Shown: in pieces, positions 1 to 64,000 of the stretch | Numbering within the stretch: position 1 is the stretch's first letter | Layout: the number at the start of each line of letters is the position of its first letter | Virus record (IMG/VR): IMGVR_UViG_3300020473_000017 | Origin: a virus | Reading direction: 5' to 3' (one strand) | DNA length: 64,000 bases | Notes under the pieces: generated by a model | The model's input: the letters and a program-made list of their open reading frames with translations, nothing else | Told to the model about the DNA's origin: nothing | The model's database searches: none | Position numbers and translations under genes: made by a program

Positions 1-2540
1 TGTAGGTTGGGTACCATCTCATTGAGAGTAGCAGATGAATTGTTAGATTCATATATTGCTTTAATCTTGAATACATCACTACAACCTAAAGATATCCTAG
101 CATCATCTACTCTGTATCCATATCCATCATTCTCAGCATTCTCTTGAGTTAATCCATTAACACCTGCAACTACACTCTTATTGAGTTTGAGGATCTTCAT
201 CCTTTCAGTAGTTTTTGCTTTTGCAGATCTATTAGATGCATAGACTGTAGCAATTACATCAATAGTTTGTCCATTAGTAAGACCAGTTACTGTGACAGTC
301 TGTACGTTAGCTGACGAACCACTAAATCCAGGTGCTTGGAATATATCACCTTCATTAGTACCACCAGTAACAGACATAATGAAGTCATCATTATCTGCAG
401 CATTCTTGAATACAAGTCCAGCACCAGCATCAAATGAATGGGTTGTTCCTGATACTGAACCACTAATAGTTTTTCTAAAGTATCCAGCTGGATTAACGGT
501 ATTATCCTTATTAGTATTCTTTACTGCATCAAACCCAAGCGGAGTAATAAGCTTATTCTTTTGTGCTTCCTTAATCTCAGCACGAGATCTAATTATAGAA
601 CTAGTAATAGATCCTGTAGCCATTGCAGCTGCACCAGAACCACCAGCCTTAATAACATCCATTACATAGGCATCAGTAATACCAGTAACTTTAACCTTCT
701 GTGCAACACTGTTGTTGGAGAATTCAATGATGTCTCCTACTTTTAGTTGACTTTGGAAATTAGAAAGCTGTGCTGTAATTGTAGCAGTCTGTGTAGCACC
801 ACTACTTCCAAGGTTTGAAATAATAGCAGCAGATCCAGGAAGTGCAACTCTTACATCTAATCGTGCATCAGCACAACCATTAGTACCATACTTATAAGAT
901 TTTACATCACGAAAATCGTAAACTGTAGCAGCAGAAGCACTATTAGCTAATTGTCCTAGTTGAGTTCCACTATTTGCTTTGTTTAGGTCTAAATACTCAT
1001 TCTGAGTAAAAGTACCTGTTACATCAATAAGATTTCCAAAATTAGATGCAGAACCGCCATTAGCATCAACTGCTACGTATCCAGTAGCACCTGAAGTTCT
1101 ACCTACAACAAAATCACCTATATGCCAGTTTGCATTAGATTGAGTTTCTAATTTAGTATAGAATTTTGTATCTAATATATTAACTCTATAAACTGTAGTA
1201 GCAGTATTAACAGTACCTGATTCATAAGCAGAATTAAGTACTCTAGTTCTACCAATAGGATTACCAGCAGGAGAACCTGGCGTAGTTATTATTTCATCTC
1301 TAAGTTCAATATCTTCATATATTGTAGGTAATTCAGAAGTATTAGTGAAGAAAACATAGTTACCAACATCAGTTGTAATAGACTGATTATCAGAACCTGT
1401 AAAAGTTCTTGGCTTATCAACATCCTTATATGTTGTAGATAATCTTTCTGTTCTATATCCAGAGACATATGCAGAACCTGAAGATAATTGAACAGCAATA
1501 TTAGCTTCATCTGCTGTATTGCCATCTGCAGTAGTTACACCTGCTGCATATACACCATTATTAAAACCATCATCAAGATTCTCTCTTGCATCTATAGTAA
1601 ATTTCTTAACATAATAGTCACCAGATTCTTCTTTAGTTCTAGTTGCAAGAACCTCATTAATGAATCCAAGGTCACTTCTTTCTACTTTCTTTTGAATCTT
1701 ACCAGTATTAGTTCTTAAAAGTTCAATAAAGTCAGCAGAGTTAGGATCTGTAGTTGCTTTTTTAACTAATGTAAGATTAATTTTAAATCTATCTGCACCT
1801 GGAGCAGAGAAGTTTGTACTACCAATTGCATTATCATATAGAGATGCATCTTCATCAGCAGTTATGATCTTCTCTTCTACTTTTAAACCAACTTTATATG
1901 ATGGATTAGTACCATATTGGTCTAAAATTAGAGTCTGTTCATTTACAGGAACAAAATATCCTCTAACGTAATAAACACCAGCACCAACATTAGCAGTAGA
2001 ACCCTTAGAGTTAGAATTAGAATTTAAAAGCTGTGCAAGAGGAGTTCCAGCAGCAATAGTTGTAGAAAGATATGTTATATCTGTCTCACAAGTAAGTGTT
2101 TCACCGTCGGTGAAGGTTGTTGTAATATTATCGTTTGCTTTTTGTAGATAATTTATATAAAATGTTATCTGATTCTTGGTTGATGTAGAGGAACTAATAG
2201 AAAATAGGACACGACCACGAACACCAGAGGTAGATCCTTTAATTACTAATCCATCAAGAGCAGTTCTGTATAATTCTACATCTAAATTCAAATAAGAATT
2301 ATTGATTATAACACATGCAACATCATTGTTCAGAGTAATACCACCAGGAATTACTTGAGCACCTTCTTTATATACACCCTGACCGAAAGTATCGATCTGG
2401 TTTTGCATTAAACTCTGGAGAGTTGTTAGCTCCCTTGCCTGTACAGGATATCCAGGTTTAAATAGGACTTTTAAAAAGCCCTTACTCGAATCAAAGTCGT
2501 CGTAGTAAGGAGCAATATTCAGGTTCGTGTTCTGTGCCAT
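1..2540 (-). CDS. Large VrlC-like (DUF4815-type) virion structural protein; 3' end lies beyond the left window edge
   Basis: Not in ORF track. ATG at 2540 gives MAQNTNLNIAPYYDDFDSSKGFLKVLFKPGYPVQARELTTLQSLMQNQI, the N-terminus typical of the gene following gp8 in cyanomyoviruses. Confidence 0.85.
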   Translation of the reverse strand, partial: MAQNTNLNIAPYYDDFDSSKGFLKVLFKPGYPVQARELTTLQSLMQNQIDTFGQGVYKEGAQVIPGGITLNNDVACVIINNSYLNLDVELYRTALDGLVIKGSTSGVRGRVLFSISSSTSTKNQITFYINYLQKANDNITTTFTDGETLTCETDITYLSTTIAAGTPLAQLLNSNSNSKGSTANVGAGVYYVRGYFVPVNEQTLILDQYGTNPSYKVGLKVEEKIITADEDASLYDNAIGSTNFSAPGADRFKINLTLVKKATTDPNSADFIELLRTNTGKIQKKVERSDLGFINEVLATRTKEESGDYYVKKFTIDARENLDDGFNNGVYAAGVTTADGNTADEANIAVQLSSGSAYVSGYRTERLSTTYKDVDKPRTFTGSDNQSITTDVGNYVFFTNTSELPTIYEDIELRDEIITTPGSPAGNPIGRTRVLNSAYESGTVNTATTVYRVNILDTKFYTKLETQSNANWHIGDFVVGRTSGATGYVAVDANGGSASNFGNLIDVTGTFTQNEYLDLNKANSGTQLGQLANSASAATVYDFRDVKSYKYGTNGCADARLDVRVALPGSAAIISNLGSSGATQTATITAQLSNFQSQLKVGDIIEFSNNSVAQKVKVTGITDAYVMDVIKAGGSGAAAMATGSITSSIIRSRAEIKEAQKNKLITPLGFDAVKNTNKDNTVNPAGYFRKTISGSVSGTTHSFDAGAGLVFKNAADNDDFIMSVTGGTNEGDIFQAPGFSGSSANVQTVTVTGLTNGQTIDVIATVYASNRSAKAKTTERMKILKLNKSVVAGVNGLTQENAENDGYGYRVDDARISLGCSDVFKIKAIYESNNSSATLNEMVPNL

Positions 2541-4055
2541 TTAGAATTCTATGACTACTTTGATTTCTTCATTTTGATCAGCCGATCTAGTGATCGGATT
2601 TCTATTGTCTATGTAGAGCATTTCTCCAGATCCAAGTTCAATTTCTTGGTTGGCATAACCAGTTACAAATGATAATCCCAACTCATATACAGATACACCA
2701 ATAGTAATCTGAGTAACAGGAACAGAAGATGTTCCTATAGTTGCGTCAGGAGTTGCTGTATAAGCATTTTGCGAAGATGTAATCTGATTTGCGCCAGAGA
2801 ATGCAATAACGTTTCCATTGACAGTACCATCAACTGAGTTTTGATAATACTTCAATACTTTAGTTGTAGAATCATATGAAACTACAAATCCTTTAGCATT
2901 CGTAGATGCTTGTGTAATACTCTCGCCAGGAGCAAAGTTTCCACTAGGAGTACCTGTACCAGCCTGAGGGAAGATCATTGCTTTAACAGCAGATCTTGTA
3001 TTCTGACTACAAATTGTTGAAGTATTGTAATCATATGGATTTAAAACAAGTCCAACTCGTCTATAAGTCAAATCATTAGGAAAATCAACAAATGCGCTAC
3101 TAGTTTCTAATTTACTAGTAAACATAAGGCGATATGCACCTAATTCCCTAACAACATTATTTCCATGTCCACCAGAAGGAGGAATAACAACATCAAGAGA
3201 TGCTCCAGTACCACTTCCAACATTAGGAATTAAAGCAACATCAATTGTTCCAAAAGTATATCCAGAACCAGCAGTAGTGATAGTAACAGATTCAACTGAA
3301 CCAGAAGTTATCTTCACAGTACATTTTGCTTCATTTCCACCATTAATAGACCAATCACCACGAATAGGAACATCGGTATATTCTTTATTGTTATAACCAG
3401 TTCCAGCATTCTCAACAACTACACTATCAATAGCACCTGCACCAGCAGCGGATTGTACTAATGTATTTGTTAATACTGGAATAAATTCAGAAGTAACAAA
3501 CTTCAGAATATTATCAGCGTCAATGGTGTACATATACTTCCAACGATAGGAGTATACACCAGGGCTATCACCAGTTTCTATGATAGTAGTTGATGTACCA
3601 GTTGGTTCTACCAATGAGGGTCTTCCTCTAGGGTAAACTGGATCCTGACCATTATACAAACACTTGTACACATTAAAGTCAGAGTTCATTACATAAAAAT
3701 TACTGTCATAGAGCCTAGTAGCTCCATTGGCAGTAGTCTTAGTTGGTGCGTAGTCAGGCTTATACATTGAGTATGTACGTCCTACTCCACCTGTTGTCTG
3801 AGTTGGATCAACCCAATCTACTCTTGGTACTACTAAAGCAGTATCCGAGATATCTACACGCTTAAAGGCAACAGAATCAGCATATGATTCTGTTTGGTAC
3901 TCAAAACTGTCGATAGGTTCACCTGCAGGTGGTACATCTGTACTACCCCAAGTCTTCGCCCTACCGACGAACATAAACACCTTATTCTGGGTTAACAAAG
4001 TATCCCTGAAGCTTTCTGCGGCGTAAATTCTAAATTTGTCAGTAACTAATGCCAT
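2541..4055 (-). CDS. gp8: Baseplate wedge subunit gp8
   Basis: FYVMNSDFNVYKCLYN, YRWKYMY and C-terminal GEMLYIDNRNPITRSADQNEEIKVVIEF; synteny gp6-gp7-gp8. Confidence 0.92.
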   Translation of the reverse strand: MALVTDKFRIYAAESFRDTLLTQNKVFMFVGRAKTWGSTDVPPAGEPIDSFEYQTESYADSVAFKRVDISDTALVVPRVDWVDPTQTTGGVGRTYSMYKPDYAPTKTTANGATRLYDSNFYVMNSDFNVYKCLYNGQDPVYPRGRPSLVEPTGTSTTIIETGDSPGVYSYRWKYMYTIDADNILKFVTSEFIPVLTNTLVQSAAGAGAIDSVVVENAGTGYNNKEYTDVPIRGDWSINGGNEAKCTVKITSGSVESVTITTAGSGYTFGTIDVALIPNVGSGTGASLDVVIPPSGGHGNNVVRELGAYRLMFTSKLETSSAFVDFPNDLTYRRVGLVLNPYDYNTSTICSQNTRSAVKAMIFPQAGTGTPSGNFAPGESITQASTNAKGFVVSYDSTTKVLKYYQNSVDGTVNGNVIAFSGANQITSSQNAYTATPDATIGTSSVPVTQITIGVSVYELGLSFVTGYANQEIELGSGEMLYIDNRNPITRSADQNEEIKVVIEF

Positions 4056-4075
4056 GCCTTATAAGCTTTTGTTGT

Positions 4076-4083
4076 TATTTATA
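4076..4083 (-). promoter_or_regulatory. T4-type late promoter TATAAATA
   Basis: TATTTATA on + strand, 20 nt upstream of the gp8 start. Confidence 0.75.
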
Positions 4084-7000
4084 ATGATCTCAGACGAACT
4101 TCTGGAAGAAGTGAGACGTTTCCGCTTGTGGTGCGCGAGAATGGATATTCAACTGTAAATGTATCTACAGCTGTGACAGTAACTTTATATGCTCCGTCAA
4201 ATCCATCGCCTGAAGTATGATCTAGATATATGCTCATACCTGTTGTCAGGTTATGAGCTGCAGAAGTAGTAATTGTAGATACAGTTCCTGAAGAACTATA
4301 TGTTCCTGTCTGAATGGATATTGCGAAAGCTGTAGTTCCACCGTATCCTCTACCACCTGTTGCAACTGTAAGAGTGTTAGCAGACGTGTTCTTAGAACCA
4401 TATAGAATCCTTTCACATGTCCATCCTATTACATTACCAGAACTATCTGTTGCAGGATTATAATAAGGAATTAGGACTTCTCCCTCATCAGGGAAACCTA
4501 TATTCTGACTAACATCAAAGTATATATTCTTACAAGTTAAAGTTGTATCTACAGCAGAAATACTAGAAGCCAAATATGTATTTGCTAATGCAAGAGTATT
4601 AGAGATAATTCTATCTCTTGACTTCCTCTCTATATGTACAGGATGTACAGCAAATACAGTTGGTGGTGTTAAGTATCCAGCACCACCATTTAGATTAACA
4701 ATAGAGGTTACCGTACCACTTCCAGATTGAACAACTGTCTCTGCAGAAGCACCTGTTCCACTACCACCTTGGAAATAAAGAATTGGTGGAACTTCATAAT
4801 TACTACCTCCATCTAATATACTAACTGTATCAACCTTTCCATTATTAATTGTACATTCAAAATTAGCAACGGTTGGTCGTAATCCAGTATATTCATAAGT
4901 GTCTACAGAAGTTGCACTTGATACTGTTGCTAATAGACGATCTTCACCTTCACTCTTAACCATGACTCTATCGTTAGGATCAAGAGAATTGAAAGTATTA
5001 GAAATGAATATATCTTCTGCAGATCCAACATAAATGTAAAGACTACATGTAGATCCTGCTCTTGGAGCTTCAAAGAATTCAATAATTGATCCGTTTAATT
5101 GATATGCAACTCCAGGTTCCTGGAATACACCATTAAGGAAGATCATTACGTTATTAGCTGGTTCAACAGAACTGTTATCACTCTGTAAGGAGAATGGTTC
5201 ACTATTCAACGTCATAACAAAAGTCTTTCTAGCATTATCAAAGAAAGGAGCTATGGTATCAAGTAATTGTAATTTACCAAAGTAGAATCCATAGAAGTCC
5301 ATACCACTGGTAGGTGCTTCAGTAAAGGATATTGTACTTCCTGTATATGTGTATGCTTCTGTGCTACCTTTAATCTGAAGAATACTATTCAAGAATATTA
5401 AGAAGTTATCAGATGCAGGTAATGCATAATTACTACCAGCAACTTTAGCACTGAATATCTTATCAGTTCCATCAAATGCCACAGTACCAACTTCAACTTG
5501 GAATTCTGGGTTTGATGAAGATGTTCTGGTGATTCCAGTTAGATTACCTGCTCCACCAGAAGTGGTTCCAACTGCTTGAGTAACAATTGCAGTTAAAGTA
5601 GTAATTGCAGATGCAACATCAGTACAATCATTAGTATCATAAGTTGCATTACCACTATCATTAGTAATAGTTAAATCTTTATACTGTGCTCCTTCTGTGT
5701 AATGGTTTGTTGTAACTGAGATGTTACGCATTACCTCGCGAGCAATATCTCTAGCATGATTGAATACTAATACAGTCTGATCTTCTTCACCTTGTAAGTG
5801 AACTGTACCAACATAGTATTTCGCTGCATCGTAAGTAGCATCATTACCACCAAACTCAATATTATTAGCAACAGCCTCAGTAATTAACTTAGTATCACGA
5901 ATACACTTAACAAAACTAGGAACAACGAATGTGCTATTAGTAGCCATCATTCTTCCATAAGCAGTTGTTGCAATAAAGTCTAAGTTTTCACGTATCAATC
6001 TACCAGCATCAGCAAGTTTGTCATATTCATATCCACCAGATTGTACAAGAGACCTTGTGACACTATTTGCACTGGCACTTACGAACTGATGTGCAAAACC
6101 AGTCTTAACAGACCCAGGTGTTGCATTAACAAACGTATGTGTATGATCACCACCAGACTTAATAGCATTAGTAGTTGCTTGAATGAAGGTATGAGTATAA
6201 TTACCTCCTGCTATGACGGCTGTAGCACCTGCTGATACAAAACTATGAGCATACTGATGAGTAATAGCAGAATCTCTATTGTTAGTATTAATCGTGATAA
6301 CGCCAGTTTGCTTCTTGACGGTAGCGCGAGTAATAGAGTTACTAACTGCGGAGATAAACGTATGAGCTGTCGTATTAGTTGACGGTACACTGTTTAGAAC
6401 CTGTATATCGAAAGTGTTGGTTGTGACATTGTATATCTTAACCCATTGACCGCTAATTGGATCTGTAGAACGAGGATAGTTATGGAATGAAGTATGGAAG
6501 TCCTCATTACATGTAAATCTAAAGGTATCATCATCAATCTTAATTTCATCACCAGCAATGAATCCATGATTATTAATAGTTATAGTGAATACACCTGTAA
6601 GAGGATCATAAGCAGCAACAGTAGGTGTTAACTTACCTTCGGGTACAAATGTATGAGCGTGCTGTCCATTAGGTCCAGCAACACCAACATTGATATCAAA
6701 CGTATCAGTTGTAACATTTGATACAAGCATCCATTCATCATAATTAGGATCTTCTAAAGTTGGATAACTCTTAACTGTTGCATTACTATCCTTATTACAT
6801 GTGAACTTCAATGCACCTTGATTGACCTTAATATAATCACCATTAGAGAAACCATGTCCAGCAACTGTTGATGTTAGTACACCTGTACTAGGTACATATA
6901 CTGCAGCAGTTACAGCATGAGATGTATATCCAACACTCTTAATAGGAATTGGTCTATCATATGCCCAATCCTTTTTCTTCTTCAATCCATTACTAACAGC

Positions 7001-10000
7001 ACTATCAAAGGTATGTACTGTTACGTTAGTAGAAGGAATAGAATCTAATACCTGAACCTTAAAGGTTGTATCATCAGCATCCCAAATAGTTAACCATCTA
7101 CCACTAGCAGGATCAGTTGCTCTAGGATAAGCATGTGTGCCTCCACCTTGCGTACAAGTGAATACAATAGCACTATCATCAAATTTAACTTGATCACCGT
7201 TCACAAAGGCAGCTGCACCCCCTCCATGAGTAACAGTCATAATACCTGTAGCAGGATCATAATCTGCATCTGTTGGGGTATATGAAATAGTATCAGTTCT
7301 AGGATAAGACTGGTTGCTAACACCACCATTATCACAACTCATTACAATACCACCATCTGCTAATTTGATGGTATCTCCTTTTCTTTGAACACAATTATCT
7401 GAAGCAGAAACAAATGTGTGTGCTTGACCTGTTGCTCCAGTTGCAACATAGAAATTCAATTGTATTGTATCATTTGTTACAGCAAGTACTTGTAACCATG
7501 ATCTATAGGCAGGATCCGTTACTCTTGGATAACTATGATTTCCAGCACCAGCAGTACATGTGAATGTTAATGATTCTTTAGCGATTTGAACATAATCACC
7601 TTTATTGATAGTATGACCTTTAATTGTTAATGTTGCTACACCTGTAGCAGGATCATAAGCAATATCAGTAGGAGTGAATGTATCATATCCACGGAACTTA
7701 TGCCCACCAACAGTTAGATCAAGATCTCCATTAGCAAGGTTAAGAGCAGCACCTGTTGGTTGATAATTTACAATAGGTGATGTTCCAACATTAACTGTGA
7801 TTGTTGTTCCAGTTGTAGCAGTGATATATTGATTAGTCTTAGCAGCTGGATCTGTTACTCTTGGATAGTTGTGTAAAGTAGCACCCAAACTAGTTAGATT
7901 TCCACTAGCAAGAGTACCATCATTCTCCATATCACATCTAAACATCAATGAGTTAACATCAATGTTAATGCTATTTCCAACCTCAAGACTATGAGATCCA
8001 ATAGTTAATTGAAGATCTCCAGTTGTTGCAGTATAGGTAGCTGCCGTTGGAGTAAATGCAACTTCAGGTGATGCACCAACATCAACGGTAAATGTGTCTG
8101 AAGTAACAGACTCGACTCCAATTACTGCCTTGGAAGATCTATCACCTGCAGCTGGATATGAATGTCTGGAGAAGTCATCATCCATTGAGCATGTGAATGT
8201 CAATGCGTCATCATCAATACTAACAAAGCTAGTTGCATAAAGAATGCCATCTGCCAATCCAGAAACGAATGTATGAGTAGTGGTATTAGTACAAGGAGTA
8301 TCATCCAAACATTGAATATCAAATGTATCTGGATTTACTGCTCTGATTGTAATCCACTTACCGCTAATTGGATCTGTTGAACGTGGATAAGCAGTCTGTC
8401 CACCACTACCATGAGTACAACTAAAGGTTATAGCACCATCCTTAAGTTTTACTTTATCTCCTGCTTTAAATCCATGATTATTTACTTCTATTGTAACAAT
8501 ACCAGTGGTTGTATTGAATGATGCACCAGTTGCAGTATGAGATGTAGCAGCAGTCAATCCATGGTTCTCAACACTCATTGACAAAGCACCTGTAGATGCA
8601 TTGAATGTAGCTGAGGTCGGTGTCATTGCCTTCTCTACTGCCTGTCCAATATTAACTTTGAAATTATTTGTAGATACTTCAAATACATTGAGCCAGTTAC
8701 CTGCAGCAGGATCAGTAGATCTTGGATATGTGTGATTTGTAGCATATCCATCACGAGAGCACTTAAAGGTTAAACCATCAGCAGCAAACTGAACAAAATC
8801 ACCATTAGAAAGACCATGAGCAGTAGCCCAGACTTCCATTATACCAGTAGTAGCATCATAATCACAGTATGATGGTTGATACTGATAAGTTGCTAGTGAA
8901 TCAAATGTATGTGTAGTAGTATTTGTAGCAGCAGTACCATTTAATGCATTAACAGTAAACGTAGTAGAAGATATAGCATCAACTGGGACATTCTTACCAG
9001 AAATAGGATCTGAAGAACGAGGATATGAATGAACACCGCCACCCTGCGTACAAGTGAAGTTCAATGAGTTATTTGAGAACTTAACTGTAGATGTGGCAAT
9101 GCTTAAACCAGAAGCAACAGCAGATACGAATGAATGAGCATCAGTGTTTGTAGAAGGAATTGTATCCAGTACAGTTACATCAAATGTGTTAGTTGTTATG
9201 TTTGATACTTCTAACCATCTATCACTAGCATAGTCAGTATTACGTGGATAATCCTTTTGTGCAGCAGTACCAGAAGCACCACCAAACGCACAACTTAATT
9301 TAAGTGAACCATCAGCAAATTTAACCTGATCACCTGCCTTCAATCCATGTGCCACTACAGTAACTGTCATAATACCTGTAGTTGGATTATAATCAGCATC
9401 AGTTACAGTTGTAGTTGTAGGAGCAGTTAAAGTATGCTCTCCAACAGTTAATTCTAGTACACCTGTACTAGGAGTGTATGATGCGGTACTAGGTACATAT
9501 GAATTAGTTAATGGTTTTCCAATTGGACTGATTCCTAAGATATCGTTGTCTGTATATCCGTTACCTGGGTTGTTTAATACTACATTCTTAACACCACCAT
9601 CAACAACAACTATATCACCAGTAGCACCAACACCTGTTCCAATCTTATTGAATAATGGAATATTTGCATATGTTCCATCTGCATATCCTGTACCAGCAGT
9701 TAACCCATCAGAAGTGTCTCTAACAGGACTTAAATTAGTATTAACCTGTACAGTAATGGTAGTAGCAGTTTCTGCTGTAATTGCCAAGGTAGCACCAAAT
9801 GCTTCATCAGATGGTCTTGGATAAGCATGTGTACTAGCGTGATTATCAGCAGCACAAGTAAACTTAAGAGAACTATCAGCAATCTGAATAGTATCACTAG
9901 TCGTATAACTATGAGATCCAATAGTTAATTCTAAGAGACCTGTAGCAGGAGTGTATGTAGCATTTGTTACATTCTTCTGTGTGTTACTATCACTTACCAC

Positions 10001-13000
10001 AGTTACAGCATTGGTTGCTGTACCACCAACATAGGTATGAGCAGCACTACCAGACATACCAGTATCTAAAGTCTTAAGTTCATCACCAATCTGATCTAAT
10101 TGGAAGCTAGAAGTATATGATGCACGATCATAGTACATTACCAAAGCACTAGAACCTACTTTAGGTGCAGTAGAGAATGTTATAACATCACTAGCAAAGG
10201 TATAGTTATTTGGATTCTGAACAATACCATCAATTATAACTAAGAACTGTGATTTAACTGAGGTCTTAGAAATCTTAGTAGTAATTAATGTATTATCAAC
10301 TCTTGTTGTGAACTGAGTATTAACCCCATCAATACCTACTGTAAATTTATTAATAGCAGCAGTAGATCCAACATTAACAGTAAATGTATCATTAGTAGTT
10401 GCTGTAATATCTAATATCTTTCCACCATGTCCTATTGGATCTGTTGATCTTGGATATGTGTGGTTAGTTGCATTGTTATCCATTAGACAAGTTAATGTCA
10501 ATGCATCATCAGCAATAGAGATCTTATTATTAGTATTCAACCCATGTCCAGCACTATGAATCACTAAATTACCATCTGCAGGAGTATATACAACATTTGT
10601 TGGGTTAAAGAAACTTCCGTTATTTGCTACAATACCATCTGTATTACAAGAAACAAATGTATGTGTACCTACGCTAAGTGAGGATAGTACAACTGTACTA
10701 CCTCCAAGAGAAGATTTCAAAGATATTGTATTAGCATCAATAACATCAACGTAATATACGGTTCCTGTTGTTAATCCACCAATATCACCTCTAAAGGTAA
10801 CAGTTTGATTCTCAACCAATCCATGATTAGTTAATGTAATTCTATTATTACTTAAGTCAACTACACTAGAAGATGCTCCATCAAAGCTAATATCTCTAGA
10901 TGTAATATCATCAACCTTATATGAGACACAAGTTAAGATTTTCTGAATATCTAACAACTGTCTACCGAATATTTGAACCTCTGTGGGAACAGCTGCTGTA
11001 TAATCTGGTTTACCTAGAGCAAAGTTATTAATGGTTGCCAACTTACCAGTATTCTTAGCAGATGGTTTTGGTGTTACATATGTAAGACCATTAAAGGTTG
11101 CACTAATACTATTACTACCAGGAACCCACCAATCTGTTGAACTAGTGGTAAGTAAATCAAGAGTAGGTTTACCTCTATAAGATTTCTTAGATGCTTGTGA
11201 TAATATTTGTGTACCAACAACTTTAAATCCTGCAGGGTGAGCAGCAAATTTAAGTGGATTCTTCCAATCTCTAATATTAATAGGTGAAGATATCTCATAT
11301 GAGAATTCTTGGAACCTATTACTATCATATAATCTCTGTTCGTTAATATCTAAGAAACCAGTAGTACGTTCCCATTGAGAAGAAGATATACTAATTGGAG
11401 AAACTTCAAATACAGCATCTGCTCTATCAAATGCATGAATCGAACCAAATGATGAAGATTCTTCACCAAATATAGGTTCACCAACTTTAAACTCACCTTC
11501 ACTAATTTCTACACTAACAACACGTCCTGCTGGATCCCAATTCTTAACATATCCAAATGCAGTATATGATGCTGTAGATGCACCCTGATAAACTCTTTCT
11601 CCAACTAAGAAAGTTGCAGGTCTCATATATGCAGTAATAACATCACCAAGATCAGTAGTATCTAATGTGAAGGTTGTTAATCCATTAGCATCTCCAACTG
11701 GAGCAGAAGTAAATGTAATTGTTGTTGGAGTATTAGCAATTGCATTTGCCTCAGATGTTGCTAATTTAACTTGATTATTTGCCAATCCATTTGAACCATT
11801 AGCAGCAACAACATAATATGTTGTATTAATTGCCAATGGAGCTGGGAAAGTACCAACTACCTCATTTAAGGTTACTGCAGTACCTGTTGGCATCTTTGTA
11901 TTATATGGGAAGTTTAAAGTACTATTAGACATTAATGCAACCCAATTATGAGTTACTCTTGCATTTACGACTGGAGCAGATAAGAATCCTCTACCTCCAT
12001 TCCTAACCTCTACCGATTGTATAACTTCATTCTCAACAATCGCTTCTAATTGATAAAGTGACCCACTTCCACCAGTAAGAACAATTGTTGGTTGTGATAC
12101 AAAATTCTGACCGCCATTAGTAACATCAAGGTAATCAATAACTTGAGTTCTTGTTAATTGAAGATTATAGGTTGTATTTAACTCTGGTTTTAGAGTTCTA
12201 TCATGACTATAGTTAAATGTAATATTATCTCCACCAATCTTTAATATCTTACCTAAATCAGAAGATTTAAGTAATAAAGAAGCACCTTTTCCTGTTTTCT
12301 GTGTAATATTAACTACAGGAGCATTCTGATATAATGTTCCTCCATCTTCAATATTAATAGAAGAAACACCTTCATTTACAATACTTGAATTAAACTTAGC
12401 GTTGATTCCACTACCACCACTAACATCTACATTAGGTGCTGATAGATAACCAGATCCAGTGTTAGTTACTGTAATAGCATCAATAGATGCATTTAACACA
12501 CAATTGGTAATTGCTGGATCAAGATGTGTCAGTTTATCAACTGTCACAGTAGCATCATGAGTAACATCAGTACCACCCATTGATGCACCAGAAATTGTAA
12601 TAACATCACCTAGTGCATATGTACTACCACCATCAGTAACAGTAATACTTTCAATAGTTCCTGCACCATTAACAATTACTGTAAACTCAACATTAGTTCC
12701 TCCAGTAGGAGCAACACTCTTTTGAGCAACACCAGTATATGTTCCAGTTGTATAATTGGTACTAGACTGTGTAGTAATTGATACAGTGTTTACTAGTCCA
12801 TATGTGGGATCATCAAGATCAATAGTAGGAGCAGCTCTGTAATTAGATCCTGCTGCAATAATACTAACAGATTCTAATTTACCAACATTTGGACCTGAGC
12901 TGGGAATAACGGCCTGGACGTTAGCATGTATTCCACCTACAGTTGTAACCTTAGCTTCAGCATCAGAACTATAAACCTTACCTCTAGCATTGTTAGATGC

Positions 13001-16000
13001 CCATGGAGTATACATGATCCACCCTCTAGTTGCTGCACTAAAGTTACCAGCTCCATCTTTTAGGTTATTTCGCAGAGGTTGAATTCTCAATATGGAAGTT
13101 GTTGGATCCCAATTAATAACTTTACCTCTAGCAGTTTGAGCACCTAGAACTGGTTCTGATATAACAATTTCATCTTTAGCAAACGAACCACTACCTAATA
13201 CTTCAGTTAGAGTTAAATCTACAAAATCTGGTAAAGTTACATATGCTACTGGAGCACCTGCAGGATTATAACCAGATCCCATGTTAGCAATAGTAACACC
13301 AGATACTGAACCAGAAATAGTAGCAACTGCGGTTGCACCAGATCCAGATCTAGTGGATCCAGTCAATTTTGGAAGAGATGAGTAGTTCCTTCCTGAATCA
13401 CCAATAGAAATTTTTCCAATACCGCCTGTTGGGTATATTGAAGTTGTAACATAATTAATGCCACTTGTATACCCACTTTCGGGTTCTTTTCCAACAATAT
13501 AGGTAAAATTAAGATCAGTTACATCTTTTACAATATTTGTGCCAGATAAAGGCTCATTCATTACTGTAAGGTAACTTCCAGCAATAGTTCCTTGAATATC
13601 GAAATAATAGAAGATTCCAGGAAGATCTGTCATCAATATAGTGATAGAAGTCTGTTGACCCGTTTGTGCATTGCTTGTTTCTGCAGATATGTTCTTATAA
13701 GTGAAAATATCGGTATTTGCGGGATCTAACGTAAATGCAAGTGTTTTTCCAACATTACTTGCATCAGAAGTGTCAAATGTGTAAGAATGCCCGTCAATCA
13801 ACTCTAACTTAGGTTCTTGGACATAAACATCAGCAGAAGTGACTGTAGCGGCAGCTGTAGACCCATGATTGCGTTTTACAGTGAATCTACGAAGAGTTTC
13901 CGTTCTAATTACTTCATAATCAGTTTTATCGTATGTAGATGGAGAAACTCCTGAAATATTAACAGTATCGCCTATTGCAACTTGATGAGCAAGACTTGTA
14001 TGACATACTGCCTCTCTTAAAGTCTCAGTTAATGTAATACTAAAACTAGACCCTCCACCGTTACCTAAGTTCTGATCACTAGCAGAAATAGTATCTCCAA
14101 CATTATATGCAGTACCAAACTCTGTAATTGTAACTGTAGTAATTGCACCACCAGAAATGACTATAGTTGCCTTTGCATTCCTACCACTATTATTAGTAGT
14201 CAATGGAACGTCAGTATAAGTTCCATTTTCATATCCAGAACCACCAGTGATAGATGACCATCCACCTTGGACTAAATTACCGTCTGTACGAGTTCTTACG
14301 TAAGTCCAAGACAATGTACCATCAGATGCTGTTCCTGATAAGTGAGTAGGAGCATTTCCTGCACCAGAATCAGATGTACCAGCTGCAGCAGCCTTATAAA
14401 CTCTATTTGCAACATAAACAAGATCATTTTTAGCATATGCAGTACTATTAGTCCAAGGACCAATTAACTTCATACTTACTAGGTCAAAATACTCAAAATG
14501 GTACTTATTATTGATAATTTTAGTATTAAGAGATCTTGTAGATGAATTATCAGCAATAGTGATAGTAAGTTGATCATCACCAACCAAATAATGTTTATCT
14601 GAAGTTGTTAAGGTTGCAGTAACAACATCATCGTCATCTACAGCATAATTGAGAGAAGAAACCGTTGTACCAGTAACTGCAGAGATTGCTGCACTAACAC
14701 CTTCTCCTCCAGAAGTACTATTATCGAATAATAGTCGATCATTGACCTTATAACCAGTACCACCACCTTCTACTAGATATTGATCGATATTAGCAGAAGA
14801 ATATTGGTTAGTAGAACTAACTGTTAACGATTCTGCAATTCCACCACGGATTACTGGATAATAACTAAAATATCCAATACCATCTTCAACATATTGAAGA
14901 ATCTCTCCAGTTTCAAGTGTAATGAGAGTTGTAGTGTCTTCTAGTGCCAAAACAAAGTCAACTTTGTTATCAAGTTGCTTTCTCTTAGTGGTTATGTTAT
15001 CAGTTCCGATATATGGTGCTTTATACCTAATTGAGTCTTCTGTAAAGTTTTTCTGAAGACCATTTCCGTCCCAGTTGACTTCATCCGCTTCTGAGTAGAA
15101 ATTTGGTCCTACAAAATACGGAAATTTCGGATTTCCGCTGATTCCATCAATTGTACAGAAATATGCATAAACTCCATCTGGAAATTCTGGAGTTACGCAG
15201 AATCTACCGTTATATTGGTCTAAACCACCTAATCCCTCTACATATTCATAATCTTCAATAAAGGTGCCCATAGGGTCAGCAAGACCACTTAGAAGAGCAT
15301 CCCTACTTGTCTTCAATCGGTAGCTTGTACCAGGTTGACTATATGCATTGTATGGATTCTGGTTTTCGGGATCCTCATACCCATAAGGTCCATATATGGG
15401 GTGTCCATCATAAGCCCATCCAATAATAGGTGAGTGTTTAGTTGGATTTAACTCTTTCCATGGTGGATTATTAGGATCTGTGTCAGGTTCAATATTATCA
15501 GCTAAGTAATATCTAAGATTCTTAGGATTGTACAAATATCCATACTCTCCACCATATATTCCACTATTCTCACCTTCCATTACTGCACCACTAGATTGGT
15601 CAGTCACTTTCCTTGCATTGAAGGATACTTGACCAACTTCTGTTGCAGTTGCTGATTCGTTAAAGGTTAATTCTGTTAATTTGGTTGTAAATGACGCACC
15701 AGTTCCTGGATATACAATACTGATGTTTGTATTACCTACAGTATATCCAATTCCTTTGTTAGTTACTACAATACCAGTAACAATGTTCTGTGATAGGTCT
15801 ACTTGAGCAAATGCAGTAGCACCAACTCCATCTCCAGTAATAACAACGTCTGGAGCACCAAAATACCCACTACCACCAAAAGTTACGATAGCACTTTCTA
15901 TCTTTCCATTCAAAATTGATGGATAGGCAACAGCACCACTACCAGAGATTAATTTGATGACTGGTTCGTAAGTATACTGTGATCCAGCAGCAGTAATAGT

Positions 16001-18487
16001 AATATCCTTAAGAGGTCCACGTACAACAGCAGTTGCAGTTGCTCCTGCACCATTACCACCAGTAATTATAATTGTTGGTAATCCAGCAGCCTGTGTATAT
16101 CCACTTCCAGAGTTGGTGACTGTGATTCCAGTAACCTTACCCTCAGTTATCTGTGCAACAGCAGTTGCCTGTGTACTACTGGATGCACCACCTCCACTAA
16201 TAGAGACACTTGGTTCACTTGTGTACCCGCCACCCCCATTTGTAACGTTAATAGAAATAACTCTACCGTCTACCTCTGCAGTTGCAGATGCAGCAAGACC
16301 TAAGTAAGTCCATTCAATAGTTCCTAGAGTTACATTACCAGATGTATGTGTTGGATACAATGTATTGCTACTTTGCCCTACATTCTTAGATTGATATCTC
16401 TTTCCACCCCATTTAACAACTATTCCACTAGCATAGTTGGTTGCAAGCTTATAATCTGGTTCAAATTCAACTGTAGGTGGGTTTTGAATATCATATCCAT
16501 CTCCACCTGAATTTTTAGTGATTGATTTTAATCCACCATACTTTCTAGTAGTACTTCCCTTATATGAGAATAAAGGAACGCCATTAGCACCAATTCCAAC
16601 TTGACCTATAGGAGTTGGAGTCTTTGTACTCTTAGTAGATGTCTGTAATGGTATTCTCTTAAGATATCTCTGGTTTCCTGGATCTATATCAGCTGCTGCG
16701 AAAGGTCCAATCTTATGTGATGGTATACCTGTACTAGCTACAATACAATCTGTTGATGACTTGTAGGTATTACTGGTATCTGCAATAAACTTGGAAACTA
16801 TAGCATTATAGGAATAGTCAGATGATCCATATGCAAATTCTCTAGCAATAAAGAATTCCTTACCTGCTAATATCGGAGCAGCAGGAGTTGACGAGAGAAC
16901 AAATTCAAAAATGTAATTATCAACAATACCAATCACATCATGTTGGTTGTTGTAGATATCTTCCTCAGCATTAAGGATTCTAACCTTATCATCTCTTCTT
17001 AATTGATGCTTTTCCTTTGTTGTAACAGTTACCCTAACAGCACCATTAGGATCGGGTGTTCCTAGGGTTGCTGTAACCCCTCTAAGTGCTCTTCTGACGT
17101 TATATACAAAAGAACTCCATATTGGGTCAAGACTATCGAAACCAGGTGCTAGAGGGGTCGTAACCTTACTTTGTGGAAGGTAATACTTACCACCTTTTGA
17201 TATATTAACACCTCTGGTTCCACCATAGACCTTTAATTGGATTTCAGACCCATCTACGTTGCTTTTACCGTAAATCTTGTATGCAGCAAAAACTTCTTGC
17301 CCTGCATCATGTGCTACATTGAGTGTACTCTCTCTAGCACGATTACAACCTAAAAATTGGTTAACCGTTTTGTCAGTATAGCTAATAATTTCATCTTCAA
17401 TTCTAAATCGACCATTTTTCTCTGGCCAACCTAATGTAGAATCAACAGTAATGATATCATCACTTAAACTACCAGTTAAATCCGCAGCAAGAATTGATTT
17501 GTAAGGAGTTACAAAAGTTCCAAGTGCATTATTGGTATCTACGTCAACTTCAAAGATTGAACCAGTCTGAGTGAATACTTCAACAACACCTTTAACGTAT
17601 ATACGTGCTGCATTGATACTTGGATCATTTGCATCAGCTTCTTGGTATAAAACTTCCCCAACAAGTTCAGTTGGATCTCCTGTTATAGCAACACAGCGAA
17701 TTACTTCCCTAGAAGTGTAATATGCGTCCGATGGTTTGAAAATTCGGTCTCTTGGATAAGAAATTTCTGATTCTACGCCAAAAATCGTTCTCAAAACAAA
17801 TTGGAACGATCTTGTAGACCCTTTAGAAGCATAAAAGTCCTTAATTCGCTTAATTACGGTACTTTCAGTAAGTCCAGAGTAAAAATTCTTCGGATAAGTG
17901 GATAAAAGCAGTTCTTTGAACTGTCCCAACATGAAAAGTGGGAACAGGTTGTTCAAATTAACAACTTTTGACCCAAGAACGTGTTCTGTGGGAGTTGTTG
18001 ATGAGAAAATGAAGTCTCCTGCCTCTCCAATTGCTTTTACAGCATCAAAACCCCTTGAACAGGTATTAAAAAGGGTTGCACCCTTACTTTGGTAGTAAAT
18101 TATCTCATCATCTATTAAAATTAGTCCCTCACTGGGAAAATCACGAGTTGAAGTAACGTCAACAGTAGTAGAAGAGGTAGTTACCGTCGAAATTGTTGTT
18201 GTTTCAGTAACTAGGTTACCATAATTGTCAAGATTATAATAATCAGCCCAATTATTGATTATATCTAAGCAATATCCCTTTAATTCTTGTGATTGATAGT
18301 ATGCTTTAACGAACTCTATGAATGTAGGAAAGCTATCCTGTATAAAACTGGCAAATTGGCCAGTAATACTATCAGATATCTGCGATCTAGATTCAGGACT
18401 TACTTCCGATGGAACTGGTGTTGTCGTGACCGTCGTAGTCGGAGTAGTCCACGACCCTACTTTCCAGGATGAATTCGATTGAGCCAT
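4079..18487 (-). CDS. gp7: Giant baseplate wedge initiator gp7 (4802 aa) with YHYH-like, CBM-like and nested beta-repeat insertions
   Basis: PTFIEFVKAYY, IKRIKDFYASKGS, DSNRFQEFSYEI...HPAGFK motifs; lies between gp6 and gp8. Confidence 0.88.
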   Translation of the reverse strand: MAQSNSSWKVGSWTTPTTTVTTTPVPSEVSPESRSQISDSITGQFASFIQDSFPTFIEFVKAYYQSQELKGYCLDIINNWADYYNLDNYGNLVTETTTISTVTTSSTTVDVTSTRDFPSEGLILIDDEIIYYQSKGATLFNTCSRGFDAVKAIGEAGDFIFSSTTPTEHVLGSKVVNLNNLFPLFMLGQFKELLLSTYPKNFYSGLTESTVIKRIKDFYASKGSTRSFQFVLRTIFGVESEISYPRDRIFKPSDAYYTSREVIRCVAITGDPTELVGEVLYQEADANDPSINAARIYVKGVVEVFTQTGSIFEVDVDTNNALGTFVTPYKSILAADLTGSLSDDIITVDSTLGWPEKNGRFRIEDEIISYTDKTVNQFLGCNRARESTLNVAHDAGQEVFAAYKIYGKSNVDGSEIQLKVYGGTRGVNISKGGKYYLPQSKVTTPLAPGFDSLDPIWSSFVYNVRRALRGVTATLGTPDPNGAVRVTVTTKEKHQLRRDDKVRILNAEEDIYNNQHDVIGIVDNYIFEFVLSSTPAAPILAGKEFFIAREFAYGSSDYSYNAIVSKFIADTSNTYKSSTDCIVASTGIPSHKIGPFAAADIDPGNQRYLKRIPLQTSTKSTKTPTPIGQVGIGANGVPLFSYKGSTTRKYGGLKSITKNSGGDGYDIQNPPTVEFEPDYKLATNYASGIVVKWGGKRYQSKNVGQSSNTLYPTHTSGNVTLGTIEWTYLGLAASATAEVDGRVISINVTNGGGGYTSEPSVSISGGGASSSTQATAVAQITEGKVTGITVTNSGSGYTQAAGLPTIIITGGNGAGATATAVVRGPLKDITITAAGSQYTYEPVIKLISGSGAVAYPSILNGKIESAIVTFGGSGYFGAPDVVITGDGVGATAFAQVDLSQNIVTGIVVTNKGIGYTVGNTNISIVYPGTGASFTTKLTELTFNESATATEVGQVSFNARKVTDQSSGAVMEGENSGIYGGEYGYLYNPKNLRYYLADNIEPDTDPNNPPWKELNPTKHSPIIGWAYDGHPIYGPYGYEDPENQNPYNAYSQPGTSYRLKTSRDALLSGLADPMGTFIEDYEYVEGLGGLDQYNGRFCVTPEFPDGVYAYFCTIDGISGNPKFPYFVGPNFYSEADEVNWDGNGLQKNFTEDSIRYKAPYIGTDNITTKRKQLDNKVDFVLALEDTTTLITLETGEILQYVEDGIGYFSYYPVIRGGIAESLTVSSTNQYSSANIDQYLVEGGGTGYKVNDRLLFDNSTSGGEGVSAAISAVTGTTVSSLNYAVDDDDVVTATLTTSDKHYLVGDDQLTITIADNSSTRSLNTKIINNKYHFEYFDLVSMKLIGPWTNSTAYAKNDLVYVANRVYKAAAAGTSDSGAGNAPTHLSGTASDGTLSWTYVRTRTDGNLVQGGWSSITGGSGYENGTYTDVPLTTNNSGRNAKATIVISGGAITTVTITEFGTAYNVGDTISASDQNLGNGGGSSFSITLTETLREAVCHTSLAHQVAIGDTVNISGVSPSTYDKTDYEVIRTETLRRFTVKRNHGSTAAATVTSADVYVQEPKLELIDGHSYTFDTSDASNVGKTLAFTLDPANTDIFTYKNISAETSNAQTGQQTSITILMTDLPGIFYYFDIQGTIAGSYLTVMNEPLSGTNIVKDVTDLNFTYIVGKEPESGYTSGINYVTTSIYPTGGIGKISIGDSGRNYSSLPKLTGSTRSGSGATAVATISGSVSGVTIANMGSGYNPAGAPVAYVTLPDFVDLTLTEVLGSGSFAKDEIVISEPVLGAQTARGKVINWDPTTSILRIQPLRNNLKDGAGNFSAATRGWIMYTPWASNNARGKVYSSDAEAKVTTVGGIHANVQAVIPSSGPNVGKLESVSIIAAGSNYRAAPTIDLDDPTYGLVNTVSITTQSSTNYTTGTYTGVAQKSVAPTGGTNVEFTVIVNGAGTIESITVTDGGSTYALGDVITISGASMGGTDVTHDATVTVDKLTHLDPAITNCVLNASIDAITVTNTGSGYLSAPNVDVSGGSGINAKFNSSIVNEGVSSINIEDGGTLYQNAPVVNITQKTGKGASLLLKSSDLGKILKIGGDNITFNYSHDRTLKPELNTTYNLQLTRTQVIDYLDVTNGGQNFVSQPTIVLTGGSGSLYQLEAIVENEVIQSVEVRNGGRGFLSAPVVNARVTHNWVALMSNSTLNFPYNTKMPTGTAVTLNEVVGTFPAPLAINTTYYVVAANGSNGLANNQVKLATSEANAIANTPTTITFTSAPVGDANGLTTFTLDTTDLGDVITAYMRPATFLVGERVYQGASTASYTAFGYVKNWDPAGRVVSVEISEGEFKVGEPIFGEESSSFGSIHAFDRADAVFEVSPISISSSQWERTTGFLDINEQRLYDSNRFQEFSYEISSPINIRDWKNPLKFAAHPAGFKVVGTQILSQASKKSYRGKPTLDLLTTSSTDWWVPGSNSISATFNGLTYVTPKPSAKNTGKLATINNFALGKPDYTAAVPTEVQIFGRQLLDIQKILTCVSYKVDDITSRDISFDGASSSVVDLSNNRITLTNHGLVENQTVTFRGDIGGLTTGTVYYVDVIDANTISLKSSLGGSTVVLSSLSVGTHTFVSCNTDGIVANNGSFFNPTNVVYTPADGNLVIHSAGHGLNTNNKISIADDALTLTCLMDNNATNHTYPRSTDPIGHGGKILDITATTNDTFTVNVGSTAAINKFTVGIDGVNTQFTTRVDNTLITTKISKTSVKSQFLVIIDGIVQNPNNYTFASDVITFSTAPKVGSSALVMYYDRASYTSSFQLDQIGDELKTLDTGMSGSAAHTYVGGTATNAVTVVSDSNTQKNVTNATYTPATGLLELTIGSHSYTTSDTIQIADSSLKFTCAADNHASTHAYPRPSDEAFGATLAITAETATTITVQVNTNLSPVRDTSDGLTAGTGYADGTYANIPLFNKIGTGVGATGDIVVVDGGVKNVVLNNPGNGYTDNDILGISPIGKPLTNSYVPSTASYTPSTGVLELTVGEHTLTAPTTTTVTDADYNPTTGIMTVTVVAHGLKAGDQVKFADGSLKLSCAFGGASGTAAQKDYPRNTDYASDRWLEVSNITTNTFDVTVLDTIPSTNTDAHSFVSAVASGLSIATSTVKFSNNSLNFTCTQGGGVHSYPRSSDPISGKNVPVDAISSTTFTVNALNGTAATNTTTHTFDSLATYQYQPSYCDYDATTGIMEVWATAHGLSNGDFVQFAADGLTFKCSRDGYATNHTYPRSTDPAAGNWLNVFEVSTNNFKVNIGQAVEKAMTPTSATFNASTGALSMSVENHGLTAATSHTATGASFNTTTGIVTIEVNNHGFKAGDKVKLKDGAITFSCTHGSGGQTAYPRSTDPISGKWITIRAVNPDTFDIQCLDDTPCTNTTTHTFVSGLADGILYATSFVSIDDDALTFTCSMDDDFSRHSYPAAGDRSSKAVIGVESVTSDTFTVDVGASPEVAFTPTAATYTATTGDLQLTIGSHSLEVGNSINIDVNSLMFRCDMENDGTLASGNLTSLGATLHNYPRVTDPAAKTNQYITATTGTTITVNVGTSPIVNYQPTGAALNLANGDLDLTVGGHKFRGYDTFTPTDIAYDPATGVATLTIKGHTINKGDYVQIAKESLTFTCTAGAGNHSYPRVTDPAYRSWLQVLAVTNDTIQLNFYVATGATGQAHTFVSASDNCVQRKGDTIKLADGGIVMSCDNGGVSNQSYPRTDTISYTPTDADYDPATGIMTVTHGGGAAAFVNGDQVKFDDSAIVFTCTQGGGTHAYPRATDPASGRWLTIWDADDTTFKVQVLDSIPSTNVTVHTFDSAVSNGLKKKKDWAYDRPIPIKSVGYTSHAVTAAVYVPSTGVLTSTVAGHGFSNGDYIKVNQGALKFTCNKDSNATVKSYPTLEDPNYDEWMLVSNVTTDTFDINVGVAGPNGQHAHTFVPEGKLTPTVAAYDPLTGVFTITINNHGFIAGDEIKIDDDTFRFTCNEDFHTSFHNYPRSTDPISGQWVKIYNVTTNTFDIQVLNSVPSTNTTAHTFISAVSNSITRATVKKQTGVITINTNNRDSAITHQYAHSFVSAGATAVIAGGNYTHTFIQATTNAIKSGGDHTHTFVNATPGSVKTGFAHQFVSASANSVTRSLVQSGGYEYDKLADAGRLIRENLDFIATTAYGRMMATNSTFVVPSFVKCIRDTKLITEAVANNIEFGGNDATYDAAKYYVGTVHLQGEEDQTVLVFNHARDIAREVMRNISVTTNHYTEGAQYKDLTITNDSGNATYDTNDCTDVASAITTLTAIVTQAVGTTSGGAGNLTGITRTSSSNPEFQVEVGTVAFDGTDKIFSAKVAGSNYALPASDNFLIFLNSILQIKGSTEAYTYTGSTISFTEAPTSGMDFYGFYFGKLQLLDTIAPFFDNARKTFVMTLNSEPFSLQSDNSSVEPANNVMIFLNGVFQEPGVAYQLNGSIIEFFEAPRAGSTCSLYIYVGSAEDIFISNTFNSLDPNDRVMVKSEGEDRLLATVSSATSVDTYEYTGLRPTVANFECTINNGKVDTVSILDGGSNYEVPPILYFQGGSGTGASAETVVQSGSGTVTSIVNLNGGAGYLTPPTVFAVHPVHIERKSRDRIISNTLALANTYLASSISAVDTTLTCKNIYFDVSQNIGFPDEGEVLIPYYNPATDSSGNVIGWTCERILYGSKNTSANTLTVATGGRGYGGTTAFAISIQTGTYSSSGTVSTITTSAAHNLTTGMSIYLDHTSGDGFDGAYKVTVTAVDTFTVEYPFSRTTSGNVSLLPEVRLRSL
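6041..10665 (-). repeat. 13 copies of a ~100-aa module (YxPxTG...HG...FTC...YPRxxDP...HTFVS) inside gp7
   Basis: 13 YP(R) cores counted in the translation; 11 of them are nested. Confidence 0.88.
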
Positions 18488-18495
18488 GCGTTTTA

Positions 18496-20379
18496 TTAAT
18501 TATAGCTGGACTCTGGTACAACTCCCGTACCAGATAGGTTTGAACCGCTACTGATGGTGTCTTCCACAACACTTACAGTCGTATTATCTATACCTAATGT
18601 CAAATAGGTTTCACGCAAAGAAACAAGATCATTGGATTCTGGAACTGCTGAAAGTTGAAGAATGTTACCTGATGTTATTGTGGTTGAAATTATTATGTCA
18701 TTAATGACAATTTCACCCATATCATAGTCAACAGTACCTACGTCAGCAGTACTGTATTCAAATGCACCAGTGTCTTTAATATAATAAAGTCTCAATTTAC
18801 CTAAACCATCATCATTGATGAAGTAAGTATTGATTGTATCACCAGCAATTTTAAATCCTGAAGAAGAAACCGTAGGTTCTGTCGAGGTTCCTTGGTTAAT
18901 TCTGTTACCATAACAGATTTTATAGTTCACACGAGCGTTTAAATCAACTGTTACGTTCTTTCTCATCTTGAGACGAGTGATATTCGATGTAATTGATCCA
19001 TCTGCACCATCAATTATACTCTGAAGTTTAGAGTATTTGAACTTTCCACCGAATTTATTGAATTCAGATCCTGTATTAAGCGCAGTTAGTGTTGCAATAA
19101 CTGCATTTTGCACTTCATCTCTCAATTTACGTGTAATATTTGGATTATAGTACACAAAACTGTTCATATCGATGTATAAAATCGATGGATCAATGATTGA
19201 AGGTTGAATTGCTGCTACAGAATACTCTCTAAGCTTCTTCAAAATAACATTTTTCTCGGAAAGAGATAATTTATCCGCATTTTTTGGTTTGATTGCCAAA
19301 AATACCTTTCCATATTCAGGTGGAGACGCTTCTTCACCACCATAACACGCAATTGAAGCAACGTTAGGATAAATTTGAGGAACAATTGCCTCATAATCCT
19401 GCGTTGAAACTGCTCTACCGAATGCAGAGTAGAATTTAGGCGCAGAAAACTTAATTCCTTCCTTAGATTCTGCTGGAGCACCGCCTTCTGGACGTTTATC
19501 CAGTGTAATAGTGATTCCAGAGGTCAAAGAATTCGCTTCATCATCTAAAAATGTACCAATATTAGTGAAAGTAAGCAATCCATTAGCTCCCATTCCACTA
19601 GAAGTGGTATAAGTGACGCTAATTACATCACCATTGAGCAAATCTTTACCAATTGTACCGTCTCCGAACATAATTTCGGGTCTTTGATACTCAGATTCCT
19701 CTAAAAAGAAGACTTTTGATGTAGAATCTATCTTAGTAATGTCTGTTGCTTGTAAATAACGCTCTGTAATAGTACCAGAACTGACCTGAACCTTCATTGA
19801 GGAAGTATCTGCGTTCTGATTCGTTAGAATAAAACGTTGTCTTTCATTAACATTGCGTACAAATGTGTCTGTTAGGTAAACACCTTCATAAACTATAAGA
19901 TTTGAGAAGGTTGCAATACCTGTTGTACTATCCACAGACACGATAACATCAGATGGAACAGAGAAGACGAAGTTATTATTGTCTAAACCTGTGAAATTTA
20001 ATACTAATCCTTGTGAAAGTGTAACCGTTTTTGGATATCCTTTTGTAATTACACCCTGTGCATTGGTTGTAACATTGGTTTGAACCTGAATTGTAACCGT
20101 TGCTTGTGAAGAACGAGCTGATTTTGGTGTATAACCAATCATCCTTGCCAATTTTACGACATTTTCACGTAAAACTGCGGTCTCTAGGAACCCTTCATTA
20201 ACTGCAAGGTTGGCATTTACACTTGTATAGTAAGTATTATATGCTAAAGTATCAATTAAGACAGTCAATGATGACCCTTCAAAGTCATAATCACTAAACT
20301 CTGACTGTGCCTTTAGATAATCTTTAATTTGTGCCTTGATTTCGTTGAACTCAAGAGCATTGACTTGTTTAAATGCCAT
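18496..20379 (-). CDS. gp6: Baseplate wedge subunit gp6
   Basis: FSDYDFEGSSL...LAYNTYY, RAVSTQDY, PPEYGKVFLAIKP. Confidence 0.95.
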   Translation of the reverse strand: MAFKQVNALEFNEIKAQIKDYLKAQSEFSDYDFEGSSLTVLIDTLAYNTYYTSVNANLAVNEGFLETAVLRENVVKLARMIGYTPKSARSSQATVTIQVQTNVTTNAQGVITKGYPKTVTLSQGLVLNFTGLDNNNFVFSVPSDVIVSVDSTTGIATFSNLIVYEGVYLTDTFVRNVNERQRFILTNQNADTSSMKVQVSSGTITERYLQATDITKIDSTSKVFFLEESEYQRPEIMFGDGTIGKDLLNGDVISVTYTTSSGMGANGLLTFTNIGTFLDDEANSLTSGITITLDKRPEGGAPAESKEGIKFSAPKFYSAFGRAVSTQDYEAIVPQIYPNVASIACYGGEEASPPEYGKVFLAIKPKNADKLSLSEKNVILKKLREYSVAAIQPSIIDPSILYIDMNSFVYYNPNITRKLRDEVQNAVIATLTALNTGSEFNKFGGKFKYSKLQSIIDGADGSITSNITRLKMRKNVTVDLNARVNYKICYGNRINQGTSTEPTVSSSGFKIAGDTINTYFINDDGLGKLRLYYIKDTGAFEYSTADVGTVDYDMGEIVINDIIISTTITSGNILQLSAVPESNDLVSLRETYLTLGIDNTTVSVVEDTISSGSNLSGTGVVPESSYN

Positions 20380-20768
20380 TATGGTTTCAATGCTATATCG
20401 ACTGAATCTTGTAAAGGTGGAATTCCCAATATCACATAATTAATAGACACATCCAATTGGTTACGATTCTCTTCCCATTGGGTATCAATATCTATAACTG
20501 CAACCCTTGGCTCATGTAAGTTGATAATTTCTTCAAGATTATCAGTTATTTCATTCTCAAGATCAGGACTAGCATTTTCAAATAACAGTCCTATAATGTT
20601 ACCACCAAAGAAAGGATCAAATGGTTTCTCATAAAAGTTATATAATACTATATTTCTCACACTAGCCTTAATAGCTGATTCATTAGTCAGTGCCAAAACA
20701 TCGTTTGTCACTGCGTTCTTTTCAAAAGTCAAGCTGAAGTCGCGGAAGGACTTCGATATAATAGCCAT
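20379..20768 (-). CDS. gp25: Baseplate wedge subunit gp25
   Basis: SVRNIVL...EKPFDPFFG, HEPRV; adjacent to gp6. Confidence 0.93.
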   Translation of the reverse strand: MAIISKSFRDFSLTFEKNAVTNDVLALTNESAIKASVRNIVLYNFYEKPFDPFFGGNIIGLLFENASPDLENEITDNLEEIINLHEPRVAVIDIDTQWEENRNQLDVSINYVILGIPPLQDSVDIALKP

Positions 20769-20792
20769 CCTTTACGGAATTAACCTTCTTTA

Positions 20793-20800
20793 TATTTATA
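20793..20800 (-). promoter_or_regulatory. T4-type late promoter TATAAATA
   Basis: TATTTATA on +, upstream of gp25. Confidence 0.75.
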
Positions 20801-20808
20801 CCCGTTAT

Positions 20809-21102
20809 TCAGACTTGATAGAAAGTATACTTTAAGAAGAGCTCCTGACCCTTTTTAATTGGTTTAATAGTCGTCATATGATATATCTTACCCCATCCCT
20901 GATCTTCATACCCTTTAACGCAGTTAGGGTCATCATTATGATTCACAAAACCTCCTAAAGGGGTTCTCATAATTTGTTCATCTACCACAACATGTGATAT
21001 ACCAAGATAGATGTTATCTGGTATATCCTCTTTAGCAAAGATGCCTTGTCCTGCGACAGGGCTATCTTTGATGTGTAGGCACTTAGGCAATGCTTGATAC
21101 AT
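20809..21102 (-). CDS. Minimal SET-domain protein (putative lysine methyltransferase)
   Basis: SPVAGQGIFAKEDI, GGFVNHNDDPNC, IKKGQELFLKY; start taken at MYQALPK. Confidence 0.82.
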   Translation of the reverse strand: MYQALPKCLHIKDSPVAGQGIFAKEDIPDNIYLGISHVVVDEQIMRTPLGGFVNHNDDPNCVKGYEDQGWGKIYHMTTIKPIKKGQELFLKYTFYQV

Positions 21103-21680
21103 TATAATGAAAATCCTGCTTCTATGTCTAACCATCCAGTAATGATGGTCTTTTCTAATTTCTCGTCAATAACTCCTCTATGAGTATGTGTCCATTCGGC
21201 TGGCCATATCACAGTAGCACCCTTCTTGGCAGGGATATACTTATCCTGATACTTCCATTCAGTTCCACCGTCAGGATTATCAGAAAGGTACGTCATCCAT
21301 ACTAGAAATCGTTCTCTATTTATTCTCTGCATACCTCTTTCATAATGCCATGTTCTATAACCCTGATTGGGTTTATATCTCTGTATGTTAAACATTGGAG
21401 ATACATGACAATCAAGTTCACCTGCTTGTGGATATGTACGATAATAATCTTTTAGACAATCCATCAAACTCAGCATATACGTGTCAAGAACTTTTTCATT
21501 CTTAGCAAGCATGGTATGACAGTGCATATCTGTAGATGTTTTACCTGTTGCCTGAAGGTGTCTCTGAGAATATAATCCGTTATATTCTATTTTTGGTAAG
21601 TAGGTACATGTTTCATAGAACTCTACTATTTTATCACATATACCTACATCTATCTCACCTTCCCAGATGAAATTATGCAT
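21102..21680 (-). CDS. 2OG-Fe(II) oxygenase (prolyl-4-hydroxylase-like)
   Basis: WHYE, YLSD..GGTE, WPAEWTHTHRG, KTIITGW. Confidence 0.88.
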   Translation of the reverse strand: MHNFIWEGEIDVGICDKIVEFYETCTYLPKIEYNGLYSQRHLQATGKTSTDMHCHTMLAKNEKVLDTYMLSLMDCLKDYYRTYPQAGELDCHVSPMFNIQRYKPNQGYRTWHYERGMQRINRERFLVWMTYLSDNPDGGTEWKYQDKYIPAKKGATVIWPAEWTHTHRGVIDEKLEKTIITGWLDIEAGFSL

Positions 21681-21829
21681 TATCTGCCCTGTCCTCTATA
21701 TCTCTTCTTTGCACCATTACGACTGGTAGCAGAGAACTTACTATGTTGACCTCTACCTTGTCTTGTCTTCTTGGGAATTGCTTCCGATTTAACAGTAGTA
21801 CCGAAACCACCTGCTTTTGTTTTTGCCAT
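21680..21829 (-). CDS. Small basic protein, 49 aa
   Basis: Hand-translated MAKTKAGG...KKTRQGRGQHSK...KRYRGQGR; fills the gap exactly and abuts both neighbours. Confidence 0.75.
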   Translation of the reverse strand: MAKTKAGGFGTTVKSEAIPKKTRQGRGQHSKFSATSRNGAKKRYRGQGR

Positions 21830-21831
21830 AA

Positions 21832-22116
21832 TTAACCACCTGCGAATACGTTGGGTGAACCTTCAGCAACACTAGTACATGTTGCATCCCCTATTCTACC
21901 ACATCCTTTGCCATTTACAAATACGGTTGTACTTCCTGTTGTAATTGCTACTGCATGGGAAGGACATATAGGTGCTGGTAATAAGTGTGATGTATTAACG
22001 TCTCCTTGACGAGAGATAGGTATGTTATTGCAGAAGACATCAGGAGATCCCTCTGCTCTGGTCATTCCAGAACAATGTGAAACGTCTGCATCGCCTATTC
22101 TAGTTACTGCTGGCAT
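21832..22116 (-). CDS. PAAR-type spike tip protein (gp5.4-like)
   Basis: MPAVTRIGD, GSTTVFVNGKGCGRIGD, GSPNVFAG. Confidence 0.92.
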   Translation of the reverse strand: MPAVTRIGDADVSHCSGMTRAEGSPDVFCNNIPISRQGDVNTSHLLPAPICPSHAVAITTGSTTVFVNGKGCGRIGDATCTSVAEGSPNVFAGG

Positions 22117-22439
22117 TGTTCACTACCTCCTTGAAAATCGTGAATACTTTCTGATCCACCTATTGCAAATGGATTGTACTTAGCAGTAGCGATCCTATAC
22201 ATCTTCTCATGCATAGTAACTACTTCTGCTGCTCCCTTTTCAAATTCAGGAGTTGATTCATGACGAGAAGCATAGTTCTTTTCATGTTCTATATGGTCAC
22301 TTTCATCAAACCAATCAGCAATCTCTTCTTCTGGTCTGGGGTTCTCTTCTAATTCTATCATCTTTTCAGGAGGTGCATATTTGTTATCACCATTCGCTAC
22401 TGGCATACTATCATGTGGGTGTGGCTTAGAGTTTTTCAT
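22104..22439 (-). CDS. Hypothetical acidic protein
   Basis: ORF track; overlaps neighbours in operon. Confidence 0.7.
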   Translation of the reverse strand: MKNSKPHPHDSMPVANGDNKYAPPEKMIELEENPRPEEEIADWFDESDHIEHEKNYASRHESTPEFEKGAAEVVTMHEKMYRIATAKYNPFAIGGSESIHDFQGGSEQCQQ

Positions 22440-22642
22440 TTAGTTTCTCTAGTCATCAATTCCATTAGGTAGTCCGTATACTTGGACATCTCTGAATGTT
22501 GCTCTTCCGTATGTGGGGGTTCTGGAGCAACAGGGGCAAACTTAATAAGATGATCAAACGAGGCAGGTAGGTCTCCTGCTCTGTTATGCCTTATCAGTTC
22601 TCCGTTAACCTTAACAATGAATTCCCCTTCCAAATCTTCCAT
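22436..22642 (-). CDS. Hypothetical protein
   Basis: ORF track; ATGA overlap; CTAAATA late-like motif upstream near 22665-22671. Confidence 0.7.
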   Translation of the reverse strand: MEDLEGEFIVKVNGELIRHNRAGDLPASFDHLIKFAPVAPEPPHTEEQHSEMSKYTDYLMELMTRETK

Positions 22643-22698
22643 AGATCTTCTTTCCGTTGAATCCTATTTAGAGACCACGGCGCGATTTTCGCGGATTT

Positions 22699-22812
22699 TT
22701 AACGCGATTTTTTAATCTCTAAGGATTTCTCCCACTCACTAATGAGTAGTACAAGCTCAGAGATTCTCGCCTGTGCATTCTTTATCTTTTCCTCTAAGTG
22801 ATTAGTACTCAT
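22699..22812 (-). CDS. Small hypothetical protein, 37 aa
   Basis: MSTNHLEEKIKNAQARISELVLLISEW; ATGA-coupled to upstream ORF. Confidence 0.5.
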   Translation of the reverse strand: MSTNHLEEKIKNAQARISELVLLISEWEKSLEIKKSR

Positions 22813-23084
22813 GTCGGAATAGGCTTACCACCTTCATTCAAAGGTAGGCAAGGTGCAGGTGCAGGTTCTTCATTATGGGCACCAGATTGTGTCCATGCCT
22901 CTGAGACTGGTCCTTGCTCAATCTCTTGATTGATGTTTCTAATTTGTTTCTCATGATCACACACAACATCGACGAGTTTCTCATACTCAGATGTTTCTGT
23001 CCTCCGCATCATTAGAAGACTGTTCGAGACCTTATGTTCGAGTGCTGTGATTCTTTCGAGAAGTTCTTCGTTTGATAAACTCAT
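22809..23084 (-). CDS. Hypothetical coiled-coil protein
   Basis: ORF track. Confidence 0.65.
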   Translation of the reverse strand: MSLSNEELLERITALEHKVSNSLLMMRRTETSEYEKLVDVVCDHEKQIRNINQEIEQGPVSEAWTQSGAHNEEPAPAPCLPLNEGGKPIPT

Positions 23085-23122
23085 AATTTTTGATTAACCT
23101 GTGTTATGGGTGTCAATGGTAT

Positions 23123-23323
23123 TTACCCAAGTTTCTCCTTTGCGAGGAACCTTTCTTGCAAGTCATAGTTTAATCTCCAATTCTCTGTATTAACCCAATA
23201 ACCAATGATTCCTTGACCATCACAGTTATATCCGTAACCTGTCACACGTTCTCTACATCCGTCAAGGTCGAAAGTCTTACCGCTGGTAAGATAGTCGTGG
23301 TACTTAGCGTCTAGTGTGATCAT
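23123..23323 (-). CDS. Hypothetical protein
   Basis: ORF track; directly downstream of a sigma70 promoter. Confidence 0.7.
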   Translation of the reverse strand: MITLDAKYHDYLTSGKTFDLDGCRERVTGYGYNCDGQGIIGYWVNTENWRLNYDLQERFLAKEKLG

Positions 23324-23360
23324 TGGCTCAGAGAAGGGAGGGTGTCATTTATATATGTAC

Positions 23361-23389
23361 ATTATACCGAAACCCTCACATAAAGTCAA
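23361..23389 (-). promoter_or_regulatory. Host-like sigma70 promoter TTGACT-N17-TATAAT
   Basis: Near-consensus hexamers with a 17-nt spacer. Confidence 0.8.
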
Positions 23390-23545
23390 GGGGCACTTCA
23401 CAGTTTTTACAAATTCTTAAGGGTACCTTTATATTTGAAAGGGTCTGGGGGATTTTTTGGGAAAATTTTTTATTTTGTTTCACGCTCGCTCATGCAAGAC
23501 TTTATAGCTTGGATTGCGTATGGATGTTAAGCTATGGGGGGCATG

Positions 23546-23567
23546 AAAAAACCCCCACTAGGGGGGT
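23546..23567 (-). terminator. Intrinsic terminator
   Basis: CCCCC-(C)TAGT-GGGGG followed by T6 on the minus strand. Confidence 0.7.
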
Positions 23568-23575
23568 AGTGCCAT

Positions 23576-23734
23576 TTAGCGGATGTGCGGCGGTGCAATT
23601 TCGGCACGCCATCCTAGATTCATGAAATCCTCGACTGTTTGGATCGCTTGCTCATAGGTTGAGACTGAGATAAGTCTTGCCCGTTGTGGTTCACGATTTG
23701 TCCAGTAGCGGATGCAGTTGCTTGAGGATCGCAT
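23576..23734 (-). CDS. Small early protein, 52 aa
   Basis: Hand-translated MRSSSNCIRYWTNREPQRARLISVSTYEQA; ends just before the terminator. Confidence 0.65.
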   Translation of the reverse strand: MRSSSNCIRYWTNREPQRARLISVSTYEQAIQTVEDFMNLGWRAEIAPPHIR

Positions 23735-23789
23735 AGGAAATAGTAACGAATGAAGGGGTCAGAAGTGAGAAGGTCGTAGGTTGATGAAT

Positions 23790-23942
23790 TCATCGAGTGT
23801 AAACTGTGGTTACTGAAACAATGGGATGACCTGAGTAGTTCGGTCTAAAGATGATGGGGTCGAATGCCCTAGCAATGCGATCAAAGAAGAGATAGGATTT
23901 GTCCTCCCATTTCTTGTAAGCATTCCATTTCTTGTTAGGCAT
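23790..23942 (-). CDS. Small early protein, 50 aa
   Basis: ORF track; start moved to MPNKKWNAY because the upstream part matches an intergenic repeat. Confidence 0.6.
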   Translation of the reverse strand: MPNKKWNAYKKWEDKSYLFFDRIARAFDPIIFRPNYSGHPIVSVTTVYTR

Positions 23943-24031
23943 GAAGTGCGGGGAGTTGATGCGATTGGTTGGTGGATTCAATTTCCCAAGATCAGAAGGG
24001 GTCGAAGTGAAGGTCAGTTTCCAAGATGAAT

Positions 24032-24217
24032 TCATGCGTTGACTTCCATCCATTTGAACTCAGCATCCGTGCCACATCTCCATATTGTCATTGCCTCCAT
24101 TTGGTCAGTTGCCCAAGAGAGTGCAATGTCTTGGATGCGGTCGAAGTCAGAACCGAACTCTGCATTTGCTTTGAGTTCGTTACCCCATGATGAGGGTTGG
24201 ACTGCCCATGATGTCAT
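24032..24217 (-). CDS. Small early protein
   Basis: ORF track, MTSWAVQPSSWG. Confidence 0.7.
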   Translation of the reverse strand: MTSWAVQPSSWGNELKANAEFGSDFDRIQDIALSWATDQMEAMTIWRCGTDAEFKWMEVNA

Positions 24218-24260
24218 AATAGAAAAACCTGTTGTGAAAATTGGATTAGGGAAAAGCGAT

Positions 24261-24443
24261 CTAGTGACGATCGCTTATATTCCATGTGCCTGTAGGATGT
24301 GATCTGAAAGTGAAATCATCCTCGGCGAGTTTGGTCAACGCTGCCATGACCGCTTTGTCTTTGATTGCGTTCTCGTTCATAAGAACAGCACCGCCGAACA
24401 TAGGGCGAAGGTCAGAGTTGAACATTGGTTGTTTGTTTGACAT
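24261..24443 (-). CDS. Small early protein ending WNISDRH
   Basis: ORF track; TATAAT at 24450-24455 implies a leaderless start. Confidence 0.72.
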   Translation of the reverse strand: MSNKQPMFNSDLRPMFGGAVLMNENAIKDKAVMAALTKLAEDDFTFRSHPTGTWNISDRH

Positions 24444-24576
24444 GTCCTAATTATAGCAGATGAGAATGAGAGGGAAACGGTCGGCGGCGAAGTCTTAACA
24501 ATCTGTTGTAAAAAATCCAGCCGCCCGACTAGTACACCTATACTATTTCCTCAAGAGCACAAATAAGGAAAACTAA

Positions 24577-24606
24577 AACACCCTGAGCGATTTTGCCTAG
24601 GGTGTT
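24577..24606 (-). terminator. Probable intrinsic terminator
   Basis: Inverted repeat AACACCCT...AGGGTGTT followed by T on the minus strand. Confidence 0.5.
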
Positions 24607-24638
24607 CTTGGACTTCTTGGGGACGGATTTGGAAGGGG

Positions 24639-24953
24639 TCACGTAAATACAAGATCAGAGAGCGACGTGGTAGAATAGAGAATGCAGTCTTGGCGAAACT
24701 GAATTTTGTAACGTTGCCCGACCTCCTGAAGATTCTTAATCAGTTGGTCGGACCCCGCTGCCCGTTCATCCACAGTAATTGAAATTGTCATGCATTCCTC
24801 CAAGGTGCCTTTGTAAATTCCTACCCCTTCCGTGATCGTTGCGAAATCCAAAAGAGAGCAAACCTCATCTTTTAAAAACTGATTCCACATTTGGCGAGTC
24901 ACGGTGCCTGAGTTTGGAATGTTGCGACCTAGGGTGATGCTGTGGGTTTGCAT
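24639..24953 (-). CDS. Putative SAM lyase (SAMase; DUF3574-like)
   Basis: GRNIP..G.V...W..FL, GIYKGTLEE and YKIQFRQDCIL resemble T3 SAMase G.Y...EE and EQDCVL motifs. Confidence 0.62.
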   Translation of the reverse strand: MQTHSITLGRNIPNSGTVTRQMWNQFLKDEVCSLLDFATITEGVGIYKGTLEECMTISITVDERAAGSDQLIKNLQEVGQRYKIQFRQDCILYSTTSLSDLVFT

Positions 24954-24980
24954 AAAGCAGAAATCCTCTTGACTGCTTTA

Positions 24981-25038
24981 ATTGTACACCCTGCGCCGAC
25001 GATATCCATACAGACTGTGCCACTAATCCAACTGGTCA
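24981..25038 (-). promoter_or_regulatory. Palindromic-box promoter
   Basis: Box GTGCCACT-N6-ACTGGTCA at 25017-25038; 30 nt to TACAAT. Confidence 0.75.
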
Positions 25039-25141
25039 GGGCAGCCGTTTTTTTGTTTCATTATGTTACGTGTTTGGGGATAGGGGCAAACTGTCAAGCG
25101 ATCGCATGTATAATATGGGAGTACCAAACGCCAGCATCCAA

Positions 25142-25489
25142 ATGCCAGCATCCGCTAAGTCTGCAACCGTCTCAACTGCTAAAGCAAAACCAGCACGCAA
25201 GACCAGAGCACGCAAAGCAAACAGTCCCGTCAAACCCGTTGCTCCACGCACACGCAAAGCGGCGACCCCTCAACCAGAAATGATCGAGGTCAAACTTCCA
25301 GAGGCAAACAAAACCCCTTTGAAAAAAAGACCTATGAGAGTTGAAACGGTTGAGTTGAAATCCATCCTTAAGGATTACCCCCGTGATGGATTTGCCCTCG
25401 CTCTGCTTCCCGTTCTACTCTTGGAAGCGTTAGCGAAAGAAATTCTCCCAGTCCTCGGACAAATCAAAGTTCCCGTGAGATTTGGATAA
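25142..25489 (+). CDS. Early protein with K/R/A/P-rich N-terminus and hydrophobic C-terminal helix
   Basis: ORF track; TATAAT at 25111-25116 favours ATG 25142; followed by a terminator. Confidence 0.7.
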   Translation: MPASAKSATVSTAKAKPARKTRARKANSPVKPVAPRTRKAATPQPEMIEVKLPEANKTPLKKRPMRVETVELKSILKDYPRDGFALALLPVLLLEALAKEILPVLGQIKVPVRFG

Positions 25490-25496
25490 ACGACCC

Positions 25497-25520
25497 GACC
25501 CCGAAAGGGGTCTTTTTTTT
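25497..25520 (+). terminator. Intrinsic terminator
   Basis: GACCCC-GAAA-GGGGTC then T8. Confidence 0.9.
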
Positions 25521-25532
25521 GGGCGGCCGGAA

Positions 25533-25590
25533 AATCCAGTTGAGAAACTGTCACACGCTCTCCCCCATAGGGTCGGATTTGCTCTATACT
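25533..25590 (+). promoter_or_regulatory. Palindromic-box promoter
   Basis: AATCCAGT-N6-ACTGTCAC, 30 nt, TATACT. Confidence 0.75.
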
Positions 25591-25619
25591 TAGAAAGTCA
25601 ACAAAGCGATTTCATTTTA

Positions 25620-25877
25620 ATGATCCTCAGACAACTCGGTTCAAATCAGACCGAACTTTCTTTGAATAACGGAACCTCGTTATTTTTCTCTTACGAGACT
25701 CCCGTTGCTGGATTTTCTCCTGACTTGGGTTGGTTCAAAACTTCAACCTATTATTCACGGACGACCTCCAAGCACATCAACCAATATTTCAAGCACGCTG
25801 ACAAAGACAAAATCCGAATTGTTTCAGATGATGTCATTTCAGAAATGTGCCATCCAGACGATCGCATAAAGGTGTAG
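25620..25877 (+). CDS. Conserved phage hypothetical protein
   Basis: GSNQTEL, FFSYETPVAG, YSRTTSKHIN; start placed at the first ATG downstream of the promoter. Confidence 0.78.
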   Translation: MILRQLGSNQTELSLNNGTSLFFSYETPVAGFSPDLGWFKTSTYYSRTTSKHINQYFKHADKDKIRIVSDDVISEMCHPDDRIKV

Positions 25878-25886
25878 AATACGGAC

Positions 25887-26042
25887 ATGCGAAACATCCA
25901 GATCACCGAAGCAGAAGAAACCGTCCTCGTTCAGATGGCGTGTTTCTTCTCTGACCTCGGATCCCCTGACGAATTCGATCAGGACGCTTTCAATTCTCTC
26001 TTTGAGAAAATCACCGAACCTTCACCTTTTGATTATGTCTGA
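25887..26042 (+). CDS. Small acidic protein, 51 aa
   Basis: Hand-translated MRNIQITEAEETVLVQMACFFSDLGSPDEFDQDAF. Confidence 0.65.
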   Translation: MRNIQITEAEETVLVQMACFFSDLGSPDEFDQDAFNSLFEKITEPSPFDYV

Positions 26043-26175
26043 TTCAGTCTACCTCGAAGATCTAGCAGAAGCAATCTTCGACCAAATCGTCACCGAGAAT
26101 TTCAAAGACCTCACCTCAGCAGAAGAGGCACTCGTCTACGAAATTGCTTGCGATCGAGCATATCAGGGAGTCTAG
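26035..26175 (+). CDS. Small acidic protein, 46 aa
   Basis: Hand-translated MSDSVYLEDLAEAIFDQIVTENF; ends in a terminator. Confidence 0.65.
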   Translation: MSDSVYLEDLAEAIFDQIVTENFKDLTSAEEALVYEIACDRAYQGV

Positions 26176-26188
26176 CACTCCCTTTTTT
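26166..26188 (+). terminator. Intrinsic terminator
   Basis: GGGAGT-CTAGC-ACTCCC then T6. Confidence 0.8.
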
Positions 26189-26204
26189 CCTGAGAGGTCA
26201 TCTA

Positions 26205-26247
26205 GTCAAACCTGACATTCTTTTTAGATCTCGTCAAACCTGACATT
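26205..26247. repeat. 15-bp direct repeat GTCAAACCTGACATT, two copies
   Basis: Copies at 26205-26219 and 26233-26247. Confidence 0.8.
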
Positions 26248-26286
26248 GACCTCTATTCTTTTTACTCCTTTACTTCAACGAACATC

Positions 26287-26784
26287 ATGCCAAATTGGTG
26301 CAACAACAGACTAACCGTTTCAGGTGACGACACCGAACAGGTCGCAAAGGTCAAATCCTTTTTTGAAAATGGCGAACCGTTCAACCAAATTTTCCCATCC
26401 CCTAAGTGGCAAGAAATTCCACTCGCTGAAAACGATCTTGAATATCTTGGTCGCAAGCGTGGCGAGGTTGGAGAGTTGCCAGTCTTTAAAGAGTACAAGA
26501 ACCCAGACGGTCGGGTCGTGCACTCTGGATATGAATTTCCTTCGACTGGGGTGCAAGACGATCGCTGGTATAATTGGCAAGTTGCCAACTGGGACACTAA
26601 ATGGGACATTGGCAAGGATCATGTAGAGTGGGGTGATGAGGATGACAATTTCTTCATTTGCCATTTTGACACGGCATGGTCGCCACCCGAAGGGGTCATT
26701 CACAAACTCCGAGAGGATTTCCCAGACCTTTGCATCACATTATTTTATGATGAACCAGGAATGGAAATTGCGGGGTACGTTTAA
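26287..26784 (+). CDS. DUF1281/YubB-like protein
   Basis: MPNWCNNRL, WYNW..ANWDTKWD, FDTAWSPP, YDEPG. Confidence 0.8.
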   Translation: MPNWCNNRLTVSGDDTEQVAKVKSFFENGEPFNQIFPSPKWQEIPLAENDLEYLGRKRGEVGELPVFKEYKNPDGRVVHSGYEFPSTGVQDDRWYNWQVANWDTKWDIGKDHVEWGDEDDNFFICHFDTAWSPPEGVIHKLREDFPDLCITLFYDEPGMEIAGYV

Positions 26785-26790
26785 TTAAAT

Positions 26791-26908
26791 TGGGGCATCA
26801 CCTGCAGTAACTGATTGCCGATCCCTGAGACTGTAAACCGCCCGAAGCGTATGCTGTTGCGTTGGTCAGACATCTCGGAATCATCTGCAGTAATTGAGTA
26901 AGTCCCCA
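26791..26908 (+). ncRNA. Candidate structured RNA, ~118 nt
   Basis: TGGGG...CCCCA closing stem and two copies of ATCAYCTGCAGTAAYTGA; no ORF. Confidence 0.5.
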
Positions 26909-26927
26909 TACAAAAAAAGGCGGCCGG

Positions 26928-26985
26928 AATCCAATCTACAAACTGTCACAAAGAATGTGGAATGCGTCCCAAAATCGTGTATTAT
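26928..26985 (+). promoter_or_regulatory. Palindromic-box promoter
   Basis: AATCCAAT-N6-ACTGTCAC, 30 nt, TATTAT. Confidence 0.7.
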
Positions 26986-26991
26986 ACGTAT

Positions 26992-27174
26992 ATGGAAATC
27001 AACGACCAATTTCAGATCTCTCTCACCTCAGCACAATACGGTTTGCTGACTGACATTTTCAGTTCACTCGCTGATCTGGATTTGCCACCCGCTGAGGATC
27101 CTGAATTCGACCAACTCTGGGATCAGGTCATAAACGCCGATCACCAAATTCACTTCAACGAGGACAAATCATGA
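26992..27174 (+). CDS. Small acidic protein, likely leaderless
   Basis: ATG falls at the predicted TSS; MEINDQFQISLTSAQY. Confidence 0.7.
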   Translation: MEINDQFQISLTSAQYGLLTDIFSSLADLDLPPAEDPEFDQLWDQVINADHQIHFNEDKS

Positions 27175-27338
27175 GCACGATCTCTGAATTCTACGGCGGT
27201 CTCTTGGATAAGGGTTACACTGAGCGAGAAATTCGCGAGAGTGCCCAGAAACATTCCCAACGGGTCGCGCCAGAATGGTTCAACGGGACGTACTCCGAAT
27301 ATCTAGATCACATGCACGATTTTCTAAATGGCATGTAA
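27171..27338 (+). CDS. Small early protein, 55 aa
   Basis: ATGA overlap; MSTISEFYGGLLDKGYTEREIRESA. Confidence 0.68.
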   Translation: MSTISEFYGGLLDKGYTEREIRESAQKHSQRVAPEWFNGTYSEYLDHMHDFLNGM

Positions 27339-27483
27339 TCAATTTTCGGATCTGCAAGAATATCAATTTTTGCACGACACCCTAGGCAAGATTTTAGTCA
27401 AGGAAGACAACTTGCCCGATGCCATAAAAAAAGTGCCGCGATCTGCAATCCTAATTGCAGTCAACGGCGACCCCCGCTTCTAG
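27328..27483 (+). CDS. Small early protein, 51 aa
   Basis: Hand-translated MACNQFSDLQEYQFLHDTLGKILV; ends in a terminator. Confidence 0.5.
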   Translation: MACNQFSDLQEYQFLHDTLGKILVKEDNLPDAIKKVPRSAILIAVNGDPRF

Positions 27484-27496
27484 GGGGTCTTTTTTA
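27469..27496 (+). terminator. Intrinsic terminator
   Basis: GACCCCC...GGGGGTC then T7. Confidence 0.85.
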
Positions 27497-27539
27497 TGAT
27501 CATGGGCGGCCGACAAAAATCCAGCTGCCCGTGGACAAT

Positions 27540-27731
27540 TTACAAACTGTCACAGGGTACGTAATAACATAATCCTTCTGTGAGATAATATTTACATATC
27601 TGCTCAAACTCTGGGTACCTCAGATGCTGATCTGTGTCCAGCAATCCCTGAACTAAATCTATGCTCTCCTTCCAATCTAGACCCGATTCTTTATACTTAG
27701 TGATTAATCTCTCTATACTATTCATAATCAT
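27540..27731 (-). CDS. Hypothetical protein
   Basis: ORF track. Confidence 0.6.
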   Translation of the reverse strand: MIMNSIERLITKYKESGLDWKESIDLVQGLLDTDQHLRYPEFEQICKYYLTEGLCYYVPCDSL

Positions 27732-27888
27732 CCTCCAGGTACTGTGAGTCTAATCTTATCCTCTTATTATTACTTATCATGTCTAAGTAGCCACTATTGG
27801 CTAAATCTTCAAATTCTTCTAATTCCTTCTTTTTTTGGCTAAATGATCCTTTTTTGCGGGTATTGCGATAATCCCATGACTTTGCCAT
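27718..27888 (-). CDS. Small hypothetical protein, 56 aa
   Basis: Hand-translated MAKSWDYRNTRKKGSFSQKKKELEEFED. Confidence 0.6.
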   Translation of the reverse strand: MAKSWDYRNTRKKGSFSQKKKELEEFEDLANSGYLDMISNNKRIRLDSQYLEDDYE

Positions 27889-27913
27889 TTTTCGTTCCTT
27901 TTGTAGAGTTTTA

Positions 27914-28168
27914 CTAAACTTGGGGCTTTTGAACTAAATCGCCACTTTTCAAAGAATCATTGTAAAACCTTCCAAGTGACAAGGAAGTAGGATCTTCAAC
28001 AAAACCTTCGAGCTTGGCTAAAAGAGTTTTGTTTGCGGGTTTCCACTCATACTCATAGGTTTTCTCATTCCCTGAGAAGTTGATGAATACCTTGGAACTC
28101 TGCACGACTATCTTGTCGATTGCAGAACTCAACTCGGCGATCTCAAATGTGTGCTTTTTGGCTGCCAC
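27914..28168 (-). CDS. KTSC-like small protein
   Basis: SSAI..I...V.INF...YEY...SLGRFYN pattern. Confidence 0.6.
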   Translation of the reverse strand: MAAKKHTFEIAELSSAIDKIVVQSSKVFINFSGNEKTYEYEWKPANKTLLAKLEGFVEDPTSLSLGRFYNDSLKSGDLVQKPQV

Positions 28169-28194
28169 GTTCTTTTTGGTTATCTACATTAGTA

Positions 28195-28223
28195 ATTATA
28201 ATCGATCTCGCCTCTACTGTCAA
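28195..28223 (-). promoter_or_regulatory. Perfect sigma70 promoter TTGACA-N17-TATAAT
   Basis: Exact consensus; palindromic box upstream at 28233-28254. Confidence 0.88.
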
Positions 28224-28255
28224 CCAACCTCTGAGCCACTTCGAGAACTGTCACA

Positions 28256-28313
28256 AAACCGCTTGACAAACTGGCACACTGCGGGCTTAGACCACAAAAC
28301 ACTCTGATAGAAT
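28256..28313 (+). promoter_or_regulatory. Divergent palindromic-box promoter
   Basis: ACTGGCAC half-site ends at 28277, 30 nt, then TAGAAT preceded by TGA. Confidence 0.55.
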
Positions 28314-28383
28314 AACAAAGTAAACCGCCCAACCACGTTTTTATTAACATTTCTTAAAAGGGTAGTATCCTTGAGTATCCAAC

Positions 28384-28980
28384 TCACAAAATACCTGGTC
28401 CTTCGCGGAATACGTCAAATATGAGGGAGATTCTATCAAATCTACCCATATTTTCTACCTTATGCATCGCGGAAGACTGGAAAATCAACAGTTTACCCTC
28501 CGCCTGGGGTCTAGACTCATTCTTTACAGATAGCGTACAGATCTCAGCAGTAAATGGCAACTGACACCTCAGTCTCTGAGTATGACTATTAGGATCAGGG
28601 TCATAATGCCATCCTAGAGATGCATCAGGTGCTAGTTTAACCATACCTACGTACATAGTTTCACCTAACCATGTCATTGTCTTTGCTAGTTTAGGTAATA
28701 CTTCTACGTTCCTAGGGTATGGTGTACGATTAAAGAATAATGGTGCTATACTCCACTTACTATCTTCTGTTGCTAGTGGTGCAGTGAAGTATTCATCATA
28801 TTGTATTTCATGTCCTTGATTACTTTCTTCTATGGTCTTCTTCTGGTATGATGTAAAGTCTCTCCACTCCAGTCCATAATGATTGCTATCCCACTCCTTC
28901 TTTAGAGTAGGATAGACTGTATGTAATCCTTTAAGTCGTCCATTGACTTCTTCAGGATCATAAAAGTAATCACCTTTCAT
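28384..28980 (-). CDS. Aspartyl/asparaginyl beta-hydroxylase-like 2OG-Fe(II) oxygenase
   Basis: WHYD, LRCQLP, EGKLLIF...HKVEN...RISLIFDV. Confidence 0.82.
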   Translation of the reverse strand: MKGDYFYDPEEVNGRLKGLHTVYPTLKKEWDSNHYGLEWRDFTSYQKKTIEESNQGHEIQYDEYFTAPLATEDSKWSIAPLFFNRTPYPRNVEVLPKLAKTMTWLGETMYVGMVKLAPDASLGWHYDPDPNSHTQRLRCQLPFTAEICTLSVKNESRPQAEGKLLIFQSSAMHKVENMGRFDRISLIFDVFREGPGIL

Positions 28981-29131
28981 CTGCTAGTTGTGATGGTGTC
29001 TTACCCTTTGGATTAAGTGCCCATGCTGTACATATGTTATAGATCTCGTTCCCTAGTCCATTATGGGACAGTTCGATATAACATTGACGGCGACGTTCTA
29101 GTTCATCGTCTGTGGGGTGCTCTATACTCAT
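28970..29131 (-). CDS. Small hypothetical protein, 53 aa
   Basis: Hand-translated MSIEHPTDDELERRRQCY; overlaps both neighbours. Confidence 0.55.
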   Translation of the reverse strand: MSIEHPTDDELERRRQCYIELSHNGLGNEIYNICTAWALNPKGKTPSQLADER

Positions 29132-29334
29132 TTCTTTAAGAGTTGCTTACTAGTTGTACCATACTGTGAATAGAGTTTGGCATCATTGATTGCATGATCC
29201 TCGCTCCTAAACGGTCCATATGATTGTGGTACATCATTGAATGACCAGTAAACACCTTTACGCTTTGGTCGTAATTCAACCAGTATGTCCTGATTCAGCA
29301 CTGTGAATTGGACTTTCTTGAGAGACTTTGCCAT
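29128..29334 (-). CDS. Hypothetical protein
   Basis: ORF track; YGPFRSE motif. Confidence 0.65.
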   Translation of the reverse strand: MAKSLKKVQFTVLNQDILVELRPKRKGVYWSFNDVPQSYGPFRSEDHAINDAKLYSQYGTTSKQLLKK

Positions 29335-29536
29335 TGGGGATCCTTTGGGTGATTTGGTCGTAATAGTCAGGGTAGACTAAAACGTTGACTTGTTTAATGC
29401 CATGAAGTGTACCCTTATCAGGCCACTCATGTGTACAGACTACGATATAATCACTACAAACGAAATTGATGTAAGCAGTATTACTTCCATCATAGGAGAC
29501 TGGATCTCCGATCTTGAACTGATGTTTCTTAGGCAT
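29276..29536 (-). CDS. Hypothetical protein
   Basis: ORF track. Confidence 0.65.
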   Translation of the reverse strand: MPKKHQFKIGDPVSYDGSNTAYINFVCSDYIVVCTHEWPDKGTLHGIKQVNVLVYPDYYDQITQRIPNGKVSQESPIHSAESGHTG

Positions 29537-29745
29537 TAGTTACCAAAACCATTACCCTTATTTAACTCAGTTCTCTGTGCGTATAAATTACGCAACTCAC
29601 GTTTCAATCTTGCCTCCTCTTCTCCCGTGTAGATATAGGATTGTTTTAAACACTCCTTTATCATATTAATTTGTTTGGAGAGAGTGCCGATAGATTGATA
29701 CATCTGAGGTTCAGTAGGGTCTAATGGTTCTGGTCTAAGCTTCAT
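29536..29745 (-). CDS. Hypothetical protein
   Basis: ORF track. Confidence 0.65.
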   Translation of the reverse strand: MKLRPEPLDPTEPQMYQSIGTLSKQINMIKECLKQSYIYTGEEEARLKRELRNLYAQRTELNKGNGFGN

Positions 29746-29749
29746 GTCA

Positions 29750-29857
29750 TCATAAGGTGCTGGTTTCAGCGTTCTCTACGATGTCCTCCAATATTGCTAG
29801 GATATCTCTGCCATTGTTGGCTTGCTCTAGAAGGAAAACTGCGAAAGTTTCAGACAT
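29750..29857 (-). CDS. Small hypothetical protein, 35 aa
   Basis: Hand-translated MSETFAVFLLEQANNGRDILAILEDI. Confidence 0.5.
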   Translation of the reverse strand: MSETFAVFLLEQANNGRDILAILEDIVENAETSTL

Positions 29858-29881
29858 GATAATTAAAAATGAAGTTTACAA

Positions 29882-29956
29882 TGGTGCCACAAGAGAGATT
29901 TGAACTCCCGACCTTGGCTTTACAAAAGCCCTGCACTACCGCTGTGCTATTGTGGC
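29882..29956 (-). tRNA. trnT: tRNA-Thr (anticodon UGU), CCA encoded
   Basis: Acceptor stem GCCACAA/TTGTGGC, D arm GCAC/GTGC, loop TTTGTAA, T loop TTCAAAT, ACCA end. Confidence 0.95.
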
Positions 29957-30363
29957 ACGAAGTGGGGTTGTACATTACTCTAACGTCATGTCTCTGCTTC
30001 TATAGGGTCTTACATTCAATGCTATCCCATCCCCATATGCAAGGATAAATCCTGCTTTTTCGGGTTTAAGTATGGACTTTCACCATACCCATTGAATGCC
30101 CTTGTCAGAGTAGTTAGAAACCACTAGGTGAAACGAGTTTCCTATCGCCCCTAGCACTGAAACCCGCTATACTTCAAAGGGTGCTAGAGCAGTTGAGGGA
30201 AAGGGGCATCGACATAGGTTTCACCTATATGCCCAAATTTACCTACTGGGAATCGGTTACACCTGAACCCCTACTGACGACTTAAAGGACGTAATTTCCC
30301 TGCTGAACAGAGACAACCATAGATCCTTGCGTTGTTCGGGCAGTAGAACCTTTATCCCTCAAC
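29957..30363 (-). ncRNA. Candidate large structured ncRNA, possibly two RNAs, upstream of tRNA-Thr
   Basis: No ORF in the track; several 6-10 bp stems; the predicted TSS equals the first base of a 9-bp closing stem. Confidence 0.7.
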
Positions 30364-30369
30364 ATATTA

Positions 30370-30427
30370 ATTATAACAGATCAAGGTTACCATGCAATAC
30401 CCTGCGTGACACTTTCTGAACTGTCTC
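30370..30427 (-). promoter_or_regulatory. Palindromic-box promoter driving the ncRNA-tRNA transcript
   Basis: GTGACACT-N6-ACTGTCTC at 30406-30427, 30 nt, TATAAT. Confidence 0.8.
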
Positions 30428-31000
30428 TACACCCAGTAATTCACGCCACAATGGTTTACACTGCTTAATGTATGCAAAGTACTCCTCGCATGTAAATGGT
30501 GCATCAACGACCTCTAGTATGTCCTTGACACCATAGACTGTAATACCCTTGTTCTTATACTTGTTGTATAGACTGTTAGGTATTACATCTAGCATAGGAC
30601 AGAAGTATCCTGATACCTGAGCATTGAGTGCAACCACTAATTCTTGGATGCCTAGATTTGCCGCCTTGGTCTTCTGACTATCAAATGCAAGATTGTTCTT
30701 ACATTCAAGATACCATTTCTCCACTTGATCTACTTGGAAGAAATGATCTATCTGACGTTCAGCACCATTGACAGTGCACATATTACTCTCTTCTATGAGG
30801 TTGTCAGCACGTTCAGAATCTGATATGACCTTATTCCAGAATGCTTCAATTTCATTGCCATACTGGATCCATACAGATGGATGTGAGACTATATCAGCAC
30901 AGTCATGTGCCAAACAGATAAAGCTTTCAGTAAGCTTTGCCTTAATGTTCGTATAGATTGGAAGGTAGTTTGCTTCCAAGTATTCAGTGGATAATGACAT
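30371..31000 (-). CDS. Putative PD-(D/E)xK restriction-endonuclease-like nuclease
   Basis: GNEIE...RQIDHFF...YLECKNN...DSQK; start taken at MSLSTEY. Confidence 0.55.
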   Translation of the reverse strand: MSLSTEYLEANYLPIYTNIKAKLTESFICLAHDCADIVSHPSVWIQYGNEIEAFWNKVISDSERADNLIEESNMCTVNGAERQIDHFFQVDQVEKWYLECKNNLAFDSQKTKAANLGIQELVVALNAQVSGYFCPMLDVIPNSLYNKYKNKGITVYGVKDILEVVDAPFTCEEYFAYIKQCKPLWRELLGVETVQKVSRRVLHGNLDLL

Positions 31001-31166
31001 TGGAAAAATTGTAAGTAGGAATAGAGCGTATTCGTATAACATTATAACCTCTTTCTCTCTTTATTTCAACTATACTGTAATCCTCGTCCTTGTCGTAGTC
31101 CACAACACAAATACTCTCTTCAGGTTCAAACTGTTCGAGATGGTGGATTAACTGTCGTACTAGCAT
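30984..31166 (-). CDS. Hypothetical protein
   Basis: ORF track, MLVRQLIHHLEQF. Confidence 0.6.
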   Translation of the reverse strand: MLVRQLIHHLEQFEPEESICVVDYDKDEDYSIVEIKRERGYNVIRIRSIPTYNFSNVIIH

Positions 31167-31363
31167 CTTGTAGCAAGTTCAAGTACTAATTGACGATGGA
31201 TGTAGAATAGTTTACCTAGGTCAACATCCTCTAGTTCAGTCCACTCAGATACAAGATCACTTTGATCTAAATCAGGTGTACCATCAGTAAATGTAGGGCA
31301 TGAGCAGAACTCATCCTCCTCATCCAACCAGAAGTGACGACCGAAGTGCAATGAAGCAAGCAT
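31160..31363 (-). CDS. Hypothetical acidic protein
   Basis: ORF track; start placed downstream of the promoter. Confidence 0.65.
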   Translation of the reverse strand: MLASLHFGRHFWLDEEDEFCSCPTFTDGTPDLDQSDLVSEWTELEDVDLGKLFYIHRQLVLELATRC

Positions 31364-31384
31364 GTGAACTGTGTAACTATGAAT

Positions 31385-31442
31385 ATTATACTCTCTATGC
31401 AGCATTTTGCAGCATAGGCAGTGCCACTCTATGAAGTGTCAT
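31385..31442 (-). promoter_or_regulatory. Palindromic-box promoter
   Basis: GTGCCACT-N6-AGTGTCAT, 30 nt, TATAAT. Confidence 0.8.
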
Positions 31443-32237
31443 ATCATTCTCGTAATTGGTCACGTACATGTGCTTTACTGAAGCATTGGCATGGTTCTTA
31501 CCCTTGCCCCACCGTTGAGCATACTGATGAGGTTTAATCATTATATGATAGTCCTTAAGGGCATTCATATAATAATCATCCTCAGTATGAACAAACAACC
31601 ATTTGGAATTAGTATCAATCATACATTTAACTAAACGTTCATGTAAATCTTCACCACCATCACCAGTGGTATATCCTAAACGGTTGAGATAAGGTGGATC
31701 TATGAATATCCAGTCATTCTCATTAGCAATGGCAAATATATCCTCAAAAGATCCATCATTTAAAATGCAGTGCCTAAGCATTTGCATGTGCTCCCAATTT
31801 AGATTACATGAAAATTTCTTGTAATGACCAAATGGTACATTGAATTTACCATCTTTGTTGTATCTCTCCATACCAGAGAAACACAACTGCCTTACAGTAA
31901 TGTAACTGACTGCCCATTTGTATGGATCACGTTCATCACCATTAATGTAATCTCTTGATTCATAGTACTCTTTCTCTAATGCATCATGATCTAATGTTTT
32001 TAGATAGCATACGTGAGAGAATACTTCTTGGAACATAATAGGATCTTTAACCTGCCTGTACATGTTCATCAAGGCAGCATTGATATCACTTAACACTGAA
32101 GGTTTATTCAATGCAAATGATACAGCACCACCACCACAGAAGGGTTCTAAGACCCTATCAAATGTATCTGGTAGCATTTGTCTTATCAGTGGTAGTTCTT
32201 TAGTCTTACCACCTTGATATTTGACAATTGGTTTCAT
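31395..32237 (-). CDS. dam: Dam-family (D12 class) N6-adenine DNA methyltransferase
   Basis: KYQGGK, EPFCGGGAV, GKFNVPFG, IDPPY; start at MKPIVKY; specificity not provable from sequence. Confidence 0.88.
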   Translation of the reverse strand: MKPIVKYQGGKTKELPLIRQMLPDTFDRVLEPFCGGGAVSFALNKPSVLSDINAALMNMYRQVKDPIMFQEVFSHVCYLKTLDHDALEKEYYESRDYINGDERDPYKWAVSYITVRQLCFSGMERYNKDGKFNVPFGHYKKFSCNLNWEHMQMLRHCILNDGSFEDIFAIANENDWIFIDPPYLNRLGYTTGDGGEDLHERLVKCMIDTNSKWLFVHTEDDYYMNALKDYHIMIKPHQYAQRWGKGKNHANASVKHMYVTNYENDMTLHRVALPMLQNAA

Positions 32238-32386
32238 GTATTCAATACCCAGATCAATCTGATGACCATACCTGCGAACAACACATAGTATGTCCACATG
32301 ATCCACATACCCACCTTATTGTGAAGTGAACCTCGTTTGTATGGATGTACTGCTAAATGTGGGGAACTGTCCCATCCATCTTGCAT
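32234..32386 (-). CDS. Small membrane protein, 50 aa
   Basis: Hand-translated; hydrophobic C-terminus; ATGA overlap with dam. Confidence 0.55.
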   Translation of the reverse strand: MQDGWDSSPHLAVHPYKRGSLHNKVGMWIMWTYYVLFAGMVIRLIWVLNT

Positions 32387-32393
32387 GTATTCT

Positions 32394-32633
32394 TTAGGAT
32401 CTATTCTTGCCACGATGATTAGTAATGTAATTACGTGCAGACTGTTCGTTTCTACACTCCTTTATTATAGCACCATTATGGATTAAAGCCAACTTGGTCT
32501 TGCTACCCATTACAGGTACAGCATAGTATCCATCGTTAGTGGCAAATCCTTCAGTACTATTTTTATAGAACCTAGCAATAGATTCTAATTCTTTCTGTTC
32601 AGGTGTTTTGGTCGATTTTCTTGTTGTGCTCAT
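32394..32633 (-). CDS. Conserved cyanophage-type hypothetical protein
   Basis: GFATNDGYYAVP...IHNG. Confidence 0.65.
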   Translation of the reverse strand: MSTTRKSTKTPEQKELESIARFYKNSTEGFATNDGYYAVPVMGSKTKLALIHNGAIIKECRNEQSARNYITNHRGKNRS

Positions 32634-32850
32634 CCCAAGGGTGTACATAATCATGGTTTTCAATTGTGTGGATGGATAGATGAGCATCTTTGCCCCATCT
32701 ATTCATTTGACGGATCCCACCGAACCCTAGTTCTAAATCTTTATCAGTCCAACCCAGTTCCTTAACTAACTCTTCTCGTATGTAAATGTGTAGTTCACCT
32801 TCAACATACTTGTAGTCAAAGTACTGGTCAATGTTTGGATCAATTGCCAT
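32599..32850 (-). CDS. Hypothetical protein, possibly AbrB-like
   Basis: IREELVKELGW; TATAAATA upstream at 32872-32879. Confidence 0.6.
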   Translation of the reverse strand: MAIDPNIDQYFDYKYVEGELHIYIREELVKELGWTDKDLELGFGGIRQMNRWGKDAHLSIHTIENHDYVHPWDEHNKKIDQNT

Positions 32851-32874
32851 AGTTATCTGTAAGCACCTCGATAT

Positions 32875-33390
32875 TTATACCAATCCTTGTTGATAAAAAT
32901 CCTCTTCTTGTGTTGATTCAGGAACTGTCACAAGATTACCAGACACCACTATTCTATCATGCGAACATGTATGTGGGGTTACGTAATGTATGCGTTCTCC
33001 ATCAAACACATGTAGATTACCAACTTTAGGTTTAACAACTTCAGGTGGTAACCATGGATGTTTTATGTCAGGGAAGATAAGAGGAGAGCATTTACTACAG
33101 GCATCCAGATACCACACAAAAGACCAAACAGAACCGTTATGGTTATGAGCCTCTGCGTAGTCGCCTTGTCTGTAGATGCTGATCCAAAGATCTTCGACTT
33201 CCAACGTTGGGTAGATGACATTTAATTGTCCTAAGAGTTCATCGAAAATATAACATTCAGACACGTCCCAGTCGGTCAAATATGCTTTGACTGGTGCGTC
33301 CTCCCTTCGATATAAAGAGAGTTCCTTAATAATCTCTTTATAATTTATAGGTGGACGTACGTAGAACTTGTCAATCGTTAAGTTTTGCAT
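32875..33390 (-). CDS. 2OG-Fe(II) oxygenase
   Basis: HNH, WSFVWY, HYV, RIVVSGN. Confidence 0.8.
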   Translation of the reverse strand: MQNLTIDKFYVRPPINYKEIIKELSLYRREDAPVKAYLTDWDVSECYIFDELLGQLNVIYPTLEVEDLWISIYRQGDYAEAHNHNGSVWSFVWYLDACSKCSPLIFPDIKHPWLPPEVVKPKVGNLHVFDGERIHYVTPHTCSHDRIVVSGNLVTVPESTQEEDFYQQGLV

Positions 33391-33826
33391 CCTGATACTC
33401 TTTGAAGAAGACTGATTCCATCTTATATGCATCAATCTCCCATGGTTCATCCATGTACTCTGTTTCAGGGGGTACTGGTACTCCCTTCCACTTATTTACT
33501 ACCTTACTATGACGAGAAGAGAACCGTTGTACGTGAGTACCACGTAGTCTCTGCTCTACATGACGTAGTTCATGGAATAATGTGGTTAGATACTGTTCTT
33601 TGTTATCTAACCTATTCTCTATTTCAATTTCAAAATAGCGTGGGCGTGATAGTTCATCAATTGATAAACAAGTACCATCGTTACCCTGATGCCACAACCT
33701 CTTGTCTATAATATGGACAAACGTGTTGAAGCGATTGAGTTTACGATGCTTGAAGAACCACTCGACTGCAGCGCGAGCGATCCGCTTGCGATTGCGATAC
33801 CCACCAAACGTAACATAACAAGACAT
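33371..33826 (-). CDS. HExxH zinc metallopeptidase-like protein
   Basis: TLFHELRHVEQ and PWEIDAY. Confidence 0.78.
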   Translation of the reverse strand: MSCYVTFGGYRNRKRIARAAVEWFFKHRKLNRFNTFVHIIDKRLWHQGNDGTCLSIDELSRPRYFEIEIENRLDNKEQYLTTLFHELRHVEQRLRGTHVQRFSSRHSKVVNKWKGVPVPPETEYMDEPWEIDAYKMESVFFKEYQDAKLND

Positions 33827-33900
33827 GACCAATGAAGAAAGTAAATGAATGAGGAAATAAAGACTAATTTTTCAAGTCCAGACATATCTTTTGCGTTCAT
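33706..33900 (-). CDS. Small membrane protein
   Basis: EKLVFISSFIYFLHW; ATGA-coupled upstream but overlaps the next gene substantially. Confidence 0.45.
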   Translation of the reverse strand: MNAKDMSGLEKLVFISSFIYFLHWSCLVMLRLVGIAIASGSLALQSSGSSSIVNSIASTRLSIL

Positions 33901-34064
33901 GTTATACACACCTCCCATTCTGATTTGTTTACTGAGGCATCACAATGTATGCAGTTAAGTGCACTCCAACTAAAGTGGAATACCCTAGCGTGACTGTTAC
34001 ATTGTGGGCAGATAATCAACTTGCCGTTGTTACCTGCACGAGTGTATCTGTTAACCTTGGTCAT
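33897..34064 (-). CDS. Small Zn-ribbon protein, 55 aa
   Basis: Hand-translated ICPQC...FHFSWSALNCIHC; ATGA overlaps at both ends. Confidence 0.7.
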   Translation of the reverse strand: MTKVNRYTRAGNNGKLIICPQCNSHARVFHFSWSALNCIHCDASVNKSEWEVCIT

Positions 34065-34255
34065 TTGATTAACCTCCCTAACCTATCAAACTCTTTGTTA
34101 AGGACTGGCACATATAATATGCCATCATCTTTTAACATAGAGAGTGTATCCATGAACCAATTGTTATTGGCAATGTGTTCATCTAATGTTAGATTAGTGA
34201 AGTAAGTCTGTGACCAATTGGAGAAGAATGGTGAATCAGCGTAAGTTAATTTCAT
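34061..34255 (-). CDS. Hypothetical protein
   Basis: ORF track. Confidence 0.65.
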   Translation of the reverse strand: MKLTYADSPFFSNWSQTYFTNLTLDEHIANNNWFMDTLSMLKDDGILYVPVLNKEFDRLGRLIK

Positions 34256-34482
34256 TCTTGTATCTCATCTAGGCGTAGACCACGATAACCTGATGCTGGT
34301 GCATCAAGTTCATCCAAAGCTCGACCTAGTTCTTTGGTAAGGTGCTTTTCTAAATGTATATCATCAACATTATGCCTTGAGGCAATGCTACTTCCTAGGG
34401 TTGGATCTGTAGACCACATGAGATCGATAAGATACTTGATCTGCTGTGTGTCCAGTTCAACCATCGTTACTACGCTGTCCAT
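34252..34482 (-). CDS. Hypothetical protein
   Basis: ORF track; start placed downstream of the promoter at 34513-34569. Confidence 0.6.
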   Translation of the reverse strand: MDSVVTMVELDTQQIKYLIDLMWSTDPTLGSSIASRHNVDDIHLEKHLTKELGRALDELDAPASGYRGLRLDEIQE

Positions 34483-34512
34483 TTCTGGTTGCTCCGTGAT
34501 GATTACTTCCAT

Positions 34513-34569
34513 ATTATAATGGTAATTGTGCGGGAATGGTACTAATACGGTCAGTTTGCAAACTGGCAT
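34513..34569 (-). promoter_or_regulatory. Palindromic-box promoter
   Basis: CGGTCAGT-N6-ACTGGCAT, 29 nt, TATAAT. Confidence 0.65.
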
Positions 34570-35464
34570 AGTCCTCATGCAATTCGCAACCGATATATGA
34601 TCTACTTAGTTTCTTAGCAACCATAGCAGTGGTTCCTGATCCCATGAAGGGATCTAATATTATATCACTTGGTTTGCTCCCTGCCAAGATGCATGGTTCA
34701 ATGAGTTCTGGGGGGAACACTGCAAAATGCGCTCCCTTGTACGGTTTAGGTGGAATTGACCATACGGAACGCTTATTCTTCTTTGGATAAGACTTGGTGA
34801 GACCACTATGTGGCTGTAACCCCGACCCTTGATTATGATACTTCCCTTTAGATCTATCTCTTGTGCCCCAGTCTTTCGCTGGTTCCTTGATTGCTTCATT
34901 GTCATAATAATATTTTCTATTCTTTGATAATAAGAACATGTATTCATGTGCCTTAGTACATCTATCACGAACACTCTCAGGCATGGGGTTGGGCTTGTGC
35001 CAGATTATATCCTGTCTCAAGTACCATCCATCCGCACGTAGTGCAAATGCTAACATCCATGGTATACCAATTAGATCCTTTTCTTTCAATCCATCTAATT
35101 TGTTACCACGTCTAGCACATTTCTGTGGTAGATCCTGATCATTTGATGCGACAGTCTGCTTATTAAGAGCTTGTCCTTTACCTGGTCTGTAATTATAGTA
35201 ACTATCTCCTATGTTTAACCACAACGTACCATCATCAGTTAGTACATCACGTACCTTCCTGAATACTTTCACTAAGTTTTCAATATATTCTTCAGGTGTC
35301 TCCTCCTGACCAATTTGATTCTCCTCATCACCATAGTTCCTTAATCCGTAGTATGGTGGTGATGTTACGCACATCTGTGCATAATCCACAATACCAGTTG
35401 TAATCTGTGCACGTAGTGTACTCAGAGTATTTCTACAGTCACCAAATAATACTGTGTTTCTCAT
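34514..35464 (-). CDS. Beta-class N4-cytosine/N6-adenine DNA methyltransferase
   Basis: VTSPPY, DIIWHKPNPMPES, HFAVFP, LDPFMGSGTT. Confidence 0.92.
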   Translation of the reverse strand: MRNTVLFGDCRNTLSTLRAQITTGIVDYAQMCVTSPPYYGLRNYGDEENQIGQEETPEEYIENLVKVFRKVRDVLTDDGTLWLNIGDSYYNYRPGKGQALNKQTVASNDQDLPQKCARRGNKLDGLKEKDLIGIPWMLAFALRADGWYLRQDIIWHKPNPMPESVRDRCTKAHEYMFLLSKNRKYYYDNEAIKEPAKDWGTRDRSKGKYHNQGSGLQPHSGLTKSYPKKNKRSVWSIPPKPYKGAHFAVFPPELIEPCILAGSKPSDIILDPFMGSGTTAMVAKKLSRSYIGCELHEDYASLQTDRISTIPAQLPL

Positions 35465-35626
35465 TTACCAATGCCGAATGACACCACTAACAATAAAGAT
35501 ATTAGTGATAAGGTAAGTAGCAAGTATGATGCTACGGACAATAATAATTGCATTGTCGTATCGTTTTGTGGTTTCGTCATTGAATGATCCTAATGAATAC
35601 TTCCATACTCTAATCCATCTCCTCAC
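35465..35626 (-). CDS. Small membrane protein, 53 aa, GTG start
   Basis: Hand-translated WKYSLGSFND..T..YDN...SGVIRHW. Confidence 0.6.
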   Translation of the reverse strand: MRRWIRVWKYSLGSFNDETTKRYDNAIIIVRSIILATYLITNIFIVSGVIRHW

Positions 35627-35699
35627 TTCTTCTTAAATGCTCCTGCATATACTAGCAGTCCCATTGTAAGTGCTGTCCAGAAAATAATATACCACATGA

Positions 35700-36320
35700 T
35701 TAAGCAAAGTTTAGGGCAATTGTAATACGCTCCCCATCAAATGTTGAAGGTGGAACTGAGTGTTGCAAGTTAGATCTGAAGATAACAACAGCTTTCTCTT
35801 GCGGTGGTGCAATCAATACATCCTGATTTAATGGTGTTGGTTGCACTTTATTCTTAGGTGGTAGCATACTTCCCATATCAGGACGTTTAAAGTACGTACC
35901 AGCAGCACCTTTAGGTACTTTCACATAATATATTGCGGAGAATATGTTATATGGGTGCATGTGAAACTCTTGATATTTCCCACTCTGATATACATTATAC
36001 CATGATTCTGTGCATTCGTAAACATCATCCGAACCATAGTGTCTAGCGAAGTCATGTACACACTCAGTTACCTTACTAATGAGCGTAGTGAATTCCAAAT
36101 ACTCCGTAAGATCAACAACATGAAAGCAATTATCTGGTGATGACGCACCACTCAACCAACTCTCAGTGTTACCCTGCTTGAATATGCCATGCAATTCATG
36201 TATCTTCTTATCTATTGCCGCATTCTCTTTATCAGTCAATAGGTTAGTAGCAGCATATAGTCCCACTGGGAACACATGCGTTACATTATTATTAACTTGA
36301 TGCACATTTATATTATTCAT
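35700..36320 (-). CDS. 2OG-Fe(II) oxygenase (TIGR02466-like)
   Basis: SWYN, HMH, SAIYYV, FRSNLQHSV, RITIALN. Confidence 0.85.
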   Translation of the reverse strand: MNNINVHQVNNNVTHVFPVGLYAATNLLTDKENAAIDKKIHELHGIFKQGNTESWLSGASSPDNCFHVVDLTEYLEFTTLISKVTECVHDFARHYGSDDVYECTESWYNVYQSGKYQEFHMHPYNIFSAIYYVKVPKGAAGTYFKRPDMGSMLPPKNKVQPTPLNQDVLIAPPQEKAVVIFRSNLQHSVPPSTFDGERITIALNFA

Positions 36321-36576
36321 CTAAATCTTTCAAGTGTGGTTCTACCCAATGCTCCGTGTTATCAATACCAGCAGCGTTAACATACCGCATAATATGCTCA
36401 TCAACCTGATGAAATATTGGATGAAGATCCAAGTCCATGTTAATATCATGTGCTATCTCTGCAACCTGAGCTTCAGTTAAGCAATGGTCTTTATGTAAGA
36501 GATCACATGTGGGTATTCTTTTCTCAATAAGCTCATTGAGATTAATTCTAATTTCGTAGTCTCTGTATACAGGCAT
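36313..36576 (-). CDS. Conserved cyanophage-type hypothetical protein
   Basis: ORF track, MPVYRDYEIRINLNELIE. Confidence 0.7.
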   Translation of the reverse strand: MPVYRDYEIRINLNELIEKRIPTCDLLHKDHCLTEAQVAEIAHDINMDLDLHPIFHQVDEHIMRYVNAAGIDNTEHWVEPHLKDLDE

Positions 36577-36592
36577 AGTATTAAAGGGTTCT

Positions 36593-36613
36593 AAAAGGGG
36601 TCTAGGAGACCCC
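36593..36613 (-). terminator. Probable intrinsic terminator
   Basis: GGGGTCT-CCT-AGACCCC then T4 on the minus strand. Confidence 0.6.
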
Positions 36614-36622
36614 AGAAGGGGT

Positions 36623-36946
36623 CTATCTTAGATAAAGATATGATCCTGCCCAGTCTGCTCTAGTTAAGCATTGGGCATAAGATGCATCATCTAAAAGGTT
36701 GTAGCGCACATGCTTGGCGGGTTTCGCCCATGATGCTGGTTTGTACACATCACCAGTCTTTCTATCTATGAAAGCATGTACTGTTGACTGGTTATCGTCC
36801 GCAGTAATCTTGATGTACTTGCGTCCTTCTTTGATGTTGAACACGGTACCACAGGTAGGATACTTGCTGTTTACGTCCTCTTGAAGGATTTGACCAAGCT
36901 TATGCGCTCTTTCGTAAACTGTGTCAACAAATAGTGCTTTAGTCAT
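36623..36946 (-). CDS. Conserved phage hypothetical protein
   Basis: GRKYIKI, VHAFID..TGDVYKPASWAKPAKHVRYNL. Confidence 0.8.
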   Translation of the reverse strand: MTKALFVDTVYERAHKLGQILQEDVNSKYPTCGTVFNIKEGRKYIKITADDNQSTVHAFIDRKTGDVYKPASWAKPAKHVRYNLLDDASYAQCLTRADWAGSYLYLR

Positions 36947-36969
36947 TGGGTTCCTTGATTGATATACTT

Positions 36970-37027
36970 AGTATAATACACCAATCTGAGTATGGGGGAC
37001 AGAGTGTGCCACTTTATTCAGTGTCCT
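36970..37027 (-). promoter_or_regulatory. Palindromic-box promoter
   Basis: GTGCCACT-N6-AGTGTCCT, 30 nt, TATACT. Confidence 0.8.
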
Positions 37028-37361
37028 CATCATCCCAATCCTCATCCCAGTCTATACTATCATCAGCATCTTCCCAAAATGCCTCGTAACAATCCGCATC
37101 CTCCTCATCAAACATAGAGAGATGGTGGTTTAATGTTATCTTACCTTCTAAGGATCCAACACTTATGGTACTATCTCCCTCATTGATACAGAACCCACGC
37201 ATCAACCAACGTGTTAGTTCATGCTCTGGATATGCTTCCATCATAAGATCAACCAACTCTTCAAACTGTTCGCGTTGTAAATGCTTGTACTCAGTCCATG
37301 GGTGACCTACATTCTCCTTCCAACACGGAATATAACCATCACGAAGCTCAAGCACGTTCAA
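37014..37361 (-). CDS. Hypothetical protein with very acidic C-terminus
   Basis: ORF track. Confidence 0.65.
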   Translation of the reverse strand: MNVLELRDGYIPCWKENVGHPWTEYKHLQREQFEELVDLMMEAYPEHELTRWLMRGFCINEGDSTISVGSLEGKITLNHHLSMFDEEDADCYEAFWEDADDSIDWDEDWDDEDTE

Positions 37362-38022
37362 ATACCTCTATTCTACCGCTTATCCATTGATGAGCATAGT
37401 TAATTAGTTCATCCTCTAGTACCATAGGTTCATTAGTAAACTCAATCAGATATCCTGGTTTCTCAAATTGTAGCAAATCAAAATCATTTAGGACACGTCT
37501 TGGAGATCCCATAGGCAATTCAACATTACCAAACGTAGCATCCTCCGTAGGAACCAATATAGAATCAGAAGACATGGGCATAAAATGCGTCTCTTTATCT
37601 ATCTTGTGTACTTGTCTGCGTAGATTTGGTATATGATCTGCATCTGGATCCCATCCAACACAAATGGCACCGCAATTATTTGTCAGTGCCGTAAACCTAG
37701 TGATACCAGACACTCTCATTGATGTATGAGATCCTGGTCTATAACGTAGATACTGCGGATATGCAGCAGTTTCGCTCATCCATACACCATCAGTGAACAG
37801 TAAGCATCTACTATGTAAGTAAAAACGTGTAAGGAATTCCCATGGATACTCTACATGTTCCCTCTCAAACATTTGTTTGATCATGTCAACATGATGATCC
37901 TTAACATATACCTTGTGCTCTTCAGGGTCATCCCCAAAGAACTTAAAAGCTTGTTGGCATCCTTTATGATATAGTACGGTGAGGTTCTCGAAAGTATCCC
38001 TCACTGTGATCGCTGGCATCAT
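37348..38022 (-). CDS. Hypothetical protein, probable paralog of 38019-38738
   Basis: Shared SILVP and KPxxxIEFT motifs. Confidence 0.75.
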   Translation of the reverse strand: MMPAITVRDTFENLTVLYHKGCQQAFKFFGDDPEEHKVYVKDHHVDMIKQMFEREHVEYPWEFLTRFYLHSRCLLFTDGVWMSETAAYPQYLRYRPGSHTSMRVSGITRFTALTNNCGAICVGWDPDADHIPNLRRQVHKIDKETHFMPMSSDSILVPTEDATFGNVELPMGSPRRVLNDFDLLQFEKPGYLIEFTNEPMVLEDELINYAHQWISGRIEVFERA

Positions 38023-38738
38023 CTATCTACAATTTCAATAAGACCATCTTCGATTTGTTGTAACCATGTTCTACCAAACTCAGCAACGTCTGGTTCTTCT
38101 CTTGTAAACTCTATCACTATTGTGGGTTTGTCTACTGTGATTTGAACCATTGTTGAATCTGTTATAGAAAATGGAAAATGTTGTGCTAATTTCTGTTGAT
38201 TGTACCAACAGTCATGCATAGGTACCAGTATACTACCATTTCCTGTCGGTGTAAAGGCCCCACTTTTCTCATAGAAATATACTCTTCTGTTAGTAGCGTG
38301 TAAATCCTCAAAACCTTGACATGAGGCTACACCACCTTCCTCTTGAGATATTAATCTTGCAAGACCTGGAAATCTAAAGTGCGTGTATGCACCATTGTTA
38401 TACACAAAAGATTTATGTGCGGGCCGCAAACTGTCACTCTTCCATGTACTTCCGAACATTACTGTTCTATGATGTACCTGTAATGTTTTACCGAATTCTC
38501 TTATTAACTCCTCATTCTTAGCAACAATGCCTTTCTTATTCTTCTTAATATGATCTGCAAGAACATCACTCTGTGTGAATAGAGGTATCTCCTTAAAAGG
38601 ATCTGGATCGTTACCAAATATCTTCTTACCTTTGCGTGCGTCTGTTGTACTAAAAACAGTTAAACCATGCGAAGTAATACTCCTACCAAAGGAGTATTGT
38701 GCTATCCTTGAGTCCTGAGTTTCTGCAAATTGATACAT
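38019..38738 (-). CDS. Hypothetical protein, probable paralog of 37348-38022
   Basis: ORF track; shared motifs. Confidence 0.75.
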   Translation of the reverse strand: MYQFAETQDSRIAQYSFGRSITSHGLTVFSTTDARKGKKIFGNDPDPFKEIPLFTQSDVLADHIKKNKKGIVAKNEELIREFGKTLQVHHRTVMFGSTWKSDSLRPAHKSFVYNNGAYTHFRFPGLARLISQEEGGVASCQGFEDLHATNRRVYFYEKSGAFTPTGNGSILVPMHDCWYNQQKLAQHFPFSITDSTMVQITVDKPTIVIEFTREEPDVAEFGRTWLQQIEDGLIEIVDR

Positions 38739-38740
38739 GC

Positions 38741-39247
38741 TTACTCCTCAGTTGTGGCATCTTCTTCTGCTAGTGCTTGTGTAAGTGCTTCAAACTGAAG
38801 GTCGAAGTCATCTTCATTATAAACATTAACAACTTGTGTTGTGTTTATTGCACCAACAACAGGATCAACATGAGTAGAATCTGCTCTTGCTACTGTTTCT
38901 CTATGACGCATCAAGTCTTCCATTGGAACTACTTGCTCTGTGTCTAGTATATTATTGAGAGCAATAAGAGTACCAGACATATCAGCTTCTTCAAGTTGTC
39001 CATTTTTAACAGCCTGATATACTGCTTCAGCAATCTGAAATCTTAATGGTTCCTTATCTTCAGGCTCTAATGAATCTAGATCCATAGGAATAGGTCCATA
39101 CCATTCATCATTCTTAAGCGTACCATCATTAAAGTACACTTCAAATGTATTGTCTTCTGGATTAAAGTTAGTTGCTTTATAAGTTGGAGCTACGTCAGCG
39201 TCCAATCTAAATTGTACGTCGATGTTCTCGACATTTGTTGTAGTCAT
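38741..39247 (-). CDS. Acidic hypothetical protein, possible fibre chaperone
   Basis: Coupled to the adhesin gene; function inferred from position only. Confidence 0.65.
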   Translation of the reverse strand: MTTTNVENIDVQFRLDADVAPTYKATNFNPEDNTFEVYFNDGTLKNDEWYGPIPMDLDSLEPEDKEPLRFQIAEAVYQAVKNGQLEEADMSGTLIALNNILDTEQVVPMEDLMRHRETVARADSTHVDPVVGAINTTQVVNVYNEDDFDLQFEALTQALAEEDATTEE

Positions 39248-40254
39248 TAGTTTACTTGTCCACCGTTGATTGTACCAGAGGTCAACTTAGTTATATAGGA
39301 GACTCCATCAATGGCATTTCCACCAGAGCCAGGTGTTCCTCTTCCAGATCCACCTTGAGCAGTGGATCCCCATCCACCACCTCTACCTCCTGCTCTTGAA
39401 CCACATCCTGAAGCTCCTCCACCATTTCCTGGTGAATTTATTGAACCGTTCTGCCCATTGTTTCCTCCTGTTCCTCTCTGACCTCCTGGATAGCCAATAC
39501 CACCACCTCCACCGCCTCCTTGTGACGTTGAGAAATTTTGATATGTTGCTTGACACTGACTTCCCTTCATACAACCATATTGTCCTGTGTTTTGGTAGGT
39601 ACATTGACCACCACGGCCACCGCCGCCGCCTCCACCGCCTCCAGCGATTTGACCATTATTAATTAAAATAGATTCTTCTCTTACATATAATCCAGTTTGT
39701 CCGTTCTGTCCACCATTGGTATTAGATGTGTTTTGTCCAGCTGAACCATTACCACCTTTACCCACTACACGTTTACCACCGCCAACAACGATTAATACCT
39801 TAGACGCACCAGTTATATTGTTTATAGTTACATTTCTCTGAAGTGAATTTATATTTACAACACCGTAAACATCAGCACCACCTTGAGTATTATATCCAGA
39901 ATATGATAGAGCAGTATCTAATTCAAATGTATAACCATCAGCTGCTATTGTGGTATAAGATCCTGTTTGCAAAACATCTGTAGATCCTCCTGTACACTCC
40001 ATCCATCTAGTATTAACTGTCTTACCTGATGAACCATTGTTATTACTATTCAGATCAAATTGAAATCTATACACATTACCTTTATGTACTTCTCTCCAAG
40101 TTCCACCACTCTTAATATAATGTTGCTTGGCTCTTCTCCAAGTACCACCATCTTTTACGTGGATAGAATGAGTTGGTTCCCAAGTACCACTCCTTTTTAT
40201 CCATGCATTACCACCAAGTAGCTCTGCATATTGATCAGAATAAGGTAATGCCAT
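39247..40254 (-). CDS. Gly-rich fibre-tip adhesin (T-even gp38-like)
   Basis: INNGQIAGGGGGGGGG, several poly-Gly runs, C-terminal GNAI...GTING; three N-terminal GTW repeats. Confidence 0.7.
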   Translation of the reverse strand: MALPYSDQYAELLGGNAWIKRSGTWEPTHSIHVKDGGTWRRAKQHYIKSGGTWREVHKGNVYRFQFDLNSNNNGSSGKTVNTRWMECTGGSTDVLQTGSYTTIAADGYTFELDTALSYSGYNTQGGADVYGVVNINSLQRNVTINNITGASKVLIVVGGGKRVVGKGGNGSAGQNTSNTNGGQNGQTGLYVREESILINNGQIAGGGGGGGGGRGGQCTYQNTGQYGCMKGSQCQATYQNFSTSQGGGGGGGIGYPGGQRGTGGNNGQNGSINSPGNGGGASGCGSRAGGRGGGWGSTAQGGSGRGTPGSGGNAIDGVSYITKLTSGTINGGQVN

Positions 40255-43200
40255 TAGTATCTATACCAAACATCTCCATTTGAACCACCAGAAGGTGCAT
40301 TTGTACTTATCCATCTTCTACCGTATGCATTTGATTCATCACCGATAGTAAATGTAACTCCACCTGTAGTTGAGTTAACAGATCCATCGTGGAAACCTGA
40401 AGGATTAGCAAATGATGTGACACCACTGTTAGCAATGGTGATGGAGTTTGCACCATTACTAATACTAATACCAGAACCTTGAGTGATAGTTGATTTAGCA
40501 AATCCACTCGCAGAACCAATCAATAATTGACCGTTTGATAGTGTTGATGTATTTATTCCAGTACCACCATACTGTCTACTGATCGTAGTTGCATTCCAAG
40601 TACCAGTTGTGACAGTACCAATAGTAGCAAGACTAGATGCAGATGTTAATGATCCGAGAGAATCTATTGCTGATTCTATAGTAGCTTCAGTAGTAGCATC
40701 AAGAGCATCAATACCCTTTAATGTACATGTACCAGAACTATCAGATATACAATTTGTACTACCAACTGTTAGATCTCCTCCTCCAATGGTGAAATCACCA
40801 CTTATTTCAAGAGTATTTCTTATAGTAGTTGTACCAGTTGTAGCACCAATTTGAACATCAGTAGCAGCACCACCAATATTCAATGTTGTTGCGGTAGTTT
40901 GAATTAAGTTAAAGGTTGTCTGGTTAGTAGTAATATCACCACCATTAACAGCTATGTCATTACTGAATGTAGCAACATCAGTAACACCTAGTGTGCCACC
41001 TAAAGTAGTGGCACCTGTTCCAACTTGTAAGGTTCCTAAGTTGTTAATCTTAAGACCTAGGTTGTTACTCAATTCTAGATCACCAGTACTAGAACCAGTA
41101 CCAGTACCACCAGTAATGGACATGTTACCAGTATCACTTAATCCAAACTTAACCCAGTTACCACCTAGATATGCACTACCTAGATATCCTCCTCGTGCTG
41201 GATTCTCAAGTAATTTCCAGTCACCTGTAGCACCTTGTGTGGTATTTGATGGGTCAGTACCTAAAACATCAATGTTCTTTTGTGATTCAGATGCAGTACC
41301 AATAGTAATATCGGCAACTGTCATCTCAGAATTAAAGGTTGATAGTCCTTCTACCCTGAATTTACCTCTAATTTCAGTCTCAAGACTATTAGATTCAACA
41401 GTAATCTTATCCCTAACAATGATCTCATCATAGGTAGGACGTAAGTTTGCAGTCTCACCAACAATGGATAGTGTAGGAGTATCAAGGTTTGCTTCTTCAC
41501 CAGTAACAGAACTAACCTTAGTATTACCAATGAATAGGTCACCATTACTGTTAAGTCCAGAGTAGAATGCAATACCTCCATTCTCTTTCTGTGACTGTGA
41601 AACAAGAACTTCAGGTTCAGTTAGAACTCTATTCTGTACTGAAGGTAGACCAGTTGAGTAGTTACCTGGACCATAACCAACATATTCAAATGTATGGTTA
41701 CCAGATCTTAGAATACTTGGTCGTCTAAGTTCAGTATCAGTACCACCTGTTGCATTAACAGGTATCATTCTTACTGCTTGATCTAACTCAGTCGCATCAC
41801 CATCTCTTGCTTCAAGAGTAATAAAGTTTGCTTGCTGAGGATCAGTTGTGTTTGCATTGGTATAATTATTCCTTGATTCCTCAATGAAATCACCAATTGA
41901 TTCTTTAGTGGTTGATAAGGTCTTATCCTCAAGTCCTGTGGCCACATCAGTTGTTGTAACTAAACCAATAGTAGTATTACTTGCAGCAGATGTTGCTTCA
42001 GCTGGATCCTCTGTTGGATTATCCTTATCTAAAGTAGGATATAAGTCATTAATATTCTGAGAGAATGAAAATGCATTAACACTAGCATTGGTTGGTGATA
42101 CACTACCTTTCAATACAGTACAGTAATAGATACCATTTTGTACTGACTTCTTAAGTTCCTTCGCTGTTTCAATATCATAGATGTAATAAACATCACCATA
42201 TGACTGACCAGTAGGTACGTTTCGTGGTTGAATAATATATCCATTGATAGGATCTCTTTGTAGATCAACTGAACTATCTACAACATAACGTAATCTATAT
42301 GTTCTATCCCTAGAAGTTCTGTTATCAGGAACACGTCTCATGTATCCTGCACCAGTGAATAGTGAATTAGTATAGAAATTATCATCAGCAAGATGATAAT
42401 GTATACCTTTATATCCAGTGGTTGCAGATGCATTCTGTGAACCAGATGTAGCTGCAGTAACTCTCAAATACCAGTTACCTAATGTTGCATCCCATTGTAT
42501 TGGATGATTTGGATCTCCAGCAACAAATGAATTTGCAGTAACATCAGTGAATACACTATCAGCTGGTGAAGCACTACCATCAGGTGTGATTAATGCAGCA
42601 AATATAGTTGGTACAGAGTTATTACCAGAATCTATAAGAGATACTAATATTTTATCTTGTATTCTGGCACCAATATTGAAACCTTGTAGTTTATATGGTG
42701 GTTTGGTTGCTTGTGATGTATATCCATAGAGATATAATCTTGTATCTACAGCACCAATATGAGCCCATGTAACATTACCAGTACCACTTTCAGTTTGGCT
42801 ACCACTAGTATGAACTGGACCACTTCCAGCACCAGCGGTTGTTCCACCAGCAATAGTGTAGTATGCCTGTCCAGAGTTTGTACATGTTGCTCCAGCAGCA
42901 ATAGTCTGGTTAAATGCCCATGCTGTGTTGTTTCTAGCAGCATTCTGCTGTACCTTTTGTACGTCAAATGCTACATAACCAACAGGAATTTCATTAATAA
43001 CACCTTTCCATACACTTACACCAGTAGCAGTTGATCCACGATAACCTCTATTTAAGGTTAATTGACCACTAGTTCCATTAACAGCAGTTACCTTATATGC
43101 TTCTTGAGCATCAGATTGTATGAATTTAATATAATCATTAACTTCTATACCATGGTTATCATTGTTATTAACACAAGCAACAATCCAATTGTTTTCTGTA

Positions 43201-44834
43201 ACATTGAAAGTGTATGCACCAACAGCACCATAGGTTCTTGCTAACTTTTTAGGTGGAATAACATGAGTTATCTTACCAGCTTTATCCTGTGTAAATGGTG
43301 CTCCCTTAAATCCTTTTGCTCTTAATGCACAGGATCCAAAGTTACTGTTAGAGTTAGTAATTGACTGGTCACCACCACTTAGGGCTACGAAATGATCAGC
43401 AAATCCAACAGCGAACACTGATACTGCCTGTATAACAGCATCATTTGAACATTTTACATGGAAGTTTCTATATGCAGCTTTAAATATACTATCTCCATCA
43501 GTGTGGCCACCTGCTTCGTATGCAGATCCATTCCACTTGATGAATGCGTTATCATCTTTCTGTAGTGATACACCAGTAAACTGAGCAACAACCATGGATT
43601 TGAATCCAGTTGCTTTGCTACCATCAGCGTGCATACCACAGGTTCCCCAAGTAGATCTTAGAGAACAGTTGAATATGTATGGTGATGATGAGTCTACGTT
43701 ATCAACTTCTACCTGAACTTGGCAACTATCTGTTGTTGGGTTACCAGATGGTGCACCTGATCCAGGATCTTTAATAATGTATCTAAATTTAGTTGGTGAT
43801 ACAACTTCACTAACAAAATATGATCCATTAAATCTTGAAGCATCAGTTCCTGTGACACCACTAATAAGAATAGGAGTACCAACAGATAGATTATGATTAG
43901 CTGTTGTAGTTACCTGAGCAGTTGTTGTGAATACGTTCACATTAACATAGTCAGTTATAATACCACTAGATGCTGTATTAGCAATAGTTACAGGTCCAGC
44001 TAAGTTAGGACCAACAATTCTATTTTCTTCTACTCTTGCTTGTAATTCATCAGCACTTTGTGTACCAGTAGCATCAGGAATATCAGCATATGCCTTAGCA
44101 ATCTTCTGATAGTATAACTCTAGATCATTCTCTGTTAATGCTTGACCATCAGTTCCAGTAACACCTGCCTGTATATTATTACCATCAGCATACTCAAAAC
44201 AAGTTAGTTTATGGTGAGAGAATGTTGGTGGTGATGATGCAGATGGCTGTGCAGGGTCTTTGTATACACCTGTAGAAGGTCCATCAAAGAAACTAAATTG
44301 CCAGAAATAGCAACCACCAGTTACCCTGAAGATTGCAGATCTATCAATAGCACCAGCAGTAGGATCGGGAATATATAACGGTCTAATCTTAGTCTTTCTA
44401 AGATCCATACCAACAAGTGATGTACCTCTAGGTACTATTACACCACCCTCAACTGAGTTAAATCGGTATAATACATTGTTTGGATTAGGATTACCACTAG
44501 CATCTGTTAAATCAAAGTTAGTGGATGAACTTAATTCTGTAATATCTGCAGGTAGATAAGCATTACCTGAAGTATTTGTGCCTGGTCTATTATCTATAAG
44601 ATAATCACCAGGATATAATACGATAGTAAATGATTCATAGGCATCATTAAATTGACCAGCCCTATAAGAAAATCTGGCAGATTCTATTAGTGCCCTTTGT
44701 ATAGTTTTAAAAGGACGGTTAGGTGAGTTACCTCTATTGTCAAATGAGTCAGATGCATCAAAATCATCAGGGTTGACATATAGGCAACGGCCAGTTTTTG
44801 ATGTAAAGACGTTCTTAAGTCTGGTTAGTGCCAT
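40254..44834 (-). CDS. Large tail fibre / virion structural protein
   Basis: LYVNP...RGNSPNRPFKTIQRAL N-terminus, T/G-rich fibre repeats, C-terminal GDVWYRY. Confidence 0.78.
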   Translation of the reverse strand: MALTRLKNVFTSKTGRCLYVNPDDFDASDSFDNRGNSPNRPFKTIQRALIESARFSYRAGQFNDAYESFTIVLYPGDYLIDNRPGTNTSGNAYLPADITELSSSTNFDLTDASGNPNPNNVLYRFNSVEGGVIVPRGTSLVGMDLRKTKIRPLYIPDPTAGAIDRSAIFRVTGGCYFWQFSFFDGPSTGVYKDPAQPSASSPPTFSHHKLTCFEYADGNNIQAGVTGTDGQALTENDLELYYQKIAKAYADIPDATGTQSADELQARVEENRIVGPNLAGPVTIANTASSGIITDYVNVNVFTTTAQVTTTANHNLSVGTPILISGVTGTDASRFNGSYFVSEVVSPTKFRYIIKDPGSGAPSGNPTTDSCQVQVEVDNVDSSSPYIFNCSLRSTWGTCGMHADGSKATGFKSMVVAQFTGVSLQKDDNAFIKWNGSAYEAGGHTDGDSIFKAAYRNFHVKCSNDAVIQAVSVFAVGFADHFVALSGGDQSITNSNSNFGSCALRAKGFKGAPFTQDKAGKITHVIPPKKLARTYGAVGAYTFNVTENNWIVACVNNNDNHGIEVNDYIKFIQSDAQEAYKVTAVNGTSGQLTLNRGYRGSTATGVSVWKGVINEIPVGYVAFDVQKVQQNAARNNTAWAFNQTIAAGATCTNSGQAYYTIAGGTTAGAGSGPVHTSGSQTESGTGNVTWAHIGAVDTRLYLYGYTSQATKPPYKLQGFNIGARIQDKILVSLIDSGNNSVPTIFAALITPDGSASPADSVFTDVTANSFVAGDPNHPIQWDATLGNWYLRVTAATSGSQNASATTGYKGIHYHLADDNFYTNSLFTGAGYMRRVPDNRTSRDRTYRLRYVVDSSVDLQRDPINGYIIQPRNVPTGQSYGDVYYIYDIETAKELKKSVQNGIYYCTVLKGSVSPTNASVNAFSFSQNINDLYPTLDKDNPTEDPAEATSAASNTTIGLVTTTDVATGLEDKTLSTTKESIGDFIEESRNNYTNANTTDPQQANFITLEARDGDATELDQAVRMIPVNATGGTDTELRRPSILRSGNHTFEYVGYGPGNYSTGLPSVQNRVLTEPEVLVSQSQKENGGIAFYSGLNSNGDLFIGNTKVSSVTGEEANLDTPTLSIVGETANLRPTYDEIIVRDKITVESNSLETEIRGKFRVEGLSTFNSEMTVADITIGTASESQKNIDVLGTDPSNTTQGATGDWKLLENPARGGYLGSAYLGGNWVKFGLSDTGNMSITGGTGTGSSTGDLELSNNLGLKINNLGTLQVGTGATTLGGTLGVTDVATFSNDIAVNGGDITTNQTTFNLIQTTATTLNIGGAATDVQIGATTGTTTIRNTLEISGDFTIGGGDLTVGSTNCISDSSGTCTLKGIDALDATTEATIESAIDSLGSLTSASSLATIGTVTTGTWNATTISRQYGGTGINTSTLSNGQLLIGSASGFAKSTITQGSGISISNGANSITIANSGVTSFANPSGFHDGSVNSTTGGVTFTIGDESNAYGRRWISTNAPSGGSNGDVWYRY

Positions 44835-44851
44835 CTTTTACTATCTCTATG

Positions 44852-45844
44852 TTATGAAGGAATTTCAGCAGTATCTTCAAACCCTATTAGAGTTGCAGAT
44901 ACAGCAGCAGTTGATTTAACATAAAGTGATTGATAAGTACCAAGTACTAATCCTGTCAATTCAAAAGTTTTTTGGTCATCAATGGATACATTACGAGCAA
45001 TATACTGTGATGTTTCAACATCACGAACTGCAGAGATTAACAATTCAACGCCAGCAGCATCAATAAATTCTGTTGCAGGAGTTGTATTACCAGCAGCAGC
45101 ATACCTAGTTTGTGTAGTAGCTACTGGTGCATTATTAAATGCAGTAGACTTTGCAGCACTGTTGTTGTTCTCAGCAACAACCTCATTATTCATGTCATAG
45201 ATGTTCTTATAGTCGATATTATTTTTATACTCATAGTTTTGGAAGTATACTACTCCAAGTTGTGAGTCATAATACCTAATTCTACCTGACCACCCATCAG
45301 TTGCACCAGTACCAGCATAAGAAGGACCAGCAGATATTGTTCCACCATTGGCTCCAGTTACAGTAGTATCACCTGGAAGATCAAGTCCCTTTGGATGGCT
45401 CATGTTTCTCAACCAAAGTTTACTATTGGCAGCATCCCAGAGCTCAACAATGGCAGTCTGTGCAGTAGGAGTAAGTCCACTATTCGTCCAACTGACACTT
45501 TCACCAGGTGTAAATGATCCTGTAACACCACCACCCTCTATTACAACTGAAGTTGTGTATGAAAACTCAGGAAATGAAAATGCACTAAAGGTAGATGGTG
45601 CACCTGGTTGGTTACCTGGTGCATCTAGTTGCAATGCTTGAGTTTGTTCAGTTACTGCAATATCTACAGTAGCTGCACTACCAGTATTATTAGCAATTAT
45701 TAATTTACCACTCATCAGAGTAGCACCAGGACATGTATAGATGTTGAATCCCTGAGTTGCAGTTGCAGATGTAGTTCTTGAATTTGAGTACGGGGTAACG
45801 GATGGGGTGAAGTTTGCCAGTACTCCTACTTGTTTGACGGCCAT
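44852..45844 (-). CDS. Virion structural protein
   Basis: In fibre operon; A/T/G-rich; LIGFE near C-terminus. Confidence 0.65.
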   Translation of the reverse strand: MAVKQVGVLANFTPSVTPYSNSRTTSATATQGFNIYTCPGATLMSGKLIIANNTGSAATVDIAVTEQTQALQLDAPGNQPGAPSTFSAFSFPEFSYTTSVVIEGGGVTGSFTPGESVSWTNSGLTPTAQTAIVELWDAANSKLWLRNMSHPKGLDLPGDTTVTGANGGTISAGPSYAGTGATDGWSGRIRYYDSQLGVVYFQNYEYKNNIDYKNIYDMNNEVVAENNNSAAKSTAFNNAPVATTQTRYAAAGNTTPATEFIDAAGVELLISAVRDVETSQYIARNVSIDDQKTFELTGLVLGTYQSLYVKSTAAVSATLIGFEDTAEIPS

Positions 45845-45849
45845 GAGTT

Positions 45850-47418
45850 TTAATTAAATGAGTGGAAGTAGACTTTTGCCATTGATACACCGCTTCCAGT
45901 TCCAGAATTCAGCGTGGCAGTTGATCCTGTCTGTGGATCTGTTAGAACAATTTCTCTGGCAGAGATTTTACCACCAGTTTTATTAACGGGATCAGTTGTA
46001 TTAATAGTTATATCACCATCAAACCAACCATCTCCAGATACATCTAACTTGTAACCTGGAGTTTTCCCAATACCAAATTGACCACTACCATCTAAGATAG
46101 CTTGGTCAGCACCAGTATCATCAGTAAAGTTTAAACTTGAACTTGCTACACGCTTCTGAATAACCGATTTCGATGTTCCAGCATCTCCAATTATAAGTGA
46201 AGAACCTGTAGCATATATAGATCCTTCAACTTCAAGATTGTATGTTGCAGCAGCTCTACCAATACCTAATTGACCATCTAATTGATGTGCAGTACCAGAA
46301 CTTACAATATTACCAGTGGATGTGATATTAGTAACAGAATCTACAGCACCATTAATTGTTATACCTGTTGCTGTTGTATCAATACGTAAATCAGTAGCAA
46401 GTGTTGACTGACTTCCACTATGATAGATTCTTGTTGATGTGTTGTCCGCTTGTAACCATACTCCTACACTAGACTCACTTCCTAATTGAATTGTACCAGA
46501 ACTACCAATAGAAAATCTACTGGACTGGTCAATAATATAAAAAGTGTCATTATAAATTCCACCAAGACCACTGATTGCTGTAAAACCAAATGATGTAAAC
46601 CCAGTGTTACCATCGTCATTAGCATGAGAGAATCTAAAATCAGATGTTTCTGGTAACCTAATGCTACCACTAGTTCCAAACTGCAAATCACCAGTTAAGG
46701 TTAATCCTTGGTTTTGAACTACTGTGTTGTTAAATGTTGCAGCAGCACTAAAGGAAGCTGAACCATTAACAGTTACAGTATCTACAGAAGTTGTTCCCAA
46801 TACTCCACTACCTGTGGAAGTAAAATCAACAATACTAAAAGTGCCTGTAAAGGCAGCACTGTCAAGGGTTTTATTTGTGAGCGTTTGAGTGGCACCTAAA
46901 GTTACAAGTGTATCACTTGCAGCAGTTTGACCATTAGAAGGTAACACATATGTATGAGTTACACCTGCAGGTATTGATTCTGTACTAAACTTACCTACCT
47001 TACTATTATCAGATGAGTTTGGTATTACAAACAAACTATCTGTAATTGCTAGAATAGAACCTAAACGAATAACACCAGTACCCTGTGCGGATATGGTGAA
47101 GTCTAAGTTAGTATCAGCAGCATCTTGTGCAGCAATGTTGAGTGTATTACCTACCTTTTGCAAGTTCAGTCGTGCATCACCCATTGCTAGGCCGACTTGG
47201 CCTTGAGTTTCTGAGAATATACCAGTCGCGGTTTTTCCTTCAAAAGATAAACCTGGAGTAGTATATGTACCTGAAGGTACAGCTCGGAATATACTACCTA
47301 CAGCCGATCTTTTATTTTGATCTGTTGGATCCGAATTATCTAGAAGTAAGAGAGTATCAGAGCTAGATACGCTTCCTGCTTCCAATAATGTTAGGTCAGA
47401 TATCTTACGTGTTGCCAC
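45850..47418 (-). CDS. Tail fibre-like protein
   Basis: MATRKISDL, TQTLTNKTL, GQLGIG..LEVEG repeats. Confidence 0.72.
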   Translation of the reverse strand: MATRKISDLTLLEAGSVSSSDTLLLLDNSDPTDQNKRSAVGSIFRAVPSGTYTTPGLSFEGKTATGIFSETQGQVGLAMGDARLNLQKVGNTLNIAAQDAADTNLDFTISAQGTGVIRLGSILAITDSLFVIPNSSDNSKVGKFSTESIPAGVTHTYVLPSNGQTAASDTLVTLGATQTLTNKTLDSAAFTGTFSIVDFTSTGSGVLGTTSVDTVTVNGSASFSAAATFNNTVVQNQGLTLTGDLQFGTSGSIRLPETSDFRFSHANDDGNTGFTSFGFTAISGLGGIYNDTFYIIDQSSRFSIGSSGTIQLGSESSVGVWLQADNTSTRIYHSGSQSTLATDLRIDTTATGITINGAVDSVTNITSTGNIVSSGTAHQLDGQLGIGRAAATYNLEVEGSIYATGSSLIIGDAGTSKSVIQKRVASSSLNFTDDTGADQAILDGSGQFGIGKTPGYKLDVSGDGWFDGDITINTTDPVNKTGGKISAREIVLTDPQTGSTATLNSGTGSGVSMAKVYFHSFN

Positions 47419-47446
47419 ACTAAGTCCACAATAAAACGTTCAAGTC

Positions 47447-47454
47447 TATTTATA
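47447..47454 (-). promoter_or_regulatory. T4-type late promoter TATAAATA
   Basis: Upstream of the fibre operon. Confidence 0.75.
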
Positions 47455-47890
47455 ACTTCTTCTTGAATGTAAAAAATCCCTCACTACCATGCCAGTACCC
47501 TTTGTCCCAACTATGGTACTCAGTAGCATATAATTTTGCTTGACTTTCCAACTTTTTACCTTTATATGTACAATCTGGCATAGATGCACCATAAAATGCC
47601 ATATCATCAGGCACAAAAGAGAATATCATATCACATGCTGGATTCTTTACTATTAATATACCCGTATTATCATTTAATATTAAAGGTGCGGTAACCTCCA
47701 CTTCCATCTCTCTGTATGGTTTGTCAGTATAATTGTATCGAGATTTAGTAAGAAACTTATGTTCATCTACTTTCTCATGAGTTACTATTATATGTGCCCA
47801 CTTTGTAGGGTTTGATGATGCTTGATGCCAATTATCAAAGGTTCCTTCAAACCATTGGCAAAATAAATCTAATTCCATTTGATTGGACAT
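47450..47890 (-). CDS. cpeT: CpeT/CpcT-like phycobilin lyase (auxiliary metabolic gene)
   Basis: FDNWHQASSNP..WAHI, PYR, WDKGY.HGS.GFFTF. Confidence 0.85.
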   Translation of the reverse strand: MSNQMELDLFCQWFEGTFDNWHQASSNPTKWAHIIVTHEKVDEHKFLTKSRYNYTDKPYREMEVEVTAPLILNDNTGILIVKNPACDMIFSFVPDDMAFYGASMPDCTYKGKKLESQAKLYATEYHSWDKGYWHGSEGFFTFKKKL

Positions 47891-48546
47891 TTTCCTTCAT
47901 TGGTTACTCTTTTCATAATTATATCCCATGCGTCAAACATAGTAAATGACCTGAACCTATTGTTCTGATTAAGTTCTTTAATCAAACGTTCAGGTGGATC
48001 CTTCTTATCTAATTTAAAATTAGAATCAGACTTCTTAGAATATAGTCTGAAATAATACAGTGGTGTTCCTTTTGGTAAGTATACATCTTTCTGTAATACT
48101 TTTACTCCAACTACAAGGGGTCTATACCATACAGATATAGGAAAGGTAGCAGGTACCAAGTCCAACCCAAACCTAGAAAGCAAAGGATGAGGAATCTGTT
48201 CAATCCATACATCTTTATCATTTGTCCATATAGACATTGTATACTTCATTTGAAGTTCTGGCAAGTCCCCACTTAGCCAATTTTCACCTAAGTGAAAGTA
48301 ATCATCATATGATTCTTGACTTAGACTGGTTTCTATGTTATTATCCTTGATCTTAAATCCAAGATCAAATGGTTGTGTAACTACCCATGTATTATCACCC
48401 CACTTCTTCCATGCAGGACATTTGGCATGATCATATTTCATATCATACCCAGTTCTATATTTCGTTGGTGGATCTACAAATTCAGGTGGAAATGGATCAG
48501 TTTCCTGTCCTTCTCCTATTCTATAGGACCAATATACTTGCTTCAC
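47869..48546 (-). CDS. Hypothetical protein
   Basis: KCPAW, PFDL, KGTPLYY, GKCP motifs. Confidence 0.7.
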   Translation of the reverse strand: MKQVYWSYRIGEGQETDPFPPEFVDPPTKYRTGYDMKYDHAKCPAWKKWGDNTWVVTQPFDLGFKIKDNNIETSLSQESYDDYFHLGENWLSGDLPELQMKYTMSIWTNDKDVWIEQIPHPLLSRFGLDLVPATFPISVWYRPLVVGVKVLQKDVYLPKGTPLYYFRLYSKKSDSNFKLDKKDPPERLIKELNQNNRFRSFTMFDAWDIIMKRVTNEGKCPIKWN

Positions 48547-49022
48547 TTTTCAAAGTAACTGATATTTAATACCATCCTACGATCTACATCAGTAGCGGGA
48601 ACACCTCTATGTTTCAAGTTAGTGTCAAATATAACTGCAGTGTTTGATTCACTATACACCTTCTCACCAGTTTCAAACTCAGTATATCCATTATTAGTAT
48701 TCAAATAAAGAACACAAGTCTTGCTTGGTGTGGATATCTGCCAATCAGTATGCCATTCTTGCTCTGGTGCTTTAGATGGTGTAGCATTTAATTTTACTCT
48801 TAATATTGCAATCACCCCTAACTTATTAGTTGCTTCCATGAGACACCTATTAATGGTAGGATTCATTGCACTAGAAAATTGGTGATCAAAATACAGTAAA
48901 TTTATATACTGCTCTGGTTCTCCTTGTGATTGTGTCCAAAACCATGGAAAGTTTGGACTATTAAACTGAGTGTATAACTCATTAAACGTGGCTTGATGGA
49001 GAAAGTGACTAATCACTTGCAT
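48543..49022 (-). CDS. 2OG-Fe(II) oxygenase
   Basis: [28 protein letters not shown]. Confidence 0.85.
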
Positions 49023-49527
49023 CTTCTTTCTCCTCTTCTTCAATCGCTTTATCCAATTCTTCAGCAGTTATTGTATTCGCAGAACCAATACCTTTACCTG
49101 GTGGGTTCTTCATAAAAGGACTATCAGGATGAGGTACTTTAGTTGGTGCACTCGTAGTTTTGAGATACTTAGCCTTCAATGCCTTCTTACTTGGCTTCTT
49201 ACCTTTATTTGCTTTCGCTTTCTTAATAACTTCTATGGCATCACCAACTGTGACGATCTCACCCGCCATCTCATCTGGTATCTCAACTCCAAAACATTCT
49301 TCTAAGAACATAACGAGTTCAACCATATCCAATGAGTCTAGCATTAGGTCATCACCTAACTTAGAATCCCAAGTAACTTCTATCTCATTACCATCTTCAT
49401 CTTTGGCTCTATCCATCAAGGTTTCCTTGATAGCCATCTTTGCTATCTTAAGCATAGTTTGCTTAGATATGCGTTTTGATGCTTTGAGCATCGCTCTGAT
49501 TTCAGAGTATGTCTTGTTATAAGCCAT
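49009..49527 (-). CDS. acpP: Acyl carrier protein with N- and C-terminal extensions
   Basis: [28 protein letters not shown]...TVGDAI. Confidence 0.88.
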
Positions 49528-49712
49528 TAAACGTAAACTACTTCATCATTTTGACACTGATCTCGAACGACATCGAGAATACGAATGAATTGGTCACCAT
49601 CGTCACAATTTATGACTTTGGTATTTCCTTCACTACTTAGTAGTGTAAACCTTTTAGATGGAATGTCAACCGTCACCTTATCAAGGTATTCATCTCCAAG
49701 ATCTAGATACAT
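49527..49712 (-). CDS. Conserved cyanophage-type hypothetical protein
   Basis: Start placed downstream of the promoter. Confidence 0.7.
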
Positions 49713-49735
49713 AGGGCAAAAAGGCGATTGATATA

Positions 49736-49793
49736 ATTGTAGCAGATTAAGAGAGGTTTGTAAAGTAGGGTGTGTCACTTACACGACTGGCAC
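49736..49793 (-). promoter_or_regulatory. Palindromic-box promoter with TTTACA-N17-TACAAT
   Basis: GTGTCACT-N6-ACTGGCAC at 49772-49793, 30 nt to the -10. Confidence 0.8.
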
Positions 49794-49986
49794 GTCTGTT
49801 CACTTCTTTTGCTTTATCTAAAAGGGCTAGACCTGCGTTTCTATTGTCCTGCATCGTTCTTACAATATTTTCTCTATTTGTTTCTTCTTTTACAATTTCT
49901 TCGACGTATTCGTCTAAATGTTTAGCAAGAATAGCTTTTAGGAACACAGCCTCTTGCTTGGTTACTGACATGTGAAAAGTTGTCAT
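49747..49986 (-). CDS. Hypothetical protein
   Basis: ORF track. Confidence 0.6.
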   Translation of the reverse strand: MTTFHMSVTKQEAVFLKAILAKHLDEYVEEIVKEETNRENIVRTMQDNRNAGLALLDKAKEVNRRASRVSDTPYFTNLS

Positions 49987-50007
49987 CTTGTGTGTTGTAA
50001 ACAATCA

Positions 50008-50877
50008 TCAATTCAAATATATCTCCTCACCAGCAACATTTACGTTGCCACCTGCAGAAATATTAAAATTGCCACTAGTACTCAGTGAGTTATTACCAGT
50101 GACGCTAACGTCATAACTACTGTTTGGAGGGGGTGTATCAACCATATCTACTGGTTGCCCTCCATCTATACAGTCATAGGAATTACCAACCACTTTTTCT
50201 GTGTGTTTTCCTTTCACTTCAGTGAATTTATTACCCACTGTTTTGTCATAACGACATCCGACTGCTTCTGATCTTATGTTGCCCTCGGCATATGTATCGA
50301 TTGCACCAATAGGATCCAATTGGTTAATTGAGTGGAATTTTTGTACATATTCCTCACGAATTGTATGTCTTGATTCATACAACTTACTAATATTCTCATA
50401 TTTAGCAGATTCGACCCTAAAAGTCTTGTCTGTTTTAAATGCTAGACTAGTTTTTGTATTAAGGCTATACACTCCACCCACTGTTAAATTGTAATCACCG
50501 TCACATGTCGTATTCAAATCACCTTCACATTCTATCTCAGTATTACCTTCAACAGTCATTCTAACATCACCTTTGATGTTAATTACTAACATATGTTTTG
50601 TTGGATCTTCACCCACATCCAAAGTCATGCTTTCTTTAGCAAGCATATGGATATCCTTATGAGCAAAGATGTCAGTACTACCCTTGACATCCATGTCAAT
50701 ATAGTTTTTAGTAGTACCATGAATTAGACGAACCCTTTCACCTTTCGGTGTATTGTTCATCTCTATCATATGACCACATGATGTGCTTTGCACAAAATTC
50801 TTTGGCCATACAATAGGGTTATTTACTGAAGAACCACTCTCCTCTGTACCATCTTTAAATCCTGTTAGTTCTGTCAT
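50008..50877 (-). CDS. gp5 C-terminal beta-helix spike portion as a separate gene
   Basis: GHMIEMNNTPKGERVRLIHG, VxG repeats, ends IYLN. Confidence 0.8.
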   Translation of the reverse strand: MTELTGFKDGTEESGSSVNNPIVWPKNFVQSTSCGHMIEMNNTPKGERVRLIHGTTKNYIDMDVKGSTDIFAHKDIHMLAKESMTLDVGEDPTKHMLVINIKGDVRMTVEGNTEIECEGDLNTTCDGDYNLTVGGVYSLNTKTSLAFKTDKTFRVESAKYENISKLYESRHTIREEYVQKFHSINQLDPIGAIDTYAEGNIRSEAVGCRYDKTVGNKFTEVKGKHTEKVVGNSYDCIDGGQPVDMVDTPPPNSSYDVSVTGNNSLSTSGNFNISAGGNVNVAGEEIYLN

Positions 50878-53393
50878 ACCTGTTTCTCCAATGCTGGATG
50901 ACCTACACAATCAATATATGATTCTAGTCCTAGGAGTTTTTCCCTAACCTTAATAGGTCCAGCATAACTATAACCCAGTATAACAGTACCACCTGCTCCT
51001 TGTCCACCCTCAGTGTCCTCAACTTTTGCTGTAACAAAACCAATAACCTTTTCTGATAGAACAGGCTTGACTAATCTACCCTGTTCATCTATAGTCATTT
51101 CACCAATTTTCTTCTTATCAGGGCCAGTACCTATTGTTATAATAGGTTTCTTATAACCAGTACCCACATTAACAGGTTTAATCTCTTCAACTATAGGAAT
51201 AAGATCACCACACTCAGCATATACTGCCTTAGCATCATCTGGTACAACCAAATCAGCATACTTTTCAGTATAGTTAAGTGTGAAAGTATCCCCAGATACT
51301 GTCTGTAACACCATACCATTTTGAATATTAACATGATATGTTGGATCTAAAGTAGCAATAATCATGTTATCTTCTGAATAATCAACATCAACTACCTGCA
51401 TTACATCTGGTTTACTGGGATTCTCTTGACCATCTGCAGACGATACTAAGAATAATGGTTGACCATTCTCAACTACTTGTGCTACATTACCTTTTGGTAT
51501 TATATAATTATACTGTTCTTTAGGACAGTATGTTTCAGCAGGATCAAATCCATATCCAATACCAGGTTCTATAACATCAATAGATTCTATCTTACCATCT
51601 TTAATGTTAGGTTTAAAGACAGCACCACCACCTTCAGGTTCATTACATGTGAACTGTGCACGAACTGTAGCTTCAAGACTTACATTTTTACCTTTCTTCC
51701 TTACCCATGAACCAACAATAGATCCAATTCTATCAACAATAGGTAATGCTTTGATAGGGGCAGTGGATTGTAAATTATCCCATACCATTTCAGGGAAACA
51801 TGGTTTCTTATTCTTATTACCAGAATTACAATTCAAAGATGCTGATGGGAAACCACCAAGAGGATTAAGTTTAAAGTTTTCAAACGCTTCAAGTGGACCT
51901 CCAATCTTGAAATCCATAGAAGCAATACCACTAAGTTTTCCAGCAGCCGACGCTAAAGGAACTAAAGCACCAGTCTTTACATTAAATACTGACTTCACTC
52001 CACCCATCATTCCAGCAGCAAATGCTCCTTTCAGATTACCTGTTGTAGGAACAAAACCCATAGGTGGTTTAGTTGGCCAAGTATCCATCTTCTTAGCAGC
52101 TGCATCTTTACCTTTGGCTTTAGGTCCATGACATGTTTCATATGTACTAGCACCAACAGCACATGATAATGAACCTTCGCAGAAAAGATCCAAGATTGAT
52201 AAAGCATCTTTAAGTAATGATTGAATCTTATCCATAGCACCCTTAATAGCTGACATCAAACCATCAATCATTCCTAATGCCTTGTCAATCAGATCCATTA
52301 ACTTATTCATAATGGCATTAATAAAATCTTGTATCAAACAAAGGAACATATCAAGGACATTATTAAAGAGATCGGTGAGTAAGCCTTTAATAAAATCTTT
52401 GAGTTGATTCAATAAATCACCAAACACACAATTAACTACCTTGGCAAGACCTTCAAGATTAGCTTTAATAGGGCCAGTTAACTTAGGATTTGGTGTAGGG
52501 ATCTTCATCAGCTGATCATCAATTATGTCACCGACTCTCGCTAGAGCAACACCTTTAATCTTACCTGTTATACCTCTAAGTTTAGTAGTAACACGACTAG
52601 TTATAGTGTTGATCTTACCTGTAACATCCGCAACCCTACCTGTTGCCTTGTCAACAAATTCACCAATAGCGTTCTTTTCAACACCACGGGAAAACTTCAT
52701 AAACTCAAGTAGTGGTCCTTCTAGTTTAGTTGCAACATCTGTACCACATTTACCATTACCCATTTGTACGGTATAACATTTAGATGATTCAGCATAATCT
52801 TGAAGTTTGCTTGTTATTTCACCTTCACCTCTTGGATTGATTGTTGAATCTTCACTTTCACCTTCAGTTGTTTGTGCTTCTTCTACAGGTACTTGATTGC
52901 CAGTCTTTGAATCTACAGTAACATTAGATCCACTTCCAGGTACACCAGTACCTTGACCAGCGTGAACATTAGGAACATAATCAGCTGCTACTAACTTAGG
53001 AAATAACTCCTCCTCTCCTTCTTTTTCTGCAGTTTTATATGCACCTTTAGGATTCTCATCACCAACAGAACCCAACACTATTGGTACTTGTGCAGCAGCA
53101 CCATCCATAAAGAAACCAACAACCCAACCATTAATTTGAAGTTGATGTACTGTACCAATTCCAGATCTTTGTGGGAACATATTGGGCATCATTACCATAG
53201 ACCATGGTAAATCTTTAGTAGGAAGTTCCTTTCTACTTGGATTATGATATCCTACAATTCTAACTTTTACTTTATTAGTTTCATCCTTATCATCTGGCTC
53301 ATCTTTCGTACCTCCACCACTATTCTCCACCTGGCCAACCCACCAGTTGAACCCATCCTTTCCAATAAAATTAGCAGTTGCTTCGTTCATCAC
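50874..53393 (-). CDS. gp5: Baseplate hub gp5 (N-terminal OB fold; no lysozyme domain recognised)
   Basis: WWVGQVE, KVRIVGYH, DLPW, WVVGFFMDG. Confidence 0.88.
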   Translation of the reverse strand: MMNEATANFIGKDGFNWWVGQVENSGGGTKDEPDDKDETNKVKVRIVGYHNPSRKELPTKDLPWSMVMMPNMFPQRSGIGTVHQLQINGWVVGFFMDGAAAQVPIVLGSVGDENPKGAYKTAEKEGEEELFPKLVAADYVPNVHAGQGTGVPGSGSNVTVDSKTGNQVPVEEAQTTEGESEDSTINPRGEGEITSKLQDYAESSKCYTVQMGNGKCGTDVATKLEGPLLEFMKFSRGVEKNAIGEFVDKATGRVADVTGKINTITSRVTTKLRGITGKIKGVALARVGDIIDDQLMKIPTPNPKLTGPIKANLEGLAKVVNCVFGDLLNQLKDFIKGLLTDLFNNVLDMFLCLIQDFINAIMNKLMDLIDKALGMIDGLMSAIKGAMDKIQSLLKDALSILDLFCEGSLSCAVGASTYETCHGPKAKGKDAAAKKMDTWPTKPPMGFVPTTGNLKGAFAAGMMGGVKSVFNVKTGALVPLASAAGKLSGIASMDFKIGGPLEAFENFKLNPLGGFPSASLNCNSGNKNKKPCFPEMVWDNLQSTAPIKALPIVDRIGSIVGSWVRKKGKNVSLEATVRAQFTCNEPEGGGAVFKPNIKDGKIESIDVIEPGIGYGFDPAETYCPKEQYNYIIPKGNVAQVVENGQPLFLVSSADGQENPSKPDVMQVVDVDYSEDNMIIATLDPTYHVNIQNGMVLQTVSGDTFTLNYTEKYADLVVPDDAKAVYAECGDLIPIVEEIKPVNVGTGYKKPIITIGTGPDKKKIGEMTIDEQGRLVKPVLSEKVIGFVTAKVEDTEGGQGAGGTVILGYSYAGPIKVREKLLGLESYIDCVGHPALEKQV

Positions 53394-54664
53394 TTCAAAG
53401 TATCATCAGTTTTGGTTTGAGAAGTCTCTTTAATATTACCTGGACTATCAGTATATAATGTAGCCTTAGTAGTCATTTGATCATTACTAGAGATAAATTC
53501 TCTTTCTATTTGACCTACAACATATATTCCACTATTATCCCCATCCAATTCCTTATCTTTACCTTTATATGTTGTAAGTTCTACATTATCCCCAACATAC
53601 AAATCTAAATCACCAACAAACTCTACTTCTACTTCTTTACTGTAGAATAGTTTTTCTCTCAATGCTGACTGTGCTACTTGTTTAGTACTATCTTGTGTCA
53701 TAGTACCCTCAGTGAATAATGCAGTATCCATTATCTTAGACATGATTCTAGTAGGTGCTGTAGTTTTCTCAAATTTTTCAAAATATGTAGGTAGATCTAC
53801 ATCACCATTCATTTTGGGAACATCCTTGTAATATTTAGATATGTTAAAGCTATGTTCTATGTAAGACATATCCTTCACATCGAATGTCATAAACTTACTG
53901 CTATATGATCCATAGTTCAATCCCCTTAGTACATCTCCAGCATGTTTCACTCTTAAAGACATAATAGGTATGATAGTTTTATCTGGTTCTCCCAACTCTG
54001 GTTCATCATAACCAACGATCATTTTCCTTCTATATGCCTTTTCTGCAAAAGAATCATACGATAAAAAATTATATCCTAGAGCATTCTCAAAGAAAGCATA
54101 TCCAGCACTAGCATTTGAACCACTACCACTAGAAGGTATTGCTTTAGTTGATAACCACTTAATTATTGTATAAGGTGACCAATAACATGCTACAAAAGAA
54201 AATTTATTCTTAGTTGGAGATATTTCTACAATAGCTCTATCAGTTCCTAGAATATCTGTTAATATATCATCCTCAACTATCTTATCAATACTTTTTCCTC
54301 CACCAGTCCCGAATCTCCGAGAAATTTTTGCAGCTGCATTGTTTATAAGATCTGGAGAACAGCATAGCAAGCTTGCTTTTGACTTTCCATCAACTACTAA
54401 TCTATCTTGAAGATCATACACAACCAAATTCATAGAAAAAACATTCTCTAAATGATCTTCAAACTCAAAATAGATAGGCTCCATACCTTGTACAGCAGAT
54501 AAAGCACCATCTTTACTATCAGTCAATTGAACTTCAATTCTAACTGAAGCACTCTTAATACTCTCAGTATATTTTAAAGAAAGTAATTGATTAATGGTGA
54601 AACCATAATCGGTTCCTTCAACACCAATAGCTATATTCTTAAGTTTAAAATTACCGCTTTTCAT
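53390..54664 (-). CDS. Baseplate hub protein (gp27-like)
   Basis: YTESIKS, FFEN..GYNF.S, SGIYVV; synteny. Confidence 0.7.
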   Translation of the reverse strand: MKSGNFKLKNIAIGVEGTDYGFTINQLLSLKYTESIKSASVRIEVQLTDSKDGALSAVQGMEPIYFEFEDHLENVFSMNLVVYDLQDRLVVDGKSKASLLCCSPDLINNAAAKISRRFGTGGGKSIDKIVEDDILTDILGTDRAIVEISPTKNKFSFVACYWSPYTIIKWLSTKAIPSSGSGSNASAGYAFFENALGYNFLSYDSFAEKAYRRKMIVGYDEPELGEPDKTIIPIMSLRVKHAGDVLRGLNYGSYSSKFMTFDVKDMSYIEHSFNISKYYKDVPKMNGDVDLPTYFEKFEKTTAPTRIMSKIMDTALFTEGTMTQDSTKQVAQSALREKLFYSKEVEVEFVGDLDLYVGDNVELTTYKGKDKELDGDNSGIYVVGQIEREFISSNDQMTTKATLYTDSPGNIKETSQTKTDDTLK

Positions 54665-56053
54665 TTATCCAAACTGTGACATTAATGCGTATTCATCAAA
54701 CACATGAGACTTAATAGTACTGGCGATAGCATCTGCAAATCCACTCTCAGCTTTCATATTTGGTACGGATGGTTGTGGTTTATTAGCAGCTATTTGTTCT
54801 ACTTCTTTTTGAACCTGTGTATTCTCTATCATTAGAAGATCATTAGCTTCATTTATAACAGTGTCAGTTAAAATAGCTATCTTACTATCTCCAGTAGCTA
54901 GAGAAGCCATTGAATTGAGTATATTATCACCACCAACGTTATTAACACTACTCATCAACTGATTCATCAACTGATTAGTAGTATTAGTACGATTAAGCAT
55001 CTGTCCAAGTGGAGTACTTGTATCAGTGCTGGTTCTAGTACCAGTACGAGCTTTATTCCCTTCTTCTAATCCCTTCTGTGTACCACCAAAAGGATTAAGA
55101 ATACTAAATCTATTACCACCACTAGTCCTGCTATCAGCAATATTAGTTGAATTTGTAATACTCTTCATCCAAGTATTATCACCAGCAATAGAAGAACCAG
55201 TAGATCCAGGTGAACCGTTAGCACCATTGGCACCGTTAATACCTGGTGCACCATTTTTACCCATACCTAAGAAATTATTAACCCCATTATTAACTACACT
55301 CTGGAACAAATTATTAGATGCAGTATCACCAACCTGTGTAACATTCTCACTAGAAATACCAAGACTCTTACTAATGCTATTAAGATTGTTGTTTACAATA
55401 TTGTTTATATTCCCACCAATGCCTATTTGTGGAATCATCTTAAAGACTTGCATCAATCCAGCAGCTGCAGCCTTCATAGGTAGTGCTAGTGATGCACCAA
55501 ATGCTTCTTTTAAACGTCCATCTATTTGGAAATCTTTTTCTATCTTATCTGATATATTCTTTTGGAAGGTATCATCAAATCCACTCTCTGCTAGTGATAG
55601 ATTAGATGGATTATCAACTGGTGAAAATGCACTATCAAGACCAGCACCACCAGTTAAACCACCTCGTGCAAATTTCTGAGTAGGTGCACTATTATCACCA
55701 AGGCTTGTACCTAGATCACTACCTTCTGCACTAGGTCCACCATCATCCCAATGTTTATCTGGAGTCCCACCCTGAACATTATTAAAGCTAACCTCATCAG
55801 GCATTGCAGGAGAGTTTGGAGAAATATCTGGACCTCCTCCTTCCATAGCAGCAATCATTGGAGCTGACTGCTCTTGTTCTCGCATGAGAAAATCCTGATA
55901 GCGATCCTGCTGGAACATAGATTGCAATAGAGCCTCTCTATCTTCTATAAGTTCCTTAATGTTTAGAAGACATTTATATATGTGAGATAAGGATATATCA
56001 CTCTTATCATCTGAATCTGGTGCCGTTGATGGTGGTGCTACTGGTAATGTCAT
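54665..56053 (-). CDS. Hub / tape-measure-associated protein
   Basis: Low-complexity N/G/S-rich sequence; synteny. Confidence 0.55.
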   Translation of the reverse strand: MTLPVAPPSTAPDSDDKSDISLSHIYKCLLNIKELIEDREALLQSMFQQDRYQDFLMREQEQSAPMIAAMEGGGPDISPNSPAMPDEVSFNNVQGGTPDKHWDDGGPSAEGSDLGTSLGDNSAPTQKFARGGLTGGAGLDSAFSPVDNPSNLSLAESGFDDTFQKNISDKIEKDFQIDGRLKEAFGASLALPMKAAAAGLMQVFKMIPQIGIGGNINNIVNNNLNSISKSLGISSENVTQVGDTASNNLFQSVVNNGVNNFLGMGKNGAPGINGANGANGSPGSTGSSIAGDNTWMKSITNSTNIADSRTSGGNRFSILNPFGGTQKGLEEGNKARTGTRTSTDTSTPLGQMLNRTNTTNQLMNQLMSSVNNVGGDNILNSMASLATGDSKIAILTDTVINEANDLLMIENTQVQKEVEQIAANKPQPSVPNMKAESGFADAIASTIKSHVFDEYALMSQFG

Positions 56054-58401
56054 GATAATCTAACTCCTTTGCCTTGATCAGATATAATCAAAGAACTCAA
56101 TTTGGCTATTGGTACTTCCTTCTCAACAGTTTTTGTAACCAATTGTGGTATATACTCTGGTACTGGTACAACCACTGACTTTACCATCGCTTTCTTTGTT
56201 TGTAATACTGGAGTTTGATTAATATTTTCAACATTTTTCTTAGGACTTGGTTTTATATTTGGTGACATAGAAGATTTACTCGGCGATGGTCCAACAAGAC
56301 CACCACCATTAAATCCTTGAACTAAACCACCACCATTCATTTTAGCACTAGCAGATATATCAGCACTTAAAGCATCTAGTTCAAGTTGCTCCTTGAGTTC
56401 TAGTGCAAATCTTGCTTCAGGGTTTGATGCAAGATACGCTTGCTTATCTTCTTCTGTCAGTACACCCATTGATCCTCGGAAAATAGTTTCAGCACCTTTT
56501 GTTTTTTGCTCCCATGTGGATTTCGTCATGGTATTAAAATCCATATCAGTATGTGATGTTTCTTTTATTCCACCACCATAATATTCTGCACCCATTGCTT
56601 TTGTAAGTTCCACACCCTCCGCATAAGTTATTTTATCTAAAGGGGGTAATCCTAGAATTTCTGTTCGTTCTTTATTAACCCAATAAAGCGTCTCTGCTTC
56701 GATTCTTGCTTTTTCTTCTTTGTCAGTTAGAACACCCCTAGTATGTCCTAACTTTTCGCTCATAGTTTGTACCTTACCACCTTCATTGAATCCACCGCTA
56801 ACAGTTGGTCTATTTGTTCCACCTCCAGCAGCATTCATTGAAGCTAATGTACTAGCACCAAATTTCTTAACTGCACCCTTACTCATGACAAATTCACCAG
56901 CAGTTAATCGTGCGGGAACTTTATCTATACCAGAAGGACCAGATACAAAACCACCAGAATTAAGTTTCTGTTCTATATTAGTGGTTTCAGTATTACTTGC
57001 CTTTACATCAACCTGTTGAATTTCTGGAACTTTTGGTGTTTCAGCCTGAATATCTGACGTACCAACTATACTTTGAAGTTTCTTTGCCTCTTTTAATACT
57101 GAAGCAACAGCAGAAGAACCTGATAATGGACTAAGGAATGATATGGTAGCACCTACCATAACAGATGCACCTTCTCTATAAACTGCAGCGAGTGCATCAC
57201 CAATCTTACTCATTGGTAGAATCACTTCTGCTTCTTGTGCCTCACCAACTAATGCCTTAGATCCACCTAGCATACCTCTTGTTGGTGAATTAATAACCGA
57301 TCCACCTGATCTACCACCTACAAGACTACCAAATTTGTTCTTGTTTGTCGGATTATTAGGTCCACCCTTTTCAAATCCCTTATTTTCAGGATCAAGTTGT
57401 TCATAAGTGTAATCAACTATCTTTTGCCCTGCTTTATCACAAGCCCAAGCACCTGCTATACCACCACCTAACCACAACAATCCACCTAATACTTGAGAGT
57501 ATCCTGTTGGAGCTGCCAACAATGGTCCACTAACTGATAAAGTTGCTGAAGAACCTAACGCGAATCCTTTCCAACCACAAGCAGTAGTTACTGCAGTTTC
57601 TGTTAGAGCTCTATCTACTCTTTTATTTTCATTCGTCCTCTTGTTCTTATAATCCAGGTATGAAAGTGCACCCAACAGTAATTTACCACCATTATTTCTT
57701 ACAGGTTTTGGTAGTTTTTGGTATAAATTCTGAATATTTATCTTTCTGGGATCGATATTCTTTAATAACTTTGGTACTTCTACCTTTGGTATTATCCTCT
57801 TAGCTTTATCTACTACCATACCTGGCCATCTGGCATGTTTAGTAGCCCATAAAGGACGATTAGGTATATTAGCAGCAAGCTTATCAAATTGACGGAAAAT
57901 TATATTAGAACCCTTAGAACTCTTCCTAGCAATTTCAAGTGCTTGCTTTACATTTTGATTATTTGCTCTTGCTCTTCTGTATACATCTATCTGTGATTTA
58001 GTAAGACCAAACTTATTCATCAACTTCTTATCAGTCAGCCTTCTAAGCCTATTCTTCATGAATTGAGCTCTTGTTTGAGGCTTCGTTGGTGGTCTACGGA
58101 GAAATGGTACATAATTTCCTGGTCTAGGTCTGGCTCTTCTCTTATCTCTTGAATAATCTGTAATTGATGTACTTCCACGTTCGCCATCAAGTCCAACACC
58201 AAAACCACCACCATTACGATTACGTAGATATTCAATATACTCATACTCAGTGTCTAGGAATTCACCCATAGACTTACGAAATTTCTTAGTAACATCATAT
58301 ACATGCTCAAGATTAATATTTTCGTCAGCATCATCTGAAGATCCACCACGAAGTAGACCCCCTAAAAACTTTAAAATTTTATTTTCCTTCTTTGGAGCCA
58401 T
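56050..58401 (-). CDS. gp29 / tape-measure-like protein
   Basis: Gly-rich hydrophobic segment, GPSGIDKVPARLTAGEFVM motif; follows gp26-gp51. Confidence 0.6.
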   Translation of the reverse strand: MAPKKENKILKFLGGLLRGGSSDDADENINLEHVYDVTKKFRKSMGEFLDTEYEYIEYLRNRNGGGFGVGLDGERGSTSITDYSRDKRRARPRPGNYVPFLRRPPTKPQTRAQFMKNRLRRLTDKKLMNKFGLTKSQIDVYRRARANNQNVKQALEIARKSSKGSNIIFRQFDKLAANIPNRPLWATKHARWPGMVVDKAKRIIPKVEVPKLLKNIDPRKINIQNLYQKLPKPVRNNGGKLLLGALSYLDYKNKRTNENKRVDRALTETAVTTACGWKGFALGSSATLSVSGPLLAAPTGYSQVLGGLLWLGGGIAGAWACDKAGQKIVDYTYEQLDPENKGFEKGGPNNPTNKNKFGSLVGGRSGGSVINSPTRGMLGGSKALVGEAQEAEVILPMSKIGDALAAVYREGASVMVGATISFLSPLSGSSAVASVLKEAKKLQSIVGTSDIQAETPKVPEIQQVDVKASNTETTNIEQKLNSGGFVSGPSGIDKVPARLTAGEFVMSKGAVKKFGASTLASMNAAGGGTNRPTVSGGFNEGGKVQTMSEKLGHTRGVLTDKEEKARIEAETLYWVNKERTEILGLPPLDKITYAEGVELTKAMGAEYYGGGIKETSHTDMDFNTMTKSTWEQKTKGAETIFRGSMGVLTEEDKQAYLASNPEARFALELKEQLELDALSADISASAKMNGGGLVQGFNGGGLVGPSPSKSSMSPNIKPSPKKNVENINQTPVLQTKKAMVKSVVVPVPEYIPQLVTKTVEKEVPIAKLSSLIISDQGKGVRLS

Positions 58402-58566
58402 TTAATGCTTACGCTTTTGTTCCTCTATTCGCTCTCTTTCCTTCTGTAGGTGAGAGGATAATAAGTTCACATATACTTCCCGTTCCCACGGGATCATATT
58501 TTCAATGTCAGTCAAGCTATATTTATGGTGTTGGACAAGAGAAAAATTTGTTTGATAAAAGGTCAT
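58402..58566 (-). CDS. gp51: Baseplate hub assembly catalyst gp51
   Basis: Not in ORF track; hand-translated FYQTNFSLVQHHKYSLTDIENMIPWEREVYV. Confidence 0.88.
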   Translation of the reverse strand: MTFYQTNFSLVQHHKYSLTDIENMIPWEREVYVNLLSSHLQKERERIEEQKRKH

Positions 58567-58586
58567 CAAGCCCTCATGGAAGAGGG

Positions 58587-59285
58587 CTACCCGAAAAAAC
58601 TCACCAACCCCTCAATTACTATGTCATTAGTAACACCTGTATTATGATTCTTCACCTTTAACTCGTGCCTAAGCGTAGGCATGGTGTTAAAAAATTGTTG
58701 TATTTTATCAAATTGAGAAGCAGTTAATGTCTCTACCCACTCTCTAGCTTCTTTAAAACTAAAAGTACCTGCAGATTCAGATCCAACATAAACATTCTTA
58801 ATACATTCTGCTACTAAATCATAAGGATCTACATTATCTTCTGCAAAATTGACTTTTGCAAAGTAATCTAAATTTGGATACCTCATCTCAATACTAACAT
58901 CATTCTCAAGTTTAACTAGATTAGTATGACCTTTTGGAAACCTTACCTTGACATCATCTGCCAAAAAGTTAACATTAACTTCGGTCTTACCATCATCAGG
59001 ACAAGTGATCTTCAATTCAATTTTTTCACTAATTGATCTAGCACGTATTTGAAGGAATAAGTATTCAACATCAAATAAAGCAAGATCATCTATTTTAATT
59101 CTACTATTAATACAATTCTTTAATATAGTCTTAATTGCTTCTAATACTTGAGCATCCTCTTGCGATTCCATCGCAACGATTAAAACCTTCTGTTCTTTTA
59201 CTAAGAAGGGTCTACATTTAATTTTCTTTTTTGTAGAAGGCACCACCAATTCATAGATTGGTGTAACAATTTCAGGTAATGGCAT
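58587..59285 (-). CDS. gp26: Baseplate hub subunit / chaperone gp26
   Basis: MPLP, RPFLVKEQK, DVEYLFLQIRARS, IEGLVSFF. Confidence 0.92.
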   Translation of the reverse strand: MPLPEIVTPIYELVVPSTKKKIKCRPFLVKEQKVLIVAMESQEDAQVLEAIKTILKNCINSRIKIDDLALFDVEYLFLQIRARSISEKIELKITCPDDGKTEVNVNFLADDVKVRFPKGHTNLVKLENDVSIEMRYPNLDYFAKVNFAEDNVDPYDLVAECIKNVYVGSESAGTFSFKEAREWVETLTASQFDKIQQFFNTMPTLRHELKVKNHNTGVTNDIVIEGLVSFFG

Positions 59286-59288
59286 AAT

Positions 59289-60095
59289 TTACTTTGTTCG
59301 TCCTAATGGTACATATGACCCAGTAGGCCATTGGAATTGGAAAGTTTGGTATTCATAATAAAAACCAACAGACACTCTAACTAACTCAGACTGTCCACTA
59401 CTATAAGGTACAGAAGACATTGAATATGGATAACAATTCTCCAATCTTGCTTTAAACCCCACATCATACTTATCAGGTCTCTTAGCTTCATATCCTGAAC
59501 CATCTGCTTTAAATTCAGATTCAGGTGATACTCCAAACTTCTCAAGCTTGTTTATAGTTATACCACAAGTATAATCATTATAGTACTGTTGAGCATATGC
59601 TTGGTGTTTAGCATGATACTTTGAATTAACAGAATACAGTTCATCCTGTTCTTTTGCAGCACCTGCTTCACTAGGTTCCATATGCCAATTTCCCATAATC
59701 ATATCTTGCCATGCTCTAAAGAACGACAAAGGAGTAGAATTAAGATCGCAGTAAAATTGCACATCAAGTTCATTATATACTTTACCAGATACCATCTTCT
59801 GTGTCAACCCCTTATGAGGTGACTTAATATCAGATGCAGTCATGTCAACACCAGGTATCTGTATCTCACTGCAAAGCATATTCAGTCTATAAACTCCAGC
59901 ATTCACAGGGTCTGCGGCCGCAGACAATGACTGACCATACCTCGTACCTATATTGGTACGTATGAAGCTTGAAAATTTTGGAGTTGGTTCAATATCAAAA
60001 GAATAAAGATTGGATGCGGATATACCCTTATCCAATATCTGATTCATGAAATTGTCAATAGTGAACTTATCCTTTGGGTCTATCCTCTTTGACAT
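59289..60095 (-). CDS. Tail tube initiator (gp54-like)
   Basis: LCSEIQIPG, FFRAWQD, LENCYP, V.F.Y; synteny. Confidence 0.72.
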   Translation of the reverse strand: MSKRIDPKDKFTIDNFMNQILDKGISASNLYSFDIEPTPKFSSFIRTNIGTRYGQSLSAAADPVNAGVYRLNMLCSEIQIPGVDMTASDIKSPHKGLTQKMVSGKVYNELDVQFYCDLNSTPLSFFRAWQDMIMGNWHMEPSEAGAAKEQDELYSVNSKYHAKHQAYAQQYYNDYTCGITINKLEKFGVSPESEFKADGSGYEAKRPDKYDVGFKARLENCYPYSMSSVPYSSGQSELVRVSVGFYYEYQTFQFQWPTGSYVPLGRTK

Positions 60096-60129
60096 AAATA
60101 TTTTCTATGGTGTGACCTGTTTTATTTAT
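60094..60129. promoter_or_regulatory. Overlapping divergent late promoters (ATAAATA on both strands)
   Basis: + strand at 60094-60100, - strand at 60123-60129. Confidence 0.65.
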
Positions 60130-60568
60130 GCCCTCATATAAAGGTAAATACAAGGTAAGAAACTACCGTAAGTATAAAGGAGACCCCACTGGGGTTATCT
60201 ACCGTTCCCTTTGGGAAAAGAAATTCATGGATTATTGCGATTCTAGCAAGAATATCCTAGAGTGGTCAAGTGAAGAACATGTTATACCATATAAAGATCC
60301 TGTACAAAAGAAGTGGAGAAGATATTTTCCAGATTTCTATATGAAGGTACGGGAATCAAATGGAAAAATATCCAAATACTTAGTTGAGGTTAAACCAAAA
60401 AGACAGGTCGATGGTCCTAAACCTCAAAAAAGAAAAACCAAACAATATATAACTGAGGTAATGACATATGCCACCAACAAAGCAAAGTGGGAAGCAGCAG
60501 AGCACTACTGCAGGGAAAGGCTTTGGAAGTTCAAGCTCATCACTGAAGTCGAGCTCAAAATTTACTAG
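60128..60568 (+). CDS. gp4: Head completion nuclease gp4
   Basis: KYKGDPT..IYRSLWE, WSSEE, RYFPDF, EVKP. Confidence 0.92.
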   Translation: MPSYKGKYKVRNYRKYKGDPTGVIYRSLWEKKFMDYCDSSKNILEWSSEEHVIPYKDPVQKKWRRYFPDFYMKVRESNGKISKYLVEVKPKRQVDGPKPQKRKTKQYITEVMTYATNKAKWEAAEHYCRERLWKFKLITEVELKIY

Positions 60569-60962
60569 TCTAATTCAAGATTTAAAAGGAAAATCAATAA
60601 CTAAAACCAAATTACGAGATACAGTATTCAATACCTTATTAGATGATGCTGTTGAAACTCCAGAAGAAGGTAAGTATTACTTCTTTGACTATGATCCCAA
60701 ATACAAAGGTATATTAAAGCAATGGGATCAATTTCCTCTAATTAGATTACTCGAAGTTAAAGGTGATACATACTTAGGTGCGAATCTACATTATATTAAA
60801 AGCAATGCTAGATTAAGTGCGATAAATAATAAAAAGTATCCTGCCGCAACTCTACATTATTACATACCTAAGAATGCTGACGACATTTTCTTTGAGGTAT
60901 CTGAAGACGATATACAAGTACTAAGTCAATTACCCCTAGAAAAGTTTCATTGGAATAGATAA
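60468..60962 (+). CDS. gp2: DNA end protector (gp2-like); start uncertain
   Basis: GKYYFFDYDPK...WDQFPLI...GANLHY. Confidence 0.72.
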   Translation: MPPTKQSGKQQSTTAGKGFGSSSSSLKSSSKFTSLIQDLKGKSITKTKLRDTVFNTLLDDAVETPEEGKYYFFDYDPKYKGILKQWDQFPLIRLLEVKGDTYLGANLHYIKSNARLSAINNKKYPAATLHYYIPKNADDIFFEVSEDDIQVLSQLPLEKFHWNR

Positions 60963-62203
60963 TGTCTAAGAAGCAAAAAAATTATGCATATCCTAGGACG
61001 ATATCGACGATTCCATATGCGTCGTTTATCACAATTAATAAGTACTCATATAATAAGGGTATGGCAGAAGTTGGGAGATCTCAACGTGATGCCATAGGTT
61101 CGATGCAAAATAGTGGTCTTGCTAAAGAAGTAGCCGATGGCCTTGCCAATAGCGCAAAAGACATATATGGTAATGGGATGAATCCATATTCCCACGATAA
61201 TGAAGATGACGCAATAAAAAAACTAAGGAAGTCCGTTACACCACGCTCAACATATTGGGGTGGTGGTGCAGGTAAATATATGCTTGCAAATAATATGACA
61301 GATGATGAGCTTGCTGAAGAAATTAAGTTTGAAGGAAGGATGGTAGATGGTAAAAGAGAAGAAACAACCTTAAAAGCGACATTAGAGAAAAAAAAGGAAG
61401 TTCAAAAATTTAGAGATGCAGGGTACGAAAAAGCATATGTTGACTTAGCCTTACCAAATGAATTCCAATATCAATATCAAGCTAATTGGAGTAACACCTT
61501 TAAATTAGGAACCATGGCTTTATTAGCAGATGATCCTAAAAGATTCACGGCAATAGCTGGTGCGGGTGGTGTTGCTGGTGGACTTCTAGGTTATGGAAAA
61601 GGTGAGCTAGCAAAGTTAGGTAAGAGTGATAACAAAGGTTTAAGTGCTCTTGCCAATGCTGGCCAAGGATTTACTCAAGGAGCTAAGAGTGCTGCAGATC
61701 TATTCAATGTGAACTCAAATATTATGGATCCAAAAAATATAGCTGGATTAGCTGGAATGGCACCAAATGAAAACGCCATACAATTCTTCAAGAAGATGGA
61801 ATTCAGACAATTTACATTAAATTTTGAATTTGCATCAAGAGATGAACATGAATCTGAGATGATCCAAAACATCATTAAATGGTTTAAAATTGGTATGCAT
61901 CCAGCATCACTAGATCCTCTTGGATCAGGTAGTGGAGTATTACTTGGTTTCCCAGATATATTTGTATTAGAACCTAAATTTGTACCAGTGGGAGAAAAAG
62001 GAGTAGTACAAAAAGCACAACCCCACAAAATGATGCCAAAGACCAAATTATGTGCATTACAGGGTTTAAATGTTAATGCAACTCCATTTGGAACAATCAA
62101 TACAGTTTTCGATGGTACTATACCATTAATTACTGCTACATTAACATTTACTGAACTAACTGCATTGACCAGAACAGACTTCGATCAGGAGGTAAACTAC
62201 TAA
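60962..62203 (+). CDS. gp48: Baseplate tail tube cap gp48
   Basis: FRQFTLNFEF, ES..I..II.WFK..MHP, FTELTALTR. Confidence 0.85.
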   Translation: MSKKQKNYAYPRTISTIPYASFITINKYSYNKGMAEVGRSQRDAIGSMQNSGLAKEVADGLANSAKDIYGNGMNPYSHDNEDDAIKKLRKSVTPRSTYWGGGAGKYMLANNMTDDELAEEIKFEGRMVDGKREETTLKATLEKKKEVQKFRDAGYEKAYVDLALPNEFQYQYQANWSNTFKLGTMALLADDPKRFTAIAGAGGVAGGLLGYGKGELAKLGKSDNKGLSALANAGQGFTQGAKSAADLFNVNSNIMDPKNIAGLAGMAPNENAIQFFKKMEFRQFTLNFEFASRDEHESEMIQNIIKWFKIGMHPASLDPLGSGSGVLLGFPDIFVLEPKFVPVGEKGVVQKAQPHKMMPKTKLCALQGLNVNATPFGTINTVFDGTIPLITATLTFTELTALTRTDFDQEVNY

Positions 62204-62823
62204 TGTCATTACTAAAAAGCCTACCAGATCTATTCTATAATATTGCTAAATCTCCCGTAGATGTACATTTGCTTCATGCAAAGAATCTATGGCAGAGATC
62301 TGAGGTATTGCCTGAGTACATTAATAGTTTAACTCTGTTTGATGAGTATATTGTAAAAAATGGAGAATCACCAGAAGTTATAGCAGAGAGGATATATGAT
62401 AATCCGTTCTACAACTGGACACTTTTCATAGCTAATGATATAGTAAACTACTATGAACAATGGCCAAAATCAGCTACCCAGTTGACTCAGTACGTATCCA
62501 ACAAATATGACAATCCACAAGCAACAAAGCATTATGTAACTACTGAAGTAAAAAACCTTGCAGGTAATGTAATTATTCCAGCAGGAAAAGTAGTTCCATC
62601 AAACTATTCAGTAAGTTATATTGATAATGGTACCGTTGTTACAGCGAATCCAGTCGTATCTATTACCAATTATCAGTATGAAGAAGAGATTAATAGTAGG
62701 AAGGAAAAAATTAAAATTATACGTCCTGGTCTCATAAACGACTTTGTTGAAACATACTATAGACGAATTAATAAGTCTGGTCCTCTAACCGTTGCCAACA
62801 CAGCATATAATATAAAAATGTAA
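62203..62823 (+). CDS. gp53: Baseplate wedge subunit gp53 (LysM-like)
   Basis: GESPEVIAERIY...WTLFIANDI, YEEEINSRKEKIKI. Confidence 0.9.
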   Translation: MSLLKSLPDLFYNIAKSPVDVHLLHAKNLWQRSEVLPEYINSLTLFDEYIVKNGESPEVIAERIYDNPFYNWTLFIANDIVNYYEQWPKSATQLTQYVSNKYDNPQATKHYVTTEVKNLAGNVIIPAGKVVPSNYSVSYIDNGTVVTANPVVSITNYQYEEEINSRKEKIKIIRPGLINDFVETYYRRINKSGPLTVANTAYNIKM

Positions 62824-62832
62824 GACATAAAA

Positions 62833-62863
62833 AAAATACCCCGAATTTTTTTCGGGGTATTTT
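62833..62863. terminator. Bidirectional intrinsic terminator
   Basis: AAAATACCCCGAA...TTCGGGGTATTTT between convergent gp53 and gp32. Confidence 0.9.
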
Positions 62864-62881
62864 AGTATTATAAAGTCGAAT

Positions 62882-63766
62882 TTAGTCTTCGTTAGCTAAT
62901 TTAGCGAAAAAAGATAGTGTATCGTCTTCACCTGAAGGTGTAGGAGTTGGAGTGCCTTGTACATCGGGTCTACCCTGTACTGTTGGAGTTACCTCTTCAT
63001 CAAACTGCTCCTGCTCAACCTGCTTCTTATATCCACCTTTGAGTGTTCTTTCAAGACGCTCACGAAGTTCATCGTAAGACTTGAACTGATCCTCAGCAGT
63101 GAAAGCAGCAAGACTGTGCTCTTGTTTCCAGATTGCCTCTAACTGTTTGTCAGAGAAGTCACCTAGAGTTGATGATTTATCAAACTCAGACTTATCATAA
63201 TTCCAGAAACCTGCAACCTTAGTAATCTTGAGTTTGAAGTCAGCACCCTTCCAAAGATCGAAAGGATTTACTGGTTGCTCATCCTCAAATGCTGGTTGCA
63301 TTGATTCCATAACCTTATCAAAGATCTTCTTACCATAACGGTATAGGAAGACTTTACCCTCATTTTCAGGGTTTGCACTATCCTTGACAACATAGATGTT
63401 GCTGTAATAGTTTAACTTACGCTTCTGGTTGCGTGCTTGAGTTCTTTCAGCAGAACCTTCACCACCAGAATTCCAGAGTTCCCTGTTCAAGTCAGAAACA
63501 GGATCCTTTTTGCCTACAGTTGTTAGACTGTTCTCAATATACCATCCACCTGGTCCTTGGAAGGCATGTGTCCAAACTTGTGCCCATGGAAGGTCTTCTC
63601 CATTGGGTGCAGGTAGAAATCTGATTACTGCGTAACCATTACCTGCCTTGTCTACCTCTGGTTTCCAGAGACGCTCATCTGGACCTGACTTCTCAGTTTT
63701 ATTTAAGTTGTCAGCCTTAGCGAGCAAGTCCTGAAACGAGGACTTCTTAAGTGAAGCAAAAGACAT
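62882..63766 (-). CDS. gp32: Single-stranded DNA-binding protein gp32
   Basis: DERLWKP, GNGYAVIRFLP, HAFQGPGGWYIENSLTT; start at MSFASLKK. Confidence 0.96.
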   Translation of the reverse strand: MSFASLKKSSFQDLLAKADNLNKTEKSGPDERLWKPEVDKAGNGYAVIRFLPAPNGEDLPWAQVWTHAFQGPGGWYIENSLTTVGKKDPVSDLNRELWNSGGEGSAERTQARNQKRKLNYYSNIYVVKDSANPENEGKVFLYRYGKKIFDKVMESMQPAFEDEQPVNPFDLWKGADFKLKITKVAGFWNYDKSEFDKSSTLGDFSDKQLEAIWKQEHSLAAFTAEDQFKSYDELRERLERTLKGGYKKQVEQEQFDEEVTPTVQGRPDVQGTPTPTPSGEDDTLSFFAKLANED

Positions 63767-63802
63767 ACGTATTCTCCGTATTAAGTGTATTTGAGTATGG
63801 GT

Positions 63803-63975
63803 GGGAGGTTGGGTTAATGTATACCAACAAGTACAGGGCATTGCTACATTAGTAGATTTTTACTGTACTATCTGAGACCCGACTGGTAAGTCGATTCTTC
63901 CTTGGGGGAAGCAGCACCACCTGTGTCTCATCACCTTAACTAGCCTTATGCCAGCAAGTTTATTCAGTCACTCCC
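63803..63975 (-). ncRNA. manA-type RNA motif in the gp32 leader
   Basis: GGGAG...CUCCC closure; GUGACUGAAUAAACUU, GAGAC...GUCUC, CGAC/GUCG and GUUGG...CCAAC stems; family recognised from memory. Confidence 0.68.
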
Positions 63976-64000
63976 GTATCAGGTAGCGAACCCGATATAC

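What the first reader, a model, noticed from the sequence alone, without database searches (positions are those of the whole stretch)
6041..10665. gp7 contains a recursively nested (Russian-doll) repeat tree with balanced closing strands
Seen: 13 copies of a ~100-aa module (opening YxPxTG-LT-H; middle GD-I-FTC-YPRxxDP-I-T-V; closing HTFVS). They are not a tandem array. M3 (from ~9500) is interrupted after its His by a complete M4, then resumes. M5, M6, M8 and M9 each run into the next module without a closing strand. M6 hosts M7. M9 hosts three inserts at three different loops (M10 after the His, M11 after YPR, M12 before the last strand), and M13 sits in the tail of M12. Exactly four orphan closing strands then follow in a row (HSFVS ~6245, HTFIQ ~6190, HTFVN ~6135, HQFVS ~6085), matching the four open modules like brackets. 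M1 and M2 (10665-9735) carry the closing strand in front, i.e. look circularly permuted. Inference: the chain runs out and back to build a branched beta-domain appendage on the baseplate, grown by repeated domain-into-loop insertion. Conserved Cys and His residues may bind metal. I know of no description of this architecture for cyanophage gp7, but could not search.
Basis: partly seen in the sequence, partly recalled or inferred. Interest (0 to 1): 0.88.

Follow-up and report, generated by a model that had tools for sequence, protein, structure and literature searches.

The report
Self-nested beta-barrel tree in cyanophage gp7
A giant baseplate protein of a marine cyanophage is built from 13 copies of one small beta-barrel inserted into each other's loops up to six deep, and four short strands near the end of this region close four barrels that began up to 900 residues earlier.

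Summary
The region lies in one 4802-aa ORF (window 4079-18487, minus strand), a gp7-type baseplate wedge protein flanked by gp6 and gp8 homologues.

The bracket reading is supported three ways.
- The same grammar holds in 120 homologues (~2000 modules, only 557 uninterrupted). gp7 relatives with three open modules carry three trailing closers.
- AlphaFold2 folds residues 3196-4160 confidently (pLDDT 84). Structure matches span discontinuous barrels: M5 with the last closer, M6 with the third.
- Deleting M5-M7 in silico collapses only the last two closers (pLDDT 86-88 to 38-45). The first two stay folded.

The module is a beta-barrel nearest the E1 FCCH and endosialidase barrels and has no Pfam family. 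A His-Cys-His triad is 98-100% conserved; metal binding is untested. Circular permutation of M1 and M2 is probable but not shown structurally.

Recursive same-domain insertion is already known in cyanobacterial RNA polymerase Si3, so this is a new variant. I found no paper describing it. First-stage notes on overlapping windows of this genome flagged the same stretch.

The parts
4079..18487 (-). Whole gene: 4802-aa gp7-type baseplate wedge protein (P0001)
   Evidence: Single ORF. Residues 27-592 match phrog_2885 baseplate wedge subunit, E = 0. The neighbours match phrog_219 (gp6-type) and phrog_438 (gp8-type).
10628..10855 (-). M0: short variant without a B element, ending in closer D (GTHTFVS, aa 2606-2620)
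   Evidence: D element 12.2 bits. The equivalent piece ending in GHTF is present in P0062 and P0112 without M1.
10361..10600 (-). M1, elements A-B-C, no closer after it
   Evidence: HMM positions 1-79, i-E 3.7e-18. Sits 9 aa after the preceding D, the typical gap of the D-ABC class.
10052..10354 (-). Domain X, an unrelated conserved backbone domain
   Evidence: Conserved in P0005, P0062 and P0112, which lack M1.
9980..10045 (-). Closer-like element (AAHTYVGG...) directly in front of M2
   Evidence: Sequence read. It is gained together with M2 ABC as one block in P0062 and P0001 relative to P0005 and P0112.
9737..9967 (-). M2, elements A-B-C (probable circularly permuted module with the closer in front)
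   Evidence: HMM positions 1-78, i-E 7.4e-21; indel unit.
9503..9715 (-). Domain Y, an unrelated conserved backbone domain
   Evidence: Alignment with orthologues.
9425..9487 (-). M3, element A (host, interrupted after its His)
   Evidence: A element 24.3 bits.
9092..9403 (-). M4, a complete module inserted in M3
   Evidence: HMM positions 1-100, i-E 3.1e-47.
8897..9085 (-). M3 resumed: elements B-C-D
   Evidence: HMM positions 26-90, i-E 5.1e-21.
8630..8866 (-). M5, elements A-B-C (open; closed by D4)
   Evidence: HMM positions 3-80. VIA ranges 1..953, 3..956 and 4..962 with 73-79 aligned residues. Deleting it unfolds D4.
8552..8617 (-). M6, element A
   Evidence: A element 13.5 bits.
8231..8530 (-). 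M7, a complete module inserted in M6
   Evidence: i-E 3.8e-48. Matches 4hiz_A at Z 7.8 over model 118..225.
8069..8224 (-). M6 resumed: elements B-C (open; closed by D3)
   Evidence: HMM positions 27-76. VIA range 89..934 with 68 aligned residues. Deleting it unfolds D3.
7778..8047 (-). M8, elements A-B-C (open; closed by D2)
   Evidence: HMM positions 1-77. D2 stays folded when M8 is kept.
7694..7756 (-). M9, element A
   Evidence: A element 8.1 bits.
7379..7669 (-). M10, a complete module inserted in M9 after A
   Evidence: i-E 9.3e-45. Matches E1 FCCH 4p22_B at Z 8.2.
7295..7378 (-). M9, element B
   Evidence: B element 33.1 bits.
6974..7273 (-). M11, a complete module inserted in M9 after YPR
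   Evidence: i-E 2.3e-43.
6917..6973 (-). M9, first strand of element C (C1)
   Evidence: hmmalign of the reassembled M9. Long strand E651-662 in the model.
6641..6910 (-). M12, inserted in the C hairpin of M9; its closer is cut short
   Evidence: HMM positions 1-90, i-E 3.8e-41. VIA ranges 658..866 and 376..584 suggest its last strand lies after M13.
6323..6622 (-). M13, a complete module in the tail of M12
   Evidence: i-E 9.3e-50.
6272..6322 (-). Return strand: probable tail of M12, then the second C strand of M9 (C2)
   Evidence: Strand E862-872; hmmalign.
6203..6265 (-). D1 (AHSFVSAG...), closer of M9
   Evidence: D element 9.2 bits. pLDDT 81-87 in the full model and 86-89 in the truncated model.
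6152..6202 (-). D2 (THTFIQAT...), closer of M8
   Evidence: 14.7 bits. Strands are kept in the truncated model: pLDDT 83 over its first strand, falling to 63 in the next 10-residue block, which runs into the disordered stretch.
6098..6151 (-). D3 (THTFVNAT...), closer of M6
   Evidence: 11.4 bits. pLDDT 86-88 in the full model, about 42 with no strands when M5-M7 are deleted.
6038..6097 (-). D4 (AHQFVSAS...), closer of M5
   Evidence: 15.7 bits. pLDDT 86-88 in the full model, 38-45 with no strands when M5-M7 are deleted.

Best explanation
Residues ~2600-4150 of this gp7-type baseplate wedge protein form a tree of 13 copies of one ~100-residue beta-barrel module.

How the nesting works:
- The module's first and last strands lie side by side, so a whole copy fits into a surface loop of another copy.
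- Four loops accept inserts: after the His hairpin (A|B), after YPR (B|C), inside the C hairpin, and before the closing strands (C|D).
- M5, M6, M8 and M9 each host the next module at the C|D site.
- The chain therefore runs outward through four unfinished barrels, with M7, M10, M11 and M12/M13 as side branches.
- It then returns, laying down four ~18-residue closers in reverse order: D1 to M9, D2 to M8, D3 to M6, D4 to M5.
- Each closer supplies the third member of a His-Cys-His triad.

Shown here: the segment map, the grammar across the family, and the closure order in AlphaFold2 models.

Inferred:
- The barrels can only complete from the inside out.
- The triad binds a metal or otherwise clamps the closing strand.
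- The tree is a rigid peripheral baseplate appendage, possibly glycan-binding, that diversifies by gain and loss of modules.
For: Segment map with complementary HMM coordinates.

Family grammar:
- 120 homologues hold A 1993, B 2008, C 1954 and D 1677 elements, but only 557 contiguous modules.
- After an insert closes, the host resumes with the correct next element in 212 of 282 B cases and 228 of 235 C cases.
- Some relatives parse almost completely, for example P0010 (22 closed modules, none left open, 4 missing-element errors) and P0037.
- 13 of 20 gp7-type proteins have an error-free balanced suffix of at least 6 modules ending in the trailing D run.
- Relatives with three open modules have three trailing closers; the window's clade has four and four.

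Structure models:
- AlphaFold2 on 3196-4160: mean pLDDT 84.4, pTM 0.66, closers at 80-88 with the same two-strand pattern as in complete modules.
- VIA-align gives barrel alignments of 68-79 residues spanning 1..953, 3..956, 4..962 and 89..934.
- Deleting M5-M7 leaves D1 and D2 folded and drops D3 and D4 to pLDDT 38-45 with no strands. MSA depth does not explain this.

Triad: H19, C38 and H86 are 98%, 100% and 98% conserved in 796 host modules whose closer lies a median of 309 and up to 2899 residues away, the same as in 732 leaf modules.
Against: - No coordinates or contact map were available. Strand pairing is inferred from pLDDT, DSSP and first-last alignment ranges only.
- Both models come from AlphaFold2 with MAFFT alignments whose rows do not share the query's topology. 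The deletion test shows the predictor's logic, not the real protein.
- The grammar is imperfect. 492 modules stay open at the end of the parses, 70 of 282 B resumptions fail, and D elements are 16% fewer than A elements. These may be missed weak elements or real modules without a closer.
- M1 and M2 have no closer in the last-in-first-out sense.
- Nothing here tests function or metal binding.
Confidence: 0.85

Rival explanations
1. A decayed tandem array. The A-only and BC-only pieces are remnants of broken repeats, and the four HxF strands form a small beta-meander or fibre-like domain of their own.
For: The four closers repeat with a period of about 18 residues, like a short fibrous repeat. 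Many modules in the family lack a detectable D element.
Against: - Fragments are exactly complementary in HMM coordinates.
- Resumption grammar holds across the family.
- Closer number tracks open-module number across clades.
- The closers lose all structure in the model when their presumed partners are deleted.
- The His of remote closers is as conserved as in local ones.
Confidence: 0.04
2. The barrels are completed in trans. The trailing closers of one gp7 copy close open modules of a neighbouring copy in the baseplate (domain swapping), or in an order other than last-in-first-out.
For: All closers are alike, so any could fit any open module. Swapped elements are reported for the recursively inserted domains of RNA polymerase Si3 (PMC11515920).
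Against: - A monomer model closes all four in cis with high confidence.
- Linkers between successive closers are only a few residues, which fits the nested geometry.
- The deletion test gives the last-in-first-out pattern.
Confidence: 0.07
3. The nesting is real, but the open modules are simply three-quarter barrels. The closers pack loosely and are not needed.
For: About a quarter of modules in the family have no detected closer. M1 and M2 have none downstream.
Against: H86 is 98% conserved in remote closers. Closers reach pLDDT 80-88 in the full model.
Confidence: 0.04

Closest known systems
Si3 insertion of cyanobacterial RNA polymerase beta' (RpoC2): recursively inserted HABAS / hybrid-motif domains
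   Same: One small beta domain is inserted into copies of itself again and again, with branching. Eight to nine domains and a six-level nesting are reported (PMC13114784, PMC11515920). This is the same architectural principle.
   Different: - The fold family is different: hybrid motif, against a barrel here nearest FCCH and the endosialidase barrel. No RNA polymerase chain was among the top 50 structural matches, which is inconclusive.
- Si3 is one conserved insertion in an enzyme. Here it is a grammar used about 2000 times in 120 virion proteins, with hosts spanning up to about 2900 residues.
- Runs of consecutive closers and a conserved His-Cys-His triad are not described for Si3.
Beta-barrel domain of phage endosialidases (Pfam PF12195 End_beta_barrel; PDB 4hiz) and the E1 FCCH domain (PF16190; PDB 4p22)
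   Same: - Nearest folds: Z 7.8, rmsd 2.4 A, 82 aligned residues, 21% identity for 4hiz_A; Z 8.2, rmsd 2.4 A, 76 aligned for 4p22_B.
- Weak sequence hits to both Pfam families, and an Atlas neighbour cluster carrying E1_FCCH.
- From my own knowledge, both are themselves insertion domains in their proteins.
   Different: - Far below the Pfam cut-offs: 16 bits against 35 for End_beta_barrel.
- By the tool's own note, Z of about 8 can reflect only a common barrel arrangement.
- Neither family is known for the Cys/His triad, the YPR motif or self-nesting.
T4 gp7 baseplate wedge protein and cyanophage 'baseplate wedge initiator' gp7 (phrog_2885)
   Same: N-terminal homology and gp6-gp7-gp8 gene order. 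Annotated gp7 of P-HM1 and P-HM2 carry the same modules.
   Different: From my own knowledge, T4 gp7 has about 1030 residues and no such module. The nested region is an addition specific to cyanomyoviruses.

Membership tests
gp7-type baseplate wedge subunit (phrog_2885) | Sequence match to the family profile | tested here: met
   Residues 27-592 match profile positions 2-571, E = 0, 1151 bits. Further matches occur along the protein.
gp7-type baseplate wedge subunit (phrog_2885) | Position between gp6-type and gp8-type wedge genes | tested here: met
   The upstream ORF 18496-20379 matches phrog_219 (E 2e-188). The downstream ORF 2541-4055 matches phrog_438 (E 6e-167).
gp7-type baseplate wedge subunit (phrog_2885) | Presence in the virion baseplate | not testable with these tools
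   Needs virion proteomics or cryo-EM.
Pfam End_beta_barrel (PF12195) / E1_FCCH (PF16190) | Score above the Pfam gathering threshold | tested here: not met
   Best E is 0.003 for End_beta_barrel; module M4 scores 16.3 bits against its 35-bit cut-off. E1_FCCH reaches E 0.023 in one of six modules. The whole protein gives no hit.
Pfam End_beta_barrel (PF12195) / E1_FCCH (PF16190) | Same fold | tested here: inconclusive
   Z 7.8-8.2, rmsd 2.3-2.5 A, 76-82 aligned residues. The tool notes that Z under 8 may be only a common arrangement.
Recursive same-domain insertion (as in RNA polymerase Si3) | Copies of one domain interrupt copies of the same domain, over several levels | tested here: met
   Complementary HMM segments. 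Depth here is M5 > M6 > M8 > M9 > M12 > M13. Model and deletion test agree.
Recursive same-domain insertion (as in RNA polymerase Si3) | HABAS / hybrid-motif fold | tested here: inconclusive
   No RNA polymerase beta' chain is among the 50 listed matches of either model. Absence from the list does not exclude it.
Circularly permuted module (M1, M2) | The closer in front pairs with the A-B-C that follows it | not tested
   Only indirect support: the block indel of D+ABC and 35 family cases of an orphan D followed after 4-22 aa (mostly 9-12) by A-B-C.
Metal-binding site (His-Cys-His) | The three side chains converge and bind a metal | not testable with these tools
   Only conservation is shown: 98%, 100% and 99%.

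The most novel reading that the evidence does not exclude
A whole class of cyanomyovirus virion proteins (gp7, tail-fibre-like and 'structural' proteins of 3000-8000 residues) is generated by a recursive grammar of one uncatalogued, metal-clamped beta-barrel.
- Nesting would reach about nine levels.
- Single barrels would be completed by strands up to about 2900 residues away.
- Trunk and leaf subtypes of the module would be specialised.

This would be the largest and deepest case of self-insertion known. It would also be a natural system for studying folding at extreme contact order and the modular evolution of host-recognition structures.
Probability: 0.5. Interest if true: 0.85.

Novelty: new variant of a known kind. 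Interest (0 to 1): 0.72.

Why it matters
- **Annotation.** Sequence-based domain callers see only a quarter of these modules as intact. The rest look like fragments, which is probably why a domain present about 2000 times in 120 proteins has no Pfam family, and why these giant proteins are labelled 'hypothetical' or 'structural protein'. Recognising the grammar makes them interpretable.
- **Folding and design.** The outermost barrel cannot complete until a strand about 900 residues later (up to about 2900 in relatives) has been made, and the inner barrels sit inside it. That is an extreme, testable case of non-local folding order.
- **Phage biology.** Modules are gained and lost between close relatives together with matching closers. 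This is a way to remodel a baseplate appendage of abundant ocean viruses, perhaps in host recognition.

Tried and rejected
- DNA megablast of the region against the phage collection found nothing. Protein search found 289 cyanophage records, all under 60% identity.
- A profile search of PDB sequences gave only a marginal hit, peptidase U32 C-terminal barrel at E 0.28.
- NCBIfam gave no hit.
- Foldseek of the 965-residue model against PDB gave only long, meaningless alignments to multi-Ig proteins, with TM 0.05-0.08.
- Foldseek against BFVD found cyanophage relatives cut into fragments and no description of the nesting.
- My first null model for the grammar, re-dealing D elements after random C elements, was only weakly discriminating. 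I relied instead on resumption counts, balanced suffixes and clade co-variation.
- I planned a second structure job on 2540-3205, and built alignment A3 for it, to settle M1 and M2. I dropped it because the tool returns no coordinates, so strand pairing could not have been read. The job went to the deletion test instead.
- I did not run complex prediction. All closers are alike, so complementation in trans could not reveal the closure order.
- Literature searches for this architecture in cyanophages found nothing.
Full report
**The gene.** The finding lies inside one uninterrupted ORF, window 4079-18487 on the minus strand, encoding 4802 residues. The residue-to-window conversion is window = 18487 - 3*(aa - 1).
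- Its N-terminus matches the PHROG family of cyanophage baseplate wedge subunits (phrog_2885, E = 0). A YHYH domain sits at 979-1114.
- The flanking ORFs match gp6-type and gp8-type wedge families.
- tblastn finds the repeat region in 289 cyanophage records (Synechococcus, Prochlorococcus), always below 60% identity. There it is annotated as gp7, tail fibre or structural protein.
- So this is a gp7-type protein of an uncultured relative of marine T4-like cyanophages.

- Motif scans give 13 FxC...YPR middles and 12 HxF closers at the stated coordinates.
- An HMM built from the six uninterrupted copies maps the whole region into segments with complementary profile coordinates. M3 is 2-23 plus 26-90 around a full M4. 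M6 is 1-23 plus 27-76 around a full M7. M5 and M8 stop at about position 78-80.
- I rebuilt the profile from 260 non-redundant full modules of the family and cut it into four elements: A (opening hairpin with His), B (GD...FTC...YPR), C (hairpin) and D (HTFVSA... closer).
- Those four elements give the element order D ABC ABC A[ABCD]BCD ABC A[ABCD]BC ABC A[ABCD]B[ABCD] ABC ABCD DDDD.
- Reversed sequences give almost no hits at the thresholds used.
- Two weak pieces were found by eye and by hmmalign. M9's C element is split into C1 (3839-3857) and C2 (~4062-4072) around M12 and M13. M12's closer is cut short.

**The grammar is a property of the whole family.**
- A search of 5.8 billion proteins returned 573 relatives, and 120 of them were analysed.
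- They hold about 2000 of each of A, B and C and 1677 D, yet only 557 modules are contiguous.
- In a stack parse, 212 of 282 B elements and 228 of 235 C elements that follow a closer find their host in exactly the right state. Several proteins close almost completely, such as P0010 and P0037.
- Among 20 gp7-type proteins whose run of closers directly precedes the same helical domain, 13 have an error-free balanced suffix of at least six modules.
- The window's clade (P0003-P0006, 74-92% identical) keeps four closers. A second gp7 clade (P0112, P0115, P0118, P0120 and others) has three open modules and three trailing closers. Bracket number therefore co-varies with open-module number.

**Structure prediction.**
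- I aligned residues 3196-4160 with 70 homologous stretches. Element labels agreed with the query's in more than 95% of aligned positions.
- AlphaFold2 gave mean pLDDT 84.4 and pTM 0.66. All four closers are pairs of short strands at pLDDT 80-88, the same pattern as the D element of complete modules.
- Coordinates are not returned, so I used two indirect read-outs.
- First, VIA-align against 48,161 PDB chains gave single-barrel alignments of 68-79 residues whose first and last aligned residues are 1..953, 3..956, 4..962 and 89..934. The first three fit M5 A-B-C plus D4, and the last fits M6 plus D3. Ranges 658..866 fit M12 finishing after M13.
- Second, I deleted M5, M6 and M7 by starting the query at 3478, trimming the alignment rows in register. 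The model stayed good (pLDDT 83.4, pTM 0.78).
- In that truncated model D1 (89/86) and D2 (83/63) kept their strands, while D3 and D4 fell to 38-45 with no secondary structure.
- That is the last-in-first-out prediction. It is the opposite of what first-in-first-out pairing or an independent closer domain would give.
- Alignment depth does not explain it. D4 had 14 rows in the first alignment and scored 86-88; it had 33 rows in the second and collapsed.

**What the module is.**
- The best structural matches are the E1 FCCH barrel (4p22_B: Z 8.2, rmsd 2.4 A, 76 residues) and the inserted beta-barrel of phage phi92 endosialidase (4hiz_A: Z 7.8, 2.4 A, 82 residues, 21% identity). FNR-type FAD-binding and EF-Tu domain-2 barrels follow at Z 5-7.
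- Sub-threshold Pfam hits to End_beta_barrel and E1_FCCH, and an Atlas neighbour carrying E1_FCCH, agree. Some relatives carry a precomputed PF16190 hit.
- No Pfam or NCBIfam model reaches threshold.
- Only 651 of 1.84 billion cluster representatives match the profile. The family is narrow.
- His19, Cys38, the YPR motif, Asp53 and His86 are 97-100% conserved.
- The His-Cys-His triad draws on elements A, B and D. It is as conserved in 796 host modules, whose closer lies a median of 309 and up to 2899 residues away, as in 732 leaf modules.
- A metal site or a similar clamp is a reasonable inference but is untested.
- Host and leaf modules differ in consensus. For example, Trp59 is 61% in leaves and 28% in hosts.

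**M1 and M2.**
- Orthologues P0005 and P0112 lack both. P0062 has one unit.
- The unit gained between conserved domains X and Y is 'closer + A-B-C' as one block.
- Family-wide, 35 of 73 orphan closers are followed, mostly after 9-12 residues, by an A-B-C run. In 29 of those cases the run has no closer of its own.
- This favours a circularly permuted form.
- However, the closer in front of M1 belongs to a piece (M0) that exists without M1 in P0062 and P0112. M1 therefore remains ambiguous, and no structural test was possible.

**Comparison with what is known.**
- I found no paper on this architecture in cyanophages.
- The principle is not new. [quoted passage not shown] A 2026 survey cites that as a six-level recursive architecture, the extreme among 48,551 insertion events (PMC13114784).
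- The present case uses a different barrel. It occurs in virion proteins, is used on a far larger scale, and shows runs of consecutive closers.
- I therefore rate it a new variant of a known kind.
- First-stage notes on overlapping windows of the same genome described the same stretch. They are not independent evidence.

**Function.** This is inferred only. The region is probably a rigid, branched peripheral decoration of the baseplate wedge. It may bind host-surface glycans, by analogy with the endosialidase barrel (my own knowledge). It changes by gain and loss of modules together with their closers.

Noticed in passing
window 10052-10354 and 9503-9715 (aa 2712-2812, 2925-2995): Two unrelated domains, X and Y, form a conserved backbone in all gp7 orthologues compared. 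The barrel modules M0-M2 are lineage-specific additions around them. P0005 and P0006 (74% identical in the nested region) lack M0, M1 and M2 altogether.
   Followed up: partly
window 10628-10855 (aa 2545-2620): M0 is a short variant of the module with an A-like hairpin (His) and an HTFVS closer but no FTC...YPR element. A similar piece recurs earlier in the protein, around aa 2130-2230.
   Followed up: no
window ~12600-16400 (aa ~700-1950): The N-terminal half holds many copies of a different ~80-residue 'GGxGY' repeat that matches phrog_460, phrog_701 and phrog_708, plus a YHYH domain at aa 979-1114. I did not check whether these are also nested.
   Followed up: no
homologues P0009, P0018, P0028, P0054 and others: Several giant relatives carry precomputed Pfam hits to PF00502 (phycobilisome protein), PF13385 (LamG-like) or PF02210 (laminin G). 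A phycobilisome-like domain in a virion protein is odd.
   Followed up: no
family-wide: Host (interrupted) and leaf (uninterrupted) modules have different consensus residues, for example Trp59 at 28% against 61%. This suggests specialised trunk and leaf subtypes rather than random self-insertion.
   Followed up: partly
window 21102-21680 (-): A 192-aa ORF matches a 2OG-Fe(II) oxygenase PHROG (E 3e-30) just upstream of the wedge genes. Another first-stage note links it to a SET methyltransferase and a histone-tail-like peptide.
   Followed up: no
window 3-2540 (-): An 846-aa ORF that runs off the window end matches phrog_358 of unknown function (E 7e-231), directly downstream of the gp8-type gene.
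   Followed up: no

Follow-up and report, generated by a model that had tools for sequence, protein, structure and literature searches.

The window analysed here is a 64,000-nt stretch of DNA from a T4-like cyanophage (IMG/VR record IMGVR_UViG_3300020473_000017), whose gp6 shares 75% identity with its counterparts in the Prochlorococcus phages P-HM2, P-HM1 and MED4-213. On the minus strand, a gap of 407 nt separates the end of an ORF at 30371 from a tRNA-Thr gene (29956-29882), and the ORF list contains no minus-strand ORF of at least 30 aa in 29976-30370. We find that this gap holds three autonomous RNA modules in a row, module A, a pseudoknot and module B, each folding separately. They account for the whole gap, since the spacing is 10 nt from pseudoknot to B and 4 nt from B to the tRNA. 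The main features of the locus, 5′ to 3′, are:

30414-30406, minus strand: box AAGUGUCAC, a putative promoter element, part of a composite cassette, found repeatedly in these phages, of box, terminator-like hairpin and −10
30375-30370, minus strand: −10 hexamer TATAAT, perfect, 7 nt before G30363
30363-30192, minus strand: module A, a three-way-junction RNA (model R1, 126 bits, E = 2e-33)
30191-30134, minus strand: linker, an H-type pseudoknot (alignment A3, 18 sequences)
30134-30125, minus strand: 10-mer GUUUCACCUA, a perfect complement of the top of helix P4b of module A, UAGGUGAAAC (30227-30218)
30125-29961, minus strand: module B, a stacked three-helix hairpin (alignment A2, 33 sequences)
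29956-29882, minus strand: tRNA-Thr (UGU), called by ARAGORN (Rfam tRNA model, 65.7 bits), 4 nt past module B
29857-29750, minus strand: small acidic ORF of 35 aa, MSETFAVFLLEQ..., a homologue of P-SSM2 gene 071

The TATAAT hexamer places the predicted transcription start at about G30363. This promoter is missing from the consensus-scan list because its −35 element, TTGCAT, is weak; the upstream box occurs eight times in the 64,000-nt window. We call the unit early because of the promoter shape alone. From 30700 to 28900 no intrinsic terminator is predicted, and the 407-nt leader, tRNA-Thr and the small ORFs 3′ of it, among them the gene 071 homologue, therefore look like one transcription unit. 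A preliminary description made from the sequence of the window had proposed a structured non-coding RNA at this position, transcribed with tRNA-Thr from the predicted promoter. The RNA is borne out by the covariation of A, pseudoknot and B and by the ORF-free gap. Joint transcription is supported by the TATAAT and the lack of a predicted terminator, but the tRNA link is specific to this phage: ARAGORN finds a tRNA within 2.5 kb in none of 126 related loci.

Folds and covariation of the three modules

The single-sequence energy fold of the stretch is unremarkable (z = −1.17), and we defined its structure from alignments of homologous loci. Module A comprises the following elements:

30363-30355 with 30200-30192, minus strand: P1, GUUGAGGGA/UCCCUCAAC, pairing the first bases of the predicted transcript with the last of the module
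30352-30350 with 30203-30201, minus strand: P1b, a short extension of P1
30346-30341 with 30248-30243, minus strand: P2, CUACUG with the distal CAGUAG
30340-30338 with 30270-30268, minus strand: P3, CCC/GGG
30330-30278, minus strand: hairpin in the P3 loop ('mid'), helices AAGGAU/GUCCUU and UCUCUG/CAGGGA
30267-30249, minus strand: one-sided internal loop of 19 nt between P3 and P2, UUCAGGUGUAACCGAUUCC, its final 16 nt nearly invariant in the family
30234-30204, minus strand: P4a and P4b, with apical loop UGAAA

Across 38 distinct sequences (alignment A1), 94.3% of cells are paired and 21 of 33 pairs show compensatory change; with 98 distinct sequences (alignment A4) these values are 96.1% and 24/33. 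None of 500 shuffles matched the percentage paired or the covariation score observed for alignment A4, and sliding its structures by 1-3 columns left 34-53% of cells paired. P2 is 99-100% paired, and all six of its pairs are compensatory in the 98-sequence set, with variants that include CUACUG/CAGUAG, CCUAUG/CAUAGG, CCAUAG/CUAUGG, CUCUAG/CUAGAG and CCUACG/CGUAGG, among others. The energy fold pairs CUACUG with a proximal CAGUAG, which is the wrong partner, as it is the distal copy that covaries; the proximal copy is the AGUA half of the GAA/AGUA strands that flank the P3 cargo. The CUACUG/CAGUAG stem of the preliminary description is thus right for the distal CAGUAG (30248-30243) and wrong for the proximal one. 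Its 9-bp stem closing this domain is P1, which covaries and in which G-U pairs are frequent, and its GGGCAU/AUGCCC and AUAGG/CCUAU stems are present too, P4a and P4b both covarying. The proposed ACAAC/GUUGU stem is not conserved in relatives.

The junction strand of module A, GUAAAUUU, is practically invariant, as is the P4 loop. At loci anchored on P4, the internal loop varies only in its first three bases (UUC, UAC, UGC, UUU), and AGGUGUAAGCGAUUCC is essentially constant; the loop in the window carries a C at a single position that is G elsewhere. Module A combines covarying stems with invariant junction bases in the manner of a riboswitch-type RNA, and from its conservation pattern the loop UUCAGGUGUAACCGAUUCC is a candidate binding core. 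A mutual-information scan of alignment A4 gave no further pairs beyond the known helices and a G-A alternative at the base of P3, and GGUU of the junction strand shows no covariation with the variable start of the internal loop. By eye, AAAUUU in the junction strand is self-complementary.

The linker folds as two helices:

30188-30181 with 30157-30150, minus strand: S1, UCUAGCAC with GUGCUAGG, 6 of 8 pairs compensatory
30166-30159 with 30142-30134, minus strand: S2, CGGGUUUC with GGAAACUCG, core helix 100% paired, three compensatory pairs

S2 is formed by the loop of S1 pairing with GGAAAC... downstream, so that a hairpin loop pairs with 3′ sequence and both helices are conserved, the arrangement of an H-type pseudoknot. 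In the 18 sequences of alignment A3, 94.3% of cells are paired; compensatory change is seen in 9 of 18 pairs, and 0/500 shuffles are as good. The hairpin CUAGCAC/GUGCUAG, which had been picked out in the linker before, covaries as S1; the pseudoknot itself had been missed.

Module B consists of three stacked helices around a nested cargo:

30125-30121 with 29965-29961, minus strand: outer helix AGUGG/CCACU
30119-30113 with 29984-29978, minus strand: B P1, UUCUAAC/GUUAGAG
30110-30106 with 29996-29992, minus strand: B P2, CUCUG/CAGAG
30098-30013, minus strand: cargo module in the B loop, closed by CAUUCAAUG/CAUUGAAUG and containing hairpin GGGUAUGGUGAAAGUCCAUAC
30055-30039, minus strand: further local hairpin inside the cargo, GCAGGAUUUAUCCUUGC

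In the register UUCUAAC/GUUAGAG plus CUCUG/CAGAG, the 33 sequences of alignment A2 are 99% paired, with compensatory change at 9 of 12 pairs. Covariants of the outer helix include GAGG/CCUC, ACGG/CCGU and UUACAGGU/ACCUGUAA. The internal loops of B are asymmetric and conserved, among them UA opposite ACAUGAC between the UUCUAAC/GUUAGAG and CUCUG/CAGAG helices. The stem UACUCUGAC/GUUAGAGUA, formerly proposed to close this domain, is shifted in register; it pairs in 77.8% of cells, which is not above shuffles. The inner stem CAUUCAAUG/CAUUGAAUG was correctly seen: it closes the nested cargo and undergoes a compensatory change to UUCAUUG/CAAUGAA at locus L011.

The preliminary description had read the stretch as a single two-domain RNA of ~400 nt, in which segments of A would contact complements in B that follow in the same order, forming a switch or a GOLLD/ROOL-like multimer. 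Complementary words do exist. There are eight A-B words of at least 6 nt against 5.5 expected (Watson-Crick), the 10-nt complement of the top of P4b (30134-30125 with 30227-30218) is perfect as claimed, lies between pseudoknot and B and has a chance expectation of ~0.04 by simple arithmetic, and the self-complementary AAAUUU would also suit a multimer. Three of the four complements listed are exact by Watson-Crick pairing, but UCUAUGG with 29999-30005 needs a G-U pair and is for this reason unlisted in a Watson-Crick-only search. The collinearity held to be the signal does not stand out: 2000 dinucleotide shuffles give 17 ± 6 for the best chain in the same order, compared with 22 observed (P = 0.19), and a chain in the opposite order is as good (score 21). 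On the B side, three of the four segments belong to local helices, and for one of these the covariation support is complete: CAGAGACA is the 3′ strand of the covarying CUCUG/CAGAG helix of B and resembles the 3′ strand of the 'mid' hairpin (look-alike UCUCUG/CAGAGA), AUCCUUGC closes a local hairpin GCAGGAU...AUCCUUGC, and AACCCC overlaps the CCACU strand of the outer helix AGUGG/CCACU.

Comparison with other phages also speaks against a two-domain RNA, because there the modules are separate, reordered or nested. None of the other loci listed has A followed by B in this arrangement, so the A-B contacts cannot be conserved and their covariation, which had been suggested as a check, finds no counterpart. 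The 10-mer GUUUCACCUA is likewise unique to this phage and missing after the pseudoknot in all other loci listed, and neither GOLLD nor ROOL gives a match. We consider the two-domain or multimer model highly improbable, the least supported when set beside the cis-acting leader, riboswitch and antiterminator readings discussed below.

Distribution, nesting and neighbours of the modules

Relatives of module A are present in at least 140 marine viral contigs and in the cultured phages P-SSM2 (56698-56819) and P-SSM5; a minimal form, for example L016:1335-1452, measures 118 nt. Its 21-nt core, GGTTCAGGTGTAANCGATTCC, has exact matches in at least 120 IMG/VR contigs and none in 185,579 cellular genomes, and a P4-anchored search added 24 further loci beyond the exact-core matches. 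In an uncultured marine virus, BLAST finds domain A with 92% identity and a different gene behind it. These results show that module A is a new, large, virus-only family that has no entry in Rfam 15. It occurs as one copy each in the window, P-SSM2, P-SSM5 and four IMG/VR records, one of which is a 100% complete genome of 202 kb. Neither P-HM2 nor MED4-213, the nearest cultured relatives on the basis of gp6 (75% identity), carries module A; this presence pattern points to an accessory element, patchy across at least two cyanomyovirus lineages.

In other phages the three modules stand alone, occur in different orders or are nested in each other. The P3 arm of module A accepts inserts of 12 to 229 nt: a bare hairpin, 'mid', the B-cargo module, a complete B or other sequences. 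In the window the insert is 'mid', which meets P3 through GAA (30337-30335) opposite AGUA (30275-30272); this GAA plus AGUA signature flanks 35 of 60 distinct P3 inserts, the window included, and may form a sarcin-ricin (bulged-G) type motif, judging from its sequence. Compensatory variants of 'mid' (CUG/CAG to CAA/UUG, GGAU/GUCC to GGGU/GCCC) are found, and the hairpin is free-standing in other phages or sits in the B loop (six loci). The B-cargo module lies in the P3 loop of A at three loci (L005, L006, L078) and inside B at L011. Nesting runs both ways: A is found within the B loop (L077, L107, L117, L124), and B within P3 of A (L025, L028, L093).

Such shuffling between phages resembles the behaviour of recombination cassettes, and the array adjoins promoter-terminator cassettes similar to those of T4-type phages, as would be expected of a recombination cassette or origin that acts as DNA without any RNA function. 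All modules are co-oriented with A in the loci compared, and their G-U pairs, which would be C-A mismatches on the other strand, are common; together these features argue for RNA rather than a DNA palindrome. With compensatory change in 24/33 pairs of A, a covarying pseudoknot and the sequence present in RNA libraries, a purely DNA-level element is hardly credible.

Of 107 distinct contexts upstream of module A, 51 have the box plus −10 directly against P1, and a terminator-like hairpin often lies between box and −10; in the remaining contexts A is preceded by another RNA module or by a GGGGGGACGCAUAAAGUG-type element. Downstream, the first ORFs fall into 24 unrelated clusters, mostly of tiny ORFs. 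The largest cluster (25/97) is the acidic ORF of P-SSM2 gene 071 type (35-42 aa); of the 35 loci that have this ORF, 30 place it 100-400 nt 3′ of A. The aligned 3′ flanks show no conserved terminator and no platform after P1 that would mask a start codon.

These flanks bear on whether module A is an orphan riboswitch, an aptamer for a general host metabolite or ion that would tune the early gene behind it. The module has the look of an aptamer, with covarying stems, invariant junction and loop bases and one arm of variable length; it lies in a 5′ UTR, and cyanophages are known to carry the orphan riboswitch-like motifs manA (RF01745) and wcaG (RF01761) (Weinberg et al. 2010, PMC2864571). A manA RNA occurs in the same window (63798-63997, 165.6 bits with the Rfam covariance model). 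The first genes behind A, however, form no consistent class, no conserved expression platform lies 3′ of P1, and the two together argue against a pathway-specific riboswitch. Moreover, it is RNA rather than a gene that follows A in the window and at L077 and L124, where A is nested in B. We judge a riboswitch decidedly unlikely.

Four marine metatranscriptome studies contain contigs that cover module A (85-100% identity). One contig ends at 30364 and another stops at a variant P1 5′ end, GUUGAGAGAUAUGU, a weak hint at best, as the evidence consists of contigs, whose starts, ends and levels are unreliable, from RNA libraries that may hold DNA. These contigs reach much greater depth over the core of A than over its flanks, but they pool many phage variants and do not allow regions to be ranked, so depth is not taken here as evidence of abundance; nor does a lack of coverage on the flanks prove anything.

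Likeness to known RNAs

A search of the stretch with Rfam 15 at E up to 10 returned the tRNA alone, other low-score matches lying on the opposite strand or outside the stretch, which agrees with the earlier remark that no tmRNA, RNase P or intron consensus was recognised. At gathering score, Rfam gave no match in 18 homologous loci (137 kb). For manA (gathering threshold 55.2 bits) there was no match on 29500-30800 at E up to 10. GOLLD (RF01998) and ROOL (RF03087) gave none at gathering score in the window or the 137 kb of homologous loci, and none on the stretch when E was raised to 10. The resemblance to them that had been suggested finds no support there.

GOLLD and ROOL are nonetheless similar in being structured non-coding phage RNAs, often near tRNA genes. 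Each is one large fold, whereas the 407 nt consist of three small autonomous modules, and the stretch lacks the single conserved fold of >500 nt, recurrently beside tRNAs, by which they are recognised. The tRNA cluster of T4 also encodes non-tRNA structured RNAs, the stable RNAs C and D (species 1 and 2), which are co-transcribed with the tRNAs and freed by tRNA processing. These sit with tRNAs, whereas module A is normally not beside one.

manA and wcaG share with module A that they are orphan multi-stem RNAs of T4-like cyanophages and marine metagenomes, located in 5′ UTRs. manA stands before metabolic and photosynthesis genes, module A before the 24 unrelated clusters or other RNAs; nested module swapping is undescribed for manA and wcaG, and neither matches A in sequence or structure. 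The text of a survey of covarying intergenic RNAs of uncultured phages from IMG/VR, which reports 8,495 candidates (Fremin et al. 2023, PMC10690425), describes no cyanophage three-way-junction family and no nested modules. In the literature searched we found no description of the module A family, which may be among those 8,495 candidates.

Several other identities were dropped on inspection by eye: a T-loop, an anticodon-loop mimic in the B loop (U33 is not kept), a k-turn in B and a permuted tmRNA. A Yfr1-like ACUCCUCACAC in the 3′ strand of P1 was dropped as well, since P1 covaries and its sequence is therefore not conserved. Intron and retron RNAs were rejected for want of matching genes and Rfam hits.

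PeSLs, composite terminator-promoter cassettes of T4-type phages (Arbiol et al. 2010, PMC2839356; Comeau et al. 2014, PMC4122927), resemble this locus in that they too are found where T4-like phages vary in their early regions, in company with small orphan genes and with modular shuffling, and the box/hairpin/−10 cassette upstream of A looks like one of them. A PeSL is a simple terminator hairpin embedded within an early promoter, with many copies per genome; A, in contrast, is a transcribed three-way junction of 120-340 nt, lies downstream of the start and is found once per genome. That such cassettes contain terminators, and occur after the first small ORF at several loci (L029, L087, L092), would give work to a cis-acting antiterminator: nascent A, standing once per genome at the start of the early unit, could bind its own polymerase and carry it through the early terminator-promoter cassettes. 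Leaders of this kind, like HK022 put, occur in other phages. Module A shows no evident resemblance to put RNA, however; no terminator is predicted downstream in the window, and read-through is unneeded because each cassette has its own promoter. Antitermination is in our view very unlikely.

A possible role for module A

The structural part of our interpretation, an early leader composed of three independently folding, conserved modules, we regard as highly probable. Host RNA polymerase would start at about G30363 and transcribe a 407-nt 5′ leader of an early transcript. RNase P cleaves tRNA 5′ ends, and a cut at the 5′ end of tRNA-Thr would free an RNA made up of A, pseudoknot and B. From this, module A could persist as a stable RNA shielded by its paired 5′ end, its arms merely carrying other autonomous modules. 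A single conserved partner would be held by the invariant loop and junction of A; this could be an RNA or a protein, of host or phage origin, or, with lower probability, a small ligand. Four features favour such a partner: A has a paired 5′ end, its loop and junction are invariant, it occurs once per genome, and it is indifferent to what lies downstream. That module A is a stable partner-binding RNA we put forward tentatively, as a serious candidate that falls short of probable; for the statement as a whole, the modular early leader together with A in this role, we lean slightly in favour.

A purely cis-acting 5′ leader would account for part of the same evidence. Here A, with or without pseudoknot and B, would protect the early mRNA from 5′-end-dependent decay by RNase E or RNase J, or aid ribosome loading at an AU-rich start that has no Shine-Dalgarno sequence, and no independent RNA would be made. 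A paired 5′ end protects bacterial mRNAs, and here the extreme 5′ end of the transcript is base-paired within P1; at many loci A stands 16-35 nt before the start codon, with AU-rich sequence between. A simple stabiliser, however, needs no invariant 16-nt loop, invariant junction or P4 loop, and would be expected on many early transcripts, yet A has one copy per genome. In the window, A precedes RNA modules and a tRNA rather than an ORF. A leader acting solely in cis is accordingly unlikely, and we retain the partner-binding RNA as the working reading of module A.

Although Prochlorococcus and its T4-like phages influence the flow of carbon in the ocean, the early 'orphan' regions of these phages have so far been read only as tiny unknown genes; in the present case much of such a region is RNA instead of protein. 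Annotators should note that long 'empty' gaps in cyanophage genomes are functional, and module A offers a testable candidate for early host takeover. A more far-reaching reading, which we find doubtful, sees in ocean cyanophages a 'construction kit' of eight or more autonomous RNA modules (A, nested hairpin, B, B cargo, pseudoknot, C, D, E, F) that would recombine and nest in each other's loops at a single early locus. A, the commonest, would represent a novel class of stable RNA in viruses, with an invariant pocket that would bind a host factor or ligand for takeover of the infected cell. To RNA biologists, module A presents a new, well-defined orphan fold, with P-SSM2 and P-SSM5 as its cultured carriers. 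In both of these phages, the inner hairpin of the window's module A sits ~700 nt upstream of the remainder of A, with an ORF between them.

Promoter-like sequences and the upstream contexts of module A

The promoter-like box AA[ACG][CGT]TG[GT]CAC, a conserved upstream sequence, is found in eight copies within the window, on both strands:

23236, 25545, 26940, 27544, 28268 and 38428, (+): box
37015 and 30415, (-): box

At related loci in other viral genomes downstream of the box come a G+C hairpin carrying a T run and, next, a TATAAT-like −10, and this arrangement is a predicted composite terminator-promoter cassette, with the terminator lying within the promoter spacer. PeSLs, the promoter-terminator cassettes of T4-type phages, are similar composites. 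A second recurring context, GGGGGGACGCAUAAAGUGUCCUUAAGG, lies 30-40 nt 5′ of module A, the three-way-junction RNA, at ~20 loci (including L016, L005, L013 and L068), immediately 3′ of a conserved gene end (...IGCEIEGG*) and immediately preceding a UGUGAGGGA-type P1, the closing helix of module A. This element may represent a different kind of promoter or an additional RNA hairpin.

Module A is duplicated in L020 (IMGVR_UViG_3300006332_000008), the sole such contig seen, with ~900 nt between copies and a lower score for the second (69.5 bits).

Further RNA modules in related phages

In other phages the stacked-hairpin module B forms the core of a longer RNA (L001:2340-2490 in P-SSM2, L048:6540-6650 and the 3′ end of L106), which likewise starts at a promoter and has the closing strands GGGAAAACAAA...UUUGUUUUCCC. 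An additional helix covaries (GAGG/CCUC, ACGG/CCGU), and the longer RNA seems to represent a second, so far uncatalogued family. Two other modules recur in the arrays:

L001:2553-2620, L005:1650-1720 and L008 (~38 loci in all): module C
L001:3345-3430 and L006:1590-1700 (15 loci): module D

Module C consists of CGAGGAGAUGGAUGUGCCUC, a variable covarying hairpin and GAAAGAACUAACAUCC; it is often preceded by the mid hairpin, which the window carries in the P3 loop of module A, and several small ORFs, unrelated to one another, begin directly 3′ of it. Module D (GUGGUAUGACUUAGUACCU ... CAGGUGAAGCACCUCUUGAGCAUACCAC) likewise hosts other nested modules, and its UCAGGUGAAGC is similar to UCAGGUGUAAGC of the invariant loop of module A.

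Neighboring genes and RNAs

A protein gene separates the mid and C modules from the remaining RNA array in P-SSM2 and P-SSM5:

L001:2637-3086: P-SSM2 gene 070, 149 aa

Homologues of this gene (MATRSRIGL...HHWDGYP...) lie directly 3′ of module A in L012, L032 and L126. Between the RNA array and the small ORF, L006:1740-1850 contains a T-arm-like GUGGUUCAAUUCCAC; ARAGORN called no tRNA in this stretch, possibly a tRNA-like element or what is left of a tRNA. The extreme end of the window carries a known RNA, unrelated in sequence to module A:

63798-63997, (-): full-length manA RNA (RF01745, 165.6 bits)
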